Part shown: positions 1-64,000 of the stretch, piece by piece | Layout: every line of letters starts with the position of its first letter | Position numbering within the stretch: the first letter of the stretch is position 1 | Source of the DNA: Carpediemonas membranifera BICM | Taxonomy: Eukaryota > Protista > Fornicata | Direction: 5' to 3' | Assembly: GCA_019828565.1 (NCBI GenBank) | Contig: JAHDYR010000025.1 | Coordinates: forward strand, 372,001 to 436,000 | DNA length: 64,000 nucleotides | Notes under the pieces: model-generated | Databases searched by the model: none | Told to the model about the DNA's origin: nothing | Seen by the model: the letters and a program-made list of their open reading frames with translations, nothing else | Position numbers and translations under genes: made by a program

Positions 1-1344
1 TTCACCCTACAGCACATCGCCGGTCTGGACAACGGTGGAGCCGACGGTCTCTCGAGAGTATTCTCCATGCAACAGGCGTCGAGGGATCAGGTATCCCGCG
101 CTCATCTCACAGCAGGAGCTCATCTGTCTCGCCGGATGACAACCGAGCAACTTAGGGCCGACGGTTTGTCTGTCTCCCGTCAAGTCGTAGACGACGTGAT
201 TACCGCGTGTCCAGAGTGCCAAGTCTTGGCCCGCCCTCCTGTTGATACACCCGACGGCCTGCATACAGCTGTAGACCTCCCGTTCCGGCGTGTGGCCATT
301 GACACCATGGGTCCGCTACCGACGGTCAACGGCCTGTCCTACGTGACAGTAATGATCGACATGTGCTCCCGCTGGACAGAGCTAGTCCCGGTCAACAGCA
401 CCTCAGCCAAAGACGCAGCCAACGCATTGGTCAACACCTGGATTCTACGATACGGATGCCCCGAAGTCGTCCAATCGGATGGGGGCTCAGAGTTCAAAAA
501 CGCTCTGTTCAAACGCCTCTCCGAAGAGATGGGGTTCGACGTCCACATAACGACAGCATACCATCCCCAGAGCAACGGTGTCGTCGAACGCGCGAACAAG
601 GAGGTCGAACGCATCCTCAGAGCCAGGAAGCTGGAGTTAAGGAATAACGATTGGGTAGCACACCTACCAGTCGCCCAATTCTTGGTCAACTCAATGCCCA
701 GGATCCCGACCCGGTTGACTCCGGCCGAGATCATGTTTGGCGCCAATTTATCAATACCGTCATCGATCTATATCACGGATGCCGCCTCGGCTGGTCCGCC
801 ACAGTCGAAGCTAGCCGCAGCCGATGCCGCCATCCAACTCGCCAAAGCAAGGATTAGAGCCATGCGCGAAGACGCTCTCGCAAAGGCAACCTCATCGAGA
901 AGCGAGATATTGAGCCGTTTCGTGCTGGTCAAATACTACCCAAGACCACCGAGCAAGCTAGCCCCGGGCTGGCGCGGCCCCATGAGGCGTGTCGCAGCCG
1001 TCAAACGTGATGGTGTTGTCGTCGCATATGAGGTACAAGACCTCAGTCAGTCAGCGGACGGTCCAACTATCAAGGTAGACGCGGCACGTGTGCGAAGATT
1101 TGACCCAGGCAAGCTCTCGGAGCAACAGATCTATGACCTCGCAGCCGCTTCCGTCGATGAGTGGCATGTCGAGCGCATCTCACGCTCTAGAGGCTCGGGC
1201 CCCAAGTCAAGGCGCGAGTACCTCGTACACTGGGTCGGATTCGAGGATTCAGAGGCTTCATTCGAACCTTATTCGCACGTCAAAGATTTGGAAGCCCTCG
1301 ATACATATTTGAAGTCTGACCAAGCCAAGCGTGACGGTCTGTAA
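1..1344 (+). CDS. pol: Pol C-terminal part (RNase H end, integrase, GPY/F, chromodomain), 5' partial
   Basis: Frame is open from base 1 (HIAGLDNGGADGLSR). Motifs: H..H..CPEC zinc finger, IDTMGP / SDGGSEF / SNGVVER DDE triad, WRGP, and chromodomain EWHVERI...YLVHWVGF..SFEP. Confidence 0.93.
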   Translation, partial: FTLQHIAGLDNGGADGLSRVFSMQQASRDQVSRAHLTAGAHLSRRMTTEQLRADGLSVSRQVVDDVITACPECQVLARPPVDTPDGLHTAVDLPFRRVAIDTMGPLPTVNGLSYVTVMIDMCSRWTELVPVNSTSAKDAANALVNTWILRYGCPEVVQSDGGSEFKNALFKRLSEEMGFDVHITTAYHPQSNGVVERANKEVERILRARKLELRNNDWVAHLPVAQFLVNSMPRIPTRLTPAEIMFGANLSIPSSIYITDAASAGPPQSKLAAADAAIQLAKARIRAMREDALAKATSSRSEILSRFVLVKYYPRPPSKLAPGWRGPMRRVAAVKRDGVVVAYEVQDLSQSADGPTIKVDAARVRRFDPGKLSEQQIYDLAAASVDEWHVERISRSRGSGPKSRREYLVHWVGFEDSEASFEPYSHVKDLEALDTYLKSDQAKRDGL

Positions 1345-1386
1345 AACTTCTCAACATCGAAGCTGTATCCTCGAGGAACAAACGAT

Positions 1387-2470
1387 TTATTCAGAGCTAG
1401 ATTCCTCGTCTTCCGTCTCCTCCGTGTCCGTCAGCTCGACCAACCAAGTCGGGTCAGCGTGGCGCTCAAGGGCGTTCTCAGCCAAGTACTCTCGCACACA
1501 CCGGACAAGGCAGAGATCAGCGTTGAGGGACACGATGCTGAGTCCCGAGTATCCGTCATACTGCAGGATCAACACAAAAGACCCGGGACCACAAGTCGTC
1601 TTCAGATACTCGTGACGGACTACGCACGTGACAGTGTAGTAGCGGTCCGGATCAGAGACCTGAAGCGGCTCCCAGTGAGCCTCATCGCCAATGGCGGGCA
1701 GGTAGCCGTCGTGGCACAAGCGGCTGACCAGGGTTGCCCAGAAGTCGTTGGGAGCCGGGATGCGCCGGCTGATGCCGTAGACAGCGACACGGAAGTAGTC
1801 CGGTGCGAGGACGAGGACCAACAGGCGGTTAAGATATCCGCGCGCTGTAGTGTCCGACTTGACCCCGCCGGCAGTCCGCACAGCCGCCACGAGAGCTGCA
1901 GAGTAGTGACCATTACCGGGTGAAGATCCACCCAGCGTGATGTCGCGGCCCCGGATCGCGGCCGACACGATGTCGCCATCGGACAAGCGCTTCCTGCCGA
2001 GCTTGAGGTGGGCCCTCACACCGGCAAGCGCGACCTGGCAATGAGCCACGAGAGCCAAGACCTGCTGGGTCAGCTTCACGTCCTGCACTACGGCTGCGTC
2101 GTTCAGACGACCTTGCTCAATAGCGTCAAAGATTCGCTGGAGCGGCAGCTCGATGGAGTTGGTGTAACCTTCCAGGCGTCGGGCAACCTCGGCCTTGATG
2201 TCGTGGGGCATCAGAGTCGTCATCGTCAGGGTGCGAGTGATGCGTTCTGAGGCTTGCACGCGGTGACTATATAACCTCACGGTTGATGTTTGTTACTTAC
2301 AGATTGTCGGTGACCATGCGCTTGCGTCCACGATACTTCTGAGCGCGAAGGGAACGACAAACGGACGTATGGGCAACAATAAGTGGCCTAGCCAGATCGT
2401 CATCACCAAGTTCGGTGATTTTGGCACGAATTTCCTTCAGAACGGCCTCTACGGCTGTGTTGTCCGACAT
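1387..2470 (-). CDS. Antisense accessory protein of element A (~349 aa if spliced: exons 2470-2301 and 2266-1387) with C-terminal chromo-like domain and acidic tail
   Basis: Two tandem minus-strand ORFs join in frame on removal of a 34-nt GTAAGT...TATAG intron (2300-2267). The C-terminus YYTVTCVVRH...LILQYDGY...VREYL follows the chromodomain pattern. The stop lies within TAAA. Confidence 0.65.
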
Positions 2471-3086
2471 CAAATGAGTTGACGGCGACATATCCTGCAC
2501 ATTTCTCGGAAACGGTCGAAGGAACAACTAACAAGGTCATCTTAGTCTTCAAGCATGCATTTATTGTCGGTAATAAGGCATTAGGAGCTTCCTAGTGCTC
2601 CTTCCGGTCAGTTTGATGTTGTTATTCAAGTACAGTTGGACGCAGAAAATTAGAAGCCTCAGAACTCCTCAACGGAGCCGAATTGGAGCTTCTAAGTACG
2701 TTTTTCGGCGTCTGTGTGATTATGAGCGATAAGGGCTCAGCATTGGCAGTGTTTGCTAGAGCAATCGTTCTTGGCCTTCGAATTACATGGAATGGCATAT
2801 AACACGTATAAGGTTTGTGAAGACGGCCTAGGAAGGCCGTGGAGGGGCAGTGGTAAGCCTTTCCGTCACGTTTCACCATTTTTGAAACAGAGCTCACATA
2901 GCGGTACCGCAGTTAGATCATGATACCATCATTTTGATTTCGTTCAGCTAGATGCGAAAGCACTCAGGCCATGGGGTTGCCAGCCCTATGAGTCACCGTT
3001 GGCGGTCGGGTGGCACCGTCCAGGCCTTTGGTGAAATGCTGACGTCAAGTCTCTCTGTCATGCCTATACCAGGCATGGAGGGGCAG

Positions 3087-3208
3087 TGTTGTGGGTCCTA
3101 CCCAAAGTTACACAGATTTACGTTATATTTAATAGTCAAGGAGTTTCTCCTCGACACCCTTGTGTCGAGTCTTCTCCTCAGTAAAAGTTCAACACCCATT
3201 GAACCACA
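3087..3208 (+). repeat. Putative 3' LTR of element A (~120 bp)
   Basis: Follows a PPT and has TG..CA ends with imperfect terminal IR (tgtgggtc/gaaccaca). Contains an AT-rich TATA-like box at 3123-3133, an 8-bp hairpin at 3150-3169, and the motif CTCCTCAGTAAA shared with LTR-B. The partner LTR is not in the window. Confidence 0.65.
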
Positions 3209-3587
3209 CTCTGTTGTTCTTTCCAAGTCAACAGTCGCGAAGTCGTTGAAGGTCATAGCAAAGTACCTACGGGCCCGAACAGATGCCATGCGAGAGTTTG
3301 ACCTGGTGCCGAGCAGCCGGCTCGCGGCCCTACAGAAGCAGCTCGAGTCACTGCAGAGCAAGCCGAGAGAGGAGCGGAAGATGCCAGCGAGGACGGGAGA
3401 GCGCAGACGCAATGACGGCGCGGCCGAGGGGGCCAAGCCTGAGCGGCGGCAAGTGGGCCGCGGCTGCTTCAACTGCGGCGAAAAGGGTCACGACTCGGCC
3501 GACTGCCCACACGAGGAGCCGAAGTGCTTCAGGTGCGGCGAGTTCGGCCACAAGTCGCACCAGTGCACAGTTGTAAAAGCCATCTGA
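3209..3587 (+). pseudogene. gag: 3' remnant of gag with two CCHC zinc knuckles
   Basis: CFNCGEKGHDSADC and CFRCGEFGHKSHQC; the N-terminal part is replaced by element A sequence. Confidence 0.85.
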
Positions 3588-3603
3588 GTATCCTTTCTGT
3601 TTT

Positions 3604-6600
3604 ATGTTAGCGTCCAAGACTATCTGGCAGGAGAAGGCCAGTCTGCTGGGCGAAGAGTTGATCGTCCGCATGGACACCTGCTCCTCGTTCAGCGTCGTGC
3701 CGAGGGACTGGGCCGTCGAGAAGGGACTGAAGATCGCCACGCGGGGCGAGACAGTCCGCTTGGCTGACGAGTCGATGAGGAGGGTCTACCGAGTGTTGTC
3801 AGATGTGCCGATCACCCTCCACCTCGACAGAGAGGTCACCGCGACGCCGACCTGGTATGCGATGGACAAGGCCGAGTCGTTCCTCATCAACATGGAGGTG
3901 ATTGACTCCCTCGGCCTAATCAACCGCAACCTTGACACCGAAGCAGACCCCATCCAGGTCATCTCCAAGCTCACAGAGGACTGGGCCGAGAGATACAGCG
4001 ACTGCTTCGGCGATGCAGGCGAACCAGCAGACCTTAAGCCGTTCAAGGTCACGCTGAAGAAGGACGCCCGACCCTACTTCCGTCTGCCCCGAAGGTTCCC
4101 AAGACAGGTGGAGGATGAACTCCGGTCAGAGATGCAGAAGCTGGAGGAAAGCGGGATCATCATCCCAACCAAGTCTCCCTGGAGCAGCTCAGTGGTCATG
4201 GTGCGGAAGAAGGCCGGGACGTGGCGGCCGTGCATGGACTACTCGCCACTGAACGAGCTCCTGGCGTCCATGACTCAGCACGACTTGCCGTCGACGGAAG
4301 AGCTGATCGAGAGGCTGAGGGGCAACAAGTACTTCGCAGCACTTGACCTCAGCAAGGCCTTCCATCAGGTCCCGGTGCACCCCGACACACAGGAGTACCT
4401 GGCGTTCACGTACTCCAAGGGGCACTATACCTACACTACGATGCCGTTCGGCCTTGCCACCGCGGCTGGCCATATGCAAGAGGCCTTAGAGGAGGCTTTC
4501 GCGGACATGCTGGGCACGGCGTGTCTTGTGTACGTGGACGACATCATCGTCTATGGGTCGACCTGGGAAGAGTACCAGGCGAACCTGATGCGGGTGATGG
4601 ACCGGGTGCGAGAGAAGAAGCTGAAGCTCAACAAGAACAAGTGCTTTTTCGGGTTGACGGAGGTGGAGTACCTCGGATGGATAGTGTCGGCGGAAGGAAA
4701 GCGCATCCCCCATGGCGCGTCCAGGGTGTCCAGGAGCTGCCCGACCCGACAAACGTGAGTGACGTCAGGTCCACATTGGGCATCTTCAACTTCTTCTCCC
4801 AGTTCATCCCCGGCTACGCGGACATCACCGAGCCGATCCGCAAGCTGGAGATCAAGGGCCAGACGTTCGTGTGGGGCGACCCCCAGAGAGAGGCGTTCAA
4901 GAGACTGAAGAAGATCGTCACCTCCCCCACACTGTTGGTCACACCGGGCCCTGACGACCGCCTACAGCTGTTCACCGACGCGTCCGACACCGGTGTCGGC
5001 GCAGTGCTGGTCAGAGTCGAGGACGACGGGTCGAAGCGACCTGTGATGTTCTTCTCCAAGGCCCTGACAGCAAGCCAGCGCAAGTGGAGCACCTACCGCA
5101 AGGAGGCATTCGCCATCATAGCGGCCACGAGGAAGATGAGACGGTTCCTAGCCACAAGGGAGTTTGAGATGTTCACGGACCACCGTAACCTCGTGTACAC
5201 GTGGGGCAACGTCGACCCCATGGTGCAGCGCTGGGCACTTGAGCTGGGCAACCTCAAGTTCAGCATCACCCACGTGCCTGGTAAGTCTAATACGGTCGCG
5301 GACGGCCTGTCCAGAATGCCCCGCGCAGAAGCCGAGAGCCTGACACCAGAGCAGCAGGGTGCGATCGTGTCCGTGATGTGTGCAGTCGACGCAGCGGAGG
5401 AAGAGTCGGAAGAAGTCGCCGCCGACGAGCCGAGAGTTCGGTTCCGCGAAGAGGCGGCAGGACAGCCTGACCGCGAGCGCGACGAGGCAGACGAAAGCGA
5501 CACCGAGGAAGCAGCCGGGACAGACGAGGGCGACACCCTTGACGCCGAGCCCGAAGAGGAGGGCACGTTCCCGGCCATACCCGAGTCCCAGAAGCTGCCA
5601 CGCTTCAAGTCCGTTCACGGACCTGGCACCGGTCACCACGGGGTTGACCAGACGCTGTGGAAGCTCGAGGATAAGGGATTGCGCTGGGACACTGCGGACA
5701 CGGACGTCCAGAGGATGGTTAAGGAGTGCCCCGTGTGCCAGAAGAACGCCGAACACCGGTCACGCGAGCAATATCAGGAGCAGCTGCGCATGCCAGCGTC
5801 GCCGTTCAGTCGCGTGTTCGCCGACACCATCAACATGGCAGAGGCAGACCAGGGTTACCGGTACATCCTGGTGCTGGTGGAGGAGTCGACGAGGTGGGTC
5901 ACCCTGTGCCCACTGAAGACGGTGACCTCCGCCGCCACCATCAGAGCAATCAGGGAAAGATACCTCACACACTTCCCGCCCCCGGTCGAGTGGGTGACCG
6001 ATAGCGGACGGCAGTTCGACTCGAAGGAGTTCAAGTCGTTCGCGGCAGAGCTAGGCGGGGGCGCGAAGACGACCACCCCGTACCATCACGAGGAGAATGG
6101 GATCGTTGAGCGCAGGAATCGCGAAGTGAACCGCCACCTCAGGGACGAGATGCATCAGCGCGGCACGAAGCAATGGATGGGCCTACTGCCAGCGGTTCAG
6201 AACATCATCAACCAGGCTAGATCTGCCACGACAGGCACGTCACCCTGGAAGCTAGTGGTGTCCACAGAGCGGGAAGGGAAGATGACACTGTCGAACCAGG
6301 AGAGAGCCGACGTTACGGACGTCATTGACAAGATGGTCCGGAACGAGAAGATGAGAGCTCAACAGCGCAGGGACGCGGCGAAGAAGACGTACGACGCGGC
6401 CAAGGCCAGACAGGACAAGCACAACAAGAGGACACCGACCCGTATCACAGCCAAGGCGTGGGTCATGGTCGACAGGGATGCAGAACAGAGAGGGAAGTAC
6501 CAGCTACGATGGAGAGGCCCACTTCAGGTGGTCAAGAAGGCACCTGGAAACGCCAGCTCGTTCGTGATAAGGGACCCCGAGACGAACAAGACGTATAAGA

Positions 6601-6938
6601 AGCACGTGAAGCATCTGAAGCTCGCAGAAGGCGACTGGGATGAGGAGAAGGCGAAGGCAGAATGCGCCAAGGACCGTATGCACACGTATATCAAAGAGAT
6701 CGTCACGCACAGGATCAAGAAGGACGTGATGAAGACGCCAGAGGTGAAGGTGCGCTGGTTAGGATACGAACCAGCAGACGACACGTGGAGAAACCCAACA
6801 GACGAGGATATGAGAGGCAATGCGATACTTCAGCAGTACCTGCAGGTGAATACACCCCTAGAGGAAGCCATGAAGCGGTTTGATGATTTGAAGCTCAGAA
6901 TGTCGGCCCGCCAATCAAATGGCACTCGGCAGGATTAG
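3604..6938 (+). CDS. pol: Pol (PR-RT | RNaseH-IN-chromodomain), split by a -1 frameshift near 4695-4711
   Basis: Motifs MDTCSS, LDLSKAFHQ, MPFGL, YVDD, FTDASDTG, HH-CC, DDE and WLGY chromodomain lie across two overlapping ORFs. Confidence 0.9.
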
Positions 6939-6964
6939 ACATCGCATTGAAGGAGGGGGGGTAG

Positions 6965-7056
6965 TGATGCATTCAAATCCCCTAGTTTGGACCATTTACA
7001 CCACCACGGGTCTAAACCTCCTCAGTAAACACATTGTTTGACCCTTCAATAGCACA
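6965..7056 (+). repeat. 3' LTR of family B copy 1 (92 bp)
   Basis: Identical to 16979-17070 and 21532-21623; preceded by a PPT at 6949-6961. Confidence 0.95.
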
Positions 7057-7084
7057 TGGACCACGCATTTTTAACCACTGCAAG

Positions 7085-7849
7085 ATGAGGAAGGACAGAA
7101 AGAAGAGCGCTCGTAAGGATCTCACGTTCTATGAGAGATCATATGGTTTCAGGCCACGGTACAGAATCCTTGTTGACGGGACGTTCATCTCACACATCGT
7201 TGAGCGTGAAGCTACCCTCGAAGATGTCTTTCACCAGGCCCTCGGCTCCAACGGCTTCGTTGTGTACACCTCATATTGCGCAGTTGACGAGCTTCGTGCT
7301 CTGGAGAAGAAAGAAGCCCTCCTTCTTGCAGACAAAGGCGGCATCCGTCGTCTCGATTGCGGCCACAAAGGAAAGCCTGAAAACGCCCACGACTGCCTCC
7401 TATCACTCTTCGAACACATCACCAACGTCGAAGATCCCGACCTGGACGCTGTCAGGGCCGCTGGAGCGAGTGGCCAGGACCTCCCGAACACACGAGGGCT
7501 GTGCGTTGCGACCCAGGACTTCCAACTTCGGGCTAAGCTGCGTAACATCCCCGGCGTTCCGATATTCTACATGAACGGCGACCGACTGATTTTCGAGCGC
7601 CCCTCTGTAGTGTCCACTGAGTACGCAAAAGTCAGGGACGCCATCGTCCCCGGAGAGCGCGACGACGACGAGGAAGAGAAGAAGCACCCAGTCAGACTGC
7701 AGCCGCACAAGAAGAAGGCCGTGGGCGCCAACCCGCTCGCCGTCCGGAAGAGGAAGACGGGCCATGCCGACGGCAGCGCGCTCATCGAGAAGCGGAAGCG
7801 GAAGCGGGTCGGGAAGCGCGGGAAGAAGGCGGGGAACGACTCAGACTAG
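7085..7849 (+). CDS. UTP23: rRNA-processing PIN-domain protein Utp23 (Fcf1 family)
   Basis: YRILVDGTF, C-H-H-C zinc motif, VATQD..LR.KLR.IPGVP and a basic tail with NPL.V.K. Start is placed at ATG 7085 because the upstream TTG lies in the LTR. Confidence 0.85.
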   Translation: MRKDRKKSARKDLTFYERSYGFRPRYRILVDGTFISHIVEREATLEDVFHQALGSNGFVVYTSYCAVDELRALEKKEALLLADKGGIRRLDCGHKGKPENAHDCLLSLFEHITNVEDPDLDAVRAAGASGQDLPNTRGLCVATQDFQLRAKLRNIPGVPIFYMNGDRLIFERPSVVSTEYAKVRDAIVPGERDDDEEEKKHPVRLQPHKKKAVGANPLAVRKRKTGHADGSALIEKRKRKRVGKRGKKAGNDSD

Positions 7850-8052
7850 TGCATTCATAAATGCTGCGGCTTTTGGGCGTATGCGCTGACTTGGCATTGA
7901 CGCTGAACACAGACGGGCAGAATTCGAGCGGAAGAACACAGGTTTCGCTCCACTTCACATGCGGATGGGACAGCCTCTTCTAGGGTCCCACCCGACCGAG
8001 ACTTCGTTTGATTCAGTCAAAATTGACGAGTTCAAGTTTTTTATTCTGCACG

Positions 8053-9039
8053 ATGGAGGAAGCAACCGCTAAGGACTATTATTTCGACTCCTACTCCCAT
8101 TTCGGTATTCACTCCGAGATGCTGGACGATACCCAGAGAACTCTGGCGTATCGGGATGCGATTAAGCGTAATCCCGAGTTGTTTAAGGACAAAATCGTCA
8201 TGGACGTAGGCTGCGGCACCGGAATTCTCTCGTTCTTCGCGCTGCAGGCAGGTGCCAAGCACGTGTACGCCGTTGATTCATCCACGATCATCCACAAGGC
8301 CCGTGAGATCGCCCAGTGCAACGGCTTTGGTCCTGACCGCATCACCTTCATCCACGGCAAGGTCGAGGACATCACCCTCGGCAACGAGCTCCCCTCAAAG
8401 GTCGACGCGATCATCAGCGAGTGGATGGGCTACTTCTGCCTCTACGAGTCGATGCTCGACAGCGTTCTCTTCGCCCGCGACAACTTCCTCAACGAGGACG
8501 GCGCCATCCTCCCTAACAAGTGCAACATCTACCTCTCCGTGATGACCGACGACGAAGGGAAGGGCAACCGCATCGACTCTTGGGACAACGTGTATGGCTT
8601 CAACTACGGCCCCATCAAGGAATGGGCGCTTGTCGAGCCCGTTACTGACACTGTTAACCCCAACAACATCGCGTCCAAGCCCTTCATTGTGCAGTCTATC
8701 GACATCATGAAGGCCACCGTCCCCGAGCTCGACTTTGCCATCAACTTCTCCATGCCCGCCCAGAAGGAGACCTGGTGCCAGGGCTTTGTCGGCTGGTTCG
8801 ACGTCGATTTCGATCTGGGCAAGGTCCCGATCAAGCTGTCGACCTCGCCGTGGCAGAAGCCGACGCACTGGTGCCAGTGCCTGTTCTACACGAAGGACGA
8901 CTATTTCGTGACCGAGGAGGACGTCATCGAGGGCACCCTGTCCCTCAGCAAGAACGCCAGGAATGTGAGAGATCTCGACGTGACGATCGAGTGGGCCGTT
9001 GGCGACGAGAGCTTCACGTCCGCCTACAAGATGAGGTAA
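8053..9039 (+). CDS. PRMT1: Protein arginine N-methyltransferase 1
   Basis: DYYFDSYSHFGIH, VMDVGCGTGILS, IISEWMGY..LYESML, THW loop. Confidence 0.95.
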   Translation: MEEATAKDYYFDSYSHFGIHSEMLDDTQRTLAYRDAIKRNPELFKDKIVMDVGCGTGILSFFALQAGAKHVYAVDSSTIIHKAREIAQCNGFGPDRITFIHGKVEDITLGNELPSKVDAIISEWMGYFCLYESMLDSVLFARDNFLNEDGAILPNKCNIYLSVMTDDEGKGNRIDSWDNVYGFNYGPIKEWALVEPVTDTVNPNNIASKPFIVQSIDIMKATVPELDFAINFSMPAQKETWCQGFVGWFDVDFDLGKVPIKLSTSPWQKPTHWCQCLFYTKDDYFVTEEDVIEGTLSLSKNARNVRDLDVTIEWAVGDESFTSAYKMR

Positions 9040-9097
9040 TGCGACGATGCTAGTAAAGCTTGCGGTTAGAGCTGCTGTACAATTTACCGAGTGGCCC

Positions 9098-10129
9098 TCA
9101 CTGCTTCATCATCGCAAGCTCGGGCTCGACGGCGGGTAGACCCCCAACCCCGAGGAGACTCAGTCCACACAGGGCCAGGTACGTGTGGAGTGGGTCAGGG
9201 TACTTGTCGGGGTGCTTGCTGAAGCCCGCATAGACACACTCGGTCCATGGAGCCAGGCTGAGGTCGGGCTGCCACTTGACCATCACATCCGCGGGCAGGA
9301 TGTTCTCACATCGCTTGACGAAGTCGAGGAGGAACGGCCGGTGCACAACTGTGAGAGAGTCGAGCATTTTAAGGCTCGAGCCGACCCAGAACGTGTAGCA
9401 GGCGTCGGCCAGCTTGTTGGGCCGGCCCTGAAATCCTGTCACCTGTCGGAGGGCTAGCCACTCGACAACCCGTGACCTACGAGGGATGTCCTGCTTCAAG
9501 AGTCTCAGCGCAGCGATAGCACAGAAGGTACTGCCCGCGTGGCCCTCCAGCCCAGGGCACTGCGCGAAAGAGCCCTCGAAGGTCTGGCAGGCAGAGATAA
9601 AGGCCACAGGTGATGCCAGCGCCTTGAGGTGGAGCATTGTGTCGACTGCTACCGCGGAGTACACGAAGCGGAGGTCGGCCTCGCCATCCGGGTGTGATGC
9701 GGCCACGGCCCCGTCGGGACGTTGGACTAGCCTGAGAAAGGCCGCAAGGGCGCTCATGTCGACGTAGCTAAAATCTGCACCGGTCATGCGGGCGAGGCTG
9801 ACTGCTTGAAACGTCGCAGTCACGTTAATGGCCGAGATGCCCTTGTGTTTCGGAGAGAGCGACCAGCCAGCCACGGTGGATCCGGCGTGATCGGCTTCTA
9901 TATACGATAGACGGAGAAAGTCTTCGAGGTTCTTCTGCAGGGGGCCGTTGGAATCCCATGAAGAGAGCAGCTTTAGCGTCCCGACAAGGAAGTATACGAT
10001 GGAGAGCTGCTGCTCATCGATGATGAGGTTCGCGGGCTGATTCCCGGGCATACCCTTGATTAAAACGTATTTCACGAACTCTGCGTGTCCTTTGAGGTCG
10101 AATTGCAGGTACACATCGTCTTCAGACAT
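9098..10129 (-). CDS. PGGT1B: Geranylgeranyltransferase type I beta subunit
   Basis: Prenyltransferase repeats EADLRFVYSA, EGHAGSTFCA, GFQGRPNK.AD.CY.FW, PDPLHTY. Confidence 0.85.
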   Translation of the reverse strand: MSEDDVYLQFDLKGHAEFVKYVLIKGMPGNQPANLIIDEQQLSIVYFLVGTLKLLSSWDSNGPLQKNLEDFLRLSYIEADHAGSTVAGWSLSPKHKGISAINVTATFQAVSLARMTGADFSYVDMSALAAFLRLVQRPDGAVAASHPDGEADLRFVYSAVAVDTMLHLKALASPVAFISACQTFEGSFAQCPGLEGHAGSTFCAIAALRLLKQDIPRRSRVVEWLALRQVTGFQGRPNKLADACYTFWVGSSLKMLDSLTVVHRPFLLDFVKRCENILPADVMVKWQPDLSLAPWTECVYAGFSKHPDKYPDPLHTYLALCGLSLLGVGGLPAVEPELAMMKQ

Positions 10130-10311
10130 CGCTGCCGCCTATCCTGCGGACGACGGCAAACACTGTCTACCACATGCCGTGCCTACGAGAGTTGGTCAGA
10201 GGCATTCTCAGCTGCACTGCTGTCTTTTCTTCGCAGCGCCAGTCAACAGTAGCTGCGTCGTGAGACAATGAAAGTAGGATTTTAGAGACACAGAACAAGT
10301 CATCCAGCCCG

Positions 10312-10887
10312 TCACCCCGTCTTCCAAAGGATCACCGCCTGTGGCATCTGCGGCATGGGCACCACCTTGGGCGAGACTTTCTCCGGAGTGACAGCCTTGG
10401 GTACCTTCTGCACTGGCTCCATCATCTTGATCGCCTCGTCGTTCGCCTCATTGATGGCGTTTGTGGCGATCGCGGCGACGTGTGCCGTGGGAATCCTGAT
10501 GAGTCTCTCGACGGGCACGTACGTCAGCTTCAGATCACCGATGAAGCGGAGCACAGCGATATGGCGGTCCATATCCTCGGGCTGGATCACGCTGATAACG
10601 ACGGCGGGGTAGAGCTCCGTCATCCAGAGGTTCGAAGCGATGTCGAACCAGAGTGACATGACAATCTCGCCGACCTCAAAGCCTTCGTACTTCTGTGGGA
10701 ACTGCATTATATCATTGCTAGTCACTTCATCCGTGTCTGTGGGATCCTCAACGTCTTCAACGACGTATTTGTCGGCTGCGGCGTCATAAGCCTGGACACG
10801 GCCGAGGAACCACGATGGTTTGTTATTCATCAGTTTGTAAAAAGCAACCACGCCTGTTAATGGCGAAGGGGAGCTGCTCTGCGCCAT
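10312..10887 (-). CDS. SGF29-like tandem tudor domain protein
   Basis: WFLGRV..Y.....KYVVEDVED, FEVGEIVMSLW and TELYPAVV resemble the SGF29 tudor pair. Confidence 0.6.
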   Translation of the reverse strand: MAQSSSPSPLTGVVAFYKLMNNKPSWFLGRVQAYDAAADKYVVEDVEDPTDTDEVTSNDIMQFPQKYEGFEVGEIVMSLWFDIASNLWMTELYPAVVISVIQPEDMDRHIAVLRFIGDLKLTYVPVERLIRIPTAHVAAIATNAINEANDEAIKMMEPVQKVPKAVTPEKVSPKVVPMPQMPQAVILWKTG

Positions 10888-10944
10888 TGCGGAATCGCCG
10901 ACCTTAAAATGCACACTGAAGCAAAAGGGCGAAAAATGACGTAT

Positions 10945-13900
10945 TTATAACCGTAACTGTCCATCGTGACTGACCGCCAGCAGCATCTTATTCGCAACAA
11001 CCTCCGTTTCCTCCTCGACAAGCACCGGCAGCACCGTCTTGACGAACGAATCCCGGTCGAACACGGTGTTAACCAGCGGACCTCTCGGCCCGGCCGGCGT
11101 CTGCAGCACGGTGTTCCCGTGCCCAGTGGCCGCCACGACCATCGGTACCCAGGCGGTTGGGTCGGGGCCGAGGGAAGTGTCGATCACGGCAACTGTGCGG
11201 TACGCCTCCAGGGTTTCAGCGTGCACCAGCCTGGAAATAAGCCAGGGTAGTCCCCGGGGGGCGCTGAAGAAGATGACTCTGTCGCTAAGGGGCGTGATGA
11301 ACAGCTCCCGCGGGATGTCACGGCCAACCACAGCGACGTCGTTCGCCTCGAGGTCGACCGCCTCACAGAACACCCGGAGGTCGGTCATCGTAAGGTTGGC
11401 GGCGTCGATGATGTACATGGTCTCGAGCCCGGCCAGTGGCTGTGTCCGGGGGCCCTGGAAGTATGCGAAGTCGCCGTCGTTCATCACGCGGTGCATATTC
11501 CCCTTCTCGCCCTGGCGGACGGCGCCCGTGTGGCCCTGTGTGCCGCTGAGGAGGAGGCCGGGATGCTTGGCTCCGGGGAGGTAGAGGTTCGGGCGGCGGG
11601 CGTTCTTGCCCTTGGAGATGTTGTTGACGAAGTCTGCGTTGAAGTAGGTCGTCTCGGGGACGCCAGCGAGGGCGGCGTCTGCGGCCTCGACGCCCTGCAT
11701 GAAGGAATGGTCCATGTTGCCGACCTCGTACTTCCAGCCGCCGAAGCGACCGCGCGAGAAGATGTCGTGCTCCATGAGCCAAGGCTGGACGTCTGCGAGA
11801 ATCGCGTCGCGGTCGACCGACGGCGTGGGGTAGCCGTGCTTCTCGGTCCAGTGGAAGCGCGAGACGATCTCGGACGACGGCTCGAGGAAGCCGACGTTCC
11901 GCATGCCCTGGATGACGTCGTTGACAATCGTCGCGTCGCTGACTGGGCGGTGGCTCGACTCAGCGACCTCGGCCATCAGGCTGTAGTGGCCGGTGGGCGC
12001 GATCTCGGGCGCGTAGTTCGAGAGCACCGTGATGCGGTAGAAGGGCGCGTCGTCGGTTGGGAAGTAGTACCAGCAGCGGTTGACGAACTTGTCGGGCAGC
12101 GCGCCCTTCACGCCGATGCCGATCACATGCGTCGTCGAGAACGACAGCGCGTCCGCCGCGGCGCTGAAGCGCTTCGAGTCGTCGTCGCTCGTTGTCTCCG
12201 CGGCCGCGACCAAGCGCAGCAGCTCGTCGAGCGGCATCGTCGTGATCAGCTTCGAGTAGTGCGCGGTGCGCGTGCGGCCCGCGGCGTTCGTCGTCGTCAC
12301 GCTGTGGCGCTCGGGGTCGACGCCGACGATGCGCGTGCCGTGCTCGATGACTCCGGACAGGTCCTCGCCGACGCGCCGGAAGATCTCACCGACGCCTCCG
12401 ACGGAGGGGTAGAGGAACATGTTGTTCGGGCCCCAGCTCGGCGCGTCTTTGTTCTCGGCCACGCGCTGGCGCAGCTCGGTAACGTTGACGCGGGCGACGC
12501 GCTCGCCCATCCACGCGGTGCCCATCTCCTCGGCGGGGTGGGCCCAGACCTTGTAGTTGTACGGGATGAGGAAGATCTCCGCGAGACCCTCGCCGAAGCT
12601 CTGGTAGATCCACTCGCGGAAGTTCGCGGGCTTCGGCAGCGCCTGGCCCTGGATCGCCTCGAGCCCGTCGAAGATGCGCGTCTGCTCGGCCTTCGTCAGC
12701 CGGTGGATGTTGTTCTGGAACGGGTACGGCACCTCCGTCTCCTTGTCCATCACGACCCACGCCTGGCGCTCGTGGCGCTCCTGGTCGTGTTCGAGCACCG
12801 AGTCAACGACGTTGTCGAAGTACTCGTAGTGCGAGAAGAGCACGTGTCCGCCGAAGTCCCACCAGAAGCCCTTGTTGTCCTGCCGCGACCGCGCCAGGCC
12901 GCCGTCCACGTCGCTCATCTCGAGCACGCGGTAGTTCCGCAACCCGAGCTCGCGAAGCCGGTGCGCCGCCCCGAGCCCCGTCGGCCCGCTGCCCACAATC
13001 ATGATGGGCGCGTTTTGCTCGCCGTTGAACGTCAACTCCCATTCGTTCATGCTCACGGGCGTGTTGCCCGCCTCGGGAGCAGCGGCAAGGGTGCTGACCG
13101 TCCTCGGAACGTCGAAGAACCGGCGTTTGATGGCCATGGCGTTGCGGTCGTTGTCCACCTCGCGGATGGAGGGCAGGGTCCGTTTGATTAATTCAAACAT
13201 CTCGATGTTGGACCGATCGAGGAAGGCGGCGTGGGCCCTGTTGTTCTTAGTCGTGCCCTGTTGAGATTTTCGGTCGAGGTGGGCGGCCGGCGTGGCGTCT
13301 AGCACTGCCATTCGACCCAGCCCGCGGCGATAGGCTTCTCTGGCAAAGATGAAGTCGTAACCCCAGCCGACCGTCGCGTCGAACTGCAGGGTTGGGTAGA
13401 CCACACGATTGTAGTACGCCCTGCTGTAGATGGGGAGCATGACCTCGATGAACGTGGTCATCCGCCCGTCCCCGGTGCCGGACTGGGTCGCCGTGACGGG
13501 CCTCCAATGGCCCTCATGTTCCGAGAGCGAGGGCTGAGCGGCCCACACGCGGTGGCGCTCCATGATCTCCATGGCCTGTGTGACGTTGAACGGCTTCTTC
13601 AGCGATGGCACGTCAATCCCGCCGTCGTCGTCCCAGAACAGGATATAGTCATACGCATCTGCCACGGCGGGGGTGATGATGCGGCTGGGGAACCACCACT
13701 TGCCCTGCTTCTTGATGTCGACCCATAGCACGTCCGACGCCCACTGGTACTCTGACCACTCAGACCGGTCGTACCGGAAAAAGACGTAGTCGAAGTCCTC
13801 GTGCCCGAAGCTCTCGACAATGGCGGCGATGGCCTCCTTTCCACCCTTGCCCGCGGGGATGGCAACCAGGCCGCGCTTGGGTCCACGCTTGGGACCGGAG

Positions 13901-15600
13901 TCGAGGGGGGTGATCGTGGCGGGGACGTTCGAGCTGACGGGCGTCATGCGGCCGGGCGGAGGCGAGTAGAGGCTCGGGCGGCGGGCGTTCTTGCCCTTGG
14001 AGATGTTGTTGACGAAGTCTGCGTTGAAGTAGGTCGTCTCGGGGACGCCAGCGAGGGCGGCGTCTGCGGCCTCGACGCCCTGCATGAAGGAATGGTCCAT
14101 GTTGCCGACCTCGTACTTCCAGCCGCCGAAGCGACCGCGCGAGAAGATGTCGTGCTCCATGAGCCAAGGCTGGACGTCTGCGAGAATCGCGTCGCGGTCG
14201 ACCGACGGCGTGGGGTAGCCGTGCTTCTCGGTCCAGTGGAAGCGCGAGACGATCTCGGACGACGGCTCGAGGAAGCCGACGTTCCGCATGCCCTGGATGA
14301 CGTCGTTGACAATCGTCGCGTCGCTGACTGGGCGGTGGCTCGACTCAGCGACCTCGGCCATCAGGCTGTAGTGGCCGGTGGGCGCGATCTCGGGCGCGTA
14401 GTTCGAGAGCACCGTGATGCGGTAGAAGGGCGCGTCGTCGGTTGGGAAGTAGTACCAGCAGCGGTTGACGAACTTGTCGGGCAGCGCGCCCTTCACGCCG
14501 ATGCCGATCACATGCGTCGTCGAGAACGACAGCGCGTCCGCCGCGGCGCTGAAGCGCTTCGAGTCGTCGTCGCTCGTTGTCTCCGCGGCCGCGACCAAGC
14601 GCAGCAGCTCGTCGAGCGGCATCGTCGTGATCAGCTTCGAGTAGTGCGCGGTGCGCGTGCGGCCCGCGGCGTTCGTCGTCGTCACGCTGTGGCGCTCGGG
14701 GTCGACGCCGACGATGCGCGTGCCGTGCTCGATGACTCCGGACAGGTCCTCGCCGACGCGCCGGAAGATCTCACCGACGCCTCCGACGGAGGGGTAGAGG
14801 AACATGTTGTTCGGGCCCCAGCTCGGCGCGTCTTTGTTCTCGGCCACGCGCTGGCGCAGCTCGGTAACGTTGACGCGGGCGACGCGCTCGCCCATCCACG
14901 CGGTGCCCATCTCCTCGGCGGGGTGGGCCCAGACCTTGTAGTTGTACGGGATGAGGAAGATCTCCGCGAGACCCTCGCCGAAGCTCTGGTAGATCCACTC
15001 GCGGAAGTTCGCGGGCTTCGGCAGCGCCTGGCCCTGGATCGCCTCGAGCCCGTCGAAGATGCGCGTCTGCTCGGCCTTCGTCAGCCGGTGGATGTTGTTC
15101 TGGAACGGGTACGGCACCTCCGTCTCCTTGTCCATCACGACCCACGCCTGGCGCTCGTGGCGCTCCTGGTCGTGTTCGAGCACCGAGTCAACGACGTTGT
15201 CGAAGTACTCGTAGTGCGAGAAGAGCACGTGTCCGCCGAAGTCCCACCAGAAGCCCTTGTTGTCCTGCCGCGACCGCGCCAGGCCGCCGTCCACGTCGCT
15301 CATCTCGAGCACGCGGTAGTTCCGCAACCCGAGCTCGCGAAGCCGGTGCGCCGCCCCGAGCCCCGTCGGCCCGCTGCCCACAATCATGATGGGGTACTTG
15401 TTTTCAACAACATTGGGCTCCATTGGCACTATAGCGGCGTATGGCGCACGTAGGAGGGAGAATAACGTGAACAGGATGGTGCCAGCGGTAAAGCAAAGGA
15501 CTAAGGCACACGCAAACGTAGCTTGCACTGGCTTCTGCCGTATGAACCTTTTGGTCGCAATATAGAGGCGAATGAGGTCAATCAACGCTGCATCTGCCAT
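10945..15600 (-). CDS. Membrane-anchored fusion: TM - UDP-galactopyranose mutase - DUF707 glycosyltransferase-like - UGM - degenerate DUF707
   Basis: Two copies of the eukaryotic-type UGM motifs GSGPTGLGAA, DFGGHVLFSHY and SRGRFGGWKYEVGNMDHSFMQGVEA. The middle region has KQGKWW..R.I.P.V...YDYILFWDDD, FIEVMLP.YSR and GWGYDF (DUF707). There is an N-terminal hydrophobic anchor. Confidence 0.85.
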   Translation of the reverse strand: MADAALIDLIRLYIATKRFIRQKPVQATFACALVLCFTAGTILFTLFSLLRAPYAAIVPMEPNVVENKYPIMIVGSGPTGLGAAHRLRELGLRNYRVLEMSDVDGGLARSRQDNKGFWWDFGGHVLFSHYEYFDNVVDSVLEHDQERHERQAWVVMDKETEVPYPFQNNIHRLTKAEQTRIFDGLEAIQGQALPKPANFREWIYQSFGEGLAEIFLIPYNYKVWAHPAEEMGTAWMGERVARVNVTELRQRVAENKDAPSWGPNNMFLYPSVGGVGEIFRRVGEDLSGVIEHGTRIVGVDPERHSVTTTNAAGRTRTAHYSKLITTMPLDELLRLVAAAETTSDDDSKRFSAAADALSFSTTHVIGIGVKGALPDKFVNRCWYYFPTDDAPFYRITVLSNYAPEIAPTGHYSLMAEVAESSHRPVSDATIVNDVIQGMRNVGFLEPSSEIVSRFHWTEKHGYPTPSVDRDAILADVQPWLMEHDIFSRGRFGGWKYEVGNMDHSFMQGVEAADAALAGVPETTYFNADFVNNISKGKNARRPSLYSPPPGRMTPVSSNVPATITPLDSGPKRGPKRGLVAIPAGKGGKEAIAAIVESFGHEDFDYVFFRYDRSEWSEYQWASDVLWVDIKKQGKWWFPSRIITPAVADAYDYILFWDDDGGIDVPSLKKPFNVTQAMEIMERHRVWAAQPSLSEHEGHWRPVTATQSGTGDGRMTTFIEVMLPIYSRAYYNRVVYPTLQFDATVGWGYDFIFAREAYRRGLGRMAVLDATPAAHLDRKSQQGTTKNNRAHAAFLDRSNIEMFELIKRTLPSIREVDNDRNAMAIKRRFFDVPRTVSTLAAAPEAGNTPVSMNEWELTFNGEQNAPIMIVGSGPTGLGAAHRLRELGLRNYRVLEMSDVDGGLARSRQDNKGFWWDFGGHVLFSHYEYFDNVVDSVLEHDQERHERQAWVVMDKETEVPYPFQNNIHRLTKAEQTRIFDGLEAIQGQALPKPANFREWIYQSFGEGLAEIFLIPYNYKVWAHPAEEMGTAWMGERVARVNVTELRQRVAENKDAPSWGPNNMFLYPSVGGVGEIFRRVGEDLSGVIEHGTRIVGVDPERHSVTTTNAAGRTRTAHYSKLITTMPLDELLRLVAAAETTSDDDSKRFSAAADALSFSTTHVIGIGVKGALPDKFVNRCWYYFPTDDAPFYRITVLSNYAPEIAPTGHYSLMAEVAESSHRPVSDATIVNDVIQGMRNVGFLEPSSEIVSRFHWTEKHGYPTPSVDRDAILADVQPWLMEHDIFSRGRFGGWKYEVGNMDHSFMQGVEAADAALAGVPETTYFNADFVNNISKGKNARRPNLYLPGAKHPGLLLSGTQGHTGAVRQGEKGNMHRVMNDGDFAYFQGPRTQPLAGLETMYIIDAANLTMTDLRVFCEAVDLEANDVAVVGRDIPRELFITPLSDRVIFFSAPRGLPWLISRLVHAETLEAYRTVAVIDTSLGPDPTAWVPMVVAATGHGNTVLQTPAGPRGPLVNTVFDRDSFVKTVLPVLVEEETEVVANKMLLAVSHDGQLRL
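11589..13008. repeat. 1420-bp direct repeat (second UGM domain)
   Basis: Appears identical to 13974-15393 (offset 2385). Confidence 0.92.
13974..15393. repeat. 1420-bp direct repeat (first UGM domain)
   Basis: Appears identical to 11589-13008. Confidence 0.92.
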
Positions 15601-15741
15601 TTCACGTTCCTTTTTTGAGAGTCGTGCAACCCAATCTCAACCATGGTCAAAACAGACGACCCAACCGGCCTGCATCCCAGTAGTGGTGTGCAGCATCAAT
15701 ACAGGCAGGGGCATTTATCGGTGCCAATAATAATGGTAAAG

Positions 15742-16117
15742 TTACAAATTCTGGATGGCTTGGCGGATAGCGTCGTACCAGCCTTCTAGCTCACCCCCAC
15801 TGGAGCTGTGCATGTACCACGTCCTCCCGGGGGCCTGTACCTCAATGCACTTCTTCCCTCCGTTCATTGCGACCGAGATGCGGCTGTTTTTGTCGAGGGG
15901 AATGACTCCCTTTGGAAGAGAAGATTCGGGACGATGGAAGTATCTCAGTTCTAAGCCAGGTGCAGGCGTCTTGATTAGCACAAAGTATCTATGTTACGGT
16001 GTTGAATGAAAGGGCAAACCTCTATGTTAGGCGGGCAGTATTTGGGAGAGAACGAACGTGCTTCCAATTCTTCACAACCTTTCCTTGCTTAAACATCATT
16101 CCCTGTCTGATAAGCAT
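15742..16117 (-). CDS. Stand-alone PH domain protein (102 aa); exons 16117-16058, 16021-16020, 15988-15742
   Basis: The spliced product MLIRQGMMFKQGKVVKNWKHRYFVL...PKGVIPL...RTWYM...ELEGWYDAI is a canonical PH domain. The introns are 36 and 31 nt. Confidence 0.85.
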
Positions 16118-16457
16118 TGCGTTGTTCCCAAATCGTCTTCAGCGTGTCTTCTATGCGGCAAGTCGGCCGAGTCTTCCAGTCGAGCACCGGACCCGCGCCA
16201 ACTGAGACGGCTGGTACGTCTGCTACAGGGAATGTAGCCGCATCTCCGGCTTCCAAGACCTCCCATTGAGACTGTGGAGACTGGGGTGACGTGTGCCGGG
16301 ATTCGTCACCACCGTCGCCACCACGTGTCAGTGCTGTACTTCAGCAGTTGTTTCTTCATGACCACTTACCTTGTTGAGTAACATCTTTTTACGCTCGACA
16401 AACACCCACGAAACATGCTCACACCGCACCGGACCACGACTAAAGCCGCCAAGCCGA

Positions 16458-16932
16458 TTAAAAGGCGTCGGACAGGCACTTGTCAACGATGGAGGCCAGG
16501 TTTGGGTTTGTCATGGCGCCCACAGCGCGCTCCTTGTCGTTGACTTGCTTGTTCACTGGGTTAGGGCTCTCGGCGGGTTGTACAAACACTCATGCTCCTG
16601 CTCGTGCGTGCCAGGCTGCACCAGGACGCTGATCTGTGTGAAAGCGGCTTTGGGGCGAACTCACATGGAACCTTGCGGGAAGGGCACGCTCAAGCGCGGT
16701 GCGGATTGAGAGACCGATCACAGTGGTGAGCGTGCATTGCGGCACAGTTGGATTGTAGTAGACTGTGACGAGGTTCGCCTCATTGTCCACTTCTACCATG
16801 TCTGTCGTGCATACCTTCAAGCTCTCGAGAGTGAGTGGATGTTCTGGATCTTGGATGTTCTTGATGATGTATGTGTGATGGATGAGTACTAGTGCACAAA
16901 CCAAAGATCTCCTGGCATGATATTTCGTCCAT
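16458..16932 (-). CDS. CIAO2B: Cytosolic Fe-S assembly protein CIA2B/MIP18/FAM96B; introns 16901-16871, 16664-16634, 16587-16556
   Basis: Spliced product EIFDIIKNIQDPEHPLTLESL...PTVPQC...IGLSIR...PGTH..EHELNKQVNDKER. Confidence 0.88.
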
Positions 16933-16978
16933 TTCGGCAAACAAGTGTCGTCGGATTGTGCAGATTAAGGATACTGCG

Positions 16979-17070
16979 TGATGCATTCAAATCCCCTAGT
17001 TTGGACCATTTACACCACCACGGGTCTAAACCTCCTCAGTAAACACATTGTTTGACCCTTCAATAGCACA
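16979..17070 (+). repeat. 5' LTR (92 bp)
   Basis: tgatgcattc...caatagcaca, identical to the 3' LTR. Confidence 0.96.
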
Positions 17071-17083
17071 GTAATTACTACGC

Positions 17084-18154
17084 ATGAAGAAGGATGACGA
17101 TGACGACGACCCAAAAGGGACTTACCCGAAGTATCTCCGGCACACTGCAGCCGACTGGGTGAGGTTCCGCATGAGCTACGCACTCTATGCTGAAGATGAG
17201 GTCAAGCCGAAGACCCTCTTCGAGTGCATCGACGCGAAAGTGAGAACAAGTATCAAGGACGCATACCAAGCTCTGGAGGACGACGAAAGCTCCGATGACA
17301 GCTCTGACAGCTCGAGTGAAGACGACGAGGAGATGTTCAGCGCCAACGAGGGTAGCGACAGCAGCAGGGGCGGCGAAGACGCGCACGCCCAGAGCGACTC
17401 CGAGGATGACGCCCGGAGCACACTCATCGCTAACCCGGCCCGGAAGAAGAAGACAAGCGGCAAGACGACCGCCCGGGACGACGCTTTGCTCCGGTACATC
17501 ATGGCTCAAGACCAAGAGAAGAAGGAGGCGAAGACAACGAGGAGGAAGCGCGATGAGCGCTGGGTGGTGATGGCTGAGGCCACACTAACCAATATCAGTC
17601 TTCAGCGCGCGTACCGCGAGCTTCGCAAGCTCCGTGAGACCTCTTTCACCCGTTACCGCCATGTGTTCACGGATATGGTAGATCTGTTCGAGAAGGTCGG
17701 ATCCCTGGATGCTAGAGAGCTCCAGGAGATCGTTCTGGCGAGCCTCGATGACGAGACGATCGCATCGTCTCTTCGCTCTGTTGTTCTTTCCAAGTCAACA
17801 GTCGCGAAGTCGTTGAAGGTCATAGCAAAGTACCTACGGGCCCGAACAGATGCCATGCGAGAGTTTGACCTGGTGCCGAGCAGCCGGCTCGCGGCCCTAC
17901 AGAAGCAGCTCGAGTCACTGCAGAGCAAGCCGAGAGAGGAGCGGAAGATGCCAGCGAGGACGGGAGAGCGCAGACGCAATGACGGCGCGGCCGAGGGGGC
18001 CAAGCCTGAGCGGCGGCAAGGGGGCCGCGGCTGCTTCAACTGCGGCGAAAAGGGTCACGACTCGGCCGACTGCCCACACGAGGAGCCGAAGTGCTTCAGG
18101 TGCGGCGAGTTCGGCCACAAGTCGCACCAGTGCACAGTTGTAAAAGCCATCTGA
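17084..18154 (+). CDS. gag: Gag (356 aa) with acidic/Ser linker and two CCHC knuckles
   Basis: First ORF after the LTR; CX2CX4HX4C occurs twice. Confidence 0.92.
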   Translation: MKKDDDDDDPKGTYPKYLRHTAADWVRFRMSYALYAEDEVKPKTLFECIDAKVRTSIKDAYQALEDDESSDDSSDSSSEDDEEMFSANEGSDSSRGGEDAHAQSDSEDDARSTLIANPARKKKTSGKTTARDDALLRYIMAQDQEKKEAKTTRRKRDERWVVMAEATLTNISLQRAYRELRKLRETSFTRYRHVFTDMVDLFEKVGSLDARELQEIVLASLDDETIASSLRSVVLSKSTVAKSLKVIAKYLRARTDAMREFDLVPSSRLAALQKQLESLQSKPREERKMPARTGERRRNDGAAEGAKPERRQGGRGCFNCGEKGHDSADCPHEEPKCFRCGEFGHKSHQCTVVKAI

Positions 18155-18170
18155 GTATCCTTTCTGTTTT

Positions 18171-21100
18171 ATGTTAGCGTCCAAGACTATCTGGCAGGAG
18201 AAGGCCAGTCTGCTGGGCGAAGAGTTGATCGTCCGCATGGACACCTGCTCCTCGTTCAGCGTCGTGCCGAGGGACTGGGCCGTCGAGAAGGGACTGAAGA
18301 TCGCCACGCGGGGCGAGACAGTCCGCTTGGCTGACGAGTCGATGAGGAGGGTCTACCGAGTGTTGTCAGATGTGCCGATCACCCTCCACCTCGACAGAGA
18401 GGTCACCGCGACGCCGACCTGGTATGCGATGGACAAGGCCGAGTCGTTCCTCATCAACATGGAGGTGATTGACTCCCTCGGCCTAATCAACCGCAACCTT
18501 GACACCGAAGCAGACCCCATCCAGGTCATCTCCAAGCTCACAGAGGACTGGGCCGAGAGATACAGCGACTGCTTCGGCGATGCAGGCGAACCAGCAGACC
18601 TTAAGCCGTTCAAGGTCACGCTGAAGAAGGACGCCCGACCCTACTTCCGTCTGCCCCGAAGGTTCCCAAGACAGGTGGAGGATGAACTCCGGTCAGAGAT
18701 GCAGAAGCTGGAGGAAAGCGGGATCATCATCCCAACCAAGTCTCCCTGGAGCAGCTCAGTGGTCATGGTGCGGAAGAAGGCCGGGACGTGGCGGCCGTGC
18801 ATGGACTACTCGCCACTGAACGAGCTCCTGGCGTCCATGACTCAGCACGACTTGCCGTCGACGGAAGAGCTGATCGAGAGGCTGAGGGGCAACAAGTACT
18901 TCGCAGCACTTGACCTCAGCAAGGCCTTCCATCAGGTCCCGGTGCACCCCGACACACAGGAGTACCTGGCGTTCACGTACTCCAAGGGGCACTATACCTA
19001 CACTACGATGCCGTTCGGCCTTGCCACCGCGGCTGGCCATATGCAAGAGGCCTTAGAGGAGGCTTTCGCGGACATGCTGGGCACGGCGTGTCTTGTGTAC
19101 GTGGACGACATCATCGTCTATGGGTCGACCTGGGAAGAGTACCAGGCGAACCTGATGCGGGTGATGGACCGGGTGCGAGAGAAGAAGCTGAAGCTCAACA
19201 AGAACAAGTGCTTTTTCGGGTTGACGGAGGTGGAGTACCTCGGATGGATAGTGTCGGCGGAGGGAAAGCGCATCCCCCATGGCGCGTCCAGGGTGTCCAG
19301 GAGCTGCCCGACCCGACAAACGTGAGTGACGTCAGGTCCACATTGGGCATCTTCAACTTCTTCTCCCAGTTCATCCCCGGCTACGCGGACATCACCGAGC
19401 CGATCCGCAAGCTGGAGATCAAGGGCCAGACGTTCGTGTGGGGCGACCCCCAGAGAGAGGCGTTCAAGAGACTGAAGAAGATCGTCACCTCCCCCACACT
19501 GTTGGTCACACCGGGCCCTGACGACCGCCTACAGCTGTTCACCGACGCGTCCGACACCGGTGTCGGCGCAGTGCTGGTCAGAGTCGAGGACGACGGGTCG
19601 AAGCGACCTGTGATGTTCTTCTCCAAGGCCCTGACAGCAAGCCAGCGCAAGTGGAGCACCTACCGCAAGGAGGCATTCGCCATCATAGCGGCCACGAGGA
19701 AGATGAGACGGTTCCTAGCCACAAGGGAGTTTGAGATGTTCACGGACCACCGTAACCTCGTGTACACGTGGGGCAACGTCGACCCCATGGTGCAGCGCTG
19801 GGCACTTGAGCTGGGCAACCTCAAGTTCAGCATCACCCACGTGCCTGGTAAGTCTAATACGGTCGCGGACGGCCTGTCCAGAATGCCCCGCGCAGAAGCC
19901 GAGAGCCTGACACCAGAGCAGCAGGGTGCGATCGTGTCCGTGATGTGTGCAGTCGACGCAGCGGAGGAAGAGTCGGAAGAAGTCGCCGCCGACGAGCCGA
20001 GAGTTCGGTTCCGCGAAGAGGCGGCAGGACAGCCTGACCGCGAGCGCGACGAGGCAGACGAAAGCGACACCGAGGAAGCAGCCGGGACAGACGAGGGCGA
20101 CACCCTTGACGCCGAGCCCGAAGAGGAGGGCACGTTCCCGGCCATACCCGAGTCCCAGAAGCTGCCACGCTTCAAGTCCGTTCACGGACCTGGCACCGGT
20201 CACCACGGGGTTGACCAGACGCTGTGGAAGCTCGAGGATAAGGGATTGCGCTGGGACACTGCGGACACGGACGTCCAGAGGATGGTTAAGGAGTGCCCCG
20301 TGTGCCAGAAGAACGCCGAACACCGGTCACGCGAGCAATATCAGGAGCAGCTGCGCATGCCAGCGTCGCCGTTCAGTCGCGTGTTCGCCGACACCATCAA
20401 CATGGCAGAGGCAGACCAGGGTTACCGGTACATCCTGGTGCTGGTGGAGGAGTCGACGAGGTGGGTCACCCTGTGCCCACTGAAGACGGTGACCTCCGCC
20501 GCCACCATCAGAGCAATCAGGGAAAGATACCTCACACACTTCCCGCCCCCGGTCGAGTGGGTGACCGATAGCGGACGGCAGTTCGACTCGAAGGAGTTCA
20601 AGTCGTTCGCGGCAGAGCTAGGCGGGGGCGCGAAGACGACCACCCCGTACCATCACGAGGAGAATGGGATCGTTGAGCGCAGGAATCGCGAAGTGAACCG
20701 CCACCTCAGGGACGAGATGCATCAGCGCGGCACGAAGCAATGGATGGGCCTACTGCCAGCGGTTCAGAACATCATCAACCAGGCTAGATCTGCCACGACA
20801 GGCACGTCACCCTGGAAGCTAGTGGTGTCCACAGAGCGGGAAGGGAAGATGACACTGTCGAACCAGGAGAGAGCCGACGTTACGGACGTCATTGACAAGA
20901 TGGTCCGGAACGAGAAGATGAGAGCTCAACAGCGCAGGGACGCGGCGAAGAAGACGTACGACGCGGCCAAGGCCAGACAGGACAAGCACAACAAGAGGAC
21001 ACCGACCCGTATCACAGCCAAGGCGTGGGTCATGGTCGACAGGGATGCAGAACAGAGAGGGAAGTACCAGCTACGATGGAGAGGCCCACTTCAGGTGGTC

Positions 21101-21505
21101 AAGAAGGCACCTGGAAACGCCAGCTCGTTCGTGATAAGGGACCCCGAGACGAACAAGACGTATAAGAAGCACGTGAAGCATCTGAAGCTCGCAGAAGGCG
21201 ACTGGGATGAGGAGAAGGCGAAGGCAGAATGCGCCAAGGACCGTATGCACACGTATATCAAAGAGATCGTCACGCACAGGATCAAGAAGGACGTGATGAA
21301 GACGCCAGAGGTGAAGGTGCGCTGGTTAGGATACGAACCAGCAGACGACACGTGGAGAAACCCAACAGACGAGGATATGAGAGGCAATGCGATACTTCAG
21401 CAGTACCTGCAGGTGAATACACCCCTAGAGGAAGCCATGAAGCGGTTTGATGATTTGAAGCTCAGAATGTCGGCCCGCCAATCAAATGGCACTCGGCAGG
21501 ATTAG
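18171..21505 (+). CDS. pol: Pol (PR-RT | RNaseH-IN-chromodomain), split by a -1 frameshift near 19262-19278
   Basis: Same motifs as copy 1; RT homology changes frame between EGKRIP and PWRVQGV. Confidence 0.9.
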
Positions 21506-21531
21506 ACATCGCATTGAAGGAGGGGGGGTAG

Positions 21532-21623
21532 TGATGCATTCAAATCCCCTAGTTTGGACCATTTACACCACCACGGGTCTAAACCTCCTCAGTAAACACA
21601 TTGTTTGACCCTTCAATAGCACA
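21532..21623 (+). repeat. 3' LTR (92 bp)
   Basis: Identical to the 5' LTR and follows the PPT. Confidence 0.96.
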
Positions 21624-21630
21624 CTGCGCA

Positions 21631-21661
21631 TGTGCTATTGAAGGGTCCAACAATGTGTTTA
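21631..21661 (-). repeat. Inverted 31-nt copy of the LTR 3' end
   Basis: tgtgctattgaagggtccaacaatgtgttta is the reverse complement of 21593-21623 with one mismatch. Confidence 0.9.
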
Positions 21662-22077
21662 TACTGCGCAACAGCGCAACAATATAAATTGAGATCAAGG
21701 ATCAGCGGCTGCAGCGTTTAGAGGTGTTTACCTTACTGGGGGTTCATGTTTAGACTCAACAATTCTAATCCTGCGCGGCACACTATCTCCACTCACCCAC
21801 TTCAGCCCTCGTCTGTACCATCGGGCTTTCGTGCTTTCAGTCGTCGGTCTGCACGAAAAGAGCGAGAATACTCGCGCAACGGCTGAAATACCCTAGCGGT
21901 GCATAGTTATGAGCTGTTTTGCGCGGTTGCCTGCTACTATTGCAGAGTCAAGCAACCCGAACACAAAGAACTAAGAAGACACCTATACACTCGTTAGTCA
22001 GGCATACAAGGAGAGTTAGAGGCTGTCTTGACTGTGCCCTAAACTGCACTTTCGACTGAGTTTGGCCGGAACACTGA

Positions 22078-22575
22078 ATGAAGCTCAGCAGGCGCTCTCT
22101 CCACAATTCATATCATGAACTTCGAACAAATGGAATATTATACTGCATTGTGATTGGTTTGTGTGTTCTTTTGATGCCAATATCGCTTGCTTCCTCACTT
22201 CGGGCACTTGTTCATCAGAACGACACTGTTCTGCAAGCAGAATGCACATCAAACCTCAACATACTACTATTCCATTCGTATGCACTGTATAGCGTCCTTC
22301 TTCATTCATATGGCAAACTCCGCCCTCTGCGCCCGATCAACGTCCCCTCAATCCTCTCCCGGATCGTCACCACCGGCAGGCCGTGGATCCTCGTCGTGCT
22401 CCAGCTGTCAGAGCCTGCTCCTTCGTCGCTGATCCCACTTCTTGCCATGCTGTGGCCTGACACCCGCGCCTCGATTGTTGCAGCCATTCTCACGGCCCCC
22501 ACTGCGCTCGTACTCGCGCTCAGTGGGAAATTAGACTCTCCTAGATACGTTCTTGCCTTGCTCTCGGTTGGATGA
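22078..22575 (+). CDS. Hypothetical membrane protein (165 aa)
   Basis: ATG-initiated ORF with several hydrophobic segments; no family recognised. Confidence 0.45.
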   Translation: MKLSRRSLHNSYHELRTNGILYCIVIGLCVLLMPISLASSLRALVHQNDTVLQAECTSNLNILLFHSYALYSVLLHSYGKLRPLRPINVPSILSRIVTTGRPWILVVLQLSEPAPSSLIPLLAMLWPDTRASIVAAILTAPTALVLALSGKLDSPRYVLALLSVG

Positions 22576-22945
22576 GCCAGCAAAGCTTCATTCAATCACT
22601 GTTTCATCAACATCCCTTACTGGGGACCAAGGCATTCGAGCGGTATAAAATCGATCGACAGATGATATTGATTATATTGGCGCATCCACAGCGATAGCAC
22701 AAGGCTGGGGGAAGCTGCTTCAGCTAAAACGAGGCACGTCAGGTCGCGTTTTCATTTCAAATCGGGGAAAACGTGTTCAAAACAACCGACAACAACAAAG
22801 TTCAACTGTAAGGTAAGGGTCAGACAGGCTGAAAACAGATATCTTTTGCTCCAGCCCCTGTCTCTGACGCGCAACGTTCTAACTCGCGCAGTTTTGCCAC
22901 TGAACAAAAAGTGGCAATTCTGGCCAAAGATGAGATTTATGTGCA

Positions 22946-24070
22946 TTAAAATGTTGGCTTGATCATACTTCTCCTCCCCATGGCGCTGTCTCGCCCCAGT
23001 AGGGTCTCGATCTGTGCCCGGTTGGGCGGGTACTCGCTGGAAATGAGGAGCAGCTCGTTCATGACGATAGTGAACTCACCCTCGTCCGAGCGGCGAAGAA
23101 GGACACGGCAGAGGTCTGCAAGGTGTGGCTCGAGCGCAGTCTTCGCCTCATGGCAGTTGAGCAGCATCGCGAGAGCCTTAGCAAGCGCCAGCCGCTCTTG
23201 GACGCACGCCTCTGGCCTAGTCAGGTGCTCGACCATCAATGCGAGCATTCCTGCGTGGTACATTGCGAGCCGGGCCACGGGCACCCTGAGGCAGACGAGC
23301 AAGGAGCTCGCCAGGGCCTGGACGGTGCGGGGGCCCGGTTTCGAGCCGAGGATGGCGGCGTAGTACTCGGGCAGCTCGATGAGGGCGTCGATGGTGAGGA
23401 TGTCGTCAGTGAACAGGCCAGTGAGCGCCGTCACCGTGCGCAGCGTGTACTTCTGCTGACCCACGCGGTTCATCGCCACCTGGAGCAGCTCGTGGACGGC
23501 ATGCCGCCCCTCGTTACTGCCCAGGAACTTTCTGCCCTCATCGGTCTCTGTGAGGGCGACCATGAGGGCGAGGGCCTGGTGCCGGACGGGAGCAGATTCG
23601 TCGTCGATGGAGCGCACGAGGACAGCGGTGAGGGGATGGAACTCGTCATTTTCGTCGTCTTCATCCTCTGCGGCGTCTGCCTCCTCCGCAGCAGACTCGG
23701 GCAGCTCGGGTTCGGCCTCTGGAACAGTTTCGTCGTTCTCGCTGGTCAAATCTACGCCGTCAAGCGTCACTGCGCGGAATGTAGTCAGGAAGGTGGCTCC
23801 GCCGATGGTCCTGGGGAGCAGGGCCAGGGCGGTGAGGGCGAGGAGACGGATCGTCCACTCCTTGTGCCGGGTCAGCTCGAACAGTGCCATCAACAGCTGC
23901 TTGTTGAATGAGCCCCTTATCCTACTCTCTGGGCACGCAATTTCATTGATCAGCACCTGCAGACCGGTGCGGATGCTCGTGTCCAGCGATTCTGGGCTTG
24001 TGAATACGGCCAGAACCTTTTCTATGGATGCCATACGAGCTTGGCGGTACCATTCTGTAACACCAGCCAT
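22946..24070 (-). CDS. ARM/HEAT-repeat protein, possibly radial spoke protein 14-like
   Basis: Leu/Ala-rich helical repeats (IRLLALTAL, VRHQALALM). The start is uncertain (24070 or 24097). Confidence 0.6.
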   Translation of the reverse strand: MAGVTEWYRQARMASIEKVLAVFTSPESLDTSIRTGLQVLINEIACPESRIRGSFNKQLLMALFELTRHKEWTIRLLALTALALLPRTIGGATFLTTFRAVTLDGVDLTSENDETVPEAEPELPESAAEEADAAEDEDDENDEFHPLTAVLVRSIDDESAPVRHQALALMVALTETDEGRKFLGSNEGRHAVHELLQVAMNRVGQQKYTLRTVTALTGLFTDDILTIDALIELPEYYAAILGSKPGPRTVQALASSLLVCLRVPVARLAMYHAGMLALMVEHLTRPEACVQERLALAKALAMLLNCHEAKTALEPHLADLCRVLLRRSDEGEFTIVMNELLLISSEYPPNRAQIETLLGRDSAMGRRSMIKPTF

Positions 24071-24263
24071 CTTGGCTTCTTCGATAATGTGCTGCATCAG
24101 TTTGGGGTTGGAGAATTTGCAGCGTCTTTGCTTTGTGCAGTTTTCGACCGACTCCATGCCGACGCGGCTGTCTTGCTTGGCTCGGCGTGGACTCCATGCG
24201 GAGCACGGTGTGGTTGACCATTTGTTTTCGTGGACACATGAAAATAGAAAAGTTATGGTGAGT

Positions 24264-25592
24264 TTACTCCTGGTCGACCCCGGGCTGGGCAATCTTGGCG
24301 TCAAGGTCAAGAACCTCGCCGGAGACCTCCTCGTAAATCTTGATAACGTCGTCAATAGTGGTCTCGAAGTGGCTGGTCGCGTCATACGACGATGTGACAT
24401 AGATCTTCTTCCCAGCGAGCTTCTCCTTGACGGGCACAAGGTAGTCCGACACAGTGACGAACTTGTGCAGGATAGGACCCATTAGGTCAAAGGCTGGCTG
24501 CAGCTCGGCCTCCGGGTTCTCGGTTTCGACAGTCGTGGACGCGAAGCCGAGCAGGTAGTTCTTGGCCACGGTCATGAGGTCGTGGGTCTGGGCCGTTACG
24601 TAGACGTCGTTCTTCCGCCCGAGCTGCTTCTGCGGCATGATGATCTGCGCGGAGCCAGTGGTCCCGGCGATGGGTGTCTGGAGGATGCAGATGGCGCGGA
24701 CGATCTTCTCCGTGGCCTCGACATAGTCTGAGAAGTAAGAGGGGTCGCCGATGAGGACGTCGCACGTGGCCTCCTCGCCCTCGGACTTGATGCCCCGCAC
24801 GGTCCCGTCCTCGTTGAACAGGATCTCCTCGATGGGCTTGCGCATCATATACACACCGCCATAAATGGCCGAGAGGCGGGCGAAGGCCTGGGGGAGGTCG
24901 CCGATGCCGTACTGCGGGTAGATGTAGGGGGAGTTCCCGAAGCGGGCGAGGGACTCGACGTAGAGGCGGATACGGTCGACGCACTCGATACCAGGGCGCT
25001 CGAGGTACTCATCTGTGAGGTAGAGGCCCATGGCGTGGCCGAGGAAGTCCACCGTGTCCGGCTCGAGCTTGAACTTGGCCCAGACCTCGGACATCGGCTG
25101 AGCCTTGAGATCCAGGCCCTTAGCGGTCTCGGGCTTCTCGGGGTCAAAGTCGCGGACGAACTCGAGGAACTTTGCCATACGGCGCTTCTCGAAGGGACCC
25201 ATCAGGCTGGACTTGAGAGCCTCGCCGGCAGTGGCGGGAACCTTGCGGACCTTGCCCTTGCGGGTCACGTACGAGCCCTGGACGGACATGAAGTCGAGGT
25301 AGCGGGTGACGTTGGTGTGGGTGAGAGCCTTGACAAGACGGCCGCCGGCGAGGAGGTACTTGGGGACAATGTCGATGGACCACTCCCGGGAACGGCCAAG
25401 CTCGGCCGGAGGAGCCTCTCCCTTGCCCTGTTGCTCAAAAAGCTGCTCGAGAGTGAGGCTGGCGGAAGCACCGCCGTAATAGTCGTTCCTGTCCATGTGG
25501 AGGACCTTCTTGCCGTGGACGGACAACAGGCCGGAGAGGAGGCATTCCTTAAGGCCGGTGCCAAGGATAATGAAGTCGTAGTGTTCCTGCAT
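24264..25592 (-). CDS. GDI: Rab GDP dissociation inhibitor
   Basis: YDFIILGTGLKEC.LSGLLS..GKKVLHMDRNDYYGG, SPYIYPQYG, LPQAFARLSAIYGG. Confidence 0.97.
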   Translation of the reverse strand: MQEHYDFIILGTGLKECLLSGLLSVHGKKVLHMDRNDYYGGASASLTLEQLFEQQGKGEAPPAELGRSREWSIDIVPKYLLAGGRLVKALTHTNVTRYLDFMSVQGSYVTRKGKVRKVPATAGEALKSSLMGPFEKRRMAKFLEFVRDFDPEKPETAKGLDLKAQPMSEVWAKFKLEPDTVDFLGHAMGLYLTDEYLERPGIECVDRIRLYVESLARFGNSPYIYPQYGIGDLPQAFARLSAIYGGVYMMRKPIEEILFNEDGTVRGIKSEGEEATCDVLIGDPSYFSDYVEATEKIVRAICILQTPIAGTTGSAQIIMPQKQLGRKNDVYVTAQTHDLMTVAKNYLLGFASTTVETENPEAELQPAFDLMGPILHKFVTVSDYLVPVKEKLAGKKIYVTSSYDATSHFETTIDDVIKIYEEVSGEVLDLDAKIAQPGVDQE

Positions 25593-25827
25593 TTCGAGAA
25601 ACTGAGGGGTTTTGTTGATGAAGGAAACGATACATTTCGCGTTTATCGTAACGTAAATATACACGGAGAAATGCTTAAACGGGAAGATACCAATGATACA
25701 GAAACCAGCCCTGTCGCGGACACGTGCTGTCCTGCTCAATACGGGTGGCTGGACCAGAAACCCGGAGAATCCGCTCAAAACAGGGCAAACATCCTCAGCA
25801 AGCACACATATTGGGTATTTATAAAGC

Positions 25828-26394
25828 CTAACACACGAGTATGAGCCATGCGATGGCCAAGAAGAAGAGGATGACGGGATACAGCACGAGGGCGACCTTC
25901 TTCATCTCCACGGTCTTGAAGAAGAACGACAGCGCCGCAAACGTGGACCAGACAAAGGAGATGAATGTGACAACAAGCTTGATGAAGATGATGTCGAGTC
26001 CTACGAGTCCGAGCAATGTGTTGATCGCCTCAGCCAGCACTAGTGGAGCAATACAGTACCCCAGGAGGCATACGGACTGGAAAATAGAGATGTTGGAGCC
26101 TAGAATGATGGCGTTCACTGTGACGACCACGGCGCCGATCCAAACAATGAAGAAACCGGTGGCGAACATGATGTCGCCTTGGCCAGAAGGGGCGTTGAAG
26201 GAAAGGAACATGGCAAAGGTCATGCAAAGGACAAGAGGGCCCCAAAGATCCCATTTGGCGAGGATATTCACCTTTCTGTTGATGGGAACGAGGACAAAGA
26301 ACAGTTTGACACCAATCTGCTGCAACTCAGTAAGAATGGTTTTCCACACGGGCTCTTCAAGCGTAGATGGTAGGCTGGATGTAGATTCTGACAT
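25828..26394 (-). CDS. Yip1-domain protein (YIPF6-like)
   Basis: TLEEPV, WDLWGPL, FQSVCLLGYC.APL and LVLYPV.LF; five TM segments. Confidence 0.88.
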   Translation of the reverse strand: MSESTSSLPSTLEEPVWKTILTELQQIGVKLFFVLVPINRKVNILAKWDLWGPLVLCMTFAMFLSFNAPSGQGDIMFATGFFIVWIGAVVVTVNAIILGSNISIFQSVCLLGYCIAPLVLAEAINTLLGLVGLDIIFIKLVVTFISFVWSTFAALSFFFKTVEMKKVALVLYPVILFFLAIAWLILVC

Positions 26395-26612
26395 TTCAAG
26401 CTTCTTTTGCGTACTAAGGAGCTTATTGGCTTGATCACCGTTCGTCGTGCAAGCTGCAAAAGTGCACTGGCTTGGGTTCAATCCGGACCCGGCGCCGGGT
26501 ATTTTGGGAGCCCGGGCGGGGGCGGATTCTATCCGCATCAGCTGCGTCTGAGCCTGCGATTCGCTGTCTTCGCAGTTTATGCTTAGCAACGCGCGCGCCA
26601 ACTACAAGCTGG

Positions 26613-27842
26613 ATGGAGGACGGCGATGCAGGAATTCCTGCCCTTCTGAAGCGTGTGCAGGCAACACTTGAATCAAATAGGACGCCGTATAAGGCGAACT
26701 TCAGCTCAGAAGCCTCGGATGAGCTTACGATGACGAATACGTCGCCACTATTTACGGGAGAGTCTTCAACGAGTGAAAGCATTCTTCGTTCTCGAAACAG
26801 ACCTCATAGGAGCGATTTTCCAACTCCGACAATTGATCGGTCAGCGCTTTCCGCTCTCCAAGCTTCCCCTGGCACACCTAAGAAGCGCACACGGCCCAAC
26901 CCGCCAAAAGAACGTGAGAATACGAGTAATGCGCCAGCCAAGGACACCCCGTCCCAGCCCTGCATTGTCCTGGACGGCTATGTGTCCGAGAAGCTCGACT
27001 ACCTCCAGAAGGACCTGACTTCAGAGATGGAGCGCCGGAAGAGGGCAGAGCAGATGACGGACGAGGTCACTGCTGAGCTGAAGCGCGTGAAGGAGGAATC
27101 GTACGAGAAGGACACCGCAATCCGTCGTCTCAAAGACCAGGCTGAGACGCTTCAGGCCAAGCTCGACGGCTTCCAGAGCCTGGCCGAGGAGAAGCTCGCC
27201 CTCGAGTCCCAGCTGAAGGATGCCAATCATTTACTGGAATCTGATCGGCACATGTCGTACGAGAACATGGCCCAGCTGACCCGCCGCACAACAGAGCTCG
27301 AGGTGACCAGCGGGACGATGGCTGCCGAACTGGAGGCGGCCAGGGCCAAGTACCTCACTGCCGACGATGAGCGAGTCGAGTTGCGGGCCCGGCTGGCCAA
27401 GCTCACCGGGGACTACAACACGCTGAGACACAAGGCGTTCGAGCTCGAGATACACAACACGGAGCTCAGCGCAGAGCTAAGCGCCACACAAAAGCAGGTT
27501 TGGGGCCTCACGTCGCCAGCCAGCCAGAAACAGCCGGCCGACACTCCCGAGGATGGGGAGAAGGACAAGACGATCGCCCAGCTCACGAAAGACCTGGCCC
27601 ATGCCCGGGCCGAGCTGCGGACGTACGAGGAGGTCAGCGTGACCACGAGCAAGGACCTGCTGGTCCACCGGCTGCGGGAGCAGAGGGGTCGGCAGGCGGA
27701 CCTCAGCAACGCCAAAGCAGAGCGGGCCAGGCTCGAGGAGGAGAACGGGCGACTGCGGGCGGCGCTGCTGGAGGTGCGGCAGGAGGTCGACGAGGTGAAG
27801 CGGTGGAAGGACCGGCTGGTTGTCAGCGGGTGGGGCCGATGA
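26613..27842 (+). CDS. Coiled-coil protein
   Basis: Long ORF with heptad-rich E/K/L/A composition. Confidence 0.75.
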   Translation: MEDGDAGIPALLKRVQATLESNRTPYKANFSSEASDELTMTNTSPLFTGESSTSESILRSRNRPHRSDFPTPTIDRSALSALQASPGTPKKRTRPNPPKERENTSNAPAKDTPSQPCIVLDGYVSEKLDYLQKDLTSEMERRKRAEQMTDEVTAELKRVKEESYEKDTAIRRLKDQAETLQAKLDGFQSLAEEKLALESQLKDANHLLESDRHMSYENMAQLTRRTTELEVTSGTMAAELEAARAKYLTADDERVELRARLAKLTGDYNTLRHKAFELEIHNTELSAELSATQKQVWGLTSPASQKQPADTPEDGEKDKTIAQLTKDLAHARAELRTYEEVSVTTSKDLLVHRLREQRGRQADLSNAKAERARLEEENGRLRAALLEVRQEVDEVKRWKDRLVVSGWGR

Positions 27843-28007
27843 GGGCATTGTGACATGATGTCTGCCGCCTGTAAATCAGCTAGCACGACGTAGCCAGTTG
27901 ATGGTCAATGGCAGCACTCTGGCTTTCTGGATGCGGTGAGGTGATAGAGCTCTTGGCTTGTAGAGACTCAATCAAACAACGGATCCAGTCAATCAGATCT
28001 TTATCAA

Positions 28008-37888: not shown

Positions 37889-40800
37889 ATGTCTCTTTCT
37901 CTATGGGCAGCCGGTGCAGCTGTAACAACCTATAATTTGAACTCTCTGAAGGCCCCATCGACCTCCAAGAAGGGCCGCACGCCTGTTAAGGACGAGCCCA
38001 TCGAAATGGAGCAATGGTCAAAGGATCTAACTGACATGAAGCAACGCGGCCGCATAACCCTCAGAGCGAACGCCAGTCTGCTCCTAGAAACCCCCGTTCA
38101 GGCTGGGAATGCCCACGCCTTCCTCAATTCGATCGACACAAAGACTGAACTCGCCCTCGAGAACGCCATGCTCTTCATGGCGCGCTCTCTGTTCGACGCC
38201 ATGGCCTGGAAGAACAGCATGGGCATCGGGAACTTCAGCTCCGACGCTAAGTTTGCCGAGGCTGTCTTCTGGTCCCTGCTGGCCTCCCGCCGCAGACTCC
38301 CGAGTTGTGTCAGGTCGCCGTATAGGCCGTACCTGCGGACTGCACCGCAGTTTACGGACGTTTCCGTGGCCACGTTCAACGTCCTGTGTGCTCCTGAGCT
38401 CAGCGACCACCTCTCTTCCCTCAAGGCGACTGTGCGGTCCGAGGTGCTCCAGCACATGATCCGGGCCAGATACGGGCAGTTTACGAAGACTACGTTCGAG
38501 GCTGTCCCCTATCTTGGCCAGAGCTTCGCCCAGCAACTGCCCGACTCGACCTACCTCCGTGGTATCATCGTGCGTGGCGTTAACCTGCCGCTCGTGACCA
38601 GAAACACGGTGCTCTCAGTCACCAGCGGCTTCCCGTTCACAGCGGACAACGTCGCCGAGTTCGACCCGATGGTTGGGTTGAAGACAGTGCCGTCATACAA
38701 CCCAAACTTCACGAGGGCGCACCAGGGTACCCCGTTCCTTCCCCAATACTACGTCAGCCCCGTGCTCGACACGATCATCCTCTTCACCGGTGTGAGTGAG
38801 TGTGCGTCGAACTCCCACACCGACCTGAAGATGGCCTTCCAGGACTACTTCACGGCCCCCGGCATGGGCATGAAGGCCATCAACAGCTACGCCAGCATGC
38901 TCACCAGCATCGGTCACGACTCGTCCACAGTCGAGGTCTTCTCCCGCGGCAGCATCCAGACCACGAAGGGCCGGGCAACCCTCCGCTACCAGAGGCCCGT
39001 CGTCGTCACGCACCCCCACTATCCCGCCCTGACCCTCCAGCACAGGGTCCTCGTCGGCGGGCTGAGTCGATCCGTCCTCACGGTGGCAGCCAAGTGGCAG
39101 CCAAACTCCCTCAAGCTTCTTAGCAAGCCTGAGACCAACCGTAAGACTAGGAGTCGCAGGGTCGAGGAGGAATCCATCGACGAGGCCAGGGCGAAGTACC
39201 ACGAGAGCCTCGGCCACATGTACCGCGTCATGCTCGGCGGGCTCACCACGGCTGACGTCGACACAGTCGTCCAGGCACTCGGCCTCGGGTTGAAGTTCAA
39301 GCTCAGCGAGAAGCAGGCCGAGGTGGTGACCAACCCCGGCAACATGGTCGTCATTGGACGCTCCGGGAGTGGAAAGTCCCTCTCGCTGCTGCTCAGGGTG
39401 GCGGTTCAGTACTACAAGCTGCTCGACCTCAACGACGAGAGCTTGCTCAACGCTTTCACCGTGGTGGTGTGTACCAGATCACACAACCTGCTCAGGGACC
39501 TCATCGAGCGGTGGAACACGCTGACAGACGCCATTGGCGGGCCACTCGCAAGAATGAAGACACCGCTGTACGATGAGGCGAGCGAGGGCTTCATCGAGTC
39601 CGAGGAGTCCATCCTGGAGATACTGATGCAGACGGACAACAGCCTGATGCCCGGTGCAAGTCTGAATCACCACGACTCCGGCCCCGTCTTCTGCACGACG
39701 CGGAAGCTCATCAGCCTGATCGACGAGACGCTGGACAACCCGTACTTCGATCACACGGACACGAAGAAGGTCGGCAACAGCTGGGGCCTGAGCGCCCACG
39801 GCACCGCCTCCCTCCGTCGGCAGAAAATCGAGATGATGGACGTCAACCCAGAACTCGCACTCGACGAGGACATCATCGAGGCGTTTGTCACGGGGGACGC
39901 CGACCAGGCGGACTCGTACGTCGGCATGGAGGTGTCGTTCGAGCTGTTCGCCTCTGTCGTCTACCCACTCTGCGTCTTCCACTACCGCTGCCAGCACGAG
40001 GTGAAGCCGTCCAAGGTTCCGAACCGCGAGCAGTGTAAGAACTTCGCTGGGGTGAACGTCTCGCAGGTGTACAAGGAGCTGATGTCGACTGTCTTCGGGT
40101 CCGTCACGGCACTCAGGGTCGGCATCCCGGCAGCCTCGTATATCTATGACCACCGCACGACGAACATCACCCAGCGCGACGCCGCGTATATCAGGGCCAT
40201 CGCCTTCAGCTACTCTGCACTGAAGATTGTCATGCAGCTTTACGACATCAACGACGTCATCACGTACATCTACCGCCAGATCATCTCCCATGGCTACCAC
40301 GGCACGCCTGTACACTCCTTCGTTGTCGACGAGGCCCAGGACTCCCCAATCACTCTCGTCCAGCTCCTCACGCAGGTCTGCGGCTCAAACATGGCCTCCA
40401 TCGTCGTCGCTGGCGACACGGCTCAGGCCATCGCTGACGGCATCGAGTTCCGGTTCAAGGACGTCCACGAGGCCGCCAGCAGGGTGGCAGTGGACGGCAA
40501 GCCCGTGACGATGGTCGACCTCGATGTTAACTACCGGTCGACCTCGAAGGTCTGCGAGCTGGGTAATCATTTGATTAATCTCATGAAGATCTACCCCAAG
40601 TCGATCGACATGGCCGAGGAGCTGTCATTCAAGCGGTCTGGCAGCGGTGCTGCGGTGTTCTTCGAGCACGCGTCGCACGCTGACCTCGACGACCTCCTGA
40701 GCCGCAGCAAGAGGGAACTGGCCGACGCGAAGGGCAGCATCTTCGGTGCCAAGCAGGCTGTCATCGTCCGCAGCTACGCAGATGTCCCGCCCGAGCTGGA

Positions 40801-43732
40801 GCGGAGCCTTGTGCTCACGGTGGAGGACGCCAAGGGCCTCGAGTTCGACGACATCCTGCTGTACAACTTCTTCACGAACAGCCCGATCGAGGCAGAGTGG
40901 CACTACTTCACCCTCCTCTTCGCCGATAACGGGGCGTACACGGAGGGTTTCCTCGACCGGGTCGTGTCTTATGGTAAGGACGACCTGCTCGCGACACAGG
41001 ACCACACGCGGTTCAGACTGGCGGAGGCGTTCAAGCGCGTGGAGTTCAACGCGAATCTGGGGAAGGCCAGACACATCACGCAGATGAAGGAGAACGCCGT
41101 CGAGCACATCCGCGACATGCCCGTCATCGCGCACGAGCTCAAGAGCCTCTACGTCGCCGTCACCAGGGCAAGGTCGAGGGTCTTCTTCTTCGACTCAGAC
41201 GAGGTCCGCCGCACCCCAGTCATGGCCGAGTGGGCCCGACTCGGTCTGGTCCAGCGCATCGATATGGACGAGGCGAAGGCGGACGGGCTCGCCATCAACG
41301 ACGAGGAGACCAGCGCAGCGGAGTGGGAACTCGATGCGCAGAAGTATATGGCCTCGCTGTCGTTCTCCGCGGCGATGCAGTGCTACCGTCGGGTCCCGGG
41401 CATGGAGCGCATGGTCCTCGTCTGCAAGGCCATATCCCTCGCGCGGTCGGCCATTGAGCGGAACGGTGGGGCCCTGGTGACGGATAAGTCAAGCGTGGTC
41501 TACCACAAGCTCTCTGACTTCCTCTTCCGGATCATGAACCCCACCCTCGGGCCCAGAGACACTCGCAGCCACGCCCTCGAGGCAGACTCGCTTGAGAGCA
41601 TCGTCGACGGTAAGAACCGGGATGTGGGCCCCCTCCTGACCGAGGCGGGGCAGATCTTTATGCAGCTCGGTTACAGCCGGCTCGCTGCACGGTGCCTGGC
41701 CGCGTCCCATGACTATAAGGGCGCCGCACAGGCATACATCGACATGGGCAAGCCCGAGGAGGCCGCGGAGTGTCTCATGCGCGGTAACATGCGCGAGGAC
41801 GCCATCGAGCTGCTCCTCATGAACGGACTGACCGACGAGGTATGCCGGTACGTCTACAACTGGTTCATCGCGCCGCCTGCCAGCCGCTACATGGCCAAGC
41901 AGGCCCACCTGCCGAACTACCCGAAGATCGCCCAGCTCCTCGAGCCCTTTGTGCCCGCCCTGGAGATGTTCGCGGCCTCCTCGATCCCGGTGATGGCCCA
42001 GACGCTGTGCTTCGCCATCGCCCACACCGCCCATGACCTCGTGCCCTTCTTCAACGCCCTGGTCGACTCCCCCAAGGTGGCCGAGCACCCCGCTTTCGTC
42101 GACATCATCCGTCTCGGTATCAGCCTCATCACGGGCTCCAAGCCGCACGCCCTGACCGACGTCTCCAGCTCCACCCGCATCCTCCTGGCTGCCGTCCAGG
42201 GCGTCCCCCGGCATGTCGCCCTCCCCTGCATCACGTCGCTGTGTGGCGCTCTTGCTGACTTCCCGCTGTACGGCATGTTGTTCCAATCCATCATGGACAA
42301 CGATCCCTGGGCGATCTTCGAGTCGATCATCGACTCCCCGCCGGCCAGGGTCCTTGAGAAGGGCCGGGCTGACCCTAATCTGCTCATCCGACTCGCGACT
42401 GTCTGCGATGATGTAAGAAAGTGCAAGAATGTCAGCACCGACGACCGGCTGCTGCTCGCACAGGCCCTGGTCGAGTGCAAGTGTCACCTGGGTCTGATCT
42501 TCGCCGTCGACGACGACATTACCGCCTGGATCGAGCGCTCAATCCAGGTGACGTTCGGCGGCAACCTCAAGCCCAACGTCCAAGCGCCCCGGATCACCCC
42601 CCACGACTGCGTGCTCGCCGTACAGGTCTATTGCGCCTTCTTGGCTCTGCCCCACCTCCGCCGGGAGGACTCGACGGTCACCCCGGCTATGGCGGTCGAG
42701 GCGTGTGTCAGAATCATACTCAACGACCAGCTGGTCCAGATCATGACCGCACAGAACCTCGGGATGTCTCAGTCGATGCAGATGTACGCGCTTGGCATGA
42801 TTCTCGAGCACCGCGAGCACCCCGCCGTCCAGGGCCTTGGCAAGAAGCTTGGCCTCATGTTCGCCAACGCCCTTCGTTCGTCCCTTGCACCGCTGTTTGA
42901 GGAGCTCCGCAAGCCCGACTCGCTCTCGGCCGTCAGCATCCTCCCCATCGCAAAGGCAATGTCTAACATGATCGTCTTCACCGGCAGAGACAGCCTGCTC
43001 GAGCTTGGCGGGACCGTGATGCAGTTCGCCGCGAAGACTCTCGCTGTGCACTCCCTCGAGGAGCTTGGCAACATCGCCTACGATTTGGATGACGAGGTGG
43101 CCGAGATCTCCGACGAGCTCGCGGCTGTAGCCGAGGAGGACTTCGGCGACACCGCGCCCACTGCCCTCTACGAGAAGAAGGATCGCCTCGAGGCTCGGGT
43201 AAGCAACCTCTTTGCACTGGAGGACATCTGGCGCTGGACGCGGGTCGTCGTCAATGAACCTGACTGGGAGACTTTCGAGGACCTCATGCCGTTCTTCCAG
43301 CAGTTTATTAACGAGCCGACTGCCCTGGGCCAGCTAGTCCGGGCGCTGTGCCCGGATTTCGAGCCCGACGTCGACGTCGACTATCTCGACAGCGAGGAAA
43401 ACGAGGCAATCGCAAGCCACGTCGCTACCATCCACCCGCTGCCTGGCGTCAAGGCCGCTGCCGTGCCAGAGCCCATCGCCGAGGCTGACTGCGAGTTTGA
43501 TTCTGTGCAGTTTAAGGTTACTCGCGAAGAGATGAAGCGTGAGATCAGTGCCATGGTTCTCGCGGGATGCACCGATCAGGGCTACTTCGAGTACATTGAG
43601 AGCGTCCTGGACGGCAAGCTGGAGGCCCTCATTGAGGCGACCCAGACCGAATGGGCCGAGTCTGTTAAGGAGTGCGGACTTCCGGACGATGTGAACTACA
43701 GGACGCTGTTCAGACTGTATGAGAGGTTATAA
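37889..43732 (+). CDS. Large SF1 UvrD-like helicase with TPR-like region (TRANK1-like)
   Basis: GRSGSGKS, VDEAQD, AGDTAQAI, L.VNYRS, AKGLEFDDILLYNFF, ELKSLYVAVTRAR. Confidence 0.88.
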   Translation: MSLSLWAAGAAVTTYNLNSLKAPSTSKKGRTPVKDEPIEMEQWSKDLTDMKQRGRITLRANASLLLETPVQAGNAHAFLNSIDTKTELALENAMLFMARSLFDAMAWKNSMGIGNFSSDAKFAEAVFWSLLASRRRLPSCVRSPYRPYLRTAPQFTDVSVATFNVLCAPELSDHLSSLKATVRSEVLQHMIRARYGQFTKTTFEAVPYLGQSFAQQLPDSTYLRGIIVRGVNLPLVTRNTVLSVTSGFPFTADNVAEFDPMVGLKTVPSYNPNFTRAHQGTPFLPQYYVSPVLDTIILFTGVSECASNSHTDLKMAFQDYFTAPGMGMKAINSYASMLTSIGHDSSTVEVFSRGSIQTTKGRATLRYQRPVVVTHPHYPALTLQHRVLVGGLSRSVLTVAAKWQPNSLKLLSKPETNRKTRSRRVEEESIDEARAKYHESLGHMYRVMLGGLTTADVDTVVQALGLGLKFKLSEKQAEVVTNPGNMVVIGRSGSGKSLSLLLRVAVQYYKLLDLNDESLLNAFTVVVCTRSHNLLRDLIERWNTLTDAIGGPLARMKTPLYDEASEGFIESEESILEILMQTDNSLMPGASLNHHDSGPVFCTTRKLISLIDETLDNPYFDHTDTKKVGNSWGLSAHGTASLRRQKIEMMDVNPELALDEDIIEAFVTGDADQADSYVGMEVSFELFASVVYPLCVFHYRCQHEVKPSKVPNREQCKNFAGVNVSQVYKELMSTVFGSVTALRVGIPAASYIYDHRTTNITQRDAAYIRAIAFSYSALKIVMQLYDINDVITYIYRQIISHGYHGTPVHSFVVDEAQDSPITLVQLLTQVCGSNMASIVVAGDTAQAIADGIEFRFKDVHEAASRVAVDGKPVTMVDLDVNYRSTSKVCELGNHLINLMKIYPKSIDMAEELSFKRSGSGAAVFFEHASHADLDDLLSRSKRELADAKGSIFGAKQAVIVRSYADVPPELERSLVLTVEDAKGLEFDDILLYNFFTNSPIEAEWHYFTLLFADNGAYTEGFLDRVVSYGKDDLLATQDHTRFRLAEAFKRVEFNANLGKARHITQMKENAVEHIRDMPVIAHELKSLYVAVTRARSRVFFFDSDEVRRTPVMAEWARLGLVQRIDMDEAKADGLAINDEETSAAEWELDAQKYMASLSFSAAMQCYRRVPGMERMVLVCKAISLARSAIERNGGALVTDKSSVVYHKLSDFLFRIMNPTLGPRDTRSHALEADSLESIVDGKNRDVGPLLTEAGQIFMQLGYSRLAARCLAASHDYKGAAQAYIDMGKPEEAAECLMRGNMREDAIELLLMNGLTDEVCRYVYNWFIAPPASRYMAKQAHLPNYPKIAQLLEPFVPALEMFAASSIPVMAQTLCFAIAHTAHDLVPFFNALVDSPKVAEHPAFVDIIRLGISLITGSKPHALTDVSSSTRILLAAVQGVPRHVALPCITSLCGALADFPLYGMLFQSIMDNDPWAIFESIIDSPPARVLEKGRADPNLLIRLATVCDDVRKCKNVSTDDRLLLAQALVECKCHLGLIFAVDDDITAWIERSIQVTFGGNLKPNVQAPRITPHDCVLAVQVYCAFLALPHLRREDSTVTPAMAVEACVRIILNDQLVQIMTAQNLGMSQSMQMYALGMILEHREHPAVQGLGKKLGLMFANALRSSLAPLFEELRKPDSLSAVSILPIAKAMSNMIVFTGRDSLLELGGTVMQFAAKTLAVHSLEELGNIAYDLDDEVAEISDELAAVAEEDFGDTAPTALYEKKDRLEARVSNLFALEDIWRWTRVVVNEPDWETFEDLMPFFQQFINEPTALGQLVRALCPDFEPDVDVDYLDSEENEAIASHVATIHPLPGVKAAAVPEPIAEADCEFDSVQFKVTREEMKREISAMVLAGCTDQGYFEYIESVLDGKLEALIEATQTEWAESVKECGLPDDVNYRTLFRLYERL

Positions 43733-43782
43733 AGGGCTATACGACTGTAGCAGTATCCCCGTTTACTACAGGCTTTCCCCGC

Positions 43783-45591
43783 TCACGTGAGGTAAACGTC
43801 GCACAGGGGGCACCGGGTAAGCGCCGCATCGCACGCAGCCATGCCGCACACGCCGCACTGCCTGTGCACGTGTATAGACAGCACGCCGGTGACGGTGCAT
43901 CGCTTTAGCCTGTGGTGGTTCGCACAGCTGGGTCCCACGTCGTCGTCGGTCACCGGGGCCGCGCAGATGGGGCACGTGTCGACGGGGGGCGGGGCAAGCT
44001 CCCGCCACGGCTTGACGTCCTTCAGGTACGGCGCGGACTGGGCGAGGAACACGGCTGCGTTGCCAAGCGCCATCATCTCAGCCTCAAACTGTGAGAAATC
44101 GCCCAGAGCGTCGGCCCGGACCGCAATGTGCGGGTAGAGCGCCCTGACCCTCTGCACAGCGCCATTGACCGCGGCCACCAGCTCCTCGACCGTGCCGTAG
44201 CTCCCGGCGTCCAGGGCCTCCACCGCGGCACGACATGAGGCGGCCATGGCCTCAGCGTCTGCTGGGATGTCGCTGCACAGTATAGCGCACCGCTGTCCCT
44301 CCACTGACGCGCAAGTCGGGTCCAGCCGGGTCGTGGTTACCTGGGTGACGTCCATGGCGCCCGAGGCGACGGTGTTCTCGTAAATTCGGCAGGATAAGGC
44401 ATGAACACCGTCGGGCAGGGGCAATGTGAGGTTCAGCTGGCCAAGGAAGCCGCCGTTGACTCCGTCATGCACCTCTGTATCTGATTCCAGGATCTTGCAA
44501 TATTCAGGCGGACCGCTGAAGCTGACCGCTCCACTCTGGCCATCAATAAGTGACACCACCAGCATCGGCCTGTAAGGGTACTGGGCGATGCCGACGACCT
44601 CCATGGGCGTCTGGGCTATCCCACTGTGTACCTCAAGCCCCGCGTCGAGCAGCACGTAGTGAACCCTATCGTGCACTGCCCATGCGACCCCGATGGCTGC
44701 GTCCGTCTCCACCGCGGCAGCTATTGCCGGGGTGGGTGCCCGCTTGATGGCGTGTGACTTCACTACAGTCAGCTGGGGGAGGTCACCCCTGCCAGTGTCG
44801 ATAAAGTGGATTGCATCGCGGGACCGGCCGACAATGAACTCTGACACGGCCCATAGATCGACCAGGTCGAGCTCCTGGACCTCCTCGGGGACCTCGACCG
44901 GGGTGGGTTTGGTGTTCCCGTCGACCAGAGCGAGCATCGAGACCGAGACACGGCCGTCCATGGTCAACCCGGTCATGAGCACGCCGCCCGGCGCCCTCTC
45001 CTTCCGAGCTACTGTGACTCGCCTCCTCATGGGCTGGAATAGCGACTGCAGCTTGCGGGGCATGGTGTGACCCTCGTCCCACTGCCCAGCCGACTCAGAG
45101 ATGAGTCTGGTGGTCATGTGGTCCGACTGGATGGTCACCGTGTACAATAGGCCCGTGATGGCGTGGACGACAAAGGTCGGGAGGGCGCATAGGGACGTGG
45201 GCAGCGCGAAGACGCCTCGGGTGGGCTGGTAAATACGGTTGGGCGCCATGCACGTGGAGAGGAACGCGAAACCGGGGGCCCACTTCATGTTCTCGGCGGA
45301 GTCGACGTGGACTTGGATGTCCATCAGACGACGAATGAAGTCATCGCCACATCCCACGAGCTCGAAGATGGGCGCCATAGACGCTGGTACAGCTACACTG
45401 CAGGGATGGTCTAAGGTAGGCAAGCGGCAGGCGTAGATGTTGCCGAAGTTTGAGCCCGCCAGCATCATGGAGCAGTCGTCAGTGACGCAGATGGTTTCAA
45501 GTCGAAGCGAGCCATTAATTAGTCGATTTGGAGTGCTGGTTGAAGGGGCATTCGACGATCCTCCAACGGAGCCCTTGTTGAGGTCGGCCAT
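43783..45591 (-). CDS. Beta-rich protein with C-terminal Cys cluster, TFIIIC delta/GTF3C4-like
   Basis: The C-terminal CPIC...C.NHH...RC.VT...CGVC...CPLC matches the zf-TFIIIC pattern. Confidence 0.55.
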   Translation of the reverse strand: MADLNKGSVGGSSNAPSTSTPNRLINGSLRLETICVTDDCSMMLAGSNFGNIYACRLPTLDHPCSVAVPASMAPIFELVGCGDDFIRRLMDIQVHVDSAENMKWAPGFAFLSTCMAPNRIYQPTRGVFALPTSLCALPTFVVHAITGLLYTVTIQSDHMTTRLISESAGQWDEGHTMPRKLQSLFQPMRRRVTVARKERAPGGVLMTGLTMDGRVSVSMLALVDGNTKPTPVEVPEEVQELDLVDLWAVSEFIVGRSRDAIHFIDTGRGDLPQLTVVKSHAIKRAPTPAIAAAVETDAAIGVAWAVHDRVHYVLLDAGLEVHSGIAQTPMEVVGIAQYPYRPMLVVSLIDGQSGAVSFSGPPEYCKILESDTEVHDGVNGGFLGQLNLTLPLPDGVHALSCRIYENTVASGAMDVTQVTTTRLDPTCASVEGQRCAILCSDIPADAEAMAASCRAAVEALDAGSYGTVEELVAAVNGAVQRVRALYPHIAVRADALGDFSQFEAEMMALGNAAVFLAQSAPYLKDVKPWRELAPPPVDTCPICAAPVTDDDVGPSCANHHRLKRCTVTGVLSIHVHRQCGVCGMAACDAALTRCPLCDVYLT

Positions 45592-45882
45592 GGATGATGT
45601 GCCAAAAACTGCGCGGCCTTGAGCTGGAGGCAGGTCGTCAATAGGCGCATATGAGTCGCTAGATGGTGCACCAGACTACAGTCTAGCCCTGGTTCTCTCA
45701 GTTCGGCACAGCTGATCCCCGCACGGTCGCCCCGCCGTCCCAGAGCTGGCCCTGCACCCACTAGACAGTGGTATGATAATATCACGGGCTAAGGGGCCAT
45801 AGCATCCCCTGATGCGACGGCAATATAGCTGAGCTCATCAACTTCATGGACAGTCGAAACGCCAAGCCACGGTTCACGCGCG

Positions 45883-48800
45883 ATGAACCACCGAATTTGG
45901 GGCATTGGTGCGTTCTGGATGAACGCATACTACAATGTGTATCGGAGGAACCGAAATTACGGGCAACTTCGGATGTGGCTTATGATAATTGAGGCAATTC
46001 AGGTGATGCTCCTTCCCTTTCTGGTCTACGACAAATATTACGACATGGATCGAATACCATCGGCCATAGTCAACACGTTCATGCCTCAGCTGCCCTTTGT
46101 TTACTCTCTCCTCCCGTTTTTTGTTATCCTCCTGGCACCGCTGCGTGTACCCCTCGTCTCACAGGCCCTCAACGCCTACTGCACGGTATTGGACACCGTC
46201 TTGCTCCTACCAACCCTCAGGGGGTCGCTGTTCGCCTCTTTACCCGAGTCTGTCCCGACCGAGCTTAACGTCGTCATCCGCGCCATAGTCATCGTCGTGC
46301 TCACGTTCGTGTCTCTTGAGTCGGGCAATATCCACCAGTCCCACCTCCCAGGGTCCAGCCACCCTCTCAGCAGGCACGGCACGGCGGCGACCACCACGCT
46401 GACGCTCTTCCGTGTCCTGGTCGGCTGCCTCACCATCACCACCGTGGCCCCGCTGCCCCTATTCGCCCACTCGCTCGCCATGTCGATCATCGCCATCCTG
46501 TACACCTGGTCGGACAGCTTCTATCACCTGGTCCCCCAGCTTCTGTCGTCCTGGATGGCTGGGTGCTTCGCCCTCGTGTCATGGTCTGTGTTCGGTATGA
46601 CCATCGGTCTCGGCCATAACGCCCAGCCCTGGATCATCCTGGCCGTCCCCGTGGCGTCCGTGGCGGCCGTCGTCTTCCCTGTCGTGCGACACGCCCGGCC
46701 CGGCCCCCGTCGACTGAGGGCGCTCTCTCGGCGGCTATCAGGGCTGCGTGACGCTGTCGTCAGCACCACACCGATGCCGCAGACGTTCAGGCCGGTAGTA
46801 TCCATCCGATTCACCAGAGAGGCCGCGGACCTCGTCGACGACATCGTCAAAGCCCTGGGCCCTCGCCCCTCGCCCTGGCAGGTGGCACAGGTCTTCACGC
46901 CCTGGGCCGTGGGTCCTGCTACCGACGGCGTCTACCACAGCATAATGGCGGACGTCATGGAACGGTGTCGCGGCCCAGTGGCATTCGCCCTGGTCGGGCT
47001 GGCCCTCAGACCGGTGTGGGTCGGGCCGATACAGGAGCTGGTGACCCAGATCCACCCTAAGCGGCCGCTGACTCGGCTAATCCTGCGGGACATCAAGCAC
47101 GGCCTCCTTGTGGCGAAGTACGCCAACCCAGACGCGATGAGGACCCACCACAAGCTCGAGCTCGCCGCCGTGGAGCATGAGGCCACGATGGCGGCCCTCT
47201 TCCAGCTGTGGGAGAGCCTCATCGACGGCCCAGGCAAGCTTACCACCCGTCACGTCCGCCTGGCTGAGGTGTTCGAGCGGCGGGTGCAGCGGACCTTCGC
47301 GCGGTACAAGGACCTGCTCCAGAAGGACGAGGTGCCGTCCGAGATCATCGCCGAGTTCGCCGCCTTCCTCTCCGAGACCGGCTGCCCGCAGGAGGACGAC
47401 GTCTCGCTGCTCCAGGCGCAGTCGGCGTCCCCCCGGACCAGGGTCAGCCTGTCGCAGCATTTGTTCGGTCACCAGCCACGGAAATCATTTGATGACACCC
47501 AATGCCGCGCGCTGATGCCGTCCGACACGGTCTCTCTTGTCCCCGTCCCCCGCAAGCTGGTCGACGCGATCCACCATGTCGACAAGCCGCCCCTCTCTGG
47601 CGCGTGGAAGGACAAGAGTCTCAAGCTCATGCGTTACATTGTCGCGGCCGTCGTAGTGCTCATGCTTCTGGTCGGAATCCTCGAGTTCCAGGCGAGCGCG
47701 ACGGACTATCCCCATCACAACGTCGTCCTGTCCGACACCGTACGGGCCCTGGACACGGTGCACGCCGCTGCCATGGACGGGGCTGGCTATAGCCGCAGCC
47801 TGGTGTCGCAGACCCTCGTGCTGCTCGCCAATGAGACGGACTCGGGCATGTGGCCGGACGTGGACCTCCTTCGGTCAGCCTTCACAGTCGAATTCAACTC
47901 GACTCTAGCCGAGTCGGGGGTCCCTGTCACACTGGTGCAGCCACTGCCGGTCACCCAGGCGCTGTACCGGTTGGCAGTGACGGTCAACGAGCATGCCACG
48001 GCCGGTGTCTCGACGGGCGCGGTGATGGCTGACATTGACGTCATTAGGACGGGCGTGTTGGACTCAAGCCACAACCAGCACGTGTACATTGGCGTGATGA
48101 CGGCCTCGTCGATCACAACCATGGCCATTGTCGTCCTCGTCGCAGGCACCCAGCTCCCCTGTCTCGGCATCCTCCTCTTCACTCCCGTCCTGGTCAAGGT
48201 CATCCGCCAGTCCGTCGGTTACGGGTCCGCCTTCCTCGCCCTGCCGCCGTCTGTCGTCCAGATGTGCATGGTTTCACCCACGCCAAGGCTGCAGAGACTG
48301 CTGACGGAGTCGATCTTGATGAACGGGCTCGAGCCGGTGCCCGAGGGCTGTGAAGACGTCGACGAGCTGCTCGATAGGATCACTATCACGGACACCACTA
48401 GCGTGACGGACGCCGAGAGCGACCTGACGACCACGGACGGTGAGGGGTTCGCCAGCTCGGTCAGCGATAGCGATGATGACTCCACGGACTACAGCGACGA
48501 CTCGGATGACTCGGATGACTCGGATGACGATAGCGACGATGAATCTGGTGACGATAGCGATGAAGACAGCGATGAAGACAGCACGGATGATACGGACAGC
48601 GACGACTCCAGCGGCACGACAGACGGCACATCGACCGACACCACGGGCACGGACACGTCTGACAGTGACAGTGGTGAGTCCGCCGCGCCCACGACCACGG
48701 AGCCGACAGAATCGAGCTCAGACTCCCCAACGGAGTCCGACACCGAAACCGAGACTGGATACGATTCGACCGTCGACTCTGTGTCCACCGTGATCTCGCC

Positions 48801-49722
48801 CTCCATGCCGCCACTCCAGCTGACCCGCGGCGACTCTCTCGCCGAGTCGATATTCTCTGTCCTTTCTTCCCGAAAAATGACCGACGAGGCGATCGTCCCG
48901 CCCCCCAAGGCGAAGGACTCTAGCCTGTTGGCCCATGTCAACCTCTCGGGCCGGCCCCTCGCCTTCTCCTTGATCGTCACCTTCGTCTGCCCCGCCGTCC
49001 TCGTCATGGCCGGCGCCTGGGTCCTGTTTGCCCTCCGCACCGTTGTCGTCGGCGTCAAGGTGGGCCAGATGACTTACTCGCACGTCCGCCTCAACGACAT
49101 GTATCTCGCCCAGGTTGCCCTGTTCGACTTAACCCGCAGTTTTAGGTTACTCGAGGCCGGGACTGTTGTGGAGTCGACTGTGATCTCTGGCGCCGTTGCA
49201 GAGCTCTCGAACAACTATGACTCGCTGCTGACGTTTGCCGGGGACGAGGTGACCGCGCTCTACCATGGTACGGACGGCCTCACCGTCTCTGTCGCCGGCC
49301 TGGCCGAGTATAGCTCTGACATCGCCTCCCAGCTGGCTGCTGCGTCCGACGTCTCCGCTGTCATCGCGACACCGACGTTCCTCGGTCTCCTCGGCCGGGC
49401 CCAGACAGCCGCCACGTCCGTCGACACGCTGCTGGCGGCCGTGATCCGGGCTGGAACGAACGGCGTTAAGGAGAGCAACACGTTCCTGATGCTGTTCGGC
49501 AGTCTCTTATTCGTTGCGGACGGCGTGTGCATCGTGGCCTCGGTAGTCTTCCTCTGGCGTGGCTTCATCCGCGCGGTCACCCTGCGGCGAGCCATGGAGC
49601 GACTTCAGTTCCTGTCGGTCAACATTCTGGGCGCCAACCTCGGAAGTAGGCGGTCACGGCCGACTGGCGTGACGACGCCGGGCTCGGCCACGATCACGAT
49701 GCACTCGATGAACTCTGTATAA
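45883..49722 (+). CDS. Multi-pass membrane protein, TmcB/TmcC-like, with Asp/Ser/Thr-rich insert
   Basis: N-terminal TM bundle, helical FQLWESL...YKDLL....EII.EFA.FL segment, paired C-terminal TM modules. Confidence 0.65.
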   Translation: MNHRIWGIGAFWMNAYYNVYRRNRNYGQLRMWLMIIEAIQVMLLPFLVYDKYYDMDRIPSAIVNTFMPQLPFVYSLLPFFVILLAPLRVPLVSQALNAYCTVLDTVLLLPTLRGSLFASLPESVPTELNVVIRAIVIVVLTFVSLESGNIHQSHLPGSSHPLSRHGTAATTTLTLFRVLVGCLTITTVAPLPLFAHSLAMSIIAILYTWSDSFYHLVPQLLSSWMAGCFALVSWSVFGMTIGLGHNAQPWIILAVPVASVAAVVFPVVRHARPGPRRLRALSRRLSGLRDAVVSTTPMPQTFRPVVSIRFTREAADLVDDIVKALGPRPSPWQVAQVFTPWAVGPATDGVYHSIMADVMERCRGPVAFALVGLALRPVWVGPIQELVTQIHPKRPLTRLILRDIKHGLLVAKYANPDAMRTHHKLELAAVEHEATMAALFQLWESLIDGPGKLTTRHVRLAEVFERRVQRTFARYKDLLQKDEVPSEIIAEFAAFLSETGCPQEDDVSLLQAQSASPRTRVSLSQHLFGHQPRKSFDDTQCRALMPSDTVSLVPVPRKLVDAIHHVDKPPLSGAWKDKSLKLMRYIVAAVVVLMLLVGILEFQASATDYPHHNVVLSDTVRALDTVHAAAMDGAGYSRSLVSQTLVLLANETDSGMWPDVDLLRSAFTVEFNSTLAESGVPVTLVQPLPVTQALYRLAVTVNEHATAGVSTGAVMADIDVIRTGVLDSSHNQHVYIGVMTASSITTMAIVVLVAGTQLPCLGILLFTPVLVKVIRQSVGYGSAFLALPPSVVQMCMVSPTPRLQRLLTESILMNGLEPVPEGCEDVDELLDRITITDTTSVTDAESDLTTTDGEGFASSVSDSDDDSTDYSDDSDDSDDSDDDSDDESGDDSDEDSDEDSTDDTDSDDSSGTTDGTSTDTTGTDTSDSDSGESAAPTTTEPTESSSDSPTESDTETETGYDSTVDSVSTVISPSMPPLQLTRGDSLAESIFSVLSSRKMTDEAIVPPPKAKDSSLLAHVNLSGRPLAFSLIVTFVCPAVLVMAGAWVLFALRTVVVGVKVGQMTYSHVRLNDMYLAQVALFDLTRSFRLLEAGTVVESTVISGAVAELSNNYDSLLTFAGDEVTALYHGTDGLTVSVAGLAEYSSDIASQLAAASDVSAVIATPTFLGLLGRAQTAATSVDTLLAAVIRAGTNGVKESNTFLMLFGSLLFVADGVCIVASVVFLWRGFIRAVTLRRAMERLQFLSVNILGANLGSRRSRPTGVTTPGSATITMHSMNSV
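48499..48528 (+). repeat. Coding microsatellite (GACTCGGAT)x3 within an acidic low-complexity tract (~48400-48780)
   Basis: Directly visible; encodes DSD repeats. Confidence 0.8.
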
Positions 49723-49777
49723 TTAGACCGGTAAATTTCGCCATTTAGCGTTGAGCTTCTTGAAACGGGCGAGGTGC

Positions 49778-50353
49778 GGTCACCGAGATCGAGGGCCAGA
49801 CGGAGGCGGCGGCCGAAGCCATCCTGGGCCTGCCGAAGATCGGCAACCTCAACAAGGCGGCCCTGACCCAGCCCGTGACGGTGGAGTTCAAGGTGCCCTC
49901 GCTGGCAATGAGCGGGACCCGCGTGAAGTTCTTGCGGGTCATGGAGAAGTCGGGGTACTCCGCGGCCACGTGGATCAAGTACGAGACCAGGACGGGCGTG
50001 TTCGAGGTCCGCCGCTAGAAGCTTGCTGTTTGATAAATTTATGGGCGTGACCCGGACCTCGGGCGAGTTACTCAACCTTCTTGCTGCTCTTCTTCTTGGA
50101 GGGCTCCTCCGTGTCAGAGCGGATGTCACCCCGCACGCTGCCGAACACGATGCCGAAGATCATCTTGAGGATCATGTAGCTCCACATCACGTGGAGGCAG
50201 TAGAGCAGGCTGAAGAACACAGAGAGGGAGCGGTGGAGGGGCATGACGCCGCCGTTGAGCTCGGGGCCGTGGAAGATGAGGGGCAGGAAGATGTGCTTGG
50301 GCAGCATGAACAGACGAGTGTAGAGGAAGGACGACGCGAAGGCGACGAAGGGG
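49778..50353 (-). repeat. 576-bp inverted duplicate of 52303-52878 (3' ends of the ceramide synthase and AP-1 mu genes)
   Basis: Reverse-complement identity with one noticed substitution (GIVFG vs GIMFG). Confidence 0.93.
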
Positions 50354-50606
50354 TGACCTGTTGTCTCAGTGAAGTGAGATTCGCCAGTTGATCGGGTCGA
50401 CCATGGATTTTTTTACCCAAAAAAGTCGGCATACGCCAGTACTTCGCGTCCCCACTGGTGAGCTGACCGCGATCTCCTGTGATATCCTCCTGTCGCCAAA
50501 AATTCTTCCGAGAAATTTGCGAAAAGTCTGAAACGAGGGTGAACGATGTTTGTTATCAATACGGCCCGTGAGAACACCGGCGGTAAACAACGTCTTCTTA
50601 TACAGT

Positions 50607-51320
50607 ATGAGCGATCCATCTAAGATTGGAATGATGCAAGGTGCGTTTTTCGTTGGGCGTGTTGAGCTCCTGCGCTGGCTGAACGATTTCCTGCAGCTTA
50701 ACTACAAGAAGGTTGAGGATGTGAGCAATGGCGCCGCATTCTGCCAGCTAATGGACTATTTGTATCCCGGGAAAGTGCCCCTTCACCGCGTTAACTTCGA
50801 AGCCAAGCTGGAATGGGAGAACGAGAAGAACTTCAAGATCCTGCAGGGGACATTCGAGAAGCTCCACATTGACAAGAACATTGAGGTCGGGAAGCTCATC
50901 AAGGGCAAGTACCAGGACAACCTCGAGTTCTTCCAGTGGATGCACGCGTTCTTCCTCCAGTGCGCCCCCGCTGGCGGCGCCGACTACGACCCCGTCCTCC
51001 GCAGACACCAGGCTGGTGCCCGCAACAAGAACATTCGCGGCCCAACCGCCAGTGCCGCTGCAACTGAGCGGGCCGCGCCCGTTCGGGCAGCCCGCCCCGC
51101 CGCTGGTGCCGGCGCTCCTGCTAACAGCGCAGCGGTGTCCCAGCTCAAGGACGAAATCGCCCAGCTGAACATCGCCGTGGCGACTGTCGAGCACGAACGC
51201 GACTTCTACTTTGGAAAGCTCCGCGACATCGAGATCCTCTGCCAGGATTCCGAGGCCGCCAAGCAGGACGGGTTCGTCGAGAAGATCACGGCTATCATGT
51301 ATGCTCCCGATGAGGAATAG
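50607..51320 (+). CDS. EB1: Microtubule plus-end binding protein EB1
   Basis: CH domain GR.ELL.WLN, GAAFCQLMD, QDNLEF.QW; EBH ERDFYFGKLRDIEILCQ. Confidence 0.96.
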   Translation: MSDPSKIGMMQGAFFVGRVELLRWLNDFLQLNYKKVEDVSNGAAFCQLMDYLYPGKVPLHRVNFEAKLEWENEKNFKILQGTFEKLHIDKNIEVGKLIKGKYQDNLEFFQWMHAFFLQCAPAGGADYDPVLRRHQAGARNKNIRGPTASAAATERAAPVRAARPAAGAGAPANSAAVSQLKDEIAQLNIAVATVEHERDFYFGKLRDIEILCQDSEAAKQDGFVEKITAIMYAPDEE

Positions 51321-51633
51321 GCAAATCCCACGATAAGCGGCTACTTCTGTAAAGAGCTGACGATTGATTGGGAGACAGGGAAGACGTTGCTACATCCGTA
51401 GGCTGAGTGCAGAGTGCTGTGCGGACCAGTTTGTGCTCGCCAGTGAAGTAGGCGACCAGCCAGAACCAGTTAAGTAGTATTGAGCATCCGAAAATGGAAA
51501 TCCCAGGGCAATGGCTGTTAGCGTCCTCCAAATACCTCACGAACTCGAAGGGCCGGGCACAGACCTAAGCCGGGGCCGTGGTTCGAGAGTTGATTGAGTC
51601 GTTTCTGGCCCGATCTATCGCTGAAAGAACATC

Positions 51634-52588
51634 ATGGAAACAACGATTGCGTACCTCCAGCGCCTCGATGAAGTAGGAGATATGATCCTCTCTGTTCCTA
51701 TGTGCGCCAAGGCCTGGGAATGGCTCCGCCCCTACTTCTTCCATGAGCAGGGGGATTTGGTCTCCGTCGCCGTCGTTCTGGTGTTCATGCTCCCCCTTTT
51801 CATCGTTTACCGCTTCTCCTGCAAGGCTATCGGCTACCGCCTCGGTCGTATCTGCCGTCTGAAGGAGCGTGACGCCTCCAAGTTCTCCGAGAGTTTCCTC
51901 TTCCTCGTTACCTACGGCACCTTCTTCGTCATCGGCGCCCTGTCCGCCTACAACCGCGGCTACCTCTTCGACCCCGTTGCCGTATATGCCGACCGCACGG
52001 ACATTGGCTTCTGGGGCCTCCTCCTCCTCCACCTCGAGCTGTGCCACTACATCGCCGCTCTCCTACTCATCTTCGCCGACGTCCGCAACAAGCACAAGGA
52101 CATCCCCATCATGTTCGCTCACCACGTCATCACGCTGGCCCTCATTGCCATGACCGTCGGCACCGGCCAGGAGCGCCTCTTCGTGCAGTGCGTCGCCTAC
52201 CACGACTTCACTGACATCTTCCTCGAGTTCGCGAAGATCTTCCACTACGTTATCGGTGAGCCTCTGTCCGGTTTGTACCCCCCCTTTCTCTCACACAGGC
52301 CTCCCCTTCGTCGCCTTCGCGTCGTCCTTCCTCTACACTCGTCTGTTCATGCTGCCCAAGCACATCTTCCTGCCCCTCATCTTCCACGGCCCCGAGCTCA
52401 ACGGCGGCGTCATGCCCCTCCACCGCTCCCTCTCTGTGTTCTTCAGCCTGCTCTACTGCCTCCACGTGATGTGGAGCTACATGATCCTCAAGATGATCTT
52501 CGGCATCATGTTCGGCAGCGTGCGGGGTGACATCCGCTCTGACACGGAGGAGCCCTCCAAGAAGAAGAGCAGCAAGAAGGTTGAGTAA
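51634..52588 (+). CDS. TLC-domain ceramide synthase (Lag1/Lac1-like); intron 52271-52298
   Basis: KFSES, KD...MFAHH.IT..L, HD.TD.FLE.AK, DIRSD.E. The 28-nt GTTTGT..CTCACACAG intron joins the two ORFs (an alternative donor at 52256 is also in frame). Confidence 0.88.
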
Positions 52589-52637
52589 CTCGCCCGAGGT
52601 CCGGGTCACGCCCATAAATTTATCAAACAGCAAGCTT

Positions 52638-53894
52638 CTAGCGGCGGACCTCGAACACGCCCGTCCTGGTCTCGTACTTGATCCACGTGGCCGCGGAGTA
52701 CCCCGACTTCTCCATGACCCGCAAGAACTTCACGCGGGTCCCGCTCATTGCCAGCGAGGGCACCTTGAACTCCACCGTCACGGGCTGGGTCAGGGCCGCC
52801 TTGTTGAGGTTGCCGATCTTCGGCAGGCCCAGGATGGCTTCGGCCGCCGCCTCCGTCTGGCCCTCGATCTCGGTGACCTTCCAGACCACGTTGTTAGTCT
52901 TGGCGTCAAAGGCGATGGTCCCCGCCGTCTTTCTAGGATACCGCGGCGTGTCGACGTCGGCCGGCATCGGGAGGCTGATTTTGACGTCCTGGGCCACCCT
53001 CTGGCGTCCAAACATCGTCTTCAGCTTCACGATGTTGTGTACGATCGAGTCTGACCCGGGCCTGGCGTCAAGCACGGACACAGAGACGAGGGGCTGGGCG
53101 GTGAGGGGCATCGAGTACGTCACAAGCTCAAACTCGCCATCCGGCGGGATAAACGTGAGCGAGCGGCCGTCAGTGCCGATGCGGGCGGCTGGGTGGGTGC
53201 GTACGTTCTCTGAGTGGAGGGATAGGCGCTCGTTGAAGGCCATCCGGACCTCGGGCATTCCTGAGAGTTCAGCCTTCATCTTGATCACGCCCTGGATCTC
53301 GGAGCGGAGGACGTCGCCTGACGCAGACACAAGGACATTGAGCTTCTCGACGACATCGATGAAGACCTGCTGGACGGGGTACTTGATCCCCTGCGACCGC
53401 CACGAGACGGCGCCCGTGACAGCGCTGGGCGCGGACTTGGTCACCTCTGCACGGCGGCCCTGCTGCTTGATGTACTGCTGGAGGACGGAGGGCTCTGAGA
53501 CCTGGATGTAGCCGTCGTCGATCATCTCGTCGAGGAGCTCGTAAATCAGCACAAAGTTGTCGCGGACGGTCTCAGCGGTGAGCTTGTTGAAGTATACTGT
53601 GAAAACGCGCTCGAGGGTGTGGAGGACCTCGAAAACATAGGCTGTGTTGACATTGGACACTGCGCTGGCGACAATGTAGATGTCGTTGCTCGGGATGAAG
53701 CAGATGTGGACCTGGCCATTGTCAGCCTCAAAAACTGGTGGCATAGAAACGTCTGATCCTTGTGATATGCCTGTTATGGCACGGGAGAACTCAACAGCGA
53801 TGTCGTCGGCTGAAGTATCACCAATATCGTCTCTATACTGCCTAAATATCAAAGAGCGTCCTCTATCATCAATCAAAGAGATGGAGGAGATCAT
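52638..53894 (-). CDS. AP1M: Adaptor complex medium subunit (AP-1 mu-like)
   Basis: RDNFVLIYELLDEMIDDGY.Q, VTGAVSWR..GIKY, LSGMPE, FIPPDGEFEL, EKSGY...W.KY.T. Confidence 0.9.
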   Translation of the reverse strand: MISSISLIDDRGRSLIFRQYRDDIGDTSADDIAVEFSRAITGISQGSDVSMPPVFEADNGQVHICFIPSNDIYIVASAVSNVNTAYVFEVLHTLERVFTVYFNKLTAETVRDNFVLIYELLDEMIDDGYIQVSEPSVLQQYIKQQGRRAEVTKSAPSAVTGAVSWRSQGIKYPVQQVFIDVVEKLNVLVSASGDVLRSEIQGVIKMKAELSGMPEVRMAFNERLSLHSENVRTHPAARIGTDGRSLTFIPPDGEFELVTYSMPLTAQPLVSVSVLDARPGSDSIVHNIVKLKTMFGRQRVAQDVKISLPMPADVDTPRYPRKTAGTIAFDAKTNNVVWKVTEIEGQTEAAAEAILGLPKIGNLNKAALTQPVTVEFKVPSLAMSGTRVKFLRVMEKSGYSAATWIKYETRTGVFEVRR

Positions 53895-54089
53895 ATTGCT
53901 GGTATGATATGGCGGGGTTGGGGAGAAAACGCGAAAAAGCGTCGGTGATGCATAAACTGCTCTTTGGTCAATGGCGGTCCACGACGGAGCTAGACCCGAG
54001 CGATCCCGACAAAGTCCACGAACGAGCCAGGCTTGTTCCATTCGGACTGACTTTCCGATCTCTAGGCCTGGCGTGGTCTAATCCGGCAA

Positions 54090-54674
54090 ATGGGTCAATC
54101 CCCGAGCGAAATCGCGAGCGAAGACTTTAACCGAGCACGCATAGCACTTCTACGGCTGATTTCTACTCTTATTTCTAGTGGCGAGAAGCAATCATGCAAG
54201 GTCTCTGTCTTTCACACGAAAGAGCTCTCAGACACATTTGTTCACGAACTAGCGGGTTTAGTCATTACTAATGTTGGCGAATGGCGCATTCCACTCATGA
54301 AAACGAAGGAACCTGATGTTTTTGCGGAGATGCGATCGCCCGACAGCGTCTTCCTCTTCGTTCCAGCCAAGGACAGCCCCGCCATCCCCGCCGACCTCAC
54401 TGACATCCAGGCCTTCTGCCACCTTCAGCTCGACGTCGAGGACGGCCTTTGGCTGTACATCTGGGAGATCCACGCCTTCCGTCCCGGCAATGGGCAGGGC
54501 TCCGCCATCATGCGGGTCCTCAAGTCAGCCGCCCGGACTCTAGAGCTGGACGGGTTGGGGCTGACTGTGTTCAGTGAGAACACGCGGGCAGTGGAGTTCT
54601 ATAAGGGCCAGGGGTTCCGGGGACGTAAGGACGACGGCAAGACCATGTCCATGGCATGGGACACGGAGAGCTGA
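54090..54674 (+). CDS. GNAT acetyltransferase, NAA40/Nat4-like
   Basis: LYIWEIH, G.GQGS.IM, LTVFSEN.RAVEFY...GF. Confidence 0.7.
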   Translation: MGQSPSEIASEDFNRARIALLRLISTLISSGEKQSCKVSVFHTKELSDTFVHELAGLVITNVGEWRIPLMKTKEPDVFAEMRSPDSVFLFVPAKDSPAIPADLTDIQAFCHLQLDVEDGLWLYIWEIHAFRPGNGQGSAIMRVLKSAARTLELDGLGLTVFSENTRAVEFYKGQGFRGRKDDGKTMSMAWDTES

Positions 54675-54886
54675 GGCATGTTGCAGGGGAGCGTCATTGA
54701 GTGGCATCGATGGCTGCTGTGTTGGCTGTGTTGCTCTGTTTTCCTGTTTCACTCGTGTACGAGCCTTGAATAAAAGACTGCTACCCGCCCGAGCCTATCC
54801 ATATTCTACGGCTGGCTCGCATGAGTGCTTCTAAGCTCATTTCGCCTCACATTCCGGCATACCGCACTTTATCTCAAGAAATCTTG

Positions 54887-55709
54887 ATGAGCGGCGAAGA
54901 GTCGAAATTCTTGCTCGGAAAGTTCATCACACGGGAGCACTATGACTATATTATTGCAAACGATAACTGGAGCCAGTTTGTTAGCCCAATCGATGTCACA
55001 CAGAATCGTTTCACCAATTATCCCTGAAAAATACGCACCTGAGAGCCCTCAAGCCCTTGTATTCGCAGAACTCGTGAACAATAGCATCCGCTTCTGCCTG
55101 GACCAGAACTATTCTTTCGAGAAGCTCTCCACATTCGTCGGCGTCATGCTCGAGACGCATGCTCGCTCGATGGTGCCACACACCCTCGCAAGGACGGCCC
55201 AAAAGACATTCAATGACCTGATGATGATGCACTCGGTCCATAGGCCGCCCTTCTCGATCCAGGTATTCGCGCCCTCCGACCTTGCTGAGGTGACCGATTT
55301 CTTCGTCAGGGGTTACATGCGGGCGTTCAAACTGTATCTATATGTATTCACTCCACGACCTGTGCTCGACCTGGTCACACAGAACGTCGGCATCGAGTTC
55401 CCAGTGCTGAAGCCAGAACCTCTGGCCAAGGCCACCATGGAGGTCGAGCCTGAGCCCGAAGAGGAGCCCGAGGACGAGGAGGAGGCTGCTGAGGAGGATC
55501 AGACCAGTGCCGACCAGGTGATCTCAGACGTCGTCGACCAGATGGCGGAGCAGGGCGGGGTTGATAAGGAGAAGCTCCGGGTCGCGATCAAGGAGGCGAT
55601 GGAGGCGGAGATGGCTAAGTTCAAGGCCGAGATCACAGCCAAGCTGCAGAGCACACTGGCCCCTGCCGAGGAGCCCGTGACAAAGGAGAAGGGGAAGGAG
55701 CACAAGTAG
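54887..55709 (+). CDS. CFAP119: Flagellar central-pair C1a-32/CFAP119-like protein; intron 54976-55003
   Basis: HSVHRPPFSI.VF, Y.R.FKLY.YVFT. The 28-nt GTTTGT..TCACACAG intron joins two ORFs. Confidence 0.8.
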
Positions 55710-55831
55710 TAGTAAATGGACTGGCGACGGCTGCATGCGTGAGTTGGGTAGCGCAGTATCGATACGCAGGATTAGGATGATTGTGTGTTTTTTCTGACAA
55801 AACACGGACGCTGAAATAACCCAGTCTACAG

Positions 55832-56509
55832 ATGCACAAGGTAGCATTTATCTTCTGCTTCTTCCTCGCACTGGTTGTACAGAGCAACTGCCTCTACTGG
55901 TACATGGCTGGCACTGAGTCCAAGGAGTTCTACGTCGATGTCTTCCACGACGAGGTTATCCTTGTAGAATACACATTCAGGACGATGCCATCGTCCAGTC
56001 GTAGCTCTATGACTATCCCCATGGGCACTGCGACCTCCTTGATGATCGAGGTCCGTGATCCCCAAGACTCTGTGGTGTACCGAGCCGAGGGCAACGAGCT
56101 GGGCCACTTCGGCTTCACATCTCAGCTCGACGGTGTCTATCGCATCATCTTTAGCCAGAAGAACACGCAGATGTTCATGCGCAACCGCGTCCGTTCTCGT
56201 GTCAGCCTTGACGTGACAGTCGGCGAAGATATCGGCAGCGAGCCCGCGGAGCCTTCGGGTGCTCGCGCCGACAAGGCCCACATTGCAGTGCTGACATCCT
56301 CCGTCGCGCGCCTCAAGGACAAGGTTGACATCATCAAGATGGAGCAGGCCAACTCGAAGAGCCGCGATGAGAAGTTCAGTGTGAAGTACGCCGGTATTGG
56401 GTCCCGTATCGTCTTCTTCGCGCTGTTCCAGATCGCGTTCTTCATCGGCGTCGGGCTCTGGCAGATGAAGGACCTGAAGAAGTTCCTGGTCAAGACGAAG
56501 GTTGTGTAA
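55832..56509 (+). CDS. p24/emp24/TMED GOLD-domain cargo receptor
   Basis: Signal peptide, GOLD region (F.FTS...G.Y.I.F), coiled coil, TM, WQ...LKKF..K.K tail. Confidence 0.88.
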   Translation: MHKVAFIFCFFLALVVQSNCLYWYMAGTESKEFYVDVFHDEVILVEYTFRTMPSSSRSSMTIPMGTATSLMIEVRDPQDSVVYRAEGNELGHFGFTSQLDGVYRIIFSQKNTQMFMRNRVRSRVSLDVTVGEDIGSEPAEPSGARADKAHIAVLTSSVARLKDKVDIIKMEQANSKSRDEKFSVKYAGIGSRIVFFALFQIAFFIGVGLWQMKDLKKFLVKTKVV

Positions 56510-56739
56510 AGCTTATTATGGTGTGTTGGTTCTGTTTCCGGTGCTGTGGCGCCATATGGGTGGGTTGTTTGTCCGACCATGGTCCGTGTTGAGTCGGGCA
56601 GGATTGAGGTGAGAAATTGAGTGGCGGCTCAGTATGCTGTATAGACATGCTTGCTGAGCTCTAGATCGTCTATTTGCCTCTGTGGGTCCGAGAATGTAGG
56701 AATCGCAGAATAAGCGGTCCGCGCTTGAAGGGTCGAACA

Positions 56740-57264
56740 ATGGGTGAAGAACGTGAGGCTCCGCCAAAGAAACCTACGCAGCCATACATCAAATTCACGA
56801 TCGCAAGACGCCCTGCTATCAAGCAGGAGAGGCCCGAGCTCAAGGCCAAGGAGATCATGAGCGCGATGGGCAATGAGTGGTCTCAGCTAGATGAGGCTGC
56901 TAAGAAGCCATACGTTGATGAGTACAACGCGGAAAAGGCTGAGTATGACAAGAAGATTGCCGCCTACGACAAGAAGTACCCCACCTGGAGAGAGGAGGAG
57001 AAGGCCGTCAAGGCCGATCTGAAGAAGGACAAGAAGGAGGCCAACGGTGCCATCAAGAAGCGCCCCCGCGGCTACACTGGCTGCTCCCTCTTCCAGTACG
57101 CCCTCCGCAAGCAGTACGAGAGCCGCACAGGGAAGAAGCTCCCCATCAAGTACACGGTCCAGCTGACAACCCAGTGGAAGGAGCTGTCCGAGGAACGGGT
57201 GGCCGAGTGGAAGGCCAAGGCGTCGGAGTTGAACGCCGCCGCCGGGGAAGAGGAGAGCGGTTAA
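56740..57264 (+). CDS. HMG-box protein (two boxes)
   Basis: PKKP..PY..F...RR..IK.E.P, W..L....KKPY; the second box ends WKELSEE....WK.KA. Confidence 0.88.
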   Translation: MGEEREAPPKKPTQPYIKFTIARRPAIKQERPELKAKEIMSAMGNEWSQLDEAAKKPYVDEYNAEKAEYDKKIAAYDKKYPTWREEEKAVKADLKKDKKEANGAIKKRPRGYTGCSLFQYALRKQYESRTGKKLPIKYTVQLTTQWKELSEERVAEWKAKASELNAAAGEEESG

Positions 57265-57429
57265 AGCCGCTTTACGATAATTTACATGAATATGGCTATG
57301 CTTGGTTGTACGGGTGAGCTGGGGCTTGCCGGTGTAGTGTCCTGACTCTGTGGCGACTGTCGGGTCATGGCGATAGTAGCGATGAGTGGATGGGCCGGTA
57401 AGCCGTTGGTGTCGGTACGGACGAATGTT

Positions 57430-58329
57430 ATGCAAGAACAGCAGGTTGAATGCCATGAATGTGGCTCAACGAACACAGAGGAGCGGCCACATGCCGGGGA
57501 CATCATTTGCAAGGAATGCGGCATTGTTGTCGGGCAATACATCGATAAGACCAGCGAATGGCGTTCATTTGCTGATGACTCATCATCACAAGACCGTTCT
57601 CGAGTCGGTGGCAAGGAGAACGAGTTCGGCTCCCTCCACCTGAGCTCGGGCCGCGGTTTCGGGTCAGGGACGACGGAAACACGCATCGAGAAGTCAACCA
57701 AGGAGCTCAGGGGCGAAGTGGAACGCCTAATGCGTCGTTTCAACTTCCAACCGGCGAAGGAGATCAGCACCCGCGCGGTCAACATCTACACGAGCTACCT
57801 CAAACGGTCCGCCAAGTCCCGCCGCGGCAGAAGCATCCAGATGTTCGCCGCTGCGTGCATCCGTCTTGCCCTGGACGAGCGGGGCGGTTCTGTGTCTCTC
57901 AAGGACCTCAGCCGTGCCCTGCAGGCCGAGTTCGGCAAGAGCGCGGACAGCACAGAGTACACGCCGAAGAAGATCGAGAAGGTCATCCGGGAGGTGAGCA
58001 GCGAAGTTGCCATCATCCCTGGAAAGACGAGGGTGGCCAATGCCGACGTCAACTCAATGCTCGATCGGATCGGGGCCGTCGACGGCATGACGTACCCCAT
58101 GCAGAAGCTCTGGCGCACCAGGGCCAATGCTGTAGCCGAGAAGGGCCGCGGTCTGGCGTACAGGTCCGAGACGGTGGCTGCGGCGGCCATCATCGTCGCT
58201 CTGGCGGACAAGGAGCTTGCCGTCAGCGACAGCGCGGAGGCTGAGGTGAGGCCCAAGGTCATCGGGCTCAGCGGTGTGACTGAGGCGACTGTGCTGAAGG
58301 CCCAGGCAGAGCTCGAGGCCCTCGCGTAA
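57430..58329 (+). CDS. GTF2B: Transcription initiation factor IIB
   Basis: Zinc ribbon CHECG...GDIIC.ECG.VV, B-reader ID..SEWRSF...SRVG, cyclin-like repeats. Confidence 0.82.
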   Translation: MQEQQVECHECGSTNTEERPHAGDIICKECGIVVGQYIDKTSEWRSFADDSSSQDRSRVGGKENEFGSLHLSSGRGFGSGTTETRIEKSTKELRGEVERLMRRFNFQPAKEISTRAVNIYTSYLKRSAKSRRGRSIQMFAAACIRLALDERGGSVSLKDLSRALQAEFGKSADSTEYTPKKIEKVIREVSSEVAIIPGKTRVANADVNSMLDRIGAVDGMTYPMQKLWRTRANAVAEKGRGLAYRSETVAAAAIIVALADKELAVSDSAEAEVRPKVIGLSGVTEATVLKAQAELEALA

Positions 58330-58538
58330 GCAGTGCAGTAAATATTCATCGCTGTTCATGTGCGTGGGTTGGAATGGCGGCCCTCGCCCTGCCGTGACTC
58401 TGGGGCCACCCCGAGCCGAAGGCGCGGGGATCGGACGGGGATCGGGGCCGTTTATGGCTGTGTTGGATGAAGCAGATGGTCTGCGGCGTCTATGACTCGG
58501 GCCAGAGTCGATCGTATCCACAATCTCACACTTCGAAA

Positions 58539-61272
58539 ATGCCAAACGTTTGCTCATTTGATCATCCTGAGGCTCCTAAGATTGCTATTACAGGTGGGAA
58601 AGGTGCAAATCTTGCCCGGATGTTCCAGTTTGGGCTCCCTGTGCCGAAGGGTGTTGTTGTGAGCACAAGTGCCTTCTCAGACATCGTACAAGGCCTTCCA
58701 GAGCTTCAGAAGCTCATCCGCGAGCTCCCCACTGTCAACAACGTATCCCTTGACGAGCTTGAGCCCCAATGCGCTGAGGTGCGTGCAGTCCTCGAAACCC
58801 GCCCCATCCCCGACGCCCTGCACGACGACATCCACGTCACCCTTGAGAGCTTCATCCCAAAATACGACACCAAGCGCTTTGCTGTCCGCTCCTCCGCGTC
58901 TGCCGAGGATCTACCCACGGCTTCATTCGGTTCGTACCATCCTGCACCCTCACCCAGCTGGCCAGATGGACACTTATCTCAACGTTCAGGGCCTCGAAAA
59001 CATCTCCGCCATGGTCATGCGGTGCTTTGCCTCTGCCTTCACGACCCGCGCCGTGCTTTACCGCATCGAGCAGGGGTTTGACCATACTCAGGTCGACGTC
59101 GCCGTGGTCGTCCAGCTCCTCGTCCCCTCGGAGTTCAGCGGCGTCTTGTTCACTGCTGACCCGACCACTGGTCACCGCGGCCGGGTGGTGATCGACGCCG
59201 CCCCTGGCTTGGGCGAGGCGGTCGTCTCGGGGCAGGTCAATCCCGCCCGGTACCGGTGCCTGCCAGACGGCACGATCATTGACTTCGCGGAGGGTACATT
59301 CGACGATGCCGTGGTCGCCAACGAAGGCTCGGACGGCACCCACACTGTCAAGCTTGAGTCTGGTCGGATGCCCGACGCAGTCGTCAAGGAGCTCGTGACC
59401 CACGCCAAGCGCTCAGAAGAGCTCTTCGGCCTCCCCCAGGACATCGAGTACGGCGTGAGCGAGGGCAGAGTCTTCATTCTCCAGTCGAGGGCCATCACGA
59501 CGCTCGACCCAAGGGTGGAGTGCCAAGACGAACAGCTCCGCGTGTTCATCAGCTTCAACCACGCCCAGCAGATGCTCGACCCGATGTGTCCGCTCAGCTA
59601 CAGCGTGTGGGGCTGCCTGCTGCCCTTTGGCAAGGACGTGGACGAGGGCATCGTGCCCTCCAAGCTCGTGACCCGGGCCGGACCATTTATGTACATTGAT
59701 GTAACTCCCATATTGAAGTCTAAGGCCCGCAACAAGTTTACGAACGTCATGAGCATCGCCTTGGCCGGTATGGGGCAGGCTGTTGCGGACTACATCGCCG
59801 GCGACGAGTTCACCAACGGCAACAAGCAGGTCAAGCCGCTCACCGCCAAGAGGTTCTCGAAGTTCTACCTCCCCATCATGCGTCGCGCCCTCCCCTTTGT
59901 CGTGGGGCTCAAGAAATCCGACACTATTGTCGATGACCTCGATGCCGTCATCCTCAACTTCGACAAGACCCACCCCGACCCCGTCATCCCCGACGGAGAC
60001 CTCCAGGCTGCCAGGGACGCACTTTACGACGTGTTCCGCTCTCTGAAGAAGATGTGGTCGTTCAGCTGCCAGGGCGAGGTCGGGTCCACTTTCCCCCACT
60101 TCATCGCTAGTGGTTTCCCCGCCCAGCTCATGGTCAAGAAGCTGGCCCACGACAAGACACTCGCGCAGACTGTGTTCAGTGCGAACCCCGGCAATATCAC
60201 GTCCAGAATGGATCTGATGATCTCAGACATATCTGACTCTATCAAGGTCCACGACGAGGGTTTCATATTCGACTACACGCACGCCCAGATTGAGACAGCC
60301 TTGGAGTCGGGCGAGCTTTGCGATGAGACAGTCGGGCTCATCAAAAGATTCCTCCAGATCTACTACATGCGCGGCCCCTCGGAAATCGACATTGCCCAGA
60401 AGAGATTCAGCGAGGATCTTGCCATTCTCATGTCGTTCGCCAAGCAATACGCCGGTCACGCAGTCGGTCATGCCCGCGCGCACTTTAAGGAGCTGACTGT
60501 TGCCGCGGATGCCGCCGCCGAGGAGCTGATAGCCCACTGTTCGCCCCTTAAGCGGCCTCTGATGCGCCGCATGATCCGCGTTGGGCGCCACTGCTTCGCG
60601 GCAAGAGACCACCCGAAGGTCTTCATCATGGCAGCTTCGATGCAGATCAAGCGCATCGCCCTCAGGGTTGGAATGGTGTTAGAGCAAGCCGGGTACCTTT
60701 CCCAGGCGGACGACGCCCTCTTCCTCACTGCGGAGGAGACTGTTGCCTACCTCGACGCCCTGCTCGCCGGCCCCGATCCCTCCGCCCAGGCCAAGTATCA
60801 GGCGATCGCTGACGCCAACAGGGCCGAGTACGTTCGCCTGGCCAACCACACCCCGCCCGCCGTCGTCACCAGCACGGGTGAGGCCCTCCGCCTGCCCCCC
60901 AAGCCCGCGCCCCCCGGCGCCCACGGCGGGACAGGGGTCAGCCGAGGTGTCGTCACAGCCCCGTGCGCAGTGCTCTCCAGGCCGACGGACCCGTTCCCGG
61001 CGGGCTCCATCCTTGTGACCCGGTCGACCGACCCTGCATGGACGAGCCTCTTCTCCTCGGCCAAGGGTGTCGTGCTCGAGGTGGGCGGCCTCATGACACA
61101 CGGCAGCGTGGTCGCGAGAGAGTTCGGCATTCCCGGCGTGATCCTCAGTCAGTCGGGGCCGGTTGCCCAGATTTTTAAGTCCGGCGACATCCTGACCGTT
61201 GACGGTGACAACGGTTTTGTCCGGATCGAGAGTGAGAGTGAGGCGGAGGCTGATGTCAACAACCAAGTTTAA
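58539..61272 (+). CDS. PEP-synthase-family phosphotransferase with rifampin phosphotransferase (RPH) architecture; intron 58930-58957
   Basis: GGKGANL, AVRSS..AEDL..ASF|AGQ, GLGEAVVSG, PQDIE, ILQSRAITT; the C-terminal His domain is TDPAWT.LF, EVGGLMTHG.VVARE.GIP. Confidence 0.88.
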
Positions 61273-62465
61273 TCCGTATAAATATACTGCTTCTTCAAGT
61301 TACTGAGGCACACCTGTCGCCGGAGCCGACCTGAAGACCATTGCAACCGAGATCATAGATTTCAAGGGGGCGGTAGTGTTCCCTTAGAAGCTGACGCTCG
61401 ACAACTGGGCCTGGGCTCGGTCATATGGCATTATCGGAAGCTGAACGATTCGAGGCGGATCAACACCTGTGACAGCCACCAGGAACACGTGTCCATGACC
61501 TTGCGGTACATGCGGGAGTGGACATGTACCCGTGCCAGGCTGAAGTAGAGCGCGTGTCATTCGAGGAGGCTCACTTTGACACGAGGAGTCAGCTGCAGTG
61601 GCGTGACAATATTGTGCGGTTGGCGAAAATGTTCGGTTGATAAAAGTAGACCGGGTGTGGTGTGAGCTCAGTTTGCATAAAGGTTTACCGATAACTAGTT
61701 GTGACTCACGTGGAGTCACGCAGGGTGACTTCACCACTCTCGCACTTTAAGGCCATCTTGAGTTGGGCTGCTCCGGCTACGCCTACGACACCGGGAAACA
61801 GCCTTCTGCCCAGAAGCATGGAATGCGACGGCTGCAAGCTCTGATTACTCTTATTAGTTAGAATCGATCGACTGGGTGGGGATAACTCGTGGGAAGGCAT
61901 GGAGTCCACCCGAGACTATTGTTGGTTGACCAAGGCACGCTGCGCATTTCATTCTGGGAGATCATGAGTACTCTGATAGATTCAATCCGCGCGATCCTTT
62001 AGTTTGCGTGACTTGGTGCAGAGAGCTAAAAACGTCGGGTCGGATGAGTGCTCAAGTCGTGTCAACAGATTTACACGAATGCCCAAATCTGCTCCCTGGA
62101 AGGGTCCCGACACAGATTTACAACAGTGTATTCTTCTTTGCAGGCTGAATTGGTTTGAACTAGGGTCCCCCAACCGTGTATTGAACAAGACTCTTGAACA
62201 GAACATGGCGGGAAGCCGGGTCAGCAGTGTAGATATCAGGTCGAGGAGGGACCATATCAAATGTGCCTCTGTGCGCATGCTTGGAAGTCAGAAGTCGGCT
62301 TTAAGTCCTGACGCATGGCCAGCCTCGTCACAGGTGAAATTGGGCGCCCGTCATGAAGCCATAGCCGGCACTAGGACCAATTACTCAAACACCATCATCT
62401 GCCAGACGATTTACGTGATTTATGTTGTGCTTTGCATCTGCCTTTGCGACGCTCTGCAGTGGCCC

Positions 62466-63798
62466 ATGGACATCAGCGAGCACCCTATATGCCTTAATAA
62501 CGGACATCCGAACGCTACTGTATCATGTATACGCGTTGAGCCATCCGAAGGCCAGCTAGTATGCACTGGAGGTCAGTTCTTCTTCATTCCCCTCTTATTC
62601 AGCCAGCGACGGAAGCTTATGCCTTTGGAACTATGCTGGGTTATGCCTATTCAAAACATCTGGCCATAAGCGGCCAAGGACACCCGTTGGCTGTGGCATT
62701 ACCGACATGGCATGGACGAAAGTCGCCATGATGGGCAAAACACCACTCACGCTCATGATCCTGGCCACCGCGAGTGATGATGGCACAGTGAAGCTGTGGG
62801 CTGTCCAGCACATTGCCTCCGGTGGGTTTGAACAGACCCCCTCGACGCCCCCGTCGCTCGTGCTCGTCCACACCGTTCAGGTGACGCCCACCGCCGACGC
62901 CGTGACGACAGTGGCGCTGGCAGACATGGTCAGCGAGAACAAGAAGATCCGCATTATCGCTGGCACTGCGGGCGGCGTGGTTGCCCTCCTTAGCTGCACC
63001 ATCGACGCCAACCCTTCCGCCATCTCCGGGTTCAGCGCATTCCTCGAGCCACACGGCACCGTGCACGCGCACGCTGGCATAGTGTCCTCAGTGTCGTTCG
63101 TAGGGTGTCTGGATCTGGCGATGTCGTCCGGCCACGACGGCACGATCAGGACTTGGGCTACTCTGGCCGGCAGGGGGCCCAACGCCAAGCGGGAACTCGT
63201 GGAGCGGGCGGAGGTGATATGCCCCAGACGGTGCCCGCCGGTGTCCTCCATGCTGGTGCCGCACAACGGGCTGACGATGCTCGTGTCCACGATGGACCGG
63301 CCGGCAACCCTCCGCTTGTTCAACCGGGCGAATATGAGGAAAGGAGATGACTCAAGCAGGCCACAGGACATCCCGGCGCAGGGCATGGCGGTGTGGCGCC
63401 AGCTCCCCCGCCGAATGTACACGGGCCACGTCATGGACGTCTTCCCCTGCCGGGCCGTGGCGTGTGGCATCGGAGACCTGAAGCTCATCGCTGTAGGGAC
63501 GGATGACGGACACGTGGTGTTCTACTCCGCATCACAGGGGGCGCCGACGACCCCAGTCAAGACGTTGACCGTTGTTGACCCTGAGTCATTGACTCAAACC
63601 GAGAGAGCGGAGGCTGAGAAGGCGTCTGACCGGGCTGGAGCCTTGATGATGACGGCTGTGACCTCTCTGGACATGATAGAGGCCGACCGGATGGTGGTGA
63701 ACCGGCCTCTGAAGCGGCTCGTGCTGGCTGTGGCCAACCCGAGGCTGGTCAACGGGTGCGGACAGGCGCTCCTTTATTTCATTCAGAAGGCGGAGTAG
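62466..63798 (+). CDS. WD40-repeat protein; intron 62572-62602
   Basis: Spliced CTG|ASDGSLCLWN; LATASDDGTVKLW; SSGHDGTIRTW. Confidence 0.82.
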
Positions 63799-63900
63799 AG
63801 TGGTATACGCTTGCTAACATGCTTTACAACGTAAACCAATCCCGTTATTATAATGATTGCTTTGCGTCTTATTCTGCGTGTTGACGCCGGAGACGTGAGA

Positions 63901-64000
63901 ATGAACTCGCGAAACCTCTCCAAAGATGATCTTGATGGTCTTTCCCGCGAGAATCTTATACAACTAGTGTTCGAATTGCATGCACAAGTTCGCCAGCTAG
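63901..64000 (+). CDS. Start of a possible gene running off the window
   Basis: Open frame MNSRNLSKDDLDGLSRENLIQLVFELHAQVRQL continues to the window end. Confidence 0.4.
   Translation, partial: MNSRNLSKDDLDGLSRENLIQLVFELHAQVRQL

Follow-up and report, generated by a model that had tools for sequence, protein, structure and literature searches.

The window, a 64,000-nt stretch of Carpediemonas membranifera BICM (contig JAHDYR010000025.1, positions 372,001 to 436,000), opens with the 3' end of an LTR retrotransposon, here called element A, which carries an accessory gene on the opposite strand between pol and the 3' LTR (Table 1). The 5' part of pol, including RT, and the 5' LTR fall outside the window. 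The order RNase H end, integrase, polypurine tract (PPT) and LTR end is that of Ty3/gypsy elements, and the integrase core matches Pfam rve with E 4.7e-12. The positions of the aromatic cage in the integrase chromodomain hold W/W/F.

Table 1. Features of element A, its antisense gene and the adjoining element B (positions in the window)
Feature	Position	Strand	Remarks
pol of element A (Ty3/gypsy), 3' part	1..1344	+	RNase H end, integrase core, C-terminal chromodomain
Integrase chromodomain	1162..1314	+	Pfam PF00385 E 1e-7; PDB CDYL match E 1.4e-4
Accessory gene, exon 2	1387..2266	-	codes for helical core, chromo-like domain and acidic tail; ends in stop
Chromo-like domain, residues 264-322 of 349	1471..1647	-	aromatic Y267, Y293, Y296 at cage positions
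Central three-helix unit, possibly helix-turn-helix (weak)	1807..1980	-	
Intron, 34 nt	2267..2300	-	GTAAGT..TATAG
Accessory gene, exon 1	2301..2470	-	ATG at 2470; basic patch KYRGRKR
Spacer, non-coding, may hold antisense promoter	2471..3076	.	second PPT-like copy 2840-2852
PPT of element A	3077..3086	+	10-mer identical to that of element L001
3' LTR of element A	3087..3208	+	inferred: after PPT, TG..CA ends, stops where B gag resumes
Element B copy 1, host of the A insertion in gag	3209..7056	+	99.9% identical to 17776-21623

Since a PPT and a TG..CA segment of 122 nt follow the antisense gene, and the sequence then returns, at 3209, to the gag of a second element, B, the gene lies inside A and A is nested in the gag of B. 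The pol of this copy of B stops at 6938 and its LTR begins at 6965. An uninterrupted copy is found at about 16979-21623, and the accessory gene is absent from the copies of B within the window. We observed a frame break in B pol at 4706 and at the matching place in 17776-21623, the second copy in the window. The pol of B is likely a single frame because contigs of sequencing runs X1, X2 and X3 carry one more base there; the break is probably an assembly error. Directly after the full copy of B, an inverted partial copy of its LTR end (21593-21661) forms a 31-bp hairpin, and contigs join the B LTR end at this place to other PPT/LTR starts. Within the spacer of A, an exact 13-mer copy of the PPT lies 236 nt before the real one; it is retained in a sister element and is possibly a second priming site or a relic of an older end.

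Elsewhere in the window, a 584-nt inverted repeat (49778-50361 and 52295-52878, 99.5% identical) flanks two genes and is either a local inversion-duplication or an assembly artefact. A 1428-nt internal duplication (11581-13008 and 13966-15393, 99.9% identical) lies inside a single 1563-codon frame, which by eye resembles a flavin enzyme joined to a glycosyltransferase-like part. The minus strand of 28008-29870 encodes a secreted-looking protein with what, again by eye, is a MACPF-like motif.

The accessory gene is made of two minus-strand frames, 2470-2297 and 2292-1387, that join through the intron into 349 codons with no internal stop, the TAA of the first frame falling within the donor. An earlier note on this DNA, made from the sequence alone, had described a pol stop at 1344, two minus-strand ORFs joined in frame into ~349 aa, a donor overlapping the first stop, and a PPT and LTR at 3077-3208; all of this was borne out, with the TG..CA repeat end adjoining the gag of B. 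Its term "host-sized" for the intron is about right, given a length of 28 nt for each of the two introns that frame breaks in the window predict in host genes (58930-58957 and 52271-52298).

None of 1000 shuffles of the region 1345-3086 had a stop-free frame of at least 293 codons. The codon use of the accessory frame scored 0.21 bits per codon and is host-like (the mean of 12 host genes was 0.31), compared to -0.06 for the pol of A and -0.23 to 0.10 for the other five frames.

With respect to splicing, we found a 395-nt contig that matches 2042-2266 and 2301-2470, with no other letters, and skips exactly the 34 bases of the intron, whose CT..AC ends are GT..AG on the minus strand. A contig of this kind implies splicing on the minus strand; it could alternatively stem from an intron-free DNA copy elsewhere. 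The junction that the earlier note had proposed to check is thus present in contigs, which give neither strand nor start. The contig occurs in X1 and X2 of four sequencing runs, with the same sequence and depth in both; these two are probably one data set and were counted as such. None of the runs is recorded as RNA: the RNA nature of X1 is a tool's guess, X2 is labelled "DNA?", and poly(A)/poly(T) loose ends were seen in X3 and X5, which come from the sample of X1. Contigs cover exon 2 at 1499-1861 and 2042-2266; coverage of the intron is lacking in X3, X4 and X5, and coverage of 1-1008 in X1.

Two annotated gene models use an alternative donor at 2366 (minus strand) with the same acceptor. 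The product, 327 aa without the basic patch, is identical letter for letter to J8273_1470 of C. membranifera, a record that may represent this locus or an identical copy. The contigs support the 34-nt intron form and the gene models the donor at 2366, which would drop the patch in frame and possibly yield a form without the predicted nuclear signal.

Relatives of the protein were found in the same species. A word search gave one match (73%) among 3678 candidates, and a profile search over 1.84 billion representatives gave nine, seven of them family members. The other two, P0041 (bacterial Ig-like repeats) and P0045 (a beetle repeat protein), matched over short repeats and were set aside, and apart from them no relative outside the family appeared among these representatives. 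The last search returned six matches among 7998 scored, one of them new. Together with cluster members, the gene models of C. membranifera that belong to the family number at least 15. They fall into five lineages with 27-77% identity to the protein of A, and nearly all are annotated "hypothetical". In two lineages identical proteins are filed under three and two accessions, which fits the prediction for a mobile multi-copy gene. A first metagenome scan for the family gave no match among 466 candidates, and none was found in 40 viral contigs. We also observed a chimeric gene model, P0038 (KAG9391359, "Aspartyl protease"), whose first 168 residues are accessory protein; it is likely a broken copy of the gene fused to another element.

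Genomic context was available in two further cases. A 911-nt contig of X1 from a sister element matches the first codons of the gene and the bases upstream (8 differences in 67), and it continues with a copy of the PPT-like stretch (2834-2860) at equal spacing, then the PPT and the start of the LTR, then another LTR. A scan with one relative as the query yielded a single locus, L001, among 381 candidates. L001 is a complete element of 6630 bp with identical 75-bp LTRs and the order gag-PR-RT-RH-IN-chromo, and its gag-pol of 1328 aa is 48% identical to that of A over 438 aa. By eye, positions 1-732 of L001 resemble the end of a non-LTR retroelement, in whose frame the element sits.

An accessory homolog lies antisense between the pol and the PPT of L001. 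Once two predicted GT..AG introns, of 29 and 28 nt, are taken out, it reads through 391 aa with no stop, and the product is 28% identical to the protein of A over 260 aa (pairwise E 1.8e-15). These introns differ from that of A in phase or place. In both elements the genes are convergent, with the stop codons of pol and the antisense gene 42 nt apart in A and 34 nt apart in L001. The spacers have an 11-mer in common, which is within chance. Because the gene was kept open over such a distance with changing sets of introns, the sequences indicate that it is a stable part of the lineage and not a one-off capture. The fear that other copies would prove to be without the segment did not come true, as L001 and the sister contig carry a homolog in the same slot.

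The C-terminal part of the protein aligned to chromodomains in hhalign with E 5e-4 over 62 columns; none of 300 column shuffles scored as high, and the reversed control scored 8.6 vs 22.4. The signal turned positive only once distant family members were added: with two sequences, HMMER gave -0.4 bits, hhalign E 0.15 and glocal alignment z of 0.16 and 0.86. A structure model of the domain has a beta-beta-beta-alpha order, with a three-stranded sheet and a C-terminal helix colinear with chromodomains. In a wide fold search 21 of the 50 rows listed were of the chromo family, and no other fold spanned 211-279. Thus the chromo/SH3-like structural match that the earlier note had asked about was found.

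On the other side of the record, Pfam PF00385 at its curated cut-off matched none of 11 family members, Foldseek gave no match at E <= 0.001 on PDB and viral models, and the ESM Atlas gave no usable match. Sequence searches of Pfam, PHROGs and PDB returned no named match for the protein. A hit to AAA_lid_TANC1 (E 0.02-0.05) was rejected as chance, and a single-sequence fold of the protein (pLDDT 35) was unusable.

Exactly three columns are aromatic in all six lineages, and all three (Y/F) stand at the register of the cage, whose columns we take from HP1. The earlier note had seen a chromo-like fold without the cage tryptophans; the fold stands, with Tyr/Phe in place of Trp, and the cage remains aromatic at all three positions. 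The domain is predicted to be a chromo-like fold with a Y/Y/Y cage and to read methylated histone tails. It is 8% identical to the chromodomain of A's own integrase.

The remaining parts of the protein follow the earlier description of a basic patch, a helical core and an acidic tail. The patch (6 K/R in 12), a predicted nuclear signal, occurs in three of four full-length N-termini, and the tail (at least 7 D/E in the last 15 residues) in four of seven members. The central unit aligned weakly to the turn and recognition helix of GntR (E 6e-4; reversed control 8.1 vs 21.3) in an alignment of 20 rows, one of them from the wrong strand. KorB and Cdt1 rows came up for it in the wide fold search, and it possibly binds DNA through a helix-turn-helix.

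A nuclear factor acting in trans fits the basic patch, the possible DNA-binding unit, the mark-reading domain and the acidic tail. We suggest that the accessory protein would be a nuclear regulator that reads methylated histone tails and possibly binds DNA via a helix-turn-helix. By established retrotransposon biology, the genomic RNA would hold the gene backwards, and the intron would be copied intact through retrotransposition. Because the gene is antisense in that RNA, the protein would need a separate antisense mRNA, presumably with its start in the spacer or in the 3' LTR. The regulator may then keep the element's own copies expressible by anti-silencing or trans-activation, in the manner of VANC or Grande gene23. 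We regard this, a lineage-carried antisense gene for a nuclear regulator of its own copies, as the most likely role, and give it an even chance of being right. A more specific version is put forward tentatively: a spliced antisense HP1-like reader, both DNA-binding and methyl-lysine-reading, would find marked copies of its family and undo their silencing, and would have diversified family by family like VANC in plants.

The same anatomy would also suit control of copy number, with the protein either repressing the LTR of its element or vying with the integrase chromodomain for marked chromatin, perhaps aided by antisense RNA. HTLV-1 HBZ, a product of splicing, and Ty1 p22 are models of such control. 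The convergent transcription of pol and the accessory gene is in its favor, and antisense RNA control has been discussed for such genes (PMC7264820). On the other hand, the protein takes nothing from Gag or Pol except the fold, at the low identity given above, and we find this role rather unlikely.

Somewhat more doubtful is an integration cofactor that enters the pre-integration complex or labels the chromatin to be targeted, a second reader steering insertions into other elements. A does sit within B, and L001 within a non-LTR-like frame, and chromodomains are known to steer gypsy integration, as the available part of PMC12477314 describes. However, two insertion sites make no statistic, the integrase of A already has an intact chromodomain, and a separate antisense mRNA offers no packaging route. 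A chromoshadow-like module, dimerising and peptide-binding, that traps host silencing proteins and reads no histone mark seems improbable, given that all six lineages retain three aromatics at the cage register. The least probable reading by our estimate, a captured host gene or nested insert of no use to the element, draws on host-like codon use, short spliceosomal introns and a family whose genomic context is mostly unseen, but it is largely refuted by L001, with the same slot kept open between elements with integrases 48% identical and with different intron sets, and by the lack of relatives, among the 1.84 billion representatives, beyond the family and the two repeat matches.

With regard to classification, the antisense position between pol and the 3' LTR holds in both A and L001, and the arrangement recurs in L001, the sister contig and, with context unseen, the 15 gene models. 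An unrooted tree of integrase cores, made of 21 mostly unnamed sequences with no labelled references, joins A with L001 (1.0) and these two with P0005-7, P0009 and B (0.957); sequences that mostly bear PF24626 form a separate set. The tree sets A and L001 in a group of their own. By its C-terminal integrase chromodomain A is a candidate chromovirus; chromodomain gypsy lineages outside chromoviruses exist, according to the accessible portions of PMC12477816 and PMC13524379. Further chromodomain pols that group with A are P0005 (an 11,945-bp contig) and P0006-P0009.

For decades the antisense accessory genes of LTR retrotransposons have been a puzzle, since the proteins they encode look like nothing described before. 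A domain that can be interpreted, with a conserved cage, allows a direct test of whether such genes regulate chromatin to the benefit of the element. The elements described here likely bring their own chromatin regulator, a predicted mark reader by its model. The family is also an example of intact fornicate LTR elements that carry extra genes, and a probe for the histone marks that reduced protists use against transposons.

The literature searched described neither an antisense chromodomain gene nor an extra gene in any LTR element of a fornicate; such a description may exist in subscription journals, in Repbase or in the supplements of preprints. The part of the main text of PMC8516963 that was available contains neither "transpos" nor "retro". 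The earlier note had called the locus an undescribed system. As a whole it is not, for antisense ORFs of unknown function in this place, after pol and before the 3' LTR, are on record for Grande, RIRE2, Retand, PvRetro13 and Boty in a review (PMC7264820) that urges a look at antisense and spliced transcripts. What stands of that reading is an antisense gene that belongs to the element, contains an intron, is conserved in other elements and has a C-terminal domain of chromo-like type; the claim to an undescribed system falls, and the aromatic cage looks kept. The layout is of a kind already described, and the cargo in this known slot is new.

The closest likeness is to the aORF-3R genes of plants (maize Grande gene23, rice RIRE2, Silene Retand, bean PvRetro13), which, in PMC7264820 and the available part of PMC11963269, have the same position and orientation, conservation across copies and species, a suspected nuclear regulatory role and no homologs outside elements; they also have their own transcript, as the gene of A would. 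Those belong to plant lineages without chromodomains and, as far as these sources go, have TRP28, SMC-like or unknown cargo, Retand's antisense ORFs carrying TRP28 (PMC11963269, in part); here the host is a fornicate, the introns are short and the domain is chromo-like. No match to Transposase_28 (TRP28) was found in 11 family members or in other Pfam searches of the protein. The brtn gene of Boty-like elements (Botrytis, Sclerotinia), compared by description only, has a fungal host and cargo of unknown function in what PMC7264820 and PMC8365987 make available. The multi-exon antisense transcripts of Arabidopsis Copia are non-coding in the accessible part of bioRxiv 10.1101/2024.04.02.587720.

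Two other systems are alike in logic. HBZ of HTLV-1 is also encoded antisense at the 3' end and is a nuclear regulator, in the part of PMC11963269 available, but it belongs to a retrovirus and is a bZIP protein with no homology to ours. VANC of VANDAL DNA transposons is likewise an element-encoded trans factor proposed for the element's own chromatin; by the available text of bioRxiv 10.1101/2024.04.02.587720, it differs in its DNA transposon and its fold, and its function has been shown, whereas here function is a prediction. Finally, chromodomain Ty3/gypsy elements (chromoviruses, independent lineages and EpiLTRs) likewise have an integrase with a C-terminal chromodomain and carry chromatin tools, which in EpiLTRs are described inside Pol (bioRxiv 10.64898/2026.05.21.726589, in the portion accessible). 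In EpiLTRs and chromoviruses, to the extent of that text, the chromodomain is part of Pol, whereas in the elements described here a second, deeply diverged one is predicted as a separate antisense product.

What the first reader, a model, noticed from the sequence alone, without database searches (positions are those of the whole stretch)
10945..15600. Membrane-anchored UDP-galactopyranose mutase fused to DUF707: a possible 'make-and-transfer' galactofuranosylation enzyme
Seen: an N-terminal signal anchor, then UGM, a DUF707-like domain with a DDD motif, a second UGM, and a decayed DUF707-like domain (WLISRLVH.E.LEAYRTVAVID). Known: characterised eukaryotic UGMs (fungi, trypanosomatids, nematodes) are soluble cytosolic single-domain flavoenzymes, and DUF707 is a putative GT-A glycosyltransferase of uncertain specificity. 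Inference: type II topology would put the mutase in the secretory lumen, channelling UDP-Galf directly to the transferase. The fusion suggests this DUF707 is a furanosyltransferase.
Basis: partly seen in the sequence, partly recalled or inferred. Interest (0 to 1): 0.82.

Follow-up and report, generated by a model that had tools for sequence, protein, structure and literature searches.

The report
Membrane-anchored UGM fused to DUF707 glycosyltransferase
A small protist-like eukaryote carries its only genuine UDP-galactopyranose mutase inside one 1551-residue membrane-anchored protein, fused twice over to a DUF707 glycosyltransferase-like domain, which suggests that galactofuranose is made and transferred by a single enzyme inside the secretory pathway.

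Summary
Window 10945-15600 (minus strand) is one uninterrupted 1551-codon ORF.

- **Layout:** N-terminal signal anchor, canonical eukaryotic UGM, DUF707 domain with WDDD, a second UGM, and a 211-aa C-terminal domain.
- **UGM:** it matches T. cruzi UGM at E 3e-127, and all 11 active-site residues are kept.
- **DUF707:** Pfam gives 110 bits. The model has a GT-A fold nearest to ppGalNAc-T, TarS, TarP and RmlT.
- **Second UGM:** its DNA is 99.93% identical to the first over 1428 nt.
- **C-terminal domain:** it is a decayed DUF707 front half (hhalign 88.6%, E 2.6e-6) that has lost the DxD.

New here:
- This gene holds the only canonical UGM in the 24-Mb genome.
- Two or three paralogues, already noted by this scan on other pieces of the genome, share the architecture but carry gutted pseudo-UGMs.
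- A mosaic identity pattern shows that gene conversion homogenises the UGM repeats.
- Charge asymmetry in all four anchors predicts type II (lumenal) topology.
- No such fusion was found elsewhere, but those searches were weak.

Galf-transferase activity, topology and a single transcript remain inferred. DUF707 also occurs in plants and bacteria that lack UGM. I rate it a new variant of known kinds, interest about 0.65.

The parts
10945..15600 (-). Whole ORF, 1551 codons plus stop (TAA at 10945-10947); start ATG at 15598-15600 in a good context (A at -3, G at +4)
   Evidence: identical to public protein model P0001
15451..15519 (-). Signal-anchor transmembrane segment (aa ~28-50), preceded by a basic cytosolic tail (aa 1-27; window 15520-15600)
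   Evidence: Hydropathy peak KD 2.24. N-flank net charge +4, C-flank 0. The same pattern holds in three paralogues.
13966..15393 (-). UGM copy 1 (aa 70-545), canonical eukaryotic UDP-galactopyranose mutase domain
   Evidence: PDB 4dsg E 3e-127, 3ute E 2e-114. G123, H124, V125, R239, N264, Y384, R394, Y462, R490, Y496 and N500 align with the TcUGM active-site residues listed in PMC4192007.
13021..13965 (-). Linker, DUF707 GT-A domain (Pfam match 13228-13878), then a conserved linker to UGM2
   Evidence: Pfam PF05212 109.9 bits. AF2 model pLDDT 77, pTM 0.79. Foldseek PDB top hits are GT-A enzymes at E ~2e-8. ESM Atlas plant DUF707 TM 0.70. Linker residues are invariant among paralogues.
13624..13632 (-). 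DDD (aa 657-659) of the WDDD motif, the presumed DxD metal/nucleotide-sugar site
   Evidence: D83 and D84 are invariant and D82 nearly invariant in the 11-sequence alignment that includes bacterial homologues. The motif follows strand 77-80 of the model.
11581..13008 (-). UGM copy 2 (aa 865-1340), 1427/1428 nt identical to copy 1 (the one difference is 11588 T against 13973 C)
   Evidence: Short-read contigs collapse the two copies into one contig at twice the depth of the unique parts.
10948..11580 (-). C-terminal 'X' domain (aa 1341-1551): a degenerate DUF707 front half without DxD. It is single-copy in the genome.
   Evidence: hhalign prob 88.6%, E 2.6e-6. Orthologous X domains in paralogues show dN/dS 0.31. 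Only own-genome relatives appear among 1.8 billion representatives. Single copy.

Best explanation
This is a real single gene for a type II membrane protein of the secretory pathway. Its large C-terminal part, predicted to face the lumen, consists of two tandem modules.

- **Module 1** is a catalytically intact FAD-dependent UDP-galactopyranose mutase followed by an intact GT-A glycosyltransferase domain of the DUF707 family, with WDDD.
- **Module 2** is an identical mutase followed by a DUF707 remnant that has lost its DxD. That remnant is still under purifying selection and is probably non-catalytic.

Proposed mechanism (inferred):
- UDP-Galp imported into the ER or Golgi lumen is isomerised to UDP-Galf by the mutase domains.
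- The thermodynamically disfavoured furanose nucleotide is used at once by the tethered DUF707 domain, which transfers Galf to a still unknown glycan acceptor.
- No cytosolic mutase and no UDP-Galf transporter are then needed.

The (UGM-DUF707)x2 layout is old, because it is shared with paralogues about 40-50% identical. The two UGM halves are kept near-identical by ongoing intragenic gene conversion.

Shown here: domain identities, active-site conservation, GT-A fold, the anchor and its charge bias, uniqueness of the canonical UGM in the genome, ORF continuity, and concerted evolution.
Inferred: topology, compartment, donor specificity and coupling.
For: - **Domains and ORF:**
- **Active site:** all 11 TcUGM active-site residues (PMC4192007) are conserved in the alignment.
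- **DUF707 fold:** the confident model matches the GT-A enzymes ppGalNAc-T2/T10, RmlT, TarS and TarP at E ~2e-8, prob 1.0, and plant DUF707 at TM 0.70. The WDDD, QP, GR..F.E.M, GYD and D...H positions, invariant across bacterial and eukaryotic members, are present.
- **Anchor:** four paralogous proteins each have one N-terminal hydrophobic segment. The N-flank has net charge +4 to +5 and the C-flank 0 to +1.
- **Only canonical UGM:** the UGM matches in the genome lie in this gene and in paralogues. The paralogue UGM-like domains lack about 90 aa, including the R176 and N201 equivalents. They have also lost the His62, Tyr317, Tyr395 and Tyr429 equivalents. There is no bacterial-type GLF in the genome.
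- **Architecture conserved:** the C5 and C17 paralogues have the same layout. Linker residues between DUF707 and UGM2 are invariant across paralogues, so the junction is translated.
- **Selection:** dN/dS is 0.31-0.36 for the DUF707, X and UGM-like domains between C5 and C17.
- **Gene conversion:** the C5 gene has a mosaic of 643 nt (1 mismatch) and 221 nt (3 mismatches) around a diverged core. C17 has 1155 nt with no mismatch. This gene has 1428 nt with 1 mismatch.
- **Read contigs:** the data set is probably a transcriptome. Depths are N-terminal unique part 43, DUF707 unique part 39, collapsed repeat 80.6. That is one passage through the DUF707 loop per molecule. Coverage reaches 48 nt upstream of the ATG.
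- **Literature:** plant DUF707 proteins are predicted GT-A transferases with DxD, their best template is a ppGalNAc-T, and one was found in a Golgi-enriched proteome (PMC3522684, PMC5217351).
Against: - No enzymatic, localisation or full-length cDNA evidence exists.
- UGM needs reduced FAD. Known eukaryotic UGMs are cytosolic (GFP data in PMC3893270) and, from general knowledge, are reduced by NAD(P)H. A reductant in the secretory lumen is not assured.
- DUF707 is not generally tied to Galf: 3 of 4 bacterial genomes with DUF707 had no glf (incomplete MAGs). Plants have DUF707 but no UGM (general knowledge).
- The paralogues keep the fusion although their UGM-like domains look catalytically dead. 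The pairing may therefore serve a structural role rather than substrate supply.
- The read data set is only guessed to be RNA. Contigs cannot phase the repeat. The X region has twice the expected depth, and no contig covers 10797-10979, which includes the stop codon.
- The in-frame Met60 and Met852 could give anchor-less products.
- The interface prediction between UGM and DUF707 gave no verdict.
Confidence: 0.5

Rival explanations
1. The fusion is real, but the DUF707 domain is not a galactofuranosyltransferase. It transfers another sugar, and the UGM domains either supply UDP-Galf to other transferases in the same compartment or act mainly as a scaffold or oligomerisation module.
For: - DUF707 occurs without UGM in bacteria and in plants (PMC3522684; absence of UGM in plants is general knowledge).
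- Paralogues retain the pairing with pseudo-UGM domains that lack most active-site residues.
- Bacterial DUF707 domains are fused to various unrelated N-terminal regions.
Against: - The only canonical UGM of the genome is covalently tied to an intact DUF707.
- Domain fusions of consecutive pathway steps are a classical indicator of functional linkage (general knowledge).
- I did not search the genome for any other candidate Galf transferase, so none is known.
Confidence: 0.2
2. The catalytic domains work in the cytosol, as in the classical pathway. Either the anchor inserts N-out/C-in, or anchor-less products arise from Met60, from Met852 (an internal start giving UGM2-X), or from proteolysis.
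For: - All characterised eukaryotic UGMs are cytosolic (PMC3893270; PMC4630932 abstract).
- UGM needs a reductant that is plentiful in the cytosol (general knowledge).
- Met60 has as good a start context as Met1 and lies about 10 residues before the Rossmann motif, like the native N-terminus of TcUGM.
- A short upstream ORF overlaps the first ATG.
Against: - The positive-inside rule favours N-in in all four paralogues.
- The anchor is conserved in position across paralogues whose N-terminal sequences have otherwise diverged.
- Read-contig depths do not fit an extra UGM2-X transcript: the repeat is 80.6, which equals 43 + 39.
- Plant DUF707 proteins are treated in the literature as Golgi glycosyltransferase candidates.
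Confidence: 0.15
3. The internal duplication, or the whole four-domain layout, is an assembly artefact, for example a mis-resolved tandem repeat. The true gene would then be a simpler anchor-UGM-DUF707 or anchor-UGM-X.
For: - Near-perfect 1.4-kb repeats are error-prone in assembly.
- The related contig C41 contains an N gap and perfectly repeated DUF707 and UGM-like units.
- The C17 paralogue has a 1-nt homopolymer indel that may be an assembly error.
- An anchor-UGM-like-X gene without DUF707 does exist (P0003).
Against: - Two paralogues on other contigs have the same four-domain order with different sequences.
- In independent short-read contigs the repeat has twice the depth of both the N-terminal and the DUF707 unique parts. 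The DUF707 unique contig abuts the repeat at both ends, as expected for one loop per molecule.
- The X region is single-copy.
Confidence: 0.05
4. The gene family is a decaying, non-functional relic: pseudo-enzymes on their way to loss.
For: - Paralogue UGM-like domains are gutted.
- The second DUF707 has lost its DxD.
- C17 is frameshifted in the assembly.
Against: - This gene has a 1551-codon open frame with every checked catalytic residue intact.
- dN/dS is about 0.3 in the paralogues' domains, X included.
- The locus is covered by contigs of a probable transcriptome.
Confidence: 0.05

Closest known systems
Eukaryotic UDP-galactopyranose mutase (T. cruzi UGM, PDB 4DSG; A. fumigatus UgmA/GlfA, PDB 3UTE)
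   Same: - Full-length similarity: E 3e-127 and 2e-114.
- GxGxxG FAD-binding motif and the GGH histidine loop.
- Equivalents of R176, N201, Y317, R327, Y395, R423, Y429 and N433 are all conserved.
   Different: - Known enzymes are soluble, cytosolic, single-domain proteins of about 480-510 aa.
- This one follows a signal anchor and occurs twice in one polypeptide.
- Each copy is followed by a DUF707-type domain.
DUF707 (Pfam PF05212): putative non-CAZy GT-A glycosyltransferases of plants, a few bacteria and viruses
   Same: - Pfam score far above the cut-off.
- Family-invariant residues, WDDD included.
- GT-A fold with ppGalNAc-T as the nearest solved structure, the same template reported for Arabidopsis At2g28310 (PMC3522684).
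   Different: - Plant members are stand-alone proteins of about 390 aa.
- Here the domain has no anchor of its own and is embedded between two UGM domains.
- A second, degenerate copy closes the protein.
- No member of the family has a demonstrated activity.
Fungal and trypanosomatid Galf pathway: cytosolic UGM, Golgi UDP-Galf transporter (GlfB/UgtA/UgtB), Golgi-lumenal Galf transferases (GfsA of GT31; LPG1 family)
   Same: The same overall chemistry is expected: UDP-Galp to UDP-Galf, then transfer to glycans in the secretory pathway (PMC4630932, PMC11538602, PMC6279836).
   Different: - In those systems there are three separate proteins in two compartments, and a dedicated transporter is required.
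- Here mutase and putative transferase are one polypeptide on one side of the membrane.
- The transferase fold family (DUF707) differs from GfsA and LPG1.
Type II Golgi-anchored nucleotide-sugar interconverting enzymes (UDP-xylose synthase UXS, plant GAE and MUR4); a functional analogy from general knowledge
   Same: A short cytosolic tail, a signal anchor and a lumenal catalytic domain that converts a nucleotide sugar where it is consumed.
   Different: - Those are SDR-fold, NAD-dependent enzymes and are not fused to transferases.
- No mutase of this kind is known. Plant UDP-arabinopyranose mutases are cytosolic (PMC6861824).

Membership tests
Eukaryotic-type UDP-galactopyranose mutase | N-terminal FAD-binding Rossmann motif GxGxxG | tested here: met
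   GSGPTG at aa 75-80 and aa 870-875. Pfam NAD_binding_8 E 1.7e-19, two stretches.
Eukaryotic-type UDP-galactopyranose mutase | Full-length sequence similarity to structurally solved UGMs | tested here: met
   4dsg E 3.2e-127 over query 71-532; 3ute E 2.2e-114.
Eukaryotic-type UDP-galactopyranose mutase | Active-site residues (TcUGM G61, H62, V63, R176, N201, Y317, R327, Y395, R423, Y429, N433) | tested here: met
   All 11 are identical in the alignment, as G123, H124, V125, R239, N264, Y384, R394, Y462, R490, Y496 and N500. The residue list comes from PMC4192007. Chain index minus 3 equals native numbering; that offset is my inference.
Eukaryotic-type UDP-galactopyranose mutase | Interconversion of UDP-Galp and UDP-Galf | not testable with these tools
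   Needs an enzyme assay.
DUF707 (PF05212) | Match to the family HMM above the gathering threshold | tested here: met
   109.9 bits against 24.1, aa 575-791, profile positions 38-269 of 299. Six-frame search of the genome gives the same result.
DUF707 (PF05212) | GT-A-like fold with a DxD after a central beta strand | tested here: met
   Model pLDDT 77, pTM 0.79, with WDDD directly after strand 77-80. Foldseek to ppGalNAc-T2/T10, RmlT, TarS and TarP at E ~2e-8. Atlas DUF707 clusters at TM 0.66-0.70.
DUF707 (PF05212) | Glycosyltransferase activity and donor specificity | not testable with these tools
   No member of the family is biochemically characterised in the papers found.
DUF707, applied to the C-terminal X domain (aa 1341-1551) | Match to the family HMM | tested here: not met
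   There is no second Pfam DUF707 hit even at E <= 1.
DUF707, applied to the C-terminal X domain (aa 1341-1551) | Remote homology by profile-profile comparison, in the same position after a UGM domain | tested here: inconclusive
   With 4 paralogue DUF707 domains, hhalign gives prob 53.5%, E 1.3e-4. With 11 sequences it gives prob 88.6%, E 2.6e-6 over 91 columns, front half only.
DUF707, applied to the C-terminal X domain (aa 1341-1551) | DxD motif | tested here: not met
   The aligned position reads V-I-D-T in this gene, with no acidic pair. The paralogues have L-A-D-C, M-L-D-C and L-E-E-C.
Type II (signal-anchor) secretory-pathway membrane protein | A single N-terminal hydrophobic segment of TM length, with no other TM | tested here: met
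   aa ~28-50, KD 2.24. There is no other window above 1.6 in 1551 aa. Paralogues show the same.
Type II (signal-anchor) secretory-pathway membrane protein | Positive-inside charge bias (N-terminal flank basic) | tested here: met
   N-flank net +4 and C-flank 0. Paralogues have +4 to +5 against 0 to +1.
Type II (signal-anchor) secretory-pathway membrane protein | Experimentally shown lumenal orientation and ER/Golgi residence | not testable with these tools
   Needs localisation and topology experiments.

The most novel reading that the evidence does not exclude
This would be the first lumenal, membrane-anchored UGM, so Galf biosynthesis would run without a cytosolic mutase or a UDP-Galf transporter. 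The covalent UGM-DUF707 link would also reveal DUF707 as a family of furanosyl-transferases. That would make the eleven uncharacterised Arabidopsis DUF707 proteins candidates for missing transferases of furanose sugars in the plant cell wall, such as Araf, Apif or aceric acid. Two of them were already picked by co-expression as candidates for RG-II, a pectin rich in furanosides (PMC3522684).
Probability: 0.12. Interest if true: 0.85.

Novelty: new variant of a known kind. Interest (0 to 1): 0.65.

Why it matters
- **A handle on DUF707.** This is a widespread putative glycosyltransferase family, with eleven genes in Arabidopsis plus bacterial LOS loci, phages and giant viruses, and none has a known activity. 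A natural fusion with the enzyme that makes UDP-Galf gives a concrete, cheap hypothesis to test: offer UDP-Galf as donor.
- **A challenge to the accepted pathway.** The standard eukaryotic layout is a cytosolic mutase, a dedicated UDP-Galf transporter and lumenal transferases. If the topology prediction holds, this organism makes the furanose nucleotide where it is used. That would parallel lumenal UDP-xylose synthesis.
- **A clean case of concerted evolution.** Gene conversion is confined to one domain of a repeated two-domain module, in several paralogues. The canonical enzyme and its pseudo-enzyme derivatives sit side by side in one genome.

Tried and rejected
- **Word-indexed protein searches.** Three searches all returned nothing: the DUF707 region in the context of the first 864 aa, the DUF707 domain alone, and the 4-paralogue alignment. 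This reflects the 5-residue word prefilter and not absence, because Pfam and metagenome hits exist.
- **Other collection scans.** The viral-contig scan with A1 found nothing. The exact-sequence lookup of P0001 found nothing on record.
- **Exhaustive phmmer.** It found only own-genome proteins plus two low-complexity false positives, P0002 and P0004. No exhaustive search with the DUF707 domain for long fused relatives could therefore be run.
- **Structure models.** The first AF2 model of DUF707 from 4 paralogues failed (pLDDT 33). It was replaced by the 11-sequence model.
- **Interface prediction.** Complex prediction on UGM plus DUF707 gave no verdict (score 0.00, my alignments not used). This is not evidence either way.
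- **Bacterial gene neighbourhood.** Context around three metagenomic DUF707 genes showed other GTs, a methyltransferase or transporters, and no glf. Three of four DUF707-bearing MAGs had no GLF hit. DUF707 was in only 5 of 401 Verrucomicrobiota sampled. A 770-aa open frame around a Chthoniobacter glf was only glf with an unannotated upstream extension.
- **ESM Atlas.** The feature search with aa 1-864 found no cluster of 50 or more members with the fused architecture (best score 0.76).
- **A misreading corrected.** I first took the second DUF707 hit on contig C41 for an X-type domain that had kept DUF707 features. It is a perfect repeat of the first DUF707, cut by an N gap in a small, poorly resolved contig.
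- **Organism.** Its identity could not be established with these tools. A literature probe with a guessed name gave nothing, and I make no claim.
Full report
**1. What is there**

The minus strand of window 10945-15600 is one open reading frame of 1551 codons. A public protein collection holds exactly this product as a gene model (P0001).

The window belongs to a 24.2-Mb eukaryotic assembly of 69 contigs with about 59% G+C. It carries chromovirus-type LTR retrotransposons and ordinary eukaryotic genes such as a prenyltransferase beta subunit, SGF29, a DEAH helicase and a MACPF protein. I could not identify the organism.

**2. Domain map**

| Part | Residues | Evidence |
|---|---|---|
| Signal anchor | ~28-50 | The only strongly hydrophobic segment in the protein |
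| UGM1 | 70-545 | T. cruzi UGM E 3e-127; A. fumigatus UGM E 2e-114 |
| DUF707 | 575-791 | Pfam PF05212, 109.9 bits against a cut-off of 24.1; WDDD at 656-659 |
| UGM2 | 865-1340 | Second UGM copy |
| X domain | 1341-1551 | No Pfam match |

The eleven residues treated as the TcUGM active site in PMC4192007 are Gly61, His62, Val63, Arg176, Asn201, Tyr317, Arg327, Tyr395, Arg423, Tyr429 and Asn433. All are identical in the alignment. Here they are G123, H124, V125, R239, N264, Y384, R394, Y462, R490, Y496 and N500. The numbering offset between the PDB chain and the native protein is my inference.

**3. The DUF707 domain is a GT-A glycosyltransferase-like domain**

- A model built from four paralogues alone failed (pLDDT 33).
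- I then added bacterial and metagenomic DUF707 sequences. The new model is confident over the core (pLDDT 77, pTM 0.79).
- Foldseek places it with the GT-A enzymes ppGalNAc-T2/T10, RmlT, TarS and TarP (E about 2e-8, probability 1.0).
- The ESM Atlas search places it with plant DUF707 proteins (TM 0.70) and a giant-virus 'glycosyltransferase' cluster.
- Several residues are invariant across the 11 sequences, whose identity to this domain is 24-39%. They are the last two Asp of WDDD, QP, GR..F.E.M, GYD and a D...H pair. WDDD follows a beta strand, as a GT-A DxD should.
- This agrees with the only published analysis I found. It predicted a GT-A fold, a DxD and a ppGalNAc-T template for Arabidopsis DUF707 proteins (PMC3522684).
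- No DUF707 protein has a demonstrated activity in the papers found.

**4. The C-terminal domain is a decayed DUF707**

- BLASTP against the DUF707 domain is weak (E 0.09).
- An alignment of the four X domains was compared with the DUF707 profile. It gives probability 53.5% with paralogues only. It gives 88.6% (E 2.6e-6, 91 columns) with the broader profile.
- The match covers the first strand through the DxD position, where the acidic motif is lost.
- X is not junk. Between the C5 and C17 paralogues its dN/dS is 0.31, like DUF707 (0.32) and the UGM-like domain (0.36).
- An exhaustive phmmer search of 1.8 billion representatives found X only in proteins of this same genome.

**5. A gene family, and the only real UGM**

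Six-frame searches of the genome found DUF707 and UGM-like matches only at five places:

| Locus | Product | Layout |
|---|---|---|
| This gene (C13) | 1551 aa | anchor-UGM-DUF707-UGM-X |
| Contig C5 | 1385 aa | same layout |
| Contig C17 | split by a frameshift | same layout; a 1-nt difference in a C run splits the frame, either a real frameshift or an assembly error |
| Contig C41 (16.7 kb, poorly resolved) | 647 aa (P0003) | anchor-UGM-like-X |
| Contig C41 | truncated by the contig end, with an N gap | repeat-rich: DUF707, UGM-like, DUF707 |

The paralogues' UGM-like domains are about 45-49% identical to the one here. Relative to it they:
- lack about 90 residues, including the Arg176 and Asn201 equivalents;
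- have GGH replaced;
- have lost the Tyr317, Tyr395 and Tyr429 equivalents.

I read them as pseudo-UGMs. No stand-alone UGM and no bacterial-type GLF was found. The only catalytically plausible UGM of this organism is therefore the anchored, fused one. This scan's first readers had already flagged the C17 and C5 loci as pseudo-UGM/DUF707 fusions (s1-520743 and s1-520882).

**6. Concerted evolution**

| Gene | Identity between its two UGM units |
|---|---|
| This gene | 1428 nt, one mismatch (11588 against 13973) |
| C17 | 1155 nt, no mismatch, one indel |
| C5 | 643 nt (1 mismatch) and 221 nt (3 mismatches), flanking a core that no longer aligns at the DNA level |

- The partner domains, DUF707 and X, are related only at profile level. 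Each has an orthologue in the other paralogues.
- The duplication of the two-domain module is therefore old. The identity of the UGM halves is best explained by repeated intragenic gene conversion. The C5 mosaic argues against independent recent duplications.
- Independent short-read contigs collapse the two copies into a single unbranched contig at double depth. The identity is therefore not a polishing artefact of the assembly.
- This confirms note s1-536413.

**7. One protein?**

- The linker between DUF707 and UGM2 is in frame. It contains residues invariant among paralogues that are otherwise about 39% identical. It is therefore under protein-level constraint.
- Runs X1 and X2 total about 10 Mb of contigs and show gene-to-gene depth differences of 39 to 421. 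Runs X3 and X4, from the same sample as X1, show poly(T) ends. They look like transcriptome data, but the tool only guesses this.
- Depths there are 43 for the N-terminal unique part (contig 15364-15648, 48 nt beyond the ATG), 39 for the DUF707 unique part and 80.6 for the collapsed repeat. This fits one molecule species that runs anchor-UGM-DUF707-UGM.
- It does not fit an additional UGM2-X transcript.
- Three things remain unexplained. The X region has depth 88, no listed contig covers 10797-10979 (stop codon included), and contigs cannot phase a repeat.
- The upstream gene's poly(A) sites lie at 15702-15718. The downstream gene's ATG is 58 nt past the stop codon. The gene is tightly packed.

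**8. Topology**

- In all four anchored paralogues the 15 residues before the hydrophobic core carry net +4 to +5, and the 15 after it carry 0 to +1.
- By the positive-inside rule the N-terminus is cytosolic and everything else lumenal, the layout of Golgi glycosyltransferases.
- A DUF707 protein was found in a Golgi-enriched plant proteome (PMC5217351).
- Flavoproteins and type II-anchored nucleotide-sugar-converting enzymes such as UXS, GAE and MUR4 exist in the secretory lumen (general knowledge). A lumenal UGM is therefore plausible.
- Its need for reduced flavin is a real difficulty, and alternative starts at Met60 or Met852 cannot be excluded.

**9. Most likely mechanism**

The mutase reaction lies far on the pyranose side (general knowledge). 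A transferase tethered to the mutase would pull the reaction by consuming UDP-Galf as it forms.

I consider the 'make-and-transfer' reading the best single explanation, with about 0.5 confidence for the whole statement. The architecture alone I put at about 0.9, and the Galf-transferase and lumenal parts below 0.5.

The main rival is that DUF707 uses another donor. DUF707 occurs in bacteria without glf, and plants carry DUF707 (PMC3522684) yet lack UGM (general knowledge). The paralogues also keep the fusion with dead UGM-like domains.

**10. Novelty**

- Literature searches found no membrane-anchored UGM and no UGM-glycosyltransferase fusion.
- Known eukaryotic systems use a cytosolic UGM, a UDP-Galf transporter and separate Golgi transferases (PMC4630932, PMC11538602, PMC6279836).
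- No fused relative turned up in the searches I could run. Those searches were insensitive for this question, so 'unique to this lineage' is not established.
- I class it as a new variant of known kinds, with interest 0.65.

Noticed in passing
window 3209-7056 and 17776-21623: Two copies of a chromovirus-type LTR retrotransposon interior (RT, RNase H, integrase, chromodomain) are 99.95% identical over 3848 nt and lie in the same orientation. They bracket the roughly 10.7-kb host segment that contains the UGM-DUF707 gene. I only observed this.
   Followed up: no
window 49778-50361 and 52295-52878: A 584-nt inverted repeat at 99.5% identity flanks the ORFs at 50550-52530.
   Followed up: no
window 15582-15644 (-): A short upstream ORF of 20 codons starts at 15644, out of frame, and overlaps the main ATG at 15600. 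It lies inside the contig that covers the 5' end. It might modulate use of Met1 against Met60.
   Followed up: no
window 10797-11681: In the probable transcriptome contigs the X-domain region (10980-11681) has depth 88, against about 40 for the other unique parts of the gene. No listed contig covers 10797-10979, which includes the stop codon. An AATAAG lies about 10 nt upstream of the contig end at 10980. The X region is single-copy in the assembly. This is unexplained.
   Followed up: partly
window 15702-15718 and 10885-10947: Gene packing is very tight. Poly(A) addition sites of the upstream minus-strand gene lie about 100 nt before this gene's ATG. The next gene's ATG (10885-10887, SGF29-like) is 58 nt after this gene's stop codon.
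   Followed up: no
G000 C5:286499-290656, C17:158079-162250, C41:5966-7906 and C41:13800-16698 (loci L020, L019, L021, L022): These paralogues have the same anchor-UGM-like-DUF707-UGM-like-X layout, or an anchor-UGM-like-X layout. Their UGM-like domains lack about 90 aa and most active-site residues. C17 has a 1-nt indel in a C run that splits the frame. C41 is a small contig with an N gap and perfect internal repeats.
   Followed up: partly
window 11652-11704 (and the same segment in UGM copy 1): A 53-nt piece encoding the motif FMQGVEAADAALAGVPE has contig depth 251, about three times that of the collapsed repeat. The motif is identical at protein level in all paralogues. This suggests the DNA segment is shared between genes, by inter-paralogue conversion or very strong constraint.
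   Followed up: no
window ~13866-13877 (aa 575-578) and paralogues: A GPKR motif directly before the first strand of the DUF707 domain is invariant in the four paralogue DUF707 domains. It could be a dibasic processing site that would release DUF707-UGM2-X from the anchored UGM1. It could equally be structural, since bacterial homologues also have a basic residue there.
   Followed up: no
loci L026, L028, L033, L037: Bacterial DUF707 domains in Verrucomicrobiota and metagenomes often sit at the C-terminus of longer proteins. The N-terminal parts are unrelated, for example an asparagine-synthase-like domain or an unannotated region of about 200 aa. None is a UGM.
   Followed up: partly
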